A stretch of DNA of 35,372 bases, taken from NCBI GenBank assembly GCA_029821455.1, contig JALGTI010000001.1:1-35372 (forward strand), written 5' to 3'. A program made the position numbers and the translations under genes. The stretch comes from Candidatus Zipacnadia bacterium. GTDB taxonomy: Bacteria > Armatimonadota > Zipacnadia > Zipacnadales > Zipacnadaceae. Positions within the stretch are counted from its first letter, which is position 1. The number at the start of each line of letters is the position of its first letter. Below, in pieces: positions 1 to 35,372 of this stretch. The notes under the pieces are model-generated. The model was not told the DNA's origin, ran no database searches, and was given only the letters and a program-made list of their open reading frames with translations.

Positions 1-1
1 G

Positions 2-760
2 CAGTACCGGACAGGCCCGTACCGCTGGATAGGCGGAGTGCGCTACCAGGACGAGGACCTCTTCGACAGCCAGACCACCTATCGCCTGGGGGTCAGCAGA
101 ATCCTGGGCGATGGCAACACTGTTCTCTGGACTAACTACGGCACTGGCTATCGCGTCCCCACTTTCAATGAACTGTACTTCCCCTTTATGGGCAATCCCG
201 GCCTCGTGCCCGAGGAGAGCAATAGCTACGAAGTCGGCTTGTGGGACAAGGTCGGCAAGAATGAGGATGTGGAGCTGGTCTACTTCCACAATGACTTCGA
301 GAACCTCATCCAGTGGCGTGAGGTCGCTCCCTGGGTCTGGCAGCCGGTCAACGTCGCCAATGCCACTACCCAGGGCCTGGAGTTCAGCTTCAACCAGCAG
401 CTCAGTGATAACTGGAGCCATAGCCTCGGGTTCACTCGCCTGAGCATCTGGACCGATGGCGACCCCCTACTGCGGAGACCAAAGTACTCCGGTTCATATC
501 AACTGGCGCACGCGGATGGGCGTGATAGCTTCAGCCTGGCTGCCTGCTACACTGGCCGGCGGTTTGACGCCAAGACTTTTCCTGGCCCGGATGTAGTAGG
601 AGGGTACTTGGTGGTTGATGTGGCGGCTTCGCGCAAGCTGGGCTCTGGCACCACGCTGTGGCTGCGTATCAACAACCTGCTGGACAAGGAATACGAGGCG
701 GCAGCGAATTATCCCTCGCCGGGATGGAACTGGCTAGTGGGTTTGAGCAGGGAGCTGTAG
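2..760 (+). CDS. TonB-dependent outer-membrane receptor, BtuB-like, C-terminal part (5' truncated by the window edge)
   Basis: The frame is open from position 2. Motifs YGTGYRVPTFNELY, GNPGLVPEESNSYEVG, LLRRPK and RINNLLDKEYE...YPSPG are typical of the beta-barrel C-terminus of BtuB/CirA-type receptors. Confidence 0.85.
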   Translation, partial: QYRTGPYRWIGGVRYQDEDLFDSQTTYRLGVSRILGDGNTVLWTNYGTGYRVPTFNELYFPFMGNPGLVPEESNSYEVGLWDKVGKNEDVELVYFHNDFENLIQWREVAPWVWQPVNVANATTQGLEFSFNQQLSDNWSHSLGFTRLSIWTDGDPLLRRPKYSGSYQLAHADGRDSFSLAACYTGRRFDAKTFPGPDVVGGYLVVDVAASRKLGSGTTLWLRINNLLDKEYEAAANYPSPGWNWLVGLSREL

Positions 761-771
761 GTGGCTGCCGG

Positions 772-845
772 CCTCACCCCCCGGCCCCCTCTCGTTGCAG
801 GAGAGAGGGAGTACGACACAGTCTCGCCCTCCGATTCCGGGAGGG
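772..845. repeat. Degenerate CCTCACCCC...CCCTCTC-N-GAGAGGG palindromic intergenic element with two hairpins
   Basis: Stems ccctctc(787-793)/gagaggg(803-809) and ccctcc(827-832)/ggaggg(840-845) lie between convergent genes. Confidence 0.5.
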
Positions 846-857
846 AGTTAAGAAGCT

Positions 858-883
858 GGACAGGCAAGGATGCCTGTCCTACA
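858..883 (-). repeat. GTAG-type REP-like palindrome, possibly a bidirectional terminator
   Basis: The minus strand reads TGTA-GGACAGGCA-TCCT-TGCCTGTCC: a 9-bp stem with a 4-nt loop, a few bp after the stop of the 789-aa gene. Confidence 0.6.
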
Positions 884-887
884 CATT

Positions 888-3257
888 TTAGGGTGAGGGG
901 GCGATAGTGAGGGTCACGGCCCGGGCCTGTACATCGAAGCGGAGGCGGGAGCTAGGGGCCTCGAATGTCTTCTCTTCGCGACTGCCGTCGGGCCACTGGA
1001 ATGTCACCTGATGTCGGCTGCCGGGCGTCACCTCATAATCACCATTCCTGATCGCCAGCCGCGTCTGGGTACGCTTGCCAGACGAGAGGGTAAGCCGGCC
1101 ATCGCGGCTAGTCTGCAGTCTGGTATCTGTGCCGGCTAGCTGCAGCACAATCGCGTTCTCGTCATACTGCTCGACGATAGCGGTGACCTCGCCGGCATAC
1201 GGTTGCACGAGCAGTGGAATGGCGCGAAGGGTACGCAACTCGCCGGATCCAAGCGGCACCGTCAGGCGCGCATAGCCGGTGCGCAGGCCATTATCGTAAC
1301 GGGAGCCAGCGGAGAACTTGGCAATAGCCCCCAGGTAGGCTCGGTGCTTGGCTGTGTAGCTGAGTACCTCGGCGATAGTGTCGGAGCCACTGTTATATAG
1401 CCGGAATTCATCTCCACCCAGGCCGGCGATATGGACCTGGTCAGGAAACAGGGGCGGCCCAATCAATTGATACATGGCACGGCGGGAGCACAGGTCACGA
1501 TGGAACGCGATGTAGGACGGGTCATTCACGCTCCAGTTGCTCCACAGGGGGTAGGTGGCAAAGACTGTCGCCCCCAGCCCACGGGTGCGTACTAAGATCC
1601 CAGCCCAAGCGGGGCTCCCCTCCTCATCGCGCTCCACATCCAGAACCGCCAGCGGTATGGTGTCTTCGGCGATCAATGCGTGCGCGGCGGGGCCGACTAC
1701 CGTCCACTGGCCACCGGCCACACTCGTGCCCCCGCGTTTCCCCATCTCGGTGAAGCCTTTGGTATCCATCCCCGGGCGCAGTGATGGGAACAGCGGCGGA
1801 ATGCAGTTAACCTTCAGATTCCCCACGCGATCCTTGATGCTGACAATCCCCTCCACACCACACCAGGCGCCCAGAGGGTGGGGCAGCTTGTCCCACTGGC
1901 CGGAGTTATACATCCCCGCGCCCAGGTCGCAGACAAACACTCCGCCGCGCTCGATGTAACCTTCGATAGCTGTTACGGCCTCGGGGGTAAGCTTCAGGGC
2001 TAAGGGTCCAAAGATGACCCCATACCGGTCCAGGTCCACGTCAGCCACTTCATTAAGCTGGAGTATATCCACCCCACCGAAGACGGTGCCGAGCCTGAAG
2101 GCGCCGAAGAGGTTGTTCGGCTCGCCGTCAGAGAGGCCCTGGATGAAGCCATAGGCGGGCACTTTCTCTTGCCCTGCCGCAAAGCCCTGGGCGTAGGGCT
2201 CCCAGAGGATTGCGATGGTACCAGCAGGCTCGATACCAAAGTCGGTCGGCTGCACAGCGGCGAGGGTGTCGTGCAGTTGACTGCGGACCTCCGCAGGCGA
2301 GCGGTTCTCCTCGATACGCTCGGCATCCTCGATGCCAAAGCCACAAGCACCACCCAGAGCGGCAACCCCGATCCAGCGGCCCAACGCATTCTCTGAAAAC
2401 AGCGGGCTGGGTGGAACCGGCAGGCGCAAGACGGGCAGGACCCGGAACTTGCCCATGCGGCGGCCCATGTGCAGGGCGTGCACATTGCTGGCGGTAGTGT
2501 CAGGCTCCAGGATATCCGGCGGCATCCAGACCTGGATGATGTCGTAGTCGTCGGGGATAGCACTGAGACTGCGGTAGAGGCTGATGCGCCCGGTCATCAG
2601 AGGGCGGGTAGGGTCCGCCTCCCGAATGACATCGGCCCAGAGCGCCATAAGATCGTGGAACTCCTGGCGCTGGAAGTCAGCGAAGTCAATTGAGGGCCGG
2701 CCCACCGCGAAGGGCATCTCATCATCCGCGCTCAAGGCGCCGACGATGCCTATCTGCGACCAGGTGAGGTACTCCGTCCCCCAGGCCGCGTTCAGTGTCG
2801 CCAGGTCTCGATAAATGGTCTTCAGGTATTGCTGGAAGCCAGCGGCCGAATAGCGGATGTCGCCCTCCAGGAAGTCAGAGGTCGCCCAGGCGGTGATACC
2901 CTCCTCGGAGGCCAGCTCGCCAACCGTCTCCCGTAGCAGCGTCCTGACACGATCTACGTATGACTGATCGCCCGTTGACAGGCCTAACTCGCTGTCTACG
3001 CTCGTCGGCAGGGCCACAATTGACTGCAGCCCGGCTTGGTGGGCGTTGCGGACCGCGACTTTGATGGGACCAAGTCTATCAACCTGCTCAGGATCAATGG
3101 TGAGGTAGATCGTGTTGAGGCCCAGCCAGCGCGCGTCATCGACCATCCGCGGCCCACTGAGGCCCAACAGGTAAGTGAAAAACAGGCCGTCGCTGTCAGC
3201 CGGACCGCCCGCAGCGCATAAGAGGCTTAGGAGAATGATGGCTGCGCTTCGCTTCAT
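888..3257 (-). CDS. Secreted GH42 (beta-galactosidase)-like protein with a trimerisation-like domain; activity uncertain
   Basis: Signal peptide MKRSAAIILLSLLCAAGG; GH42-like segment FQQYLKTIYRDLATLNAAWGTEY; trimerisation-domain-like DLDRYGVIFGP...IEGYIERGGVFVCD. The canonical NE acid/base motif is not evident. Confidence 0.55.
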   Translation of the reverse strand: MKRSAAIILLSLLCAAGGPADSDGLFFTYLLGLSGPRMVDDARWLGLNTIYLTIDPEQVDRLGPIKVAVRNAHQAGLQSIVALPTSVDSELGLSTGDQSYVDRVRTLLRETVGELASEEGITAWATSDFLEGDIRYSAAGFQQYLKTIYRDLATLNAAWGTEYLTWSQIGIVGALSADDEMPFAVGRPSIDFADFQRQEFHDLMALWADVIREADPTRPLMTGRISLYRSLSAIPDDYDIIQVWMPPDILEPDTTASNVHALHMGRRMGKFRVLPVLRLPVPPSPLFSENALGRWIGVAALGGACGFGIEDAERIEENRSPAEVRSQLHDTLAAVQPTDFGIEPAGTIAILWEPYAQGFAAGQEKVPAYGFIQGLSDGEPNNLFGAFRLGTVFGGVDILQLNEVADVDLDRYGVIFGPLALKLTPEAVTAIEGYIERGGVFVCDLGAGMYNSGQWDKLPHPLGAWCGVEGIVSIKDRVGNLKVNCIPPLFPSLRPGMDTKGFTEMGKRGGTSVAGGQWTVVGPAAHALIAEDTIPLAVLDVERDEEGSPAWAGILVRTRGLGATVFATYPLWSNWSVNDPSYIAFHRDLCSRRAMYQLIGPPLFPDQVHIAGLGGDEFRLYNSGSDTIAEVLSYTAKHRAYLGAIAKFSAGSRYDNGLRTGYARLTVPLGSGELRTLRAIPLLVQPYAGEVTAIVEQYDENAIVLQLAGTDTRLQTSRDGRLTLSSGKRTQTRLAIRNGDYEVTPGSRHQVTFQWPDGSREEKTFEAPSSRLRFDVQARAVTLTIAPSP

Positions 3258-3274
3258 GCCGCCCGTCTCTTCGG

Positions 3275-4015
3275 CTAGATAGTGTCCGTTGAGTGGTTAT
3301 TCACAACCGTCGCCAGCCAGACCTCCTTGGTGGATAGAGCATCGCCGGCCGCGGCTTGCTGAGCTTGCTGCTTGCTGGCACCGTTGCCTTGGCCGATCAC
3401 CCGTCCTCGGAAGCGCACCTCCACCTCGAAAGTCCGATCGTGAGGTGGCCCCATCACAGCAACGGTCACATAGCGAGGAATCTGCTTGGTCTGCTTCTGC
3501 AGCAGCTCCTGGAGCACGGTCTTATGGTCGAAGACAAGCTCCTGCGCCTCGATATTTGCCAGAATATCACGAAACAGTCGCATTACCAGGGCACGGGCGG
3601 TTCGCATCCCCTTGGCCAGATACGCAGCCCCGATGACAGCTTCCACGCAATCGGCCAGCAGTGAGGTTTTCTGTCGGCCACCAGTCTCTTCCTCGCCGTG
3701 ACCCAGCAGCAAGTAGTCACCAAAGCCCCGCTGCCGGGCAACCCTGGCAAGAGTGGTCGAACGCGCCACCACCGACTTCATCCTGGTCAACTGCCCCTCG
3801 GGTAAGCCGGGAAACTTCTTGTATAGGTGCTCCGCCAAGCATAAGTCCAACACCGTGTCACCCAGGAATTCCAGGCGCTGGTTGGACTCCACGGAGGGCA
3901 AGCCCTGTTCGCGCACCCACGAGGTATGACAGAACGCCTGCCGCAACAGGTCAAGATCCATCTTGGGCAGGCGTAGTTGTTCGGCAAGTGCCCTGAAGCG
4001 CTTCTTGTCCTGCAC
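3275..4015 (-). CDS. rnc: Ribonuclease III
   Basis: Signature NQRLEFLGD, ADCVEAVIGA, and a C-terminal dsRBD (DHKTVLQE...GPPHDRTF...G.GASKQQAQQAAA). Confidence 0.96.
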   Translation of the reverse strand: MQDKKRFRALAEQLRLPKMDLDLLRQAFCHTSWVREQGLPSVESNQRLEFLGDTVLDLCLAEHLYKKFPGLPEGQLTRMKSVVARSTTLARVARQRGFGDYLLLGHGEEETGGRQKTSLLADCVEAVIGAAYLAKGMRTARALVMRLFRDILANIEAQELVFDHKTVLQELLQKQTKQIPRYVTVAVMGPPHDRTFEVEVRFRGRVIGQGNGASKQQAQQAAAGDALSTKEVWLATVVNNHSTDTI

Positions 4016-4183
4016 AGTTAATCCTCCCGGCGAAACGACTGGCCGCAGTCAAGCTGGTAAGCTTCGGCGCCGGTCAGGTGCCGCGGCTTCTTCTGTGCAG
4101 GCGCGCTCCCCTGGACGCAACCAGTGCAGCCAAGGGACCGCCTCCGCGCAGGTGTTTCTTATGTACTATCGGCCCTTCTGCTA

Positions 4184-5410
4184 CTAGACAGCCCCAATGA
4201 TCAGCACCGCATTGTGTCCCCCAAAGCCGAACGAATTGGACATAGCGTACTTGACCGTTGCCTGGCGCGGCTTGTCTCGCACGATGTCAATGACTATGCC
4301 GTCGTCCGGGTTGTCGCAGTTGAGGGTGTGGGGGATTATTCCCTCTTGAATGGCTTTGATGCAGGCCAGCAGCTCAGAAGCCCCAGTCGCCCCGAGCTGA
4401 TGGCCGTGAATCGGTTTGGTTGACGAAACAGGTACGCTGTCACCGAACAACTCACCGATGGCGGTAGCCTCCATCTCGTCGCCGCCTGGGGTGCCAGGTG
4501 CGTGGGCATTAATGTAATCAATATCATCGGCTGCCAGGCCGGCGTCCCGCAGGGCCGCTTGCATCGCCATCCTAGCGCCACGTCCCTCGGGGTCGGGAGC
4601 TGTGATGTGATAGGCGTCTGCGGTCATGCCGTATCCCAGTATTTCCGCCAATATGGTGGCACCGCGCGCCCGGGCCCACTCCAGTTCCTCAAGGATCATA
4701 ACGGTGGCCCCTTCACCCATCACGAAGCCATCGCGGTCGCGGTCAAAGGGCCGGCAGGACCGTTCAGGCTCATCATTGCGCCGGGAGATAGCGCGGGCAG
4801 CAGCAAAGCCGGCCACGGCGAGCGGGGTGAGAGCCGCTTCAGCCCCACCGGCGACCATTACCTTGGCCGCTCCCCGGCGGATGATCTCAAAGGAATCACC
4901 GATGGCGTGAGCAGCCGTGGCGCAGGCTGTGGCGACCGTCGAGTTGGGCCCTTTGGCACCAGTCTCGATTGATACCATTCCCGATCCCATATTGACAATC
5001 ATCATCGGGACAAAGAATGGAGAGACACGCGAAGGGCCCCGCTCAAGCAGCGCCTGGTGCTGCTTCTCCCAGGTCCACATTCCCCCGATCCCCGAGCCAA
5101 TAAGCACACCGATATCATCGGCATTGTCCTCCATGACCGTCAGGTCCGCATCCCCCAGGGCCATTTTCGCGGCGGCGATGGCGAACTGGGTGAACCTGTC
5201 GCAACGTTTGACGATCTTGGCATCCATCCACCGGGTAGGTTCGAAGTCTCGGACCTCAGCAGCAATCCGCGTGGCGTGCTCTGACGCATCAAACTGCGTG
5301 ATGGGGCCAATCCCAGAGTGCCCCTTGCAGCAGGCCCGCCACAGGTCTTCAACGCTGTAGCCCAGGGGCGAGATGATACCGATTCCGGTGACAACGACGC
5401 GCCTGTTCAT
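4184..5410 (-). CDS. fabF: Beta-ketoacyl-ACP synthase II
   Basis: RRVVVTGIG, catalytic TAC, His in INAH and HGH, RPFDRDRDGFVMGEG, SNSFGFGGHNA; follows acpP. Confidence 0.96.
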   Translation of the reverse strand: MNRRVVVTGIGIISPLGYSVEDLWRACCKGHSGIGPITQFDASEHATRIAAEVRDFEPTRWMDAKIVKRCDRFTQFAIAAAKMALGDADLTVMEDNADDIGVLIGSGIGGMWTWEKQHQALLERGPSRVSPFFVPMMIVNMGSGMVSIETGAKGPNSTVATACATAAHAIGDSFEIIRRGAAKVMVAGGAEAALTPLAVAGFAAARAISRRNDEPERSCRPFDRDRDGFVMGEGATVMILEELEWARARGATILAEILGYGMTADAYHITAPDPEGRGARMAMQAALRDAGLAADDIDYINAHAPGTPGGDEMEATAIGELFGDSVPVSSTKPIHGHQLGATGASELLACIKAIQEGIIPHTLNCDNPDDGIVIDIVRDKPRQATVKYAMSNSFGFGGHNAVLIIGAV

Positions 5411-5471
5411 TGACTACTCCTAGATTGACCCCGAAAACCAGGCGAAAAGCGCGGTGGCCTAAGCCTCAAGC

Positions 5472-5498
5472 GGCCTTGTGGCCAAGGCCCACAAGGCC
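5472..5498 (-). terminator. Stem-loop between acpP and fabF (partial terminator or mRNA stabiliser)
   Basis: ggccttgtgg(5472-5481)/ccacaaggcc(5489-5498) form a perfect 10-bp stem; there is no adjacent U-tract. Confidence 0.45.
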
Positions 5499-5521
5499 TG
5501 CGCGAAGTCGGCCCGAGAGGG

Positions 5522-5761
5522 CTAGCTACTGACACCCTTCTGCTCCAGATAGCGCACGGTATCGCCCACAGTCCGAATCTGCTCGGCTTCCTCTTCGGGA
5601 ATCTCGATGGCAAACTCCTCTTCAAGGGCCATGACCAGTTCGACGACGTCCAATGAGTCGGCCTTCAGATCGCCCTCAAAGGTAGCGCTCTCTGTGACCT
5701 CGCTTTCAGGTACCGACAGTTCCCTCACGATAACTTCCTTGACTTTTTCAAACAATGCCAC
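5522..5761 (-). CDS. acpP: Acyl carrier protein
   Basis: 79 aa acidic protein with the phosphopantetheine motif [17 protein letters not shown]. Confidence 0.97.
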
Positions 5762-5808
5762 TGACTTTCACCTCGCTTGATGCATTCGCGGCGCGGACGC
5801 CGGTTCAG

Positions 5809-6549
5809 TTACATTAGCATGCCACCATCTATGCTAATGACTTGCCCAGTTATGTAGCTGGCCTCCGGGTGGGCCAGGAACGCCACTACGCCAGCCACGT
5901 CCTCTGCTGTGCCAGCTCGCCCGAGCGGTATCAGGCTCAGCCAGCCTTCACGCACCGCCTCAGAAAGCTGCTCAGTCATAGGAGTCTCGATGAAGCCTGG
6001 GGCAACAGCGTTGCAGTTAACGCCCCTTCCGGCCAGTTCCTTGGCGGTGGTCTTGGTCAGGGCAATCAGGCCGCCCTTGGAGGCAGCGTAGTTGGCCTGG
6101 CCGGGGTTGCCCATCACCCCCGCTACGGAGGCGATGTTGATAATGCGACCATAGCGCGCTTTCATCATCGGTTTGGCCACGGCGCGCGTGCAGATGAAGG
6201 CACCCTTGAGGTTGACATCCAACACCGCATCCCACTGCTCATCCTTCATTCTGACCAGCAGGCCGTCGCGGGTAATGCCGGCATTGTTGACCAGAATGTC
6301 AATCCGTCCCCATTTATCCAGCGCCTCGCTGACCATTGCCTCAACCTGCTCAGGATCAGTCACGGAGGCGACGGATACCAGGGCCTCGCGCCCCAACTCC
6401 TCAACCTCGGCGGCCACAGCATTCGCGGCCTCTTCCAGGATATCATTGACCACTATACTGGCACCGTGCTGGGCGAGCTCCAAGGCGATAGTGCGCCCGA
6501 TGCCGCCGCCGGAGCCGGTAATGATCGCAATCTGGTCCTGGAGCTTCAA
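5809..6549 (-). CDS. fabG: 3-oxoacyl-ACP reductase
   Basis: TGSGGGIG, NNAGITRD, GNPGQANYAASK (YxxxK). TTG start at 6549 follows a GGAGGG SD. Confidence 0.96.
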   Translation of the reverse strand: MKLQDQIAIITGSGGGIGRTIALELAQHGASIVVNDILEEAANAVAAEVEELGREALVSVASVTDPEQVEAMVSEALDKWGRIDILVNNAGITRDGLLVRMKDEQWDAVLDVNLKGAFICTRAVAKPMMKARYGRIINIASVAGVMGNPGQANYAASKGGLIALTKTTAKELAGRGVNCNAVAPGFIETPMTEQLSEAVREGWLSLIPLGRAGTAEDVAGVVAFLAHPEASYITGQVISIDGGMLM

Positions 6550-6565
6550 TTCTTCCCTCCGCTCC

Positions 6566-7495
6566 CTAGTTGATGAGACGGTCAATGGTCACTAGCAGTG
6601 TTTCGGCGTCACAGGCGCTGTGGACCGCCACGCTGCCATCAATCTTGCTCATCATCCGCGCCAGTACCTGCCCAGGTCCCACCTCGACGAAAACGTCAGC
6701 GCCCATCTTGATCATCGTACGCACCGAGGCCTCCCAACGCACCTGGTTCGTAATCTGCTGGATCAGGGCCTGACGGATGCCGTCAGCATCAGTGCGGGCA
6801 GTTGCGTCCACATTCGACACCAGCGGGATGCGGGCATCGGTGAAGTTGGCCTGTTCCAGCAGCGGACGCATCTGCTCGGCGGCTGGCTCCATAAGTCGCG
6901 AATGGAAGGCGCCAGAGACCTTGAGTGGGATCACGCGCTTGGCCCCCGCTTCCTTCGCCAACTCTGAGGCCCTCGCCACCGCCTCTGCCTCACCCGAGAT
7001 GACCGTCTGCACAGGAGTATTGTAATTCGCCACTACGCAGACACCTTCCTGCATGGCTTGGGCAACCGCTGCCTCCACCTCGTTGGGGGGCAGGCCAATG
7101 ATGGCGGCCATCACACCCCCAGCCTTCTCGCCTGCATCGGCCATCGCCACGCCGCGCTGCCATATCAGCATAATGGCCTCTTCGACCTCGAGTGCACCGG
7201 CGGCGACAGCCGCAGAGTACTCCCCGACGCTGTGGCCAGCGACGATCTGTGGCTCTACGCCGCGCTCGGAGAGCACCTGAAGTGTCGCGATGCTCTGTGC
7301 CAGTATGGCAGGCTGGGCATAGCGGGTGTCCTGGAGACCCTCCTGCAGACCGTCGAACATCAGCCCAGTGAGCGGGAAGCCCAGTGACTTATTTACCAGG
7401 CTGAATAGCCGCCGAACGGTTGGATACTCTCCATACAGGTCTGTGCCCATACCGACGAATTGTGAACCCTGGCCTGGAAAGATGAAAGCTATCAC
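6566..7495 (-). CDS. fabD: Malonyl-CoA:ACP transacylase
   Basis: FPGQGSQ, catalytic GHSVG, VSGAFHS, VEVGPG. Confidence 0.97.
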   Translation of the reverse strand: MIAFIFPGQGSQFVGMGTDLYGEYPTVRRLFSLVNKSLGFPLTGLMFDGLQEGLQDTRYAQPAILAQSIATLQVLSERGVEPQIVAGHSVGEYSAAVAAGALEVEEAIMLIWQRGVAMADAGEKAGGVMAAIIGLPPNEVEAAVAQAMQEGVCVVANYNTPVQTVISGEAEAVARASELAKEAGAKRVIPLKVSGAFHSRLMEPAAEQMRPLLEQANFTDARIPLVSNVDATARTDADGIRQALIQQITNQVRWEASVRTMIKMGADVFVEVGPGQVLARMMSKIDGSVAVHSACDAETLLVTIDRLIN

Positions 7496-7550
7496 TGGGT
7501 GCTATCGCCTCCGTGGCAGCAAGAGCATCCGCCGCCAACTACCCGGCTTC

Positions 7551-8750
7551 CTATTGGTGCCCGAACTCGTTCTTTAGCGCAGCGGTCAAGGCTGGCACAA
7601 CTTCGAAAAGGTCGCCCACGATGCCATAGGTAGCCACGTCAAAGATAGGCGCATCGGGATCGCTATTGATGGCGACAATGCAGTCGGAAGAGGACATGCC
7701 GGCTAGATGCTGGACGGCTCCGCTGATGCCGCAGGCAATGTACAGCTTAGGCTGGACAGTCTTGCCGGTTTGCCCGACCTGATGATAAGCCGGTATCCAC
7801 CCGGCGTCCACGGTGGCACGCGATGCGCCGACCGCTCCGCCCAGCACCCCCGCCAGTTCCCTTATCATCGCAAAGTTCTCCGGAGCCCGTAGGCCACGCC
7901 CGCCAGAAACAATGATCTCCGCATCTTGCAGGTTGACCTGCTCTGCGCCCTCCTCGCGGATGACCTCAACGATCTTAGTTAGGATTGCCTTTTCGTTGAG
8001 GCTCACCTGTTTGCGGATGACTTCGGCCTGGCGGCCTTCCTGCAGCGCGGGCTTCTTCATTACTCTGGGCCGCACAGTTGCCATCTGGGGCCGCGCCTGC
8101 CGGCACAGAATGCTCGCCATAATATTGCCGCCGAAGGCTGGGCGCGTCTGCAGCAGCAATCGCTCGGCCGGGTCAATCTCTAGCCCCGTGCAATCGGCGG
8201 TCAGGCCGGCTCCGATGCGGGCGGCAATGCGCGAGGCGAGGTCACGGCCCATTGAGGTGGCCCCAATCAAGACAATCTCGGGCTTATGCTTGTTGATGAG
8301 ACCGGTCATCACATCCACGAATGGCCCGGTGCGGTAGTGTTTGAGGGCCTCGTCCTCCACCAAGTAAACCTTGTCAGCACCATACGCGGCGGCTGCGGGG
8401 ACTAGCGGCTCGACCTCGTGGCCAACCAACAATAAGGCCAGCTCCTCGTCCAGCGCCTCGGCCAACTTGCGGCCCTCACCCAGCAGTTCGACAGTCACCT
8501 CAGCGAACTTGCCATCGTGGGTCTCGGCGATGACCCAGACGCCCTGGTACTCGCTTGTGTCAACAGCCTCCTTCTTTGGCCGCGCCTGGATGATGGCTTC
8601 GAACTTGCAGAAGCTGACGCAGGCCCCGCACATCACGCAATCCTCGGTGAAGCGGGCCTTGCCGTCCTCGATGATTATCGCGCCATAGGGGCACGCGTTC
8701 AGGCAAAGCTTGCAGCCAGTACATTTGTCAGTATCAATGTAGATAGACAT
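7551..8750 (-). CDS. etfA: Electron transfer flavoprotein alpha subunit with an N-terminal 2x[4Fe-4S] ferredoxin domain
   Basis: [12 protein letters not shown] and [11 protein letters not shown] cluster motifs; [42 protein letters not shown]. Confidence 0.95.
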
Positions 8751-8771
8751 ACTTCGCAGTTGTGGAGAGGT

Positions 8772-9554
8772 CTAAAGGACCTTGGCCTCCCGTAGTCTCT
8801 GGATCAGAGTATGGACAACTTCTGAGCACTCGCCCTCCAGCCGTTCCCCCTCCCGGCCACGCTCTGGCGTGAAGATCCGGACGACGTTAGTTGGTGAGCC
8901 ATCCAGGCCACAGCGCGCGGTGTCAGCCTGGATGTCCTCAGCGGTCCAGGTGGGAATCTCAGCCTTGCGCGCCTTCATCACGCCCTTGAGGCCGGCGTGG
9001 CGTGGCTCGTTCATCTGCTTGACACAGGTTATCAAAGCCGGCAGCCGGGTCTCGACCACTTCAAACCGATCCTCCAGCAGCCGCTTGACCCGCAGTCCTT
9101 TGTCCTCTATCTCCGCTTCGATGGCATAGGTCACCTGCGGAATGCCGAGTTGCTCCGCCAGGCCGGGGCCGACCTGGGCGGTGTCGCCATCGAAGGCCTG
9201 CTTGCCGCATAGTATCAGGTCATAGTCGCCAATCCTTCTGATAGCTTGGGCCAGCGTATAACTGGTGGCCAGTGTGTCGGAGCCTGCAAAGGCACGGTCG
9301 CTGATTAGGATCGCTTCATCGGCACCCATTGCGACGGCCTCACGCAGAGCCTTCTCGGCCTGCGGTGGCCCCATCGTGATGACCATTACCTTCCCGCCGT
9401 GCTTTTCCTTAAGCTGCAAGGCAGCCTCGATGGCATTCTCATCAAACGGGTTGATGATGCTGGGCACGCCCTCCCGTACCAGGGTGTTGGTCTCGGGGTC
9501 AATGCGCACCTCGGTGGTATCAGGAACCTGTTTTATGCAGACGATGAAGTTCAT
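8772..9554 (-). CDS. etfB: Electron transfer flavoprotein beta subunit
   Basis: VCIKQVPDT, INPFDENA, FAGSDTLAT, CGKQAFDGDTAQVGP, GLDGSPT. Confidence 0.96.
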   Translation of the reverse strand: MNFIVCIKQVPDTTEVRIDPETNTLVREGVPSIINPFDENAIEAALQLKEKHGGKVMVITMGPPQAEKALREAVAMGADEAILISDRAFAGSDTLATSYTLAQAIRRIGDYDLILCGKQAFDGDTAQVGPGLAEQLGIPQVTYAIEAEIEDKGLRVKRLLEDRFEVVETRLPALITCVKQMNEPRHAGLKGVMKARKAEIPTWTAEDIQADTARCGLDGSPTNVVRIFTPERGREGERLEGECSEVVHTLIQRLREAKVL

Positions 9555-9593
9555 TGGGTGGTCTCATATCCTGACGGTAGGGTAAGCTTCTCC

Positions 9594-9625
9594 TTCGGCT
9601 AGCTCAGGACGGTGAGCTTGCCGAA
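9594..9625. repeat. Imperfect palindrome between the dehydrogenase gene and etfB
   Basis: ttcggc-t-agctca-GGACGG-tgagct-t-gccgaa: 12 paired bases with one mismatch. Confidence 0.5.
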
Positions 9626-9654
9626 CCGTCGAACCCGCAGCTTGCCCTAGCCCT

Positions 9655-9678
9655 GTGCAGGCAGGATGCCTGCGCTAC
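9655..9678 (-). repeat. GTAG-type REP-like palindrome overlapping the dehydrogenase stop codon
   Basis: The minus strand reads GTAG-C-GCAGGCA-TCC-TGCCTGC-AC; the TAG stop is part of GTAG. Confidence 0.55.
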
Positions 9679-10826
9679 CGCAACTTGGCTTCCTTCAGGA
9701 GCCGGTTGGCGATAACTAGCCGCTGGATTTCGCTGGTGCCCTCGACTATCTCAAAGAGCTTCGCTTCGCGGAAGTAACGCTCCACTGCGTATTCCTTAGT
9801 ATAGCCGTAGCCGCCGTGGATCTGCACCGCCTCGTTGCAGACCCTTGAGCAGGCCTCGGATGCAAACACCTTGGCCATCGCCGCCTGCTTCTCAAAGTCC
9901 AGGCCCTCGTCCTTGCGCCAGGCGGCCTGGTAAGTAAGCAGACGGGAGCACTCAATATCCGTGGCCATATCGGCGAGCTTGAACTGGATGGCCTGGAACC
10001 CGCTAATGGGCTGGTCGAACTGCACTCGAGTCTGGGCGTATGCCACTGCAGCATCGTAGGCTGCCTGGGCCAGTCCGACAGCTCCGACGGCCATACCGAT
10101 GCGGCCAACGGCCAAGGTCTGCATCGTCACCCGGAAGCCACCCTTCTCCTTGTGCAGGATGTTCGCGGCTGGCACGCGGCAGTCGGTAAAGATTAGTTCG
10201 CGGTTGGACAGACTCTTGAAGGCCATCTTCTGCTCATCCTTGCCGAAGTCGAAGCCGGGCGTGCCCTTCTCCACGATGAAAGCGGTCAGGCCGCGCATCC
10301 CTCGGCTGGGGTCCGCATTGGCGATGATGACGTATAGTTCGGCATCGCCACCGTTGCTGATGAAGAGCTTGGAGCCATTGAGGATGTACTCATCGCCATC
10401 GCGCTCGGCTCGGGTTTGGACGTTGCCGGCGTCAGAGCCAGCGTCAGGCTCCGTCAGTCCAAATGCCCCGATCTTCTCACCAGTGGCCAGTGGGGCGAGG
10501 AACTTCTGCTTCTGCTCGTCGGTGCCAAAGTGCATAATGGGGTATTCGGCCAGCATATGAGCGCCATAGATAGCGCCGGTAGTAGTGCAGGCACCCGACA
10601 GCAGCTCACCGATCACCGCCCACTCCAGGAAGCCCAAGCCCATCCCGCCGTATTCTTCAGGGGCGGGGATGCCCATCAGGTCCAGCTTGCCGAGCTGGCG
10701 CACATTGTCCCAGGGATACTCGCCAGCCTCGTCAACCTCCTGCGCCCGGGGCTTGAGCACGTCGTCGCAGAACTCGCGGACGGCTGCGAATATCTCCTGT
10801 TGCTCTTCGGTAAAGGCGAAATCCAT
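9675..10826 (-). CDS. Acyl-CoA dehydrogenase family flavoprotein (Bcd/CarC-like), 383 aa
   Basis: GAFGLTEPDAGSD, LNGSKLFISNG, R.QFDQPI..FQAIQFKLADM, AVQIHGGYGY, catalytic Glu in EIVEGTSEIQR. ATG at 10826 follows an AAGGGAGG SD. Confidence 0.95.
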   Translation of the reverse strand: MDFAFTEEQQEIFAAVREFCDDVLKPRAQEVDEAGEYPWDNVRQLGKLDLMGIPAPEEYGGMGLGFLEWAVIGELLSGACTTTGAIYGAHMLAEYPIMHFGTDEQKQKFLAPLATGEKIGAFGLTEPDAGSDAGNVQTRAERDGDEYILNGSKLFISNGGDAELYVIIANADPSRGMRGLTAFIVEKGTPGFDFGKDEQKMAFKSLSNRELIFTDCRVPAANILHKEKGGFRVTMQTLAVGRIGMAVGAVGLAQAAYDAAVAYAQTRVQFDQPISGFQAIQFKLADMATDIECSRLLTYQAAWRKDEGLDFEKQAAMAKVFASEACSRVCNEAVQIHGGYGYTKEYAVERYFREAKLFEIVEGTSEIQRLVIANRLLKEAKLR

Positions 10827-10875
10827 CGGCGGATACCCTCCCTTGGCCGCATTGCAGAGGTGGAGGCAATGCCAG

Positions 10876-11889
10876 TTAGTCTTCGGCAGTGTAGGGGACC
10901 TTATCCCACCGCACCACAGCCGCCCCCAGCGTGAACCCCGCGCCAAATCCGACCAGCAAGACCAGGTCGCCGGGCGCCATATGCCCCTCGCGGTAGACCT
11001 CATCCAGGGCGATGGGAATGGAGGCGGCAGACGTGTTGCCGTAGCGGTCCACATTGACAACCACGCGCTCGTCCGGGACGCCTAGGCGCTTGGCGGCTGC
11101 ATCGAGAATGCGTTTATTGGCCTGGTGCATTACGACCCAGGCGATATCTTTGGCCTCAACACCAGCCTTTTCCATCGCAGTTTCGCCAACCTCGGGCACC
11201 CCACGTACCGCCAGCTTGTAGAGCTCGTGGCCTTCCATCCGGATGCAGTTTTCGTGCTGCGCCAGCAGTTCGGGAGTCAGTGGCTGGCGGGTGCCCCCCG
11301 CTGGCAGCTTCAGGAGGTCTCCGTGCTGGCCATAGGATTCCAGGACATAGGACAGCACCCCGGTGCCTGGCTCAGCCAGCCCCACAACAGCCGCGCCCGC
11401 GCCATCCCCGAACAGCACACAGGTGGAGCGGTCGGTCCAGTCGGTGATGCGTGTGAGTACTTCGCCGCTGATAACTAGTACGTAATCACAAGCCCCGTTT
11501 GATATCATTCCGTCTGCCAGTCCGATGCCATATATGAAGCCAGTGCAGCCGCTCACGAGATCAAAGGCGCCTGCATTTCTGGCCCCAATGCGATCCTGGA
11601 CAAGGCAGCCGGTGGCTGGAAAGGTCATATCCGGGGTGACGGTGCTGACGATCACCATATCAAGTTGCTCAGGCGAGACACCGGCATCGGCCAGGGCGCG
11701 CTCGGCAGCCGGGACGCACAGATCCGAGCAGGCCTGGTCATCAGTGGCTATCCGGCGCTCTCGAATACCGGTGTGGGTAACTATCCACTCATCGGTGGTA
11801 TCAACAATCCTCTCCAAGTCGGCATTGGAGAGGACCTTATCGGGGACGTATGAGCCCATCCCCCATATCTTCGAGCCTCGTTGCTGCAT
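10876..11889 (-). CDS. fabH: Beta-ketoacyl-ACP synthase III
   Basis: DTTDEWI..HTGIRERR; Cys-His-Asn triad (SGCTGF, HQANKRI, GNTSAAS); LFGDGAGA. Confidence 0.96.
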   Translation of the reverse strand: MQQRGSKIWGMGSYVPDKVLSNADLERIVDTTDEWIVTHTGIRERRIATDDQACSDLCVPAAERALADAGVSPEQLDMVIVSTVTPDMTFPATGCLVQDRIGARNAGAFDLVSGCTGFIYGIGLADGMISNGACDYVLVISGEVLTRITDWTDRSTCVLFGDGAGAAVVGLAEPGTGVLSYVLESYGQHGDLLKLPAGGTRQPLTPELLAQHENCIRMEGHELYKLAVRGVPEVGETAMEKAGVEAKDIAWVVMHQANKRILDAAAKRLGVPDERVVVNVDRYGNTSAASIPIALDEVYREGHMAPGDLVLLVGFGAGFTLGAAVVRWDKVPYTAED

Positions 11890-11930
11890 TGATACACTCG
11901 TTTCACAAGGTGTTGGCCCGGGACGGCCTG

Positions 11931-12941
11931 CTACTGTGCCAATTCCCTATCCTGGAGTTGTTCCACGACAGCGGCCAGGTGTTCAATCACGCGGCCCTCG
12001 ACGGCCCGCTGCGCCACCTGGATGGCGCTTTCAATGGCTCTGGCATCAGATCGTCCGTGGCTCACCACACAGATGCCATTCACACCCATCAGCAGGGCCC
12101 CGCCGTAAGTTGAATAATCAAAGAACTCCCCCAAATGCTTGAGCGGGCGCCGCATCAATAGTGCGCCCAGTTTTGCCATAAGGCTGCGCGCGATCTGGCC
12201 CCGCAGCTCGGTCAGCACGAAGTGGGCCATCCCTTCGCCAACCTTGAGGGCCACATTGCCAGCGAAGCCATCAGCCACTACCACATCAATCTCCCCGGAG
12301 AACAGGTCGTCACCCTCGACGTTACCGATGAAATTGACCGGCGCCTTACTCAGCAATCTGTGAGCGGCCAGGATAAGTTCGCTACCCTTGCCCTGCTCTT
12401 CCCCGATGCTCAGGAGGCCGACCTTGGGTTGCTTGACGCCCAGCGCGCGCTCACAATAGATGCTGGCCATGACACCGAACTGGGCGAGATGGATGGGCTT
12501 ACAGTCAGCATTGGCTCCGGCGTCAATCAGCACCCAGGCGCCTCGGTGACCGGGCAGCACTGCGCCGATGGCGGGGCGGTGGATGCCTGTCACCGGTGGC
12601 AAAGATAAGTGAGCGAGGGTCAGGAAGGCACCGCTGTTGCCGGCCGATACCACCGCCGAAGCCTCACGGTCACGAACCATTTGGATGGCGACGGCCAGCG
12701 AGGAATCGCGCTTGGTACGCAGTGCTGCGGTGGGGCTCTCACCCATCTCTATGACCTGGGAGGCCGGCCGGATTGTGACATTGGCAGGCAGACCGCCATG
12801 TTCGGCGACGACAGCGTCCAGGGCGTCCGGTTTGCCGACCAGCGCGATGTGAAGGTCAGTCCGGGCCGTGCAACTCAATGCGCCCTTGACTACCTCGTCA
12901 GGCGCATAGTCCCCTCCCATTGCGTCAACAGCTATCAACAT
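11931..12941 (-). CDS. plsX: Phosphate acyltransferase PlsX
   Basis: IAVDAMGGDYAP, SAGNSGA, DAGANAD, GNVEG.D, DGFAGNVALK, SHGRS. Confidence 0.97.
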   Translation of the reverse strand: MLIAVDAMGGDYAPDEVVKGALSCTARTDLHIALVGKPDALDAVVAEHGGLPANVTIRPASQVIEMGESPTAALRTKRDSSLAVAIQMVRDREASAVVSAGNSGAFLTLAHLSLPPVTGIHRPAIGAVLPGHRGAWVLIDAGANADCKPIHLAQFGVMASIYCERALGVKQPKVGLLSIGEEQGKGSELILAAHRLLSKAPVNFIGNVEGDDLFSGEIDVVVADGFAGNVALKVGEGMAHFVLTELRGQIARSLMAKLGALLMRRPLKHLGEFFDYSTYGGALLMGVNGICVVSHGRSDARAIESAIQVAQRAVEGRVIEHLAAVVEQLQDRELAQ

Positions 12942-12975
12942 AAGCTTAGCTTATATGCGCACCCGCATAGCCCCA

Positions 12976-13182
12976 CTAGGTCCCGTGGTGCTTCTTCTCC
13001 TCTTCGCGCACTGTGTGGTCAACCTTCTCGCCCTGGTAATAACCGCAAGCTTGGCAGGCGTTGTGTGCGCGTGTCATCTTGTGACATTGGGGGCACTCCA
13101 CCAGGGCTGGTAGCGATAACTTCTGATGGGTGCGCCGCTTTCGGGTGCGTGTATTGGAATGTTTGCGTTTGGGTAGAGCCAT
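12976..13182 (-). CDS. rpmF: 50S ribosomal protein bL32 (Zn-ribbon form)
   Basis: MALPKRKHSNTRTRKRR, CPQC...CQACGYY; lies between yceD and plsX. Confidence 0.96.
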   Translation of the reverse strand: MALPKRKHSNTRTRKRRTHQKLSLPALVECPQCHKMTRAHNACQACGYYQGEKVDHTVREEEKKHHGT

Positions 13183-13225
13183 AACCACTAAACTCCTCAG
13201 GGGGCCCCTTGGTGCATTGTCTGAA

Positions 13226-13726
13226 TTACTGGCCTGTTAGCTGCTTGAGGGGCATAAGGCGCGGGTCTATGTCATCTTGTTTGCAGTTGCATTTACCACG
13301 ATTGAGATCCGCACCGCAATGCGGACATAACCCCTTGCAGTCCGGGGCACATAGCACCCGCAACGGTGTATGCAATCCAAGCATCTGGCGCACCAGCTCA
13401 CTGAGGTCCACCGTCGCCTCATCTAGTAAAGGTATCTGGTCGCCAGCCGGCGGCTGGGGACTGTCTATCTGAGCCAGGGCGCACTCTTCGTTGACCTCAA
13501 TATCCAGCGGTACCTCGACCGGCTGCAAGCAGCGGCTGCATTCCATCCGCATGACAGTTTTGAGGTAGCCATGCGCGTTGATGCTACTGCCAGTATTGGT
13601 GAGGGCAATCCGCCCGCACACTGGCCCCACCAGGGGCCATTCAAGCCCCTCGGGCCCCTCATCATCCAGGTCGCAGACGGCCCGTCCCCCAACCTGGTTC
13701 AGTGTGCCGAACAGTTCATACCGCAT
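13226..13726 (-). CDS. yceD: YceD/DUF177 family protein
   Basis: CSRCL, LCAPDCKGLCPHCGADLN..KCNC, DPRL; canonical position upstream of rpmF. An alternative GTG start lies at 13756. Confidence 0.9.
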   Translation of the reverse strand: MRYELFGTLNQVGGRAVCDLDDEGPEGLEWPLVGPVCGRIALTNTGSSINAHGYLKTVMRMECSRCLQPVEVPLDIEVNEECALAQIDSPQPPAGDQIPLLDEATVDLSELVRQMLGLHTPLRVLCAPDCKGLCPHCGADLNRGKCNCKQDDIDPRLMPLKQLTGQ

Positions 13727-13779
13727 AATGACACCGCGGCCTTCCGGCCGCGGCACCTTAGGCCCTCAAGGTGCGCAGA

Positions 13780-13809
13780 AGTATACTCAATCAGACGCGC
13801 CCTTGTCAA
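13780..13809 (-). promoter_or_regulatory. Sigma70-type promoter for the yceD-rpmF-plsX-fab cluster
   Basis: Minus strand TTGACA (13809-13804), 18-nt spacer, TATACT (13785-13780), directly upstream of yceD. Confidence 0.75.
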
Positions 13810-13854
13810 GCTCACAGGCGTGTCGCCGGCCGGGCGATGGGCCTGGGTTTAAGC

Positions 13855-15741
13855 CTAGCCCGCTGGCCACGGGATGGTCAGCAGCGGCGAGCTCCACGGC
13901 CCAGCCGCGTCAGCCGCTTCCCCGTTGATAGTGCGACTGAGAACCTTATTGGCCCGCATATCCTCCACCAGCTCCATCGCGAGGTCATCGGCCGTGTATT
14001 TGATGGTGTGGACGAGCAGATGCTGATATACCAGGTCGGACTTGGACTTGGGCTTCCACTCCGTCAGCATCGGCGGCTTATCCGTAGCCTCTTCTTCGCG
14101 CAGCCGCTTTTTCTGATACTGGACGGTTTGGACAATGCGGGCGCGAGTGAGCGCCCGCGAGAACTTCTCCAGCGACTCGAAAGCCTCCAGGGGTGCAATG
14201 CGCACCATGAAGCCGGCTCGCATATTGTCCAGCGGCCGCCGCACCAGCGAGGTCTCCTTCCGGGCATAGATGCGCAGGGCGAGCTCAGCCTGGTCCCCCT
14301 CACCGATCCAGCCCAGCGTAGCCGGCTTCGGCCCCTCGCGCACATGCTTTGGCTGGGCGGCTCCACAATGCAGGGGCCGCACACCCAGATAGCAGTCCCG
14401 GGTCTGGACAGCCAGGCTGCTCATCTCCTCAACCCCGACTTCGTAGCCAGGCCACTCTTCACCGAACAGGAGCACCCGCTCAATCTGGTTCCTGGGACCC
14501 AGGATACCTTCCAGCCAGGCTTGCCGCCGGCCCCTGACCCCAAGCAGGTCGAAATCGGCGCTGACGACAGCCACGGAGCCGTGCTGGATGCTGGTGACGT
14601 GTGCGGGGCCGCCATGCAGGTAGAAGTAGCTGGTAGGCCGCCGGCCGCCGGCGCTGTAGGTCACCAGTCCCAGTATCGAATCATCTCCGATTTGGCCTGA
14701 TAACGTGCCCAGGGTGAAGTGGGGGTTGATGAATGTGTCCGTGCGGGTGACGCCGTCAGGCTTCTGGCAAGCGGTCGTGATGGTAGTCGGAAGTGGCGGC
14801 CGGGATACAGAGAACTGCGGGGCAGGAGGCGCGAGCAGGTAAACCGCGAACGGCTCAATGCCCGTCGGTTCCGGCCCGCCCAGGTCATAGTGGATGAGGT
14901 ATCTGGCCACCGAGCTTCCGCTTGCGTAGTCACCAGGGAAGGCGGCAGTCATAGCACCGCCTAGATATGAACCTGAGGCATCCACGCGCTGGACAAAGTC
15001 CAGCCACAGCAACTCATAGGCGCGTTCCAGTCCTGTCCCGCCAGCCCACTGCACCCACCGCACAGCCGCGACCTTCAGTGCATCATAGGTCGGGTTATGG
15101 CCCTCCGGCACACCATTGTGGCGGGCCTCCCGCCCCCAGTTGGAGGTCAGGCCAGCCTCTCGTCTGACTAGCTCCGTGTCATCGAGGGCGCGGCCAATAG
15201 CTGACAGGGCCGCTGCACGCAGCAACCGCGTTGTGCTGTCCTCGTCCTGCGTCCCACGTCGCTGCAGCGCGCCCTTGCATAGCCCGAGAGCCGCCAGCAA
15301 CTTCCCATTTAGCTCCTCACCGAGGACAGCCTCGCCATACGTGATCGTGACGTAGGCCAACAGCGGAGCAACGTAGAGAACCGCGTCAGGCTGATAATCA
15401 GCCTCCGGATTTCCCCGCCAGCGGAAGGTCCCCTGTGTCCCAGAGCCTGGTTCCACATCCTGATTCGCCAACACTGCCTCCAGCACGCCGCGCGCCATTT
15501 CCTGGTCGCCATCATTGCCAGCCAGAGCAGCAGCTACGAATCCGATGCTGCTGTCCACCAGGTTGGGGTCGCCGTATCTATCCTTGATGAGACTCGTGCC
15601 CTCATCCAGATTAGCCCGGCCATAGGCCACCACCACTTCTACCAGAGCGGGCCGGGTTTCTATCAGAGAGTATTGCGCCCATGCTGCAGTGCACATTAGC
15701 AGCAGGACCAAAGCAGATCCAATGCATCGCCCTCTTGCCAT
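13855..15741 (-). CDS. Secreted hypothetical protein (628 aa)
   Basis: Long ORF with a GAGGGGGAG SD; signal peptide MARGRCIGSALVLLLMCTAAWA; helical-looking N-half and beta-rich C-half. Confidence 0.75.
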   Translation of the reverse strand: MARGRCIGSALVLLLMCTAAWAQYSLIETRPALVEVVVAYGRANLDEGTSLIKDRYGDPNLVDSSIGFVAAALAGNDGDQEMARGVLEAVLANQDVEPGSGTQGTFRWRGNPEADYQPDAVLYVAPLLAYVTITYGEAVLGEELNGKLLAALGLCKGALQRRGTQDEDSTTRLLRAAALSAIGRALDDTELVRREAGLTSNWGREARHNGVPEGHNPTYDALKVAAVRWVQWAGGTGLERAYELLWLDFVQRVDASGSYLGGAMTAAFPGDYASGSSVARYLIHYDLGGPEPTGIEPFAVYLLAPPAPQFSVSRPPLPTTITTACQKPDGVTRTDTFINPHFTLGTLSGQIGDDSILGLVTYSAGGRRPTSYFYLHGGPAHVTSIQHGSVAVVSADFDLLGVRGRRQAWLEGILGPRNQIERVLLFGEEWPGYEVGVEEMSSLAVQTRDCYLGVRPLHCGAAQPKHVREGPKPATLGWIGEGDQAELALRIYARKETSLVRRPLDNMRAGFMVRIAPLEAFESLEKFSRALTRARIVQTVQYQKKRLREEEATDKPPMLTEWKPKSKSDLVYQHLLVHTIKYTADDLAMELVEDMRANKVLSRTINGEAADAAGPWSSPLLTIPWPAG

Positions 15742-15829
15742 AAGATACAAGCTCCCCTCAGTTGGCGGTGTCGGCTTGCGGCGCGTTTGGCCTCGGTTGC
15801 TGTGTTGGTTATGTTGTAGGACAGGCAAT

Positions 15830-15857
15830 TCAGCCGCCGGTTGCAACCGGCGGCTGA
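15830..15857. repeat. Perfect 28-bp palindrome downstream of rpsI (terminator-like or REP-like)
   Basis: TCAGCCGCCGGTTG|CAACCGGCGGCTGA is its own reverse complement. Confidence 0.7.
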
Positions 15858-15910
15858 GTATCGCTCATTGATGTTGGAGCTTGGCTGGCAGCCCCGCCAT
15901 CTGTAATAGC

Positions 15911-16303
15911 CTAGCGCTTGGAGAACTGCTTGCCCCGGCGGGCGCGGCGGAATCCGGCGTGCTTGCGCTCCTTGACCCTGGGGTCCCGGGTCAGGAGGCC
16001 CTCGGGTCCGAGTATGCCACGGTGCTCTTCCTGCATCACTACCAATGCCTTGGCGATTCCGTGGCGCACGGCTCCGGCCTGGCCGGCGATGCCGCCCCCC
16101 TTGGCGTAAGCGGTCACGTCAATTTCGCCAGCCGTCTGGGTCGCCAGGAGTGGCTGGCGCACCATCTCCTCGAGCTTAGTACGGTGGAAGTACTCGGCCG
16201 CCGCTTTGCCGTTGACGGTGATATTGCCTGTGCCCGGCTCTATCCAGACCCGCGCAACAGCGTCTTTGCGCCGACCTGTTCCATAGTATCTTTCCTCAGC
16301 CAA
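15911..16303 (-). CDS. rpsI: 30S ribosomal protein uS9
   Basis: YYGTGRRKDAVARV, GGGIAGQAGAVRHGI, LTRDPRVKERK, QFSKR. TTG start follows a GAGGAGG SD. Confidence 0.97.
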   Translation of the reverse strand: MAEERYYGTGRRKDAVARVWIEPGTGNITVNGKAAAEYFHRTKLEEMVRQPLLATQTAGEIDVTAYAKGGGIAGQAGAVRHGIAKALVVMQEEHRGILGPEGLLTRDPRVKERKHAGFRRARRGKQFSKR

Positions 16304-16326
16304 TTTACGAAGCCTCCTCAAAGCGC

Positions 16327-16764
16327 CTACAGCGACAGCTCCCGTGGCCGCTGGGCTTGATGGGGATGTTCACTGCCGGTGTAAACCTTCAACTTCTTAA
16401 GCTGCTTGCGTCCCAGAGATGTGTGGGGGAGCATTCCTCGGACCGCGCGGATGATCAGCTCTTCAGGCCTACGCTGCAACAGATGGCCCGCTTGCTCGCT
16501 CTTCAGAGCGCCTGGATAGCCAGAATGGCGATAGTAGATTTTTTGGGTGAGCTTGTTGCCAGTCAGCAAGACCTGCGCCGCATCGGTGACCACGATGAAA
16601 TCTCCGCAGTCAGTGTGCGGGGTGAAGGTTGGCTTGTGCTTGCCGCGCAATACGCTGGCCACACGCGCAGCCAAGCGCCCCAGTGGCTGGCCTGCAGCGC
16701 TAATCACCCACCAATCGTGGGCGGCTTCCTCGGCCTTGACGGAACGTGTCTTCAGATTGTCCAT
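16327..16764 (-). CDS. rplM: 50S ribosomal protein uL13
   Basis: LGRLAARVASVLRGKHKPTFTPHTDCGD, YYRHSGYPG, HPHQAQ. Confidence 0.97.
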   Translation of the reverse strand: MDNLKTRSVKAEEAAHDWWVISAAGQPLGRLAARVASVLRGKHKPTFTPHTDCGDFIVVTDAAQVLLTGNKLTQKIYYRHSGYPGALKSEQAGHLLQRRPEELIIRAVRGMLPHTSLGRKQLKKLKVYTGSEHPHQAQRPRELSL

Positions 16765-16812
16765 CTTCTACTACTCCTCTTAAATGCTGTGCGTCGCCAG
16801 TCCAGTAGTGTT

Positions 16813-17553
16813 TCAGTAGTCAATCCGTAGCAGGCACAGGCCCTGAGGCGGAGCGGTCGGGCCGGCCTGGTCACGGTCTCTGCTGGCAAGGATAGCAGCC
16901 ACATCATATGGTTCCAGGCGTCCGGCGGCCACCTCTACCAGGGTCCCCACCATAATCCGCACCATCATATATAAGAAGCCATCGCCCTCAAAGTGCAGCT
17001 CGATAATGTCGCCCTCCCGCTGGCAGTCCAGCCTGTAGAGCGTGCGCACAGTTTGCTTGACGTTACTGCCGGCTGCGCAGAAGGCCGCGAAATCATGCTC
17101 TCCTATCAGCCACTGTGTCGCTTCCTGCAGCGCCTCTACATCCAGTGGCTCCGGCAGATGCCATGCGTAGCGGGCGATGAAGGGCGAGCCAGCTTCTCGA
17201 TTCAAGATGCGATACGAGTATAGCTTACCGCGAGCGTCGAAGCGCGGATGGAACTGCAGGCTAACCTCTGCCACGTCAAGGATATTCACTGCCAGCGGCA
17301 GATGGTCGTTCGCCGCGCGCTTCAGGTTCGGCAATGGAATGGGCCGGTCGGTCTCGAACGTCACCACCTGGCCCATCGCATGGACGCCTGCATCGGTGCG
17401 ACTGGCAAATGTCAATTTCACGTCGTGGCCAAGCACTACAGCCAGCGCCCTCTGCAGTTCGTCCTGGATGGTGGGGGCATTAGGCTGCGACTGCATGCCA
17501 CCATAGTCGGTGCCATCGTACTGCACAGTCAGCATTGCCCTGCGGGTAGCCAT
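16813..17553 (-). CDS. truA: tRNA pseudouridine(38-40) synthase
   Basis: YDGTDYGG.Q, SRTDAGVHAMGQV, HDFAAF, GFLYMMVRIMVG, TAPPQGL. Confidence 0.96.
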   Translation of the reverse strand: MATRRAMLTVQYDGTDYGGMQSQPNAPTIQDELQRALAVVLGHDVKLTFASRTDAGVHAMGQVVTFETDRPIPLPNLKRAANDHLPLAVNILDVAEVSLQFHPRFDARGKLYSYRILNREAGSPFIARYAWHLPEPLDVEALQEATQWLIGEHDFAAFCAAGSNVKQTVRTLYRLDCQREGDIIELHFEGDGFLYMMVRIMVGTLVEVAAGRLEPYDVAAILASRDRDQAGPTAPPQGLCLLRIDY

Positions 17554-17604
17554 CGGCGGTCTCTCCGGCAGGCCCTAAACACAAGGCACCTCACCAAGGT
17601 CTCT

Positions 17605-17958
17605 CTACTCCGCCAGTTCAAGTATCGCCATCTGCGCGGAGTCGCCACGTCTCATTCCTGCCCGAATGATCCTCGTGTACCCGCCGGCCCGATCCGCGTA
17701 GCGGGGCGCGATCTCGTCGAACAGGTGCTTGACCAGGTCGCGGTCAGGGATGTCACGCAACACCCGCCGCCGGGCAGCCAGGTCGCCACGCTTAGCAGTG
17801 GTGATGATCTTCTCAGCTAGACGGCAGGTCTCCCTGGCCTTCTGCAGCGTTGTCTTTATGCGGTTGTGCCGCAGCAAGGCGGCGGTCTGACTTCGCAGCA
17901 ACGCAATGCGCTGGTCAGTGGCACGCCCCAGTTTTCTGTGGTCTTTTCTATGTCGCAT
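17605..17958 (-). CDS. rplQ: 50S ribosomal protein bL17
   Basis: MRHRK..RKLGR, IKTT..KA, R.GGYTRI, RRGDSAQMA. Confidence 0.97.
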   Translation of the reverse strand: MRHRKDHRKLGRATDQRIALLRSQTAALLRHNRIKTTLQKARETCRLAEKIITTAKRGDLAARRRVLRDIPDRDLVKHLFDEIAPRYADRAGGYTRIIRAGMRRGDSAQMAILELAE

Positions 17959-17988
17959 AGCGATCCCTGTTTCCTTGCCAACGCCCTG

Positions 17989-18966
17989 TTATTGCTCTTC
18001 GCTCTCTTCCGCGGCCGCCTCGGGCAGGGCCAGGCCAAAGGACTGCAACTTCTCGATAACCTCCTCGAGGGACCGCTGCCCGAAGTTGCGGATATCCAGG
18101 AGGTCCTCCTCGGTCTTGATAATCAGTTGGCCAAGGGTGTTGATGCCTTCCTTCTTGAGGCAGTTGAAGGTTCGGACCGAGAAGTCGACATCCTCGATGG
18201 GCATGTCGAGGGCCTTATCATATATTTCCTCTGCGACCGGCCTGCCTTCCTCGGCGATGAGTGCCTCAGCGCTGATGCTTGCGAAGAGCGTTAGGTGGCC
18301 TATCAGGATGTTGGCTGCCATTCGCACGGCGGCGTCCGGCGCTACGGTTCCATTACCCCACACTTCGAGAATGAGCTTTTCCACGTCGGTGCGATGACCC
18401 AAGCGGGTAGGCTCCACACGGTACGACGCCCGTCTGATAGGCGAGAAGACAGCGTCGACTGGCACGATCCCCGGCCCTTTACGCCGCCGGTCGTGCTGTT
18501 CGACGGGCATAAAGCCGATGCCCTTGTCAACCCAGATCTCGATGCTGAGCTGGGCCGACTTGGTGCTCAGTTCAGCAATGTGCAACTCGGGGTTGAGAAT
18601 CTCGAGCTCCGGCGGGCAGACAATATCAGCTGCCGTCACCTTACCGATGCCGCTTGCCTCCAGGCGCAGGATGTGTTCGTCCTCCTCATCGGCCTCTGAA
18701 GGATGAAGCTTGACAGCCAACTCCTTGATGTTAAGCAGTATCTCTGTGCAGTCCTCAACCACCCCCGGCAAGGTGGCGAACTCGTGAAGGGCGCCGTCAA
18801 ACCGCAGATCGGTAACAGCCGCGCCCTCGATATGAGCCATCAACACTCGGCGCAAGGCTGAGCCTAGCGTGTGTCCGAAGCCGCGTCCCAGGGGCTCAAT
18901 TGAGAACTTGCCGTACTTGGGGTCAAGCGCCAGATTCACAATCTTAGGAACGATCCCCTCTAACAT
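17989..18966 (-). CDS. rpoA: RNA polymerase alpha subunit
   Basis: EPLGRGFGHTLGSALRRVL, LHEFATLPGVVED, FSVRTFNCLK, RNFGQRSLEE. Confidence 0.98.
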   Translation of the reverse strand: MLEGIVPKIVNLALDPKYGKFSIEPLGRGFGHTLGSALRRVLMAHIEGAAVTDLRFDGALHEFATLPGVVEDCTEILLNIKELAVKLHPSEADEEDEHILRLEASGIGKVTAADIVCPPELEILNPELHIAELSTKSAQLSIEIWVDKGIGFMPVEQHDRRRKGPGIVPVDAVFSPIRRASYRVEPTRLGHRTDVEKLILEVWGNGTVAPDAAVRMAANILIGHLTLFASISAEALIAEEGRPVAEEIYDKALDMPIEDVDFSVRTFNCLKKEGINTLGQLIIKTEEDLLDIRNFGQRSLEEVIEKLQSFGLALPEAAAEESEEQ

Positions 18967-19031
18967 CGCTTTGCTCTCCTTGCTATGTGTCCTGAAAGAT
19001 CAATGCGGTACTTGCCCCCATGTCAACTAGA

Positions 19032-19664
19032 CTAGCGGGAGTAGAATTCGATAACCTGCTGTTCCTGAACCTCGGTGTCAATCTCCTCGCGCGTCGGCAC
19101 AGCCACGACAGTTATTGTGCGCTGCTCAGGAGCTACCTGCAGCCAGCTCAAATTGCTACCGGAGCTGGCAGCCAGTGCCTGGACAATAGGCTGACTATCG
19201 CGGCTTCCCTCTCGTACAGTTATCACATCGCCCGGCCGGACACGGAAAGAGGGGATATTAACAACGCGCCCGTTAACGGCAAAGTGCCGGTGGCCGACCA
19301 GTTGACGTGCGGCAGGGCGACTGGCGGCAAAGCCGGCTCGCCAGACAACGTTATCCAGGCGGGTTTCCAGAAGCTGCAGTAGCACCTCACCGGCAACTCC
19401 CGAGCTGCGCTCGGCAGCGCGGATATAGCGCCGGAAGGGCTTTTCCAGTATGCCATAGATGCTGCGCAGTTTCTGCTTTTCGCGCAACTGGATGGCGTAG
19501 TCACTGGGCCGACGCCGTCTGCGAAAGCTATCTCCAAACTGCCCAGGGAGATAGGGTTTTTTCTGGAATGCACACTTGGGACCATAGCACCGCTGGCCCT
19601 TCAGGTACAGCTTCTGACCCTCTCTGCGACAGATTCTGCATGTAGCCTCGGTCTGCCGAGCCAT
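19032..19664 (-). CDS. rpsD: 30S ribosomal protein uS4 (Zn-binding form)
   Basis: CRICRREG.KLYLKG.RC...KC, QLREKQK, LETRLDNVV, IEFYSR. Confidence 0.97.
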   Translation of the reverse strand: MARQTEATCRICRREGQKLYLKGQRCYGPKCAFQKKPYLPGQFGDSFRRRRRPSDYAIQLREKQKLRSIYGILEKPFRRYIRAAERSSGVAGEVLLQLLETRLDNVVWRAGFAASRPAARQLVGHRHFAVNGRVVNIPSFRVRPGDVITVREGSRDSQPIVQALAASSGSNLSWLQVAPEQRTITVVAVPTREEIDTEVQEQQVIEFYSR

Positions 19665-19710
19665 TGTGTGACGTCACCTCCGAGAATCTACGCCCAAGCC
19701 GACCGCCAGC

Positions 19711-20115
19711 CTAGACACGGCGCCGCTTTTTGGGTCGGCAGCCGTTGTGTGGGATCGGCGTCACGTCCTTAATGTTGACAACCTCCAGGCCAGCGGCCTG
19801 CAATGCGCGGATTGCTGTCTCGCGACCGGAGCCGGCCCCCTTGACAAGGACGTCCACCTTCTGCATACCGAATTCCTGGGCTTTACGGGCGGCGGAGTCG
19901 GCGGCCAACTGGGCAGCGAAGGGCGTGCCTTTCTTGGTTCCCGAAAAGCCGATTGACCCCCCGTTGGCCCAGCACAGCACGTTGCCCTGAGGGTCGGCGA
20001 TAGTCACGATAGTGTTGTTGTAGGTGGACTTGATATGGGCCCGACCGTAAGGGACTTGGCGCTTGACCTTGCCCCTGCGCGGCACCGCCACAGCCTGTTG
20101 TCTTTCCTCGTTCAT
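19711..20115 (-). CDS. rpsK: 30S ribosomal protein uS11
   Basis: [49 protein letters not shown] follows a GGAGGT SD. Confidence 0.97.
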
Positions 20116-20162
20116 GCAAGCTACCTCCATAGAATACCAGCCGAGGCCTGTTACAAATGCCC

Positions 20163-20543
20163 CTACTTCTGTACTTCCCGCCTGCGACCGGCTACCGTCT
20201 TTTTTCGGCCCTTACGGGTACGGGCGTTGGTACGGGTACGCTGGCCGCGGACGGGCAGGCCCCGACGATGGCGCACCCCACGGTAAGTACCAATCTCGAT
20301 GAGGCGCTGGATGTGACCCTGGACCTCGCGCCGCCTGTCGCCCTCAATGGTGTAGTCGCGCTCAATCACCTCGCGCAAGCGCGCTGCCTCGTCCTCGGTG
20401 ATGTCACGCATCCGCGTTGCCGGGTTGATGCCCGTCTTTTTGAGAAGCTCCTTGGCTGAGGTGTGCCCAATGCCATGAATGTACGTAAGGGCCACCTCAA
20501 CGCGCTTATCCCTAGGTAGGTCTACGCCGACAATCCTAGGCAC
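20163..20543 (-). CDS. rpsM: 30S ribosomal protein uS13
   Basis: RIVGVDLP..K...[35 protein letters not shown]. Confidence 0.97.
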
Positions 20544-20649
20544 TATCTTGGCCTCCTTAGAGCCTCTGACTGAACTGCCTGACTGACCAGTGCCAGATCG
20601 AGGCTAACGGCCCCGCTCTGGCAGGCGCGTCCATTGCTTGCACACAAGC

Positions 20650-20763
20650 CTACCCCTGCCGCTGCTTGTGGCGGGGGTTAGAGCAGATCACCCGCACCAC
20701 CCCGCGGCGACGGACTATCTTGCACTTATCACAACGTTTCTTTACGGATGCCTGTACCTTCAT
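20650..20763 (-). CDS. rpmJ: 50S ribosomal protein bL36 (absent from the ORF track)
   Basis: Manual translation: [37 protein letters not shown]. Confidence 0.97.
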
Positions 20764-20832
20764 CGTCATACATCCATTCCTTTAGCTGGGCCGGCAGTGG
20801 CTGAGGTGCGGTTTGCTGGTGAGGCAGCCCTG

Positions 20833-21093
20833 CTATTTGTGTAGCCACACGATGCGGCCCTTGCCCGGGTCATCCAACGACCACTCAATGGTTACCTTAT
20901 CACCGGCCATAATACGAATGTAGCGCATCCGCATCTTGCCGCAGATATAGGCCAGAATCTGCCGACCATTTTCCAGCTCCACATTGAACATCGCGTTGGG
21001 GAGCTTTTCCACAACCCTCCCCATCACCCGCAGCTTCTTGCCGGCCTTTTTCTTCTGGTCCCTTTCGCGGTCAGCTTGTCTGTTCTTTGGCAT
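20833..21093 (-). CDS. infA: Translation initiation factor IF-1 (divergent)
   Basis: [22 protein letters not shown]...[14 protein letters not shown]; position map-infA-rpmJ. Confidence 0.9.
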
Positions 21094-21134
21094 ACTCAGC
21101 TTTCCTACTGACTTGCTCGCCCGCCCTATTAGCT

Positions 21135-21923
21135 TTACTGCCTGCTGGTCAGTATCTCCGGTTTTCCCTTGGTCACGACGATGGTGTGTTCCCAGTGCGC
21201 CGAGGGCTTGCCATCCACCGTGCGCACGGTCCAACCATCTGAGTCCTGAGTGACTCCCGCCAGCCCCATATTGACCATCGGCTCGATGGCCAGCGTCATT
21301 CCAGGCCGCAGTGTCACATCGTAATCAGCAAACTCCCCCTCCTCCACGAAGTTCGGCACCTGGGGCGGCTCGTGCATTTCCCGGCCGATACCGTGACCTA
21401 CCAACTCGCGCACCACGCTGTAGCCATGGGCCTCAACATACGCCTGGATAGCCTGGGACACCTCTCGCAAACGGTTTCCCGCAACAGCCTGCTCAAGCCC
21501 CGCATATAAGGCCTGCTCAGTTACTGCCATCAGCCGCCGCGCCGCTTTGCCCACCTCGCCGAGGGCCACAGTGATGGCCGAATCGCCGTGGTAACCATCA
21601 ATGTACGCGCCCAGGTCAATGCCGAGTATCTTCCCGTCTGGCAGCGGCCTCTCGTTCGGAATGCCATGGACCACGATATCGTCCAACTCGGCACAAATCG
21701 TGGCCGGATAACCCCGGTAGCCCAGAAACGATGGTTCTGCGCCGTGGCGGCGGATGTTATCTTCGGCGATTTTGTCAAGCTCCAGTGTTGTCACGCCCGG
21801 GCGGGCACATTCGGCTATCAACTGCAGTGTCTCGGCCACTATCTGCCCTGCCCGGTGCATTGCGGCCACTTCGCGTTTGGTCTTGCGGTTGACTCTTGGC
21901 GGCCGACCGGCTCGACTGGACAT
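21135..21923 (-). CDS. map: Methionine aminopeptidase type I
   Basis: [56 protein letters not shown]. Confidence 0.97.
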
Positions 21924-21924
21924 T

Positions 21925-22596
21925 CTATGCTCCCTCGTCAGGACCAGCGGCCAGCCTATCCAGCATTGCGTCGCGCACCTCATCTATAGGGCCTTCGCCG
22001 GGCACCGCAACCAACTGCCCACGGTCAGTATAGTAAGGCACCAGCGGGTCGGTCTGCTGATGATAGACGCGCAGCCGCTCCGCGATGGCCTCCTTTTGGT
22101 CATCAGGACGCTGATATATCTTCCCACCACAGGCTGGGCAGGTGTCGCCCACGTCCAGGTTATGCTGAGCCACATGGTAGATGGCATTGCACTCCCGGCA
22201 CATCCGCCGCCCACTCAGCCGGCGTAGGATCTCTTCGTCGTCAACCACGATATTGACAACACGCGGCTGCGCCAGGCCCAGTTCATCTACCATTGCGCTG
22301 AGCGCCTCGGCTTGCGCTAGCGTACGCGGGAACCCGTCGAGCAAGAACCCTGCCTCACAGTCTGACTCCTGGACCCGCTGCCGCACGATGTTGATGACCA
22401 GGTCGTCCGGTACCAGCTTGCCCGCATTCATATACTCCTGGCCCTGGCGGCCGAGTTCAGTACCCTTCTCCACCGCCTCGCGTAACATATCGCCGGTCGA
22501 GATGTGAGCCACACCGAACCGCTTGACCAGCGCAGCAGCCTGGGTGCCCTTGCCCGCTCCCGGAGGGCCTAGCAGAATGAAGTTGCGCTGGGCCAT
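21925..22596 (-). CDS. adk: Adenylate kinase with Zn-binding LID
   Basis: GPPGAGKGTQ, HISTGDMLR, LLDGFPRT, LID CREC...CPAC. Confidence 0.97.
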   Translation of the reverse strand: MAQRNFILLGPPGAGKGTQAAALVKRFGVAHISTGDMLREAVEKGTELGRQGQEYMNAGKLVPDDLVINIVRQRVQESDCEAGFLLDGFPRTLAQAEALSAMVDELGLAQPRVVNIVVDDEEILRRLSGRRMCRECNAIYHVAQHNLDVGDTCPACGGKIYQRPDDQKEAIAERLRVYHQQTDPLVPYYTDRGQLVAVPGEGPIDEVRDAMLDRLAAGPDEGA

Positions 22597-22642
22597 CTAC
22601 CGGTCACCCTCGTAGTGGCTCCCTGAGGAACTATCGTTCCTC

Positions 22643-23974
22643 TTAGGACAGGAAGCCTCTGTACTGACGCATTAAGAGCTGTGCCTCAATCTGCTGCATC
22701 GTATCCAGCGCCACGCCGACCACGATCAGCAGCGAAGTACCACCCACGAGGTTGAATGTTGACACACCGGTAATGGGGCCAACGTAATACTGCATTATGG
22801 CAATGAAGCCCAGGAACAACGCCCCGGCCAGGGTGATACGATACAGTATCTTGTCAAGGTAATCGCGGGTGCGTTCCCCCGGTCTGATGCCGGGGACCGC
22901 GCCCCCATTCTTCTGCAGATTGTCGGCAATTTGCTCTGGGTTGAACGTTACTGCGGTATAGAAGTACGTGAACAGAATCACCAGGATGAAATACAGGAAC
23001 GATGCAAAATGATTGCCAACCCCAGGGGCTGTGTAGTTTACCAGCGCGTTGACCGCGTTCCTTACTGCGTCTTCGGCGATCCCCAGCCGCGCGACCAGGC
23101 CGATGAAGCCCTCTGAAAGCAAGAGTCTTGCAATAGTTGCCGGGAACATCGAAACAGATATAGCAAAGATAATCGGAATGACCCCGGCCTGGTTAACCCG
23201 CAGCGGCAGGAAGCTGGACTGTCCGCCATAGACCCTCTGGCCTTTGACCCGCTTGGTGTACTGTACCGGTATCTTACGCTCAGCCTGCTGCACCTTGACG
23301 ATGCCATAGATGGTGGCCAGGAAGATGGCAACCAGTAGTGCGATGTTGGCAATGGTTATCTCGCGCCCTTCCCACAACTTGTAGGTTTGTGCCATATCCT
23401 GCGGCATACGAGTCATAATTCCCACGAAGATGATAAGGGAGACGCCCTGGCCGATGCCGCGCTCAGTGATACGATTCCCAATGTACATCAGGAACATCGT
23501 GCCAGAGGTCATCATCAGTATGTCAAAGATCGTGATGAATCTGTCGCCGATAAAAGCGTTCGCCCCACGGAACATTGCAATCATACCGGCTGCCTGCAGC
23601 ACCGCCAGGGCCACTGTCAGATAGCGCGTCCAGGCCTGCAGCTTCTTCTGCCCCCACTCGCCCTCCCTTTGTAGCTGCTCCAGAGAGGGGATCGCCATAA
23701 CCAGGAGCTGGAAGATAATCGAGGCGTTAATGTAGGGCATAATGCCCAGAGCTAGGATCGAGAAGCGCTTGAGCGAGCCGCCCACGAAGACATCCAACAG
23801 GTCCATCAGCCCACCGCCAGCGAAAAAGTTGGCGAGCTGCTCCTTGTCAATGCCTGGCAGCGGGATGTGCGCACAGAACACGTACAGCGCAAACATCGTA
23901 AAGACAAAGAATATGCGCTTGCGCACATCCGGCAGCTTCATCGCCATGGCCAGGTTAGCCAGGCGCTCCTTCAT
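22643..23974 (-). CDS. secY: Preprotein translocase SecY
   Basis: SILALGIMPYINASII, GIGQGVSLIIF, NQAGVIPIIFA, PGIRPG, GGTSLLIVVGVALDT. Confidence 0.98.
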   Translation of the reverse strand: MKERLANLAMAMKLPDVRKRIFFVFTMFALYVFCAHIPLPGIDKEQLANFFAGGGLMDLLDVFVGGSLKRFSILALGIMPYINASIIFQLLVMAIPSLEQLQREGEWGQKKLQAWTRYLTVALAVLQAAGMIAMFRGANAFIGDRFITIFDILMMTSGTMFLMYIGNRITERGIGQGVSLIIFVGIMTRMPQDMAQTYKLWEGREITIANIALLVAIFLATIYGIVKVQQAERKIPVQYTKRVKGQRVYGGQSSFLPLRVNQAGVIPIIFAISVSMFPATIARLLLSEGFIGLVARLGIAEDAVRNAVNALVNYTAPGVGNHFASFLYFILVILFTYFYTAVTFNPEQIADNLQKNGGAVPGIRPGERTRDYLDKILYRITLAGALFLGFIAIMQYYVGPITGVSTFNLVGGTSLLIVVGVALDTMQQIEAQLLMRQYRGFLS

Positions 23975-24432
23975 TGCTCAATCACCTCGACGGTGCCACC
24001 GGCTTTCTCGATCTTCTCCCGGGCAGTCGCGCTGAATGCATTCGCCCGGACGGTCAGGGCCCTGCTGAGTTCGCCTTCACCAAGCACCTTCAGTCCGTCG
24101 CGCAGCTTGCTCACCAGGCCAGCCTCCAGCACCGTCTCTGGGCTGACCTCCGCCCCGCTCTCGAGGCGCTCCAGTTGCCCCACATTCACTATAGACATCT
24201 GTTGGCGGAACATCCCAATATTGTGGGCGCGGTTGGAGCGTCCCCGCAAGGCCGGAAGCTGACGATAAATCGGGCTGCCGCCACCCTCAAACCCTACCCG
24301 CACCTTGCTGCGATACTTCTGCCCCTTCTGGCCGCGACCAGCAGTCTTGCCACCCGCCCCCGCTTGGCCGCGGGCGACACGCTTGCGGCGCTTGCGACGC
24401 GCTGGATCAGGCTGTACCTGCGTCAGGTTCAT
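23971..24432 (-). CDS. rplO: 50S ribosomal protein uL15
   Basis: GKTAGRGQKGQK.R, GFEGG, KVLGEGEL, FSATAREKIEKAGG; overlaps the secY start by 4 nt. Confidence 0.96.
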   Translation of the reverse strand: MNLTQVQPDPARRKRRKRVARGQAGAGGKTAGRGQKGQKYRSKVRVGFEGGGSPIYRQLPALRGRSNRAHNIGMFRQQMSIVNVGQLERLESGAEVSPETVLEAGLVSKLRDGLKVLGEGELSRALTVRANAFSATAREKIEKAGGTVEVIEQ

Positions 24433-24470
24433 ACTCTTAACTCCTCAGAAACCACCTAGTACTAGTGTCT

Positions 24471-24839
24471 CTAAAACTCCAGACCGGCTTCCCTGGCCGC
24501 ATCAGCCAGGGCCTTGACCTTACCGAAGTACGGCCAGCCAGCGCGGTCAAAAACTACCTGCTTGATACCCTTATCCAGCGCCCGCCGGGCGATCGCCTCA
24601 CCGACGGCCTGAGCCGCTGCAATGTTGCCGGTCCCGTTGAGACCCTTTGCGATTGGCGCCTCACGGGTGCTGGCAGCCACGAGCGTATGCTCGCCATCAT
24701 CATCAATGATCTGGGCGTACATATGCCTCAGTGTCTTAGTGACACACAGACGCGGACATTCGGCGGTGCCTCGAATCTTGCTGCGCACCCGCAGTTGTCG
24801 CCGCCTGCGCCGATCTGTTTTGGCAAGTCCGGGACTCAC
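24471..24839 (-). CDS. rplR: 50S ribosomal protein uL18
   Basis: GTAECPRL, YAQIIDD...TLVAAST, VVFDRAG...GKVKALADAAREAGLEF. GTG start follows an AAGGTG SD. Confidence 0.96.
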   Translation of the reverse strand: MSPGLAKTDRRRRRQLRVRSKIRGTAECPRLCVTKTLRHMYAQIIDDDGEHTLVAASTREAPIAKGLNGTGNIAAAQAVGEAIARRALDKGIKQVVFDRAGWPYFGKVKALADAAREAGLEF

Positions 24840-24909
24840 TGCACTACACCTTCTCAATCTCGGCCAGAGCTAGGGCCAACTGTCTTGTGTCCCACAACGC
24901 GTTTCACAC

Positions 24910-25461
24910 CTAGGCAACGCCGATCTTAGCTGCCTTGCCGGCCTTGCGCCGCACGTGTTCCCCAACGTAGCGGATGCCCTTGCCCTTGTACGGCTCGACC
25001 TTACGCACCGCTCTGATCTCGGCAGCGATTTGTCCTACTAACTGCTTATCAGCGCCACGTACGCTAATGAGCGTGTTTTCCTCCACAGCAAACTCAATCC
25101 CCTCAGGCGGCTCCACCACAACATCGTGACTATGACCCACCCGGAGCCGCAGGTTCTTGCCTTCCAACTGCGCACGGTAGCCCACGCCCTGAATCTCCAG
25201 ACGCTTCTCAAAGCCCTGGGAGACCCCTTCGATCATGTTAGCCAACAGGCTGCGGGTCAAGCCGTGGAGGGCGCGGTGTTCTTTGGCGTCGGTGGGACGC
25301 TTGACCGCAATGTCTTTATCCTCAACCTCGATAGTCATCTCGGCCGGCAGGCGCTGGGATACCTCTCCCTGTGGCCCACTGACCGTGACCACGTTGCCCT
25401 TGTCTACTGTTACTTTGACCTTCTCAGGTAGCTGTATTGGTTGCTGTCCGATGCGAGACAT
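24910..25461 (-). CDS. rplF: 50S ribosomal protein uL6
   Basis: MSRIG..PI, ALHGLTRSLLANM..GVS.GF, EPYKGKGIRY. Confidence 0.97.
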   Translation of the reverse strand: MSRIGQQPIQLPEKVKVTVDKGNVVTVSGPQGEVSQRLPAEMTIEVEDKDIAVKRPTDAKEHRALHGLTRSLLANMIEGVSQGFEKRLEIQGVGYRAQLEGKNLRLRVGHSHDVVVEPPEGIEFAVEENTLISVRGADKQLVGQIAAEIRAVRKVEPYKGKGIRYVGEHVRRKAGKAAKIGVA

Positions 25462-25496
25462 CTGAGTTCTCTCCCTGCCATGGCAATGGTGAGTGG

Positions 25497-25892
25497 CTAC
25501 CAGATGTAGCCTAGCACTTCGCCTCCGACGCCGTGCTTTCGCGCCTCCTCGGCGGTCATCAAGCCCTCGCTGGTGGAAATCAGAGCGATACCCAGCCCGT
25601 TGAGCACGCGCGGGAGGTCTCTCTTGCCCACATACACCCTCCTGCCCGGCTTGCTTACCCGCTTGAGACCCTTCACAATGGGCATGCGATGCTCATCGTA
25701 CTTGAGCCTGATGCGCATCTCGCGGCCCTTGGCTACCAGTTGATAGCCACGGATATAGCCCTCTTGATGCAGGATGTTGGCAATCTCCAGCTTCAGCTTG
25801 GACACTGGCACCCGCACATTCGGGTGGCCCACCTGGGCCGCATTGCGAATTCTCGTGAGCATATCTGCAATTGGATCGGTCAAAGCAGCCAT
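25497..25892 (-). CDS. rpsH: 30S ribosomal protein uS8
   Basis: [47 protein letters not shown] follows an AGGAGGT SD. Confidence 0.97.
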
Positions 25893-25920
25893 CTGCTTAC
25901 CTCCTGAAATGGCGCTTCGG

Positions 25921-26106
25921 CTACCAGCTTGATTTCCTAACTCCAGGGATATTGCCGCGTAAGGCGTTCTCGCGGAAACAGATACGACAGATGCCAAACT
26001 TGCGCATATAGCCGCGCCGCCGGCCACACAAGCCGCAGCGGTTGTAGGCCCGGCTGGAGAACTTGGCCGGCCTCTTCTGTTTGGCAATCCAGGATTTCTT
26101 CGCCAC
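25921..26106 (-). CDS. rpsN: 30S ribosomal protein uS14, short Zn-binding type Z
   Basis: 61 aa; RCGLCGR...[18 protein letters not shown]. Confidence 0.97.
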
Positions 26107-26140
26107 TCTATCAAGCCTCCTGAAGCTGACAGGTCAAAGT

Positions 26141-26704
26141 CTACGGCGTCTCCGCGCCGGCCCGCAGCGGCATGCCGAACGCCCGCAGCAGTGCCTCCGC
26201 TTCCTCGTCTGTCTTTGCCGTGGTCACGATGGTTATGTCCATACCCCGGCTCTTCTCAACATCGTCATAACCCAGCTCCGGAAAGATGAGATGGTCTGTG
26301 ATCCCCAGGCTATAATTCCCTCGGCCATCGAAGGCGTCAGCCGACAGGCCGCGGAAGTCGCGGATGCGAGGCAGTGCCAGACTGATGAGCCTGTCGAGAA
26401 ACTCCCACATCCGGTTACCGCGCAGTGTCGCCCGGCAGCCAATGGGCATCCCCTGTCTTATCTGAAACGCCGCCACCGATTTCTTGGCGCGCGTGATGCA
26501 GGGGCGCTGGCCCAAAACCAATGCCAGTTCCTGCACCGCCCGCTCCAGCGTCTCGGCCTGGCTCCGTGCATCACCTACGCCCATATTGACGCAGATCTTT
26601 TCCAGCCGTGGCGCTTGCCACATATTCCTGTAACCGAAGCGCTCGATTAGCTGGTCACGGACCTCCTGCTCATAACGTTGTTTGAGTCTTGGCTTATCGG
26701 CCAT
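26141..26704 (-). CDS. rplE: 50S ribosomal protein uL5
   Basis: [55 protein letters not shown]. Confidence 0.97.
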
Positions 26705-26773
26705 CAATCTCGCCTACGCTTTCACTGGCCGCCTTGAAGCTGCGACGCTGGCGCCGCGCCAGCGGCCTGGCGA

Positions 26774-27118
26774 CTACTCATCTATCTGCCGATCACACTT
26801 CTTGCAATAGCGTACCTTGCGCCCATCCTCGCGAATCCGATAGCCCACCCGGGTTGGCTTGTCGCACGCCGGACATATCAGCATCACATTTGACACATCC
26901 ACGGGCCCGGGGCTTTCGATGATGCCGCCCTGGCGCACTTTCTGCGTCTGGCGCACTGCCCGCTTGATAATGTTCAAGCCGTCTACCAGTACCCGACGCT
27001 GCTTGGGCATCACGCCGATGACCCGACCACGCTTGGGGCTGTTGTGGAATGAGCGATCCTTGCCGGCCATCACCAGCACCTCATCCCCACGCTTAATCTT
27101 AAGGTTGTTCTTGGCCAT
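26774..27118 (-). CDS. rplX: 50S ribosomal protein uL24
   Basis: KOW motif IKRGDEVLVMAGKDR, GGIIE, SNVMLICPAC...CKKC. Confidence 0.96.
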   Translation of the reverse strand: MAKNNLKIKRGDEVLVMAGKDRSFHNSPKRGRVIGVMPKQRRVLVDGLNIIKRAVRQTQKVRQGGIIESPGPVDVSNVMLICPACDKPTRVGYRIREDGRKVRYCKKCDRQIDE

Positions 27119-27157
27119 ATCTATCTTCCCCCTGCCCACACCTGGAGCGCCTGCATT

Positions 27158-27526
27158 CTAGACGACCTCCGGGGCCAGCGAGATGATCTTCATATACTGT
27201 TTCACTCGCAGTTCACGCGCCACAGGCCCGAATACACGGGTACAGCGCGGGTTCTTAGTCTCATCCACGATTACAACCGCGTTGTCATCAAACCGCACCT
27301 GAGTGCCATCAGGCCGCACTACAGGCTGACTGCAGCGCACCACCACTGCCCGCAGCAGCTCGCCCTTAGAAATCGGGCTGGAAGGGGCAACTTGCTTGGC
27401 AGAGCAGACAATCTCGTCCCCCAGTGACGCATAGCGGCTGGCACCGCGCCCCATCACCCGAATGCAGCCGACTTCCTGAACCCCTGAGTTGTCGGTTACC
27501 TTAAGGCGTGTCTGCATCTGTATCAT
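27158..27526 (-). CDS. rplN: 50S ribosomal protein uL14
   Basis: MIQMQTRL.V.DNSG, RFDDNAVVI, TRVFGPVARELR, KIISLAPEV. Confidence 0.97.
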   Translation of the reverse strand: MIQMQTRLKVTDNSGVQEVGCIRVMGRGASRYASLGDEIVCSAKQVAPSSPISKGELLRAVVVRCSQPVVRPDGTQVRFDDNAVVIVDETKNPRCTRVFGPVARELRVKQYMKIISLAPEVV

Positions 27527-27551
27527 CGCACGTTCCTCCGTGCTGCAATGC

Positions 27552-29636
27552 TTACCCTTCGTCTTCAGCTGCCTTGGCTTCTGCTATGATCTTATCAGCC
27601 TGATAGGCGGGCAGTTCTTCGTAGTGTGACAGTTCCATCGTGTAGCTAGCCCGCCCCTGCGAGATGGAGCGCAGGTCAGCAGCGTATGTCCGCATCTCTG
27701 CATACGGTACCAGGGCGGTGATTAGCACCATCCGGCCACCAAGCTGCACCTGGTCCTGCGGGTGACCACGGCGCCCTGACAGGTCACTTATGATGTCGCC
27801 CATGATCTCAGCCGGTGTCGTGATTTCCACTTTCACTATCGGCTCAAGCAGGACGGGAGCTGCCTCCTCCATCGCTTTGCGGATGGCAATTTGGCCCGCC
27901 AGTCGGAACGCAATGTCGGACGAGTCGACCGGATGGGAGCTCCCATCATCCAGGGTCACCCTAACGTCAACCACGGGGTAGCTGGCCAGCGGTCCGGCGG
28001 CCAGGCCATCCTGCAAGCCCTTCTGCACAGCCGCAATGAAGTTCGTAGGCACCGACCCGCCCCTGATCTCGTTGACGAACTCATATCCTGCCGCACGAGG
28101 CAGCGGGTCGAGGCGAATCCAGACATCGCCGAACTGCCCGCGACCGCCGGTCTGCTTCTTATGCCGTCCCTGCACGCGCACCGACTTAGTGGCCGTCTCA
28201 CGGTAGGGAACCTGCGGCTCGGCGAGCGTGACATCCACATCAAACTTAGCCTTGAGCTTGGCAACGATTACCTCAATGTGTAGCGGCCCCATGCCGTGGA
28301 CGACCAGTTCCCCGGTGTCCTGCGAGCGCTCGAAGCTAAAGCCAATGTCCTCTTCAGCCAGCCGTGCCAGCGCCGTGGAGAGCTTGTCCTGGTCGGCGCG
28401 GGTGACGGCCTCCATCGCCACGGCATGCATCCCGACCGGTATGGGCGGCATCTCATAGACAATTAGGCTCTTGGGCTCACAGAGCGTGTCGCCGGTTACC
28501 GTATGTTCCAGCTTGGTGACACAGCCCAGATCCCCGGCTGCCAGTGTTCCGGCAGTCTTCAGGTCCCTGCCCTGGGTCACCGAGAGGCCGCTGAGCTTCT
28601 CGCGCTCGCCACTGGCACCATTCACCACTGTCATATCGGTCTGGGCCATGCCCGAGACGATGCGGATCAGGCTCAGCTTGCCCACATAAGGATCGGTGAG
28701 CGTCTTGAAAACGATTGCGCTGAATGGCTCGGAGCTATCGCAACTGCGTGTGATCTCTGCATCACTGCCCGGGCTCTTACCTGTCCAGGCTGGTGCCTCT
28801 ACCGGGCTGGGGCAAGCGCCGGCCAGGAAGTCCATTATCACCACCGTGCCAATGTTGCGCAGCGCCGAGGCGCACAGCACAGGCATAACACTGCCGGCGG
28901 CAACTCCTGCCTTCAGCCCCGTAATCAGTTCCTCTTCGCTGAGTGTATCGTTCTCAAAGAATTTCTCCATCAGCTCATCATCGCTGGCCGCGACGGCCTC
29001 AATAAGCTGGCCTCGCGCCTCTTTGACCTCATCGGCCATCTCCGCAGACACCTCCGCCACCTGCGGCGATTTGCCATCCCCGCTGATGGCCTTGTTGCTC
29101 AGCAGATCAACGATGCCCGAAAAGGCGCTTTCGACTCCGATGGGCAGATGGATTGGCGCCACTTCAATACCTGCAAGCGCCTCCCGAATGCTGTCGAGGC
29201 TATTCTGGAAGTTTGAATGTTCCCTGTCCAGCCGGTTGATGACACACACAAGCGGCAGGCCCATCTCCCGCGCAGTAGCGAAAACCTTGCGAGTGTGCAC
29301 CTCGACGCCGGCTGCTGCGTCAACCACCAGCAGCGCCGCGTCCACTGCCGCCAGGCACGGCAGCACCTCGGCAAAGAATTCCGCATAGCCGGGCGTATCA
29401 AGAAGGTTCAACTTTATCTTGTCATGGTGGACGTGGGCCAGGGCAGGCGAGATGCTGATCTGGCGCTGTCGCTCTTCTTCGTCAAAGTCAGTGGTAGCCT
29501 GGCCGCTGTCCACGCCCCCCAGCCTGCTAACCTCACCAGCCGTGTTCAGCATCGCCTCCACCAGGGTCGTCTTCCCGCAGCCACGATGACCGATCAAAGC
29601 AATATTCCGTATGTTTTCGCTCTCAAATAACGGCAC
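27552..29636 (-). CDS. fusA2: Elongation factor G-like protein (EF-G2 paralog)
   Basis: IRNIALIGHRGCGKTTL, EERQRQISI, DTPGYAEF, NRLD, HKKQTGGRGQFG, HPVDSSDIAF, LLEPI. GTG start follows a GGGAGG SD. Confidence 0.93.
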   Translation of the reverse strand: MPLFESENIRNIALIGHRGCGKTTLVEAMLNTAGEVSRLGGVDSGQATTDFDEEERQRQISISPALAHVHHDKIKLNLLDTPGYAEFFAEVLPCLAAVDAALLVVDAAAGVEVHTRKVFATAREMGLPLVCVINRLDREHSNFQNSLDSIREALAGIEVAPIHLPIGVESAFSGIVDLLSNKAISGDGKSPQVAEVSAEMADEVKEARGQLIEAVAASDDELMEKFFENDTLSEEELITGLKAGVAAGSVMPVLCASALRNIGTVVIMDFLAGACPSPVEAPAWTGKSPGSDAEITRSCDSSEPFSAIVFKTLTDPYVGKLSLIRIVSGMAQTDMTVVNGASGEREKLSGLSVTQGRDLKTAGTLAAGDLGCVTKLEHTVTGDTLCEPKSLIVYEMPPIPVGMHAVAMEAVTRADQDKLSTALARLAEEDIGFSFERSQDTGELVVHGMGPLHIEVIVAKLKAKFDVDVTLAEPQVPYRETATKSVRVQGRHKKQTGGRGQFGDVWIRLDPLPRAAGYEFVNEIRGGSVPTNFIAAVQKGLQDGLAAGPLASYPVVDVRVTLDDGSSHPVDSSDIAFRLAGQIAIRKAMEEAAPVLLEPIVKVEITTPAEIMGDIISDLSGRRGHPQDQVQLGGRMVLITALVPYAEMRTYAADLRSISQGRASYTMELSHYEELPAYQADKIIAEAKAAEDEG

Positions 29637-29676
29637 AACAGCCGCCTCCCAGATGCTATCTAAAGCAAACGGGTTG

Positions 29677-29940
29677 TTATTCAGCTCGCGCCAGTACGCG
29701 AGTAACTCGCCACGACTTGCTCCGGCTCAGCGGCCGGCATTCGGTTATCTCCACCAAGTCGCCGGCCCGGCAGGTATTGTCTTCGTCGTGAGCCTTGTAC
29801 TTCTTCGTACGTCGCATAACGCGGCCATACAACGGATGAGGCGTCAATCGCTCCACCGCCACCGTGACCGTCTTATCCATCTTGTGGCTGGCCACCACAC
29901 CTTGGAGGGTTCTTCGCCTCCCACGATTATCGTCGCTCAT
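29677..29940 (-). CDS. rpsQ: 30S ribosomal protein uS17
   Basis: [38 protein letters not shown]. Confidence 0.97.
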
Positions 29941-29983
29941 AGCTATTTGCTAACCCTCTCTATCGCGTCGGCAGGCAAGTCAC

Positions 29984-30214
29984 TTATCGCTGGCTAATGC
30001 TCAGCTCGCGCTCACGCAAGATAGTGTTAATCCGCGCGATAGCCTTGCGATACTTGCGGACGCGCTTGGGATCCTCAATCTGACCCGAGGCCAGGCGGAA
30101 GCGCAGATTGAATAGACTCTCCGTTATGTGTCGGCGGCGGTCGCGCAGCTCTGCGTCAGTGGAGTCGCGCAGTTGCTCGATGAACTGCCGCGTCGTGTCG
30201 CAGCTATCAGGCAT
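29984..30214 (-). CDS. rpmC: 50S ribosomal protein uL29
   Basis: [31 protein letters not shown]; lies between rplP and rpsQ. Confidence 0.95.
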
Positions 30215-30629
30215 ATCCCTCGTCCTCCCGCGTCACAAACTTCGTCCTAATCGGGAGCTTGTGGGCGGCCAGCCGCATCGCATCCCTGGCCACATCATCA
30301 GGCACACCGGCCATTTCAAACATTATGCGACCGGGCTTGACGACGGCCACATAATGGGCGACAGCACCCTTTCCCTTGCCCATCCGCGTCTCAGCCGGCG
30401 TCTCTGTGACTGGCTTGTCGGGGAAGACTCGGATCCAGATCTTGCCGCCGCGATGGGCGCGGCGCGTCATCGCCACACGCGCCGCCTCAATCTGCCGTGA
30501 GGTCAGCCAACAGGGCTCCAGAGCCTGCAGCCCATATTCGCCCACTGTCAAAGCGTTACCGCGGCTAGCCGTGCCCTTCATGCGGCCGCGATGCTGCTTG
30601 CGGTACTTCGTGCGTTTGGGCATCAACAT
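30207..30629 (-). CDS. rplP: 50S ribosomal protein uL16
   Basis: [47 protein letters not shown]. Confidence 0.98.
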
Positions 30630-30635
30630 TCGCTA

Positions 30636-31586
30636 CTACTCCTCCTCGGGCTTAGCCTCGGTATCCTCTTCGGTGTCAAGCACTGCCACGATGGACGCCT
30701 CATCGGCCTCCTGCGGGGCGGCTGTCTCTGGTGCCTCCCCTTGCGCTCCAGTCTCTGCAACAGCTTCCTCTCCTGCTTCTGTGGCCGGTTCTTCGTCAGC
30801 CGTCGCGGTGGCCGGCACTTCCTCAGCCACTTCCACTGTCGGCTGTTCACCAGCTTCTGCGGCCGACACTTCAGCCTCAGCAGTTATCACCTCAGTTGCA
30901 GCCTCCTCTGCCTGCTCTTCCGCTTCAATCTCCTCGACAGCGGGCTCCGGCTGCTTCGGAAGGATATCACCCTTGTATATCCAGACCTTCACACCGATGT
31001 TTCCGTAAGTCGTCTGCGCCTCAGCAAGCCCGTATTCTACATCGGCCCGCAGCGTATGCAACGGCACCCGGCCTTCGGGCCCCACGGCCTCAGTGCGCGC
31101 AATTTCAGCCCCCCCAAGCCGTCCGCTAACCATGGCGCGAATCCCCAGTGCACCAAGCTTCATCGCCCGCTCTACGGCCTGGCGCATTGCGCGCCGATAG
31201 CTGATACGGCGTTCGATCTGCCGGGCGATGTTATCTGCCACCAGTTGCGCATTAGTATCGGGGTCCCGCGCCTCGTCCACATTCACCCGCACCTTGGCAT
31301 CGGTCAACTTCTCTATCTGCTGCCGCAGCCGTTCCACATCCTGCCCGCCACGACCGATCACCATCCCTGGCTTAGCGGTCTCAATGTTCACCGTTACCAC
31401 ATCGCCCATCCGCTCAATCATTACTGCTGATATGCCGGCGTCGCCGTGCTGCTTGGCGATTAGCTGGCGGATCTTGAGGTCCTCAACAAGCTGCTGACGA
31501 TAGCGAGGGCCCTCAGCAAACCAGCGACTGCGTGACTGGCGGATTATGCCCAGACGCAGGCCGTATGGATGAACTTTCTGTCCCAT
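30636..31586 (-). CDS. rpsC: 30S ribosomal protein uS3 with a long acidic C-terminal tail
   Basis: [54 protein letters not shown]. Confidence 0.97.
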
Positions 31587-31612
31587 CAACATCACTCCCT
31601 GGCCGCTGGAGG

Positions 31613-31957
31613 CTACTCTTGCTCTACTTCGTCACTGACAACCACAGTGACATGACAATTGCGCCGCACCATCCTGTCAGCTCGCCCCCGTGCCCGCCGT
31701 TTGATGCGCGGAATCCTGAGCGCCTCGCCGGCATACACCTCGGTCACCGTCAGCTCCTCAGGGTCCATATCGTGATTATTCTCAGCATTGGCCACCGCCG
31801 ACTCCAGGCACTTGCTTAGCACGGCCGCCGCGGGGCTGGACTGCACCCCCAGGATCGCGCGGGCCTCCGCAAGCGGCAGTCCCCGGATCAGGTCAGCAAA
31901 CCGCCGTACCTTGCGCGGCCCAGTCCGCACCCATTTCGCTCTTGCGATCGCTTCCAT
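31613..31957 (-). CDS. rplV: 50S ribosomal protein uL22
   Basis: [33 protein letters not shown]. Confidence 0.96.
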
Positions 31958-31979
31958 CACGATGACTCCTCGACCTGGC

Positions 31980-32267
31980 TTAGGTCACGCTGGTTACTCG
32001 TTCGCCGCGGGATGGGCGCATCCCCCGATATGTGCGGGTCGGGACGAACTCACCAAGCTTGTGCCCCACCATATTCTCAGTAATGTAGATGGGCACGTGC
32101 TTACGGCCATCGTACACTGCGATGGTATGCCCAACCATCTCCGGGAAGATCGTCGAGCGTCGTGACCACGTCTTGATAATGCGCTTCTCCCCGCTAGTCT
32201 CCATCGCCTCGATCTTTGCCAGCAGCTTGGGATCCGCATAGGGACCCTTCTTGATAGATCTGGGCAT
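31980..32267 (-). CDS. rpsS: 30S ribosomal protein uS19
   Basis: [32 protein letters not shown]. Confidence 0.98.
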
Positions 32268-32309
32268 ACAGTCAGCCTCCAGTGGCCACTGGTACTTGCG
32301 CCTTCGCCC

Positions 32310-33146
32310 CTACCGTTGTGACCTGCGTCGTCGCACTATGTACTTGTTTGATGGCTTGGTCTTCTTGCGCGTTTTCTTGCCCAGTGTCTTTTGCCCCCAC
32401 GGGCTACGCGGGCTGTCCATACCGATGGGTGCCTTGCCCTCGCCGCCCCCGTGTGGATGGTCCACAGGATTCATCGCGCTACCGCGCACTGTGGGCCGCA
32501 CACCTCGCCAGCGTTTGCGCCCCGCCTTGCCATCACGAATGTTTACCTGATCAATGTTCCCCACGCGTCCCACCGTGGCTCGACAGGCGGCTGGCACCAT
32601 TCGCATCTCACCGGAAGGCAGGCGTAACGTCACATAATTGCCCTCACGTGCCATGAGCTGCGCGCCGGCACCTGCACTGCGCACTAACTGTCCGCCCTTG
32701 CCGGGCTGCATCTCCACACTGTGCACCACCGTCCCGACAGGGATGTTCTGAAGCGGCAGGCAGTTGCCCGCTCGTGCAGGCACCTCTTGTCCCGAGATGA
32801 CCTGCCTACCCTTCACCAGGCCCTGAGGTGCGAGGATGTAGCGCTTTTCACCATCCTGGTACTCCAGCAGCGCGATATGTGCCGAGCGTCCTGGATCGTA
32901 CTCGATCGCCTTCACCACGGCCGGGATGTCGTCTTTGTTGCGTTTGAAATCAACTACGCGTAGCAGCCGCTTGTGTCCTCCGCCCCGGTGGCGCACGCTT
33001 ATCTTGCCACCCACGTTGCGCCCCGCCTTCTGCTTACGCGGCATCGTCAGGGTGCGCTCCGGGCGCTTGCGGTCAAGCTCCGAGGTATCGGAGGCAATGT
33101 GGAAGCGCCGACCTGGCGAAGTTGGCTTCTTCTGTTTGACCGGCAT
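32310..33146 (-). CDS. rplB: 50S ribosomal protein uL2
   Basis: [45 protein letters not shown]. Confidence 0.98.
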
Positions 33147-33176
33147 TAGCAATCTCTCCGTTTGCGCACCGACTCA

Positions 33177-33497
33177 CTAAGTAATTTCGAACTCGGCAAT
33201 CCGCTCACCGGGGACCAGTGTCACGATGGCCTTCTTCCACTGGGCCGTCTTGCCGACCCTGTGGCGATAGCTGCGGCGGCGTGACTTGCCGCGCACATTC
33301 ATCGTGTTGACCGAAAGCACATGCACGTCAAACAGTGCTTCCACCGCCTCGCGGATCTGGATTTTGTTCGCCTCCGGGTGTACCCGGAAGTGATACTTGC
33401 CCCGGCCTTCGGCATCACCCATAGACTTTTCAGTGACGATCGGCTGAAGTATGATGCCACGGTAAGAGCTTGTGGGCTCAATGTCAGGACTCGGCAT
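33177..33497 (-). CDS. rplW: 50S ribosomal protein uL23
   Basis: PIVTEKS, ANKIQIREAVEALFDV.V..VNT, WKKAIVTL. ATG at 33497 follows GGAG and overlaps the end of rplD. Confidence 0.95.
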   Translation of the reverse strand: MPSPDIEPTSSYRGIILQPIVTEKSMGDAEGRGKYHFRVHPEANKIQIREAVEALFDVHVLSVNTMNVRGKSRRRSYRHRVGKTAQWKKAIVTLVPGERIAEFEIT

Positions 33498-34131
33498 CTT
33501 GTTTCTCTCCAGACTCAAGGAGTGCCAGCGCCGACCGCGTGATGACGATGTTATCGGCCCACAACACCTCGCGGACTGAGAAGTGTGGCGCGGGGCGCGG
33601 GATCAGACCAGCGACATTGCGGCAGCTTTTGTATATCCTGTCATCCTCGGCCTCCGCTGGTCCCAGCAGCAGCAGCATATTACCGCGGACTCCGAGGTCC
33701 TCAAGCATTTGCACTACGCGCTTGGTCTTGATCTCATCGAGCCGAATCTCATCAAGAATTGTCACCTTCCCCGCCGCTATCTGAGCTGACAGGGCGCTAT
33801 GGAGGGCTTGTCGGCGCATCCTGCGTGGCATCGCGACCCGGCTGCCCTCGCCCCGGGGGCCGTGAGCCTTCGCCCCGCCGACGAACAGCGGCGCACTCTG
33901 CGCACCGTGCCGCGCCCTGCCCATGCCCTTCTGCCGGTACCACTTGCCGTGAGTGAGCTTGATCTCAGAGCGCGTTTTGGTGCGGCCTGCCTGGCGCTGC
34001 CGCGCCTTCGCTACGGTCACCAGAGCCTGATGGATGAGGTCCTCGTTCAGCTCCGCCCCGAATACCTCCGCACTGAGCTGAACCTCACCCACCTTATCGC
34101 CCTGCATATTACACACCGCTGCTTGCGGCAT
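33484..34131 (-). CDS. rplD: 50S ribosomal protein uL4
   Basis: TKTRSE, RQKGMGRARHG, GG.KAHGPR, ALHSALS. Confidence 0.96.
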   Translation of the reverse strand: MPQAAVCNMQGDKVGEVQLSAEVFGAELNEDLIHQALVTVAKARQRQAGRTKTRSEIKLTHGKWYRQKGMGRARHGAQSAPLFVGGAKAHGPRGEGSRVAMPRRMRRQALHSALSAQIAAGKVTILDEIRLDEIKTKRVVQMLEDLGVRGNMLLLLGPAEAEDDRIYKSCRNVAGLIPRPAPHFSVREVLWADNIVITRSALALLESGEKQDAES

Positions 34132-34176
34132 ACGGCTTCATCCCTTCAAGTGTCACCAAGGGCCTAGGCGTACCTG

Positions 34177-34794
34177 CTACTGGGGCCCGATGATCACCAG
34201 GCTACCAGGGGGACCGGGGACTGCCCCTTTGACCACTAACAAATGATTATCCCTGTCAATCTCAACGAGCTCGAGACCCTTAACTGTAGCTATCTTGTTG
34301 CCCATGTGACCGGGCATCCGCTGCCCTGGGAATACGCGGGCCGCATCCGTCGCTCCGGCCGACATCGGCGCGCGATGCACCTTGGAGCCGTGGCTGGCCG
34401 GTCCGCCCTTGAAACCGTACCGCTTGATCACCCCGGCAAAGCCGCGGCCCTTGGAGGTGCCTGTTACGCTTACGCTCTGGCCACGTTCGAATAGCTCAAC
34501 GGTTAACTCCTGGCCAACCTCAAACTCCTCGTCGTCTGCGACACGGAACTCGCGCAGGTGCTTCAGCGGCGCGAGATTACGACTCTCGAAGTGGCCGGTC
34601 ATTGGGCTATTGGTGCGGCTGCGCTTGGCCTCCTTGAAGCCTACCTGGATTGCTGAATAGCCATCGGTTCCCACCGTCTTACGCTGTACGACCGTGCACG
34701 GGCCAGCCTTGATCACGGTCACGGGCACCGCACGGCCGTCTTCGGTGAAAATCCGCGTCATTCCCATCTTGGTGCCGATCAATCCTGCAGGCAT
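34177..34794 (-). CDS. rplC: 50S ribosomal protein uL3
   Basis: GTKMGMTRIF, PVTVI.AGPC, DGYSAIQVG, GTSKGRGFAGVIKR, MPGHMG, KGAVPG. Confidence 0.97.
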   Translation of the reverse strand: MPAGLIGTKMGMTRIFTEDGRAVPVTVIKAGPCTVVQRKTVGTDGYSAIQVGFKEAKRSRTNSPMTGHFESRNLAPLKHLREFRVADDEEFEVGQELTVELFERGQSVSVTGTSKGRGFAGVIKRYGFKGGPASHGSKVHRAPMSAGATDAARVFPGQRMPGHMGNKIATVKGLELVEIDRDNHLLVVKGAVPGPPGSLVIIGPQ

Positions 34795-34850
34795 GCTCTT
34801 CACCATTTCCAATTCATCTGCGCGACATCCACAGCGCCCCGCTGGCAGGG

Positions 34851-35180
34851 CTAGGCCAGGCCACCCGTCCTAATGGCAATGTCTACCCCGCCGGGCAGGT
34901 CCAGCTTCATCAACGCATCCACGGTGCGGGTTGTGGAGTCGAGGATATCTATCAGGCGCTTGTGGATGCGGATCTCAAAGTGCTCCATACTGCGCGAGCT
35001 GCGCCCGAGAGCAGTGGGCCGTACGATGCAGTGCACGTGCTTCTCCGTTGGGAGGGGGATGGGCCCGGCAATGCGCGCTCCTGTGCGCTCCGCCGTCTCC
35101 ACAATCTTCTGGCACGAGCGATCCAGTACCTCATGATCAAAGGCCTTCAGTTTGATACGGATGCTGTTGGTATCGGCCAT
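34851..35180 (-). CDS. rpsJ: 30S ribosomal protein uS10
   Basis: [40 protein letters not shown]. Confidence 0.96.
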
Positions 35181-35239
35181 TTCCTGCTACTCCTCCGGTT
35201 GGACTCGGTGGCGCGCCGCTGTTATGTCGGGTGTGTCTT

Positions 35240-35372
35240 CTACTTGATGATTTTAGTTACAACGCCTGCGCCGACCGTATGGCCACCCTCCCGCACCGCA
35301 AAGCGCACGCCCTCCTCCATCGCAATCGGCTCGATCAACTGCCCCCTCAGCGTGACATTGTCCCCCGGCATC
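35240..35372 (-). CDS. tuf: Elongation factor Tu, C-terminal fragment (truncated by the window edge)
   Basis: Manual translation: ...[43 protein letters not shown]. Confidence 0.96.

Follow-up and report, generated by a model that had tools for sequence, protein, structure and literature searches.

The question raised by this locus is which enzyme reduces the enoyl-ACP in fatty-acid synthesis when an ACAD-family flavoprotein and the two subunits of an Etf, rather than any known reductase, occupy the corresponding place in the fab cluster. The locus lies in a stretch of 35,372 nucleotides (the window) from a MAG that belongs to an order of uncultured Armatimonadota, not from a Firmicute; the source genome is spread over 518 contigs, with a completeness of 87%. 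Pfam and NCBIfam give the minus-strand order yceD-rpmF-plsX-fabH-ACAD-etfB-(ferredoxin)etfA-fabD-fabG-acpP-fabF-rnc (Table 1), and together with the open reading frames they bear out all gene positions, the strand and the order given in the first-pass annotation. The genes around the insertion are all co-oriented, and the short gaps pointed out earlier, 49 bp between fabH and ACAD and 55 bp between etfA and fabD, were found again, with 120 bp between ACAD and etfB and 21 bp between etfB and etfA. No convincing minus-strand terminator was found inside the cluster. The promoter proposed ahead of yceD, a gene whose position is kept in related loci, holds up as a close consensus match and as the best of three such sites, but their number is not above chance (shuffle mean 3.6). 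Genes for an enoyl reductase, thiolase, crotonase or Hbd are absent from the window, which also carries a ribosomal protein/secY/rpoA superoperon; the rest consists of a TonB-receptor fragment, a weak GH42-like gene and one gene without a Pfam match.

Table 1. Positions and supporting matches of the promoter-like site and the genes of the fab cluster in the window.
Feature	Position	Strand	Evidence
Promoter-like site TTGACA-18-TATACT, upstream of yceD	13780..13809	-	11/12 consensus positions
yceD (DUF177), first cluster gene	13226..13756	-	Pfam YceD, 97.5 bits
rpmF, ribosomal protein L32	12976..13188	-	TIGR01031, 77.7 bits
plsX, phosphate acyltransferase	11931..12941	-	TIGR00182, 358.8 bits, above cut-off
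fabH, beta-ketoacyl-ACP synthase III	10876..11889	-	TIGR00747, 400.9 bits, above cut-off
ACAD-family flavoprotein P0001, candidate catalytic enoyl-thioester reductase subunit	9675..10826	-	three ACAD domains
etfB, small Etf subunit, bifurcating type (predicted)	8772..9554	-	Pfam ETF; PDB matches
etfA, large Etf subunit, N-terminal 2x[4Fe-4S] ferredoxin domain	7551..8750	-	Pfam Fer4, ETF, ETF_alpha
fabD, malonyl-CoA:ACP transacylase	6566..7495	-	TIGR00128, 316.9 bits
fabG, 3-oxoacyl-ACP reductase	5809..6585	-	TIGR01830, 340.6 bits
acpP, acyl carrier protein, DSLD phosphopantetheine site	5522..5761	-	TIGR00517, 103.8 bits
fabF, beta-ketoacyl-ACP synthase II	4184..5410	-	TIGR03150, 597 bits
rnc, RNase III, last gene of conserved block	3275..4015	-	TIGR02191, 226.6 bits

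The idea that the trio sits in a reductase slot is upheld by family f25 of the same phylum, where a true fabK (512-519 bits) adjoins fabH and lies between it and fabD. The window genome encodes FabH, FabD, FabG, FabF, ACP and FabZ, and the suggested genome-wide check for FabI, FabK, FabL and FabV found none of them. There was no FabK match (best NMO-domain match 35 bits), the best FabI score was 73.5 bits compared with 292.6 for E. coli FabI on the same model, and the best FabL match (202 bits) is an SDR that counts as FabG by its own model's cut-off; FabV was likewise missing, its model being validated by a 580-bit match in another genome (G084). Among the 41 genomes of the order, neither FabK nor FabV scored above cut-off in any, and FabI did so in five, every one in family f5, leaving 36 with none of the three, including 21 that are at least 90% complete. 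Since the trio stands in the reductase slot and most genomes of the order have no known reductase, it may be a new enoyl reductase. ACAD, EtfB and EtfA do not match the FabI/FabL, FabK or FabV models, and what we claim for them is a function shared with the known enoyl-ACP reductases, not membership of their families.

Of the 41 genomes of the order, 36 encode an ACAD orthologue (63-87% identity), and all 24 genomes that are at least 90% complete have an ACAD match, one at only 46% identity. In the kind of synteny check proposed in the first-pass annotation, the insertion proved to be conserved throughout the order: fabH lies immediately upstream of ACAD in 27 of 29 related loci (one exception is ended by a contig edge, the other has 767 bp upstream without a FabH match), and the gene order is retained up to the contig ends in 20/20 long loci from six families, 17 of which extend to rnc. 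The arrangement is thus not due to chance. The D35-S36-L37-D38 stretch of AcpP is also invariant among 18 orthologues. On the ACAD tree, however, the fabH linkage requires one change only, so that its conservation amounts to one inherited event. A second, different linkage, fabD-fabG-acpP-fabF-rnc-ACAD-etfB-MTase-etfA, was found on two metagenome contigs (L187 and L188), whose ACADs share 61% identity with that of the window and fall in the same clade. In families f8, f9 and f31 (G090, G124 and G159) the trio stands away from fab genes, among unrelated genes, and in f42 (G151) the orthologous ACAD does so with no etfB or etfA match beside it.

The expected anti-correlation between the trio and known reductases is strong, though there are exceptions. 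By hand tally of a phylum sample (n=201), 44 of the 56 genomes without a recognised reductase have an ACAD, compared with 13 of the 145 with one. FabI (270-292 bits) occurs alongside the fab-linked trio in 5/5 genomes of f5, a FabL-like protein (259-285 bits) alongside the unlinked trio in 2/2 genomes of f8, and FabI together with an ACAD orthologue in G116. The other 12 of the 56 genomes also lack any ACAD; in family f32 (4/4 genomes) neither ACAD nor ferredoxin-bearing EtfA was found, and the best FabI-model scores were 85-96 bits in the three genomes checked. Because f32 has neither a known reductase nor an ACAD, the phylum may well require an unrecognised reductase, and this could serve here too. 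Lifestyle is a confounding factor in these counts, since ACAD and the ferredoxin-bearing EtfA share families, which are probably anaerobic, and FabI is found in the others.

The ACAD protein (383 residues, ATG at 10826) has its N-terminal, middle and C-terminal domains all matched (PF02771, 124 bits; PF02770, 87 bits; PF00441, 183 bits). Its nearest NCBIfam model is AcrC (NF042972), at 454.9 bits below the cut-off of 640, and its best PDB match is the C. difficile Bcd (5OL2_C, 412 bits); among solved structures it is closest to Bcd and SCAD enzymes, which depend on CoA (412-345 bits), CarC scores 304 bits, and the carrier-protein enzyme AnaB reaches only 232 bits. The catalytic glutamate is conserved: E362, within IVEGTSEIQ, pairs in the alignment with that of IYEGT in 5/5 solved homologues and is invariant in 21 orthologues. 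The clade nevertheless carries its own signature, made up of N208, G248, F358, V361 and E362 plus a one-residue deletion. N208, G248 and V361 are present in 100% of 32 distinct clade members, where 30 classical Bcd sequences have T, Q and Y; N208 and V361 replace a Thr and a Tyr found in 5/5 of the best solved homologues, and where the clade has G248 and F358, classical Bcd and SCAD enzymes carry a Gln and a Thr. In the classical enzymes we take the Thr to be close to the flavin, the Gln to lie in helix G and the Tyr to precede the catalytic Glu. Both G248 and the loop length agree with the Thermus enzyme 1UKW, presumably a medium-chain enzyme, and differ from the short-chain enzymes. In the tree the 34 members form a group (SH-aLRT 100, stem 0.5) apart from the classical Bcd-EtfBA clade. 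Judged by its sequence, ACAD thus belongs to a separate clade with an active-site signature of its own, and score, residues and genomic partners all speak against equivalog-level membership in classical short-chain Bcd, SCAD or AcrC.

The ferredoxin domain of EtfA (residues about 3-55) contains two CxxCxxCxxxC motifs and is matched by Pfam Fer4 in two stretches (52 bits). EtfA aligns over its full length, from residue 1, with CarE (6FAH_A, 420 bits), and scores 290-420 bits against the bifurcating chains of 6FAH, 5OL2, 7KOE, 4KPU and 7QH2 (337 for Bcd-EtfA), compared with 147-170 bits against full-length non-bifurcating Etf chains and 129 bits against the 217-residue fragment 3IH5_A. Likewise, EtfB scores 228-286 bits against bifurcating chains (CarD 286, Bcd-Etf 262) and 113-114 bits against the non-bifurcating 2A1T_S, 1EFP_B and 1EFV_B, and it contains the stretch GKQAFDGDTAQVGP, which may be the motif of bifurcating Etfs, whose EtfB has a second FAD and an NADH site in place of AMP. 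The scores assign the predicted Etf to the electron-bifurcating CarDE/Bcd-Etf type, with a CarE-like ferredoxin domain on EtfA, in agreement with the bifurcation raised as a possibility in the first-pass annotation. There is no Etf:quinone oxidoreductase in the fab cluster; a second Etf of the genome is encoded together with FixCX on contig C514.

Our best reading, to which we give a probability of about 0.5, is that the trio reduces enoyl-ACP with NADH, probably with coupling to ferredoxin, and so fills the step that is carried out elsewhere by FabI, FabK, FabL or FabV. NADH would reduce the FAD of EtfB. One electron path would then lead through the FAD of EtfA to that of ACAD, where the trans-2-enoyl-ACP made by FabZ would be converted into acyl-ACP with Glu362 as the acid/base, and the second, low-potential electron would reach ferredoxin by way of the two [4Fe-4S] clusters in the N-terminal domain of EtfA, a step modelled on CarCDE and Bcd-EtfAB. 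The use of an ACP rather than a CoA ester, the reductive direction and the ferredoxin coupling are what the sequences lead us to infer. If this is true, the trio would be a new, possibly energy-conserving finish to each round of fatty-acid elongation; like the first-pass annotation, which knew of no such system, our literature search found no description of one. The earlier interpretation, a replacement of FabK, is thus partly supported: the slot, the conservation and the missing reductase speak for it, and the origin of the linkage in a single event and the sister lineages with an unlinked trio speak against it, while ACP thioester use and bifurcation are probable features at best.

One of the nearest known systems is Bcd/EtfAB of Clostridia (C. 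difficile 5OL2; A. fermentans 4KPU and 4L1F), in which the same three proteins are encoded in the order ACAD-etfB-etfA, both Etf subunits are strong matches and the catalytic Glu of the xEGT motif is shared. Bcd is, however, only about 50% identical to the ACAD, and in the 33 classical Bcd loci EtfA has no ferredoxin domain and no fab genes lie nearby, whereas both are present here. The Etf subunits resemble most closely those of Acetobacterium woodii CarCDE (6FAH), where CarE shares the whole length of EtfA including the N-terminal 2x[4Fe-4S] domain; CarC, in contrast, is further from ACAD than Bcd is, and CarCDE serves caffeate respiration instead of standing in a FAS-II context. FabK, the FMN-dependent enoyl-ACP reductase II, takes the same operon slot in f25, is also a flavoprotein and carries out the reaction proposed here. 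It is nevertheless an NMO-family protein without homology to the trio, which matches neither TIGR03151 nor PF03060 and differs in having three subunits, FAD plus Fe-S clusters and ferredoxin as a possible second acceptor. That an ACAD fold can use carrier-protein thioesters is clear from MbtN and from the prolyl-carrier-protein dehydrogenases AnaB, RedW and PigA, although these work in the oxidative direction and belong to secondary metabolism, and the ACAD matches the corresponding NCBIfam models only partially (RedW 273, PigA 261 and MbtN 55 bits, against 455 for AcrC).

The main competitor to an enoyl-ACP reductase, possible though in our view rather doubtful, is an ordinary Bcd/Car-type enoyl-CoA reductase that acts on crotonyl-CoA or another 2-enoyl-CoA in fermentation or redox balance and yields reduced ferredoxin; the trio would have entered the fab operon once and stayed, and the true enoyl-ACP reductase would belong to an unrecognised family. 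The CoA dependence of the best solved relatives (Bcd, SCAD and CarC), the single origin of the fab linkage, the unlinked trios of f8, f9 and f31 with the lone ACAD of f42, the FabI and FabL-like proteins of f5 and f8, and f32 with its missing reductase all fit such an enzyme. So does contig C375, where thiolase, Hbd, a PhaB/FabG-like SDR and a CoA transferase are encoded together, with no ACAD; of the beta-oxidation partners that the first-pass annotation had missed in the window, thiolase and hbd thus do occur elsewhere in the genome, but crotonase does not. Crotonase (ECH_1, 1e-15), one of the classical Bcd partners, was found in 0/41 genomes of the order by a model that was positive in 11/14 known genomes, and the ACAD is the only one of the window genome. 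No standard enoyl-CoA route is visible in these searches for crotonase and ACADs; a non-standard one, by way of MaoC-type hydratases or 2-hydroxyacyl-CoA or 4-hydroxybutyryl-CoA dehydratases, may exist. The different clade and fab-free surroundings of the 33 classical loci, the second fab linkage on L187 and L188, and an active-site signature unlike that of every classical Bcd compared also argue against this reading. It is harder still to see the trio as a source of primers for FabH in the form of butyryl-CoA or other short acyl-CoAs. Its place beside fabH, the presence of thiolase and Hbd in the genome and the Bcd-like ACAD would suit this very improbable role, but the crotonase that would link Hbd to ACAD is missing throughout the order, the rnc-linked variant does not adjoin fabH, G248 and the loop length recall 1UKW, which we take to be a medium-chain enzyme, rather than a C4-specific one, and the reductase step would stay unfilled.

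An oxidative role, in which ACAD would be an acyl-ACP dehydrogenase/isomerase for making unsaturated or modified fatty acids without O2, and the Etf would take electrons away, perhaps to menaquinone, also appears improbable. ACADs are dehydrogenases by nature, and genera g2 and g3 have a MenG/UbiE methyltransferase gene (TIGR01934, 176.8 bits, above cut-off) between ACAD and etfB. With only one FabA/FabZ-domain gene, the window genome shows no sign of a FabA or FabM route. However, oxidation of an acyl thioester coupled to NAD+ reduction is thermodynamically uphill, the Etf appears to be of the NADH-dependent bifurcating type with FixCX located on C514 and not in the cluster, and the reductase step would still be empty in 36/41 genomes. 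The precedent would be H. pylori FabX, which, according to PMC8626469, likewise combines a flavin with [4Fe-4S] and acts as a dehydrogenase at the C2-C3 bond of acyl-ACP in FAS-II; it is described there as a FabK/NMO-type FMN dehydrogenase/isomerase with oxygen as the acceptor, whereas the trio is of the ACAD/Etf type and its likely direction is reductive. It is scarcely credible, finally, that assembly of the MAGs missed a normal FabI or FabK or that the trio owes its place to an error in binning or assembly. The incompleteness and fragmentation of the window genome, and the fact that all genomes compared are MAGs, would allow for this, but 21 genomes of the order that are at least 90% complete also lack FabI, FabK and FabV, and the trio lies inside one contig amid fab genes in 20/20 independent assemblies.

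In the window, an acyl-CoA dehydrogenase gene (ACAD) and the electron transfer flavoprotein genes etfB and etfA, together called the trio here, occupy the slot between fabH and fabD of the fatty acid synthesis (fab) cluster (see the table). The etfA product carries an N-terminal ferredoxin domain (Pfam; such proteins are called Fd-EtfA), and the fab genes exceed the curated cut-offs of the NCBIfam equivalog or subfamily models. The fabH-ACAD, ACAD-etfB, etfB-etfA and etfA-fabD gaps are 49, 120, 21 and 55 bp, respectively, and no convincing terminator was detected within the fab block of the window. A search of sequencing runs for the window turned up no RNA run, only four DNA runs sharing 0.05–0.11 of its sequence words. 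The gene order, co-orientation and 49- and 55-bp gaps described in the first-pass annotation are thus borne out by the ORFs and by Pfam and NCBIfam, as is its statement that the window holds no reductase or beta-oxidation gene, since a Pfam and domain scan found none elsewhere in it. The promoter it had proposed does coincide with the best promoter-like site, but the number of such sites is no higher than in shuffled sequences. Apart from the cluster, the window contains a ribosomal-protein superoperon and a few genes without assignment; an EF-G-like gene inside the ribosomal protein operon has an unusual position, in the interval from rplN to rplP, and the cluster is flanked by two large ORFs.

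Coordinates of the fab cluster and of other features in the window
Feature	Positions	Strand	Remarks
13 co-oriented features: promoter-like site, yceD, rpmF, plsX, fabH, ACAD, etfB, etfA, fabD, fabG, acpP, fabF, rnc	13809-3275	minus	ORFs, Pfam, NCBIfam
Best promoter-like site, TTGACA-18-TATACT	13809-13780	minus	11/12 consensus match; site count no higher than in shuffles
ACAD start	ATG at 10826	minus	383 aa
Flanking ORF	13855-15846	minus	663 aa; without Pfam or NCBIfam match
Flanking ORF	888-3257	minus	789 aa; weak GH42 match only (29 bits)
rplN	27158-27526		
EF-G-like gene	27552-29636	minus	694 aa; all five EF-G domains
rplP	30207-30629		

The window is contig C246 of a metagenome-assembled genome (MAG) that totals 3.68 Mb over 518 contigs, with 87% completeness and 3.3% contamination. 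An identical gene order was found in a Candidatus Zipacnadia MAG of the Armatimonadota, with an ACAD 87% identical to that of the window, and again in a second Armatimonadota MAG, with an ACAD 72% identical. Since the relatives sharing the gene order are Armatimonadota, as is the organism itself, the Firmicutes frame in which the cluster had been read was wrong; the operon logic drawn from Firmicutes nevertheless carries over. We have compared the window's genome with 40 relatives of its order (seven families and 20 genera, all MAGs). ACAD matches at E ≤ 1e-60 are present in 37 of these 41 genomes, 36 of them at 63–87% identity and one (G018) at 46%, and the four genomes without a match are 68–89% complete. 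Of 29 related loci, 27 have fabH as the gene directly upstream of ACAD; of the remaining two, one is truncated by the end of its contig and one shows no FabH match in its 767 bp of upstream sequence. Downstream, etfB follows in 27 of the 29, and the two others are truncated by contig ends. The insertion first noticed in a single genome is kept in all 20 of the order's longer loci (17 extending to rnc; families f1, f2, f4, f5, f6 and f7), which show the full order yceD-rpmF-plsX-fabH-ACAD-etfB-etfA-fabD-fabG-acpP-fabF-rnc as far as the contigs reach. Median gaps over the related loci are 66 bp for fabH-ACAD and 42 bp for etfA-fabD.

The enoyl-ACP reductase step is the most variable one of bacterial fatty acid synthesis, being performed by the unrelated or distantly related FabI, FabL, FabK and FabV, and is a major antibiotic target. 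When the search was taken from the window to its whole 87%-complete genome, none of these four enzymes was recognised. FabK (TIGR03151) gave no match, with its control positive in 13 of 14 genomes, and the best NMO-domain match reached only 35 bits; the best score on the FabI model NF005717 was 73.5 bits, as against 292.6 bits for E. coli FabI; and no FabV was found with model NF010177, which was validated by a 580-bit FabV in genome G084 and replaced Pfam PF12241, silent even in the controls. The best match to the FabL model (202 bits), an SDR on contig C375, was rejected as FabL because it passes the FabG cut-off at 326 bits; it may be a novel SDR-type reductase. The FabZ gene of this genome adjoins lpxA.

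Neither FabV nor FabK over the cut-off was found in any of the order's 41 genomes. NMO-like proteins of 144–172 bits (G006 and G020) and a PKS ER domain (G033) were rejected as FabK, the cut-off of which is 453 bits; in the phylum sample described below, NMO-like proteins of 234–241 bits, in four of nine genomes of family f26, were left unclassified. FabI-like proteins (272–292 bits) are present in five of the 41 genomes, all of family f5, and match FabI models best in the two that were scanned; three FabI-bearing f5 genomes fall among the order's 24 that are at least 90% complete. FabL-like proteins at 1e-66 were absent from the 17 genomes of the order that are present in the phylum sample described below. 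There are thus 21 high-quality genomes from six families in which FabH, FabD, FabG, FabF and ACP are all present, without FabI, FabK or FabV (for FabL, the 17-genome search applies).

The window had also been said to hold no beta-oxidation or butyrate-pathway partner of the trio. This is borne out, and for crotonase it extends to the whole genome, but thiolase and hbd do exist on contig C375 (L135:685-5990), which encodes a thiolase, Hbd (3-hydroxyacyl-CoA dehydrogenase), a FabG/PhaB-like SDR, a PIN-domain protein and a fused CoA transferase. The C375 cluster is an acetoacetyl-/3-hydroxybutyryl-CoA module without crotonase or ACAD, and the genome is therefore not as free of CoA-ester genes as the window alone suggests. 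Crotonase (ECH_1) gave no match in the order's 41 genomes at 1e-15 or in the window's genome at 1e-3, with the control positive in 11 of 14, and the standard Hbd-to-Bcd link is thus missing. The window's genome has a single ACAD (tblastn, 1e-5). A second EtfB/Fd-EtfA pair, on its contig C514 (L136:823-4749), was rejected as a partner of this ACAD, since it occurs together with its own FixC and FixX and is therefore a separate EtfABCX system; a 1406-aa BcrAD_BadFG+DUF2229 activase-like protein adjoins it. A second small lipid-like cluster on contig C341 (L137:2863-7595) encodes a lipoyl/E3-binding protein, a FabG-like SDR over the FabG cut-off, a DUF3160 protein and a beta-ketoacyl synthase that ends at the contig edge.

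The window's EtfA, which carries two CxxCxxCxxxC motifs, matches CarE over its full length with 420 bits. Its scores are 290–337 bits against the Bcd, EtfABCX, A. fermentans and Lct Etf alpha subunits, compared with 147–170 bits against full-length non-bifurcating Etf chains (129 bits for the 217-residue fragment 3IH5_A). For EtfB, the scores are 228–286 bits to bifurcating and 113–114 bits to non-bifurcating chains.

An ACAD tree was built by an IQ-TREE quick search from 86 sequences, comprising all rows of at least 61% identity, six Armatimonadota paralogues, the first 22 classical Bcd rows and 24 random others, with 90 of 176 rows left out. The ACADs of the trio form a clade of 34 rows (support 100, stem 0.5), apart from the 24-row clade of classical Bcd and from a clade of families f14, f26, f27 and f29. 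Twenty-five of the rows in the trio clade are fabH-linked and two rnc-linked; of the unlinked orthologues, four belong to Fd-EtfA trios that stand alone, one is cut by the contig end and shows etfB only, and two are ACADs that no etf gene adjoins. The fabH-linked rows are monophyletic with a support of 100, corresponding to one change on the tree.

A comparison of 32 distinct members of the trio clade with 30 classical Bcd sequences yields 21 alignment positions that separate the two groups. In the numbering of the window's ACAD, the signature of the clade relative to classical Bcd is T to N208, Q to G248, T to F358 and Y to V361, the last immediately preceding the catalytic E362, together with a one-residue deletion after H90. 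The five best solved homologues all have T and Y in place of N208 and V361. The Thermus enzyme 1UKW, a medium-chain enzyme, resembles the trio clade in G248 and loop length, in which the short-chain enzymes differ. The signature is common to linked and unlinked trios and missing from the 45%-identity clade. Judging from ACAD structures, its positions presumably contact flavin N5 and the acyl pocket, and the smaller residues there would suit longer chains. The mean net charge is −14.4 for the trio clade versus −1.3 for classical Bcd; it was rejected as a sign of ACP binding, since FabH, FabD, FabG and FabF of the same operon and the proteome median are equally acidic.

Outside the fabH-fabD slot, orthologous trios lie amid unrelated genes, with no beta-oxidation partner there, in G124 (family f9), G090 (f8) and G159 (f31). 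G151 (f42) has an orthologous ACAD without matched etfB or etfA alongside, its Fd-EtfA matches being on other contigs, and a 45%-identical ACAD in G044 (f14) is likewise in a trio with Fd-EtfA. The fabH linkage recurs on metagenome contigs L183 and L186. On metagenome contigs L187 and L188 the order is fabD-fabG-acpP-fabF-rnc-ACAD-etfB-methyltransferase-etfA-PALP enzyme, with an ACAD 61% identical to that of the window and an etfA without the ferredoxin domain; this is a second, different fab-cluster junction of the same ACAD clade. In contrast, the true beta-oxidation cluster of G183 (f28) combines crotonase, ACAD, etfB, an etfA without the ferredoxin domain, an Fe-S oxidoreductase and an acyl-CoA ligase, and classical Bcd-EtfBA systems have ACADs at most 53% identical to the window's, with neither ferredoxin domain nor fab genes in 33 loci.

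In a phylum sample of 201 Armatimonadota genomes, all of them MAGs at least 85% complete, the ACAD matches are bimodal: 27 genomes have one of at least 64% identity, 30 have one of 40–49%, and 144 have none at 1e-80. The 27 belong to the window's order, to f8 and f9 of the same class and to f31 and f42 of other classes; within this sample, FabH adjoins ACAD in the window's order only. FabI was found at 1e-45 in 136 genomes, FabV in one and FabL-like proteins in seven, and true FabK is confined to family f25 (5/5), where it adjoins fabH, ahead of fabD. By hand tally, ACAD is present in 44 of the 56 genomes with no recognised reductase (22 of the 44 with the trio clade) and in 13 of the 145 with one, related genomes not being independent in this association. 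The expected anti-correlation with known reductases is therefore seen in these counts, but not in f5, f8 and G116, where ACAD and a reductase co-occur. Fd-EtfA tracks the same families as ACAD (58 of 201 genomes), which suggests an anaerobe-versus-aerobe split as a confound. Thirty-four Armatimonadota genomes outside the trio clade are without recognisable FabI, FabK, FabL or FabV, from families including f32, f26, f29, f14 and f27 (for example, loci L148, L149, L139 and L156). Neither ACAD nor Fd-EtfA was found in the four genomes of f32, three of which were checked and score at best 85–96 bits on the FabI model; the two inspected have a plain fabH-fabD cluster with an aminotransferase between fabF and rnc. 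Since 12 of the 56 genomes, f32 included, lack both a recognised reductase and ACAD, some members of the phylum probably have an enoyl-ACP reductase that is not yet recognised.

Most economically, the trio is explained as an enoyl-ACP reductase, a Bcd/CarCDE-like complex installed by non-orthologous displacement, a reading to which we assign a probability of roughly one half. This reading is favoured because the trio would reduce a 2,3-enoyl thioester, the same chemistry as that of the known enoyl-ACP reductases, from the slot of fabK, in an order most of which has no other recognisable reductase, with no classic ACAD partner and with an ACAD of a diverged clade. The main competing explanation, which we regard as less likely, is that the trio is a CoA-dependent reductase of unknown physiological role and that a still-unknown enoyl-ACP reductase serves fatty acid synthesis. 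The unlinked copies of the trio speak for such a CoA-dependent enzyme, as do f5, f8 and G116, in which it occurs alongside FabI or a FabL-like protein, and family f32, which manages with neither a known reductase nor ACAD. If the trio is not the reductase, an undiscovered one is still indicated by the 56 of 201 genomes without a recognised reductase, and the conserved operon needs another explanation.

As the reductase, the trio would add a fifth class to the bacterial enoyl-ACP reductases, unrelated to the others and derived from a catabolic, energy-conserving module; electron bifurcation could then be wired into biosynthesis, and lipid synthesis would be accounted for in 22 of the 56 Armatimonadota genomes without a recognisable reductase. 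A Bcd/CarCDE-like complex would spend two NADH on each enoyl-ACP that it reduces in type II fatty acid synthesis and would pass a low-potential electron pair to ferredoxin in every cycle, so that each elongation round of membrane-lipid synthesis would repay energy to an anaerobe at the thermodynamic limit. That ACP esters are the substrate and that ferredoxin coupling also operates is, taken together, less likely than not; if true, this would be the first flavin-based electron-bifurcating enzyme in an anabolic core pathway. In the non-subscription literature searched, no ACAD/Etf enoyl-ACP reductase and no such gene order is described. The main text of a 2022 review of bacterial enoyl reductases mentions neither acyl-CoA dehydrogenase, electron transfer flavoprotein, ferredoxin nor bifurcation (PMC9260719). 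The main text of the paper naming Zipacnadia is silent on ACAD, Etf, butyrate and fatty acid, and these genes may be listed in the metabolic tables of PMC10290634. The closest precedent is FabX, an Fe-S flavoenzyme that acts on acyl-ACP (PMC8626469).

Insertions found within the trio in particular lineages include genes for a MenG/UbiE methyltransferase and a DUF4268 protein, as well as an acidic low-complexity ORF. The MenG/UbiE menaquinone/ubiquinone methyltransferase (TIGR01934, 176.8 bits, over the cut-off) lies between ACAD and etfB at L017:735-1463 and also in L018, L024 and L028, all from genera g2 and g3 of the window's family. Other class-I SAM methyltransferases are found between etfB and etfA (L188), after etfA (L046) and between acpP and fabF (L045), and the f5 loci have an acpP-fabF gap resembling that of L045; the inserted methyltransferases may provide a link to quinone or to lipid methylation. 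Insertions in the trio or cluster of single lineages (L046:3999-4376, L141:9440-11503, L029:2667-3596 and L166:9325-12971) consist of a HEPN protein, a UvrD-like helicase, the DUF4268 protein and 3.6 kb between fabD and fabG. Two acpP copies in tandem are present in a relative of the same genus (L044:13041-13570 and L159:10400-10929), with 57% and 88% identity to the single ACP of the window.
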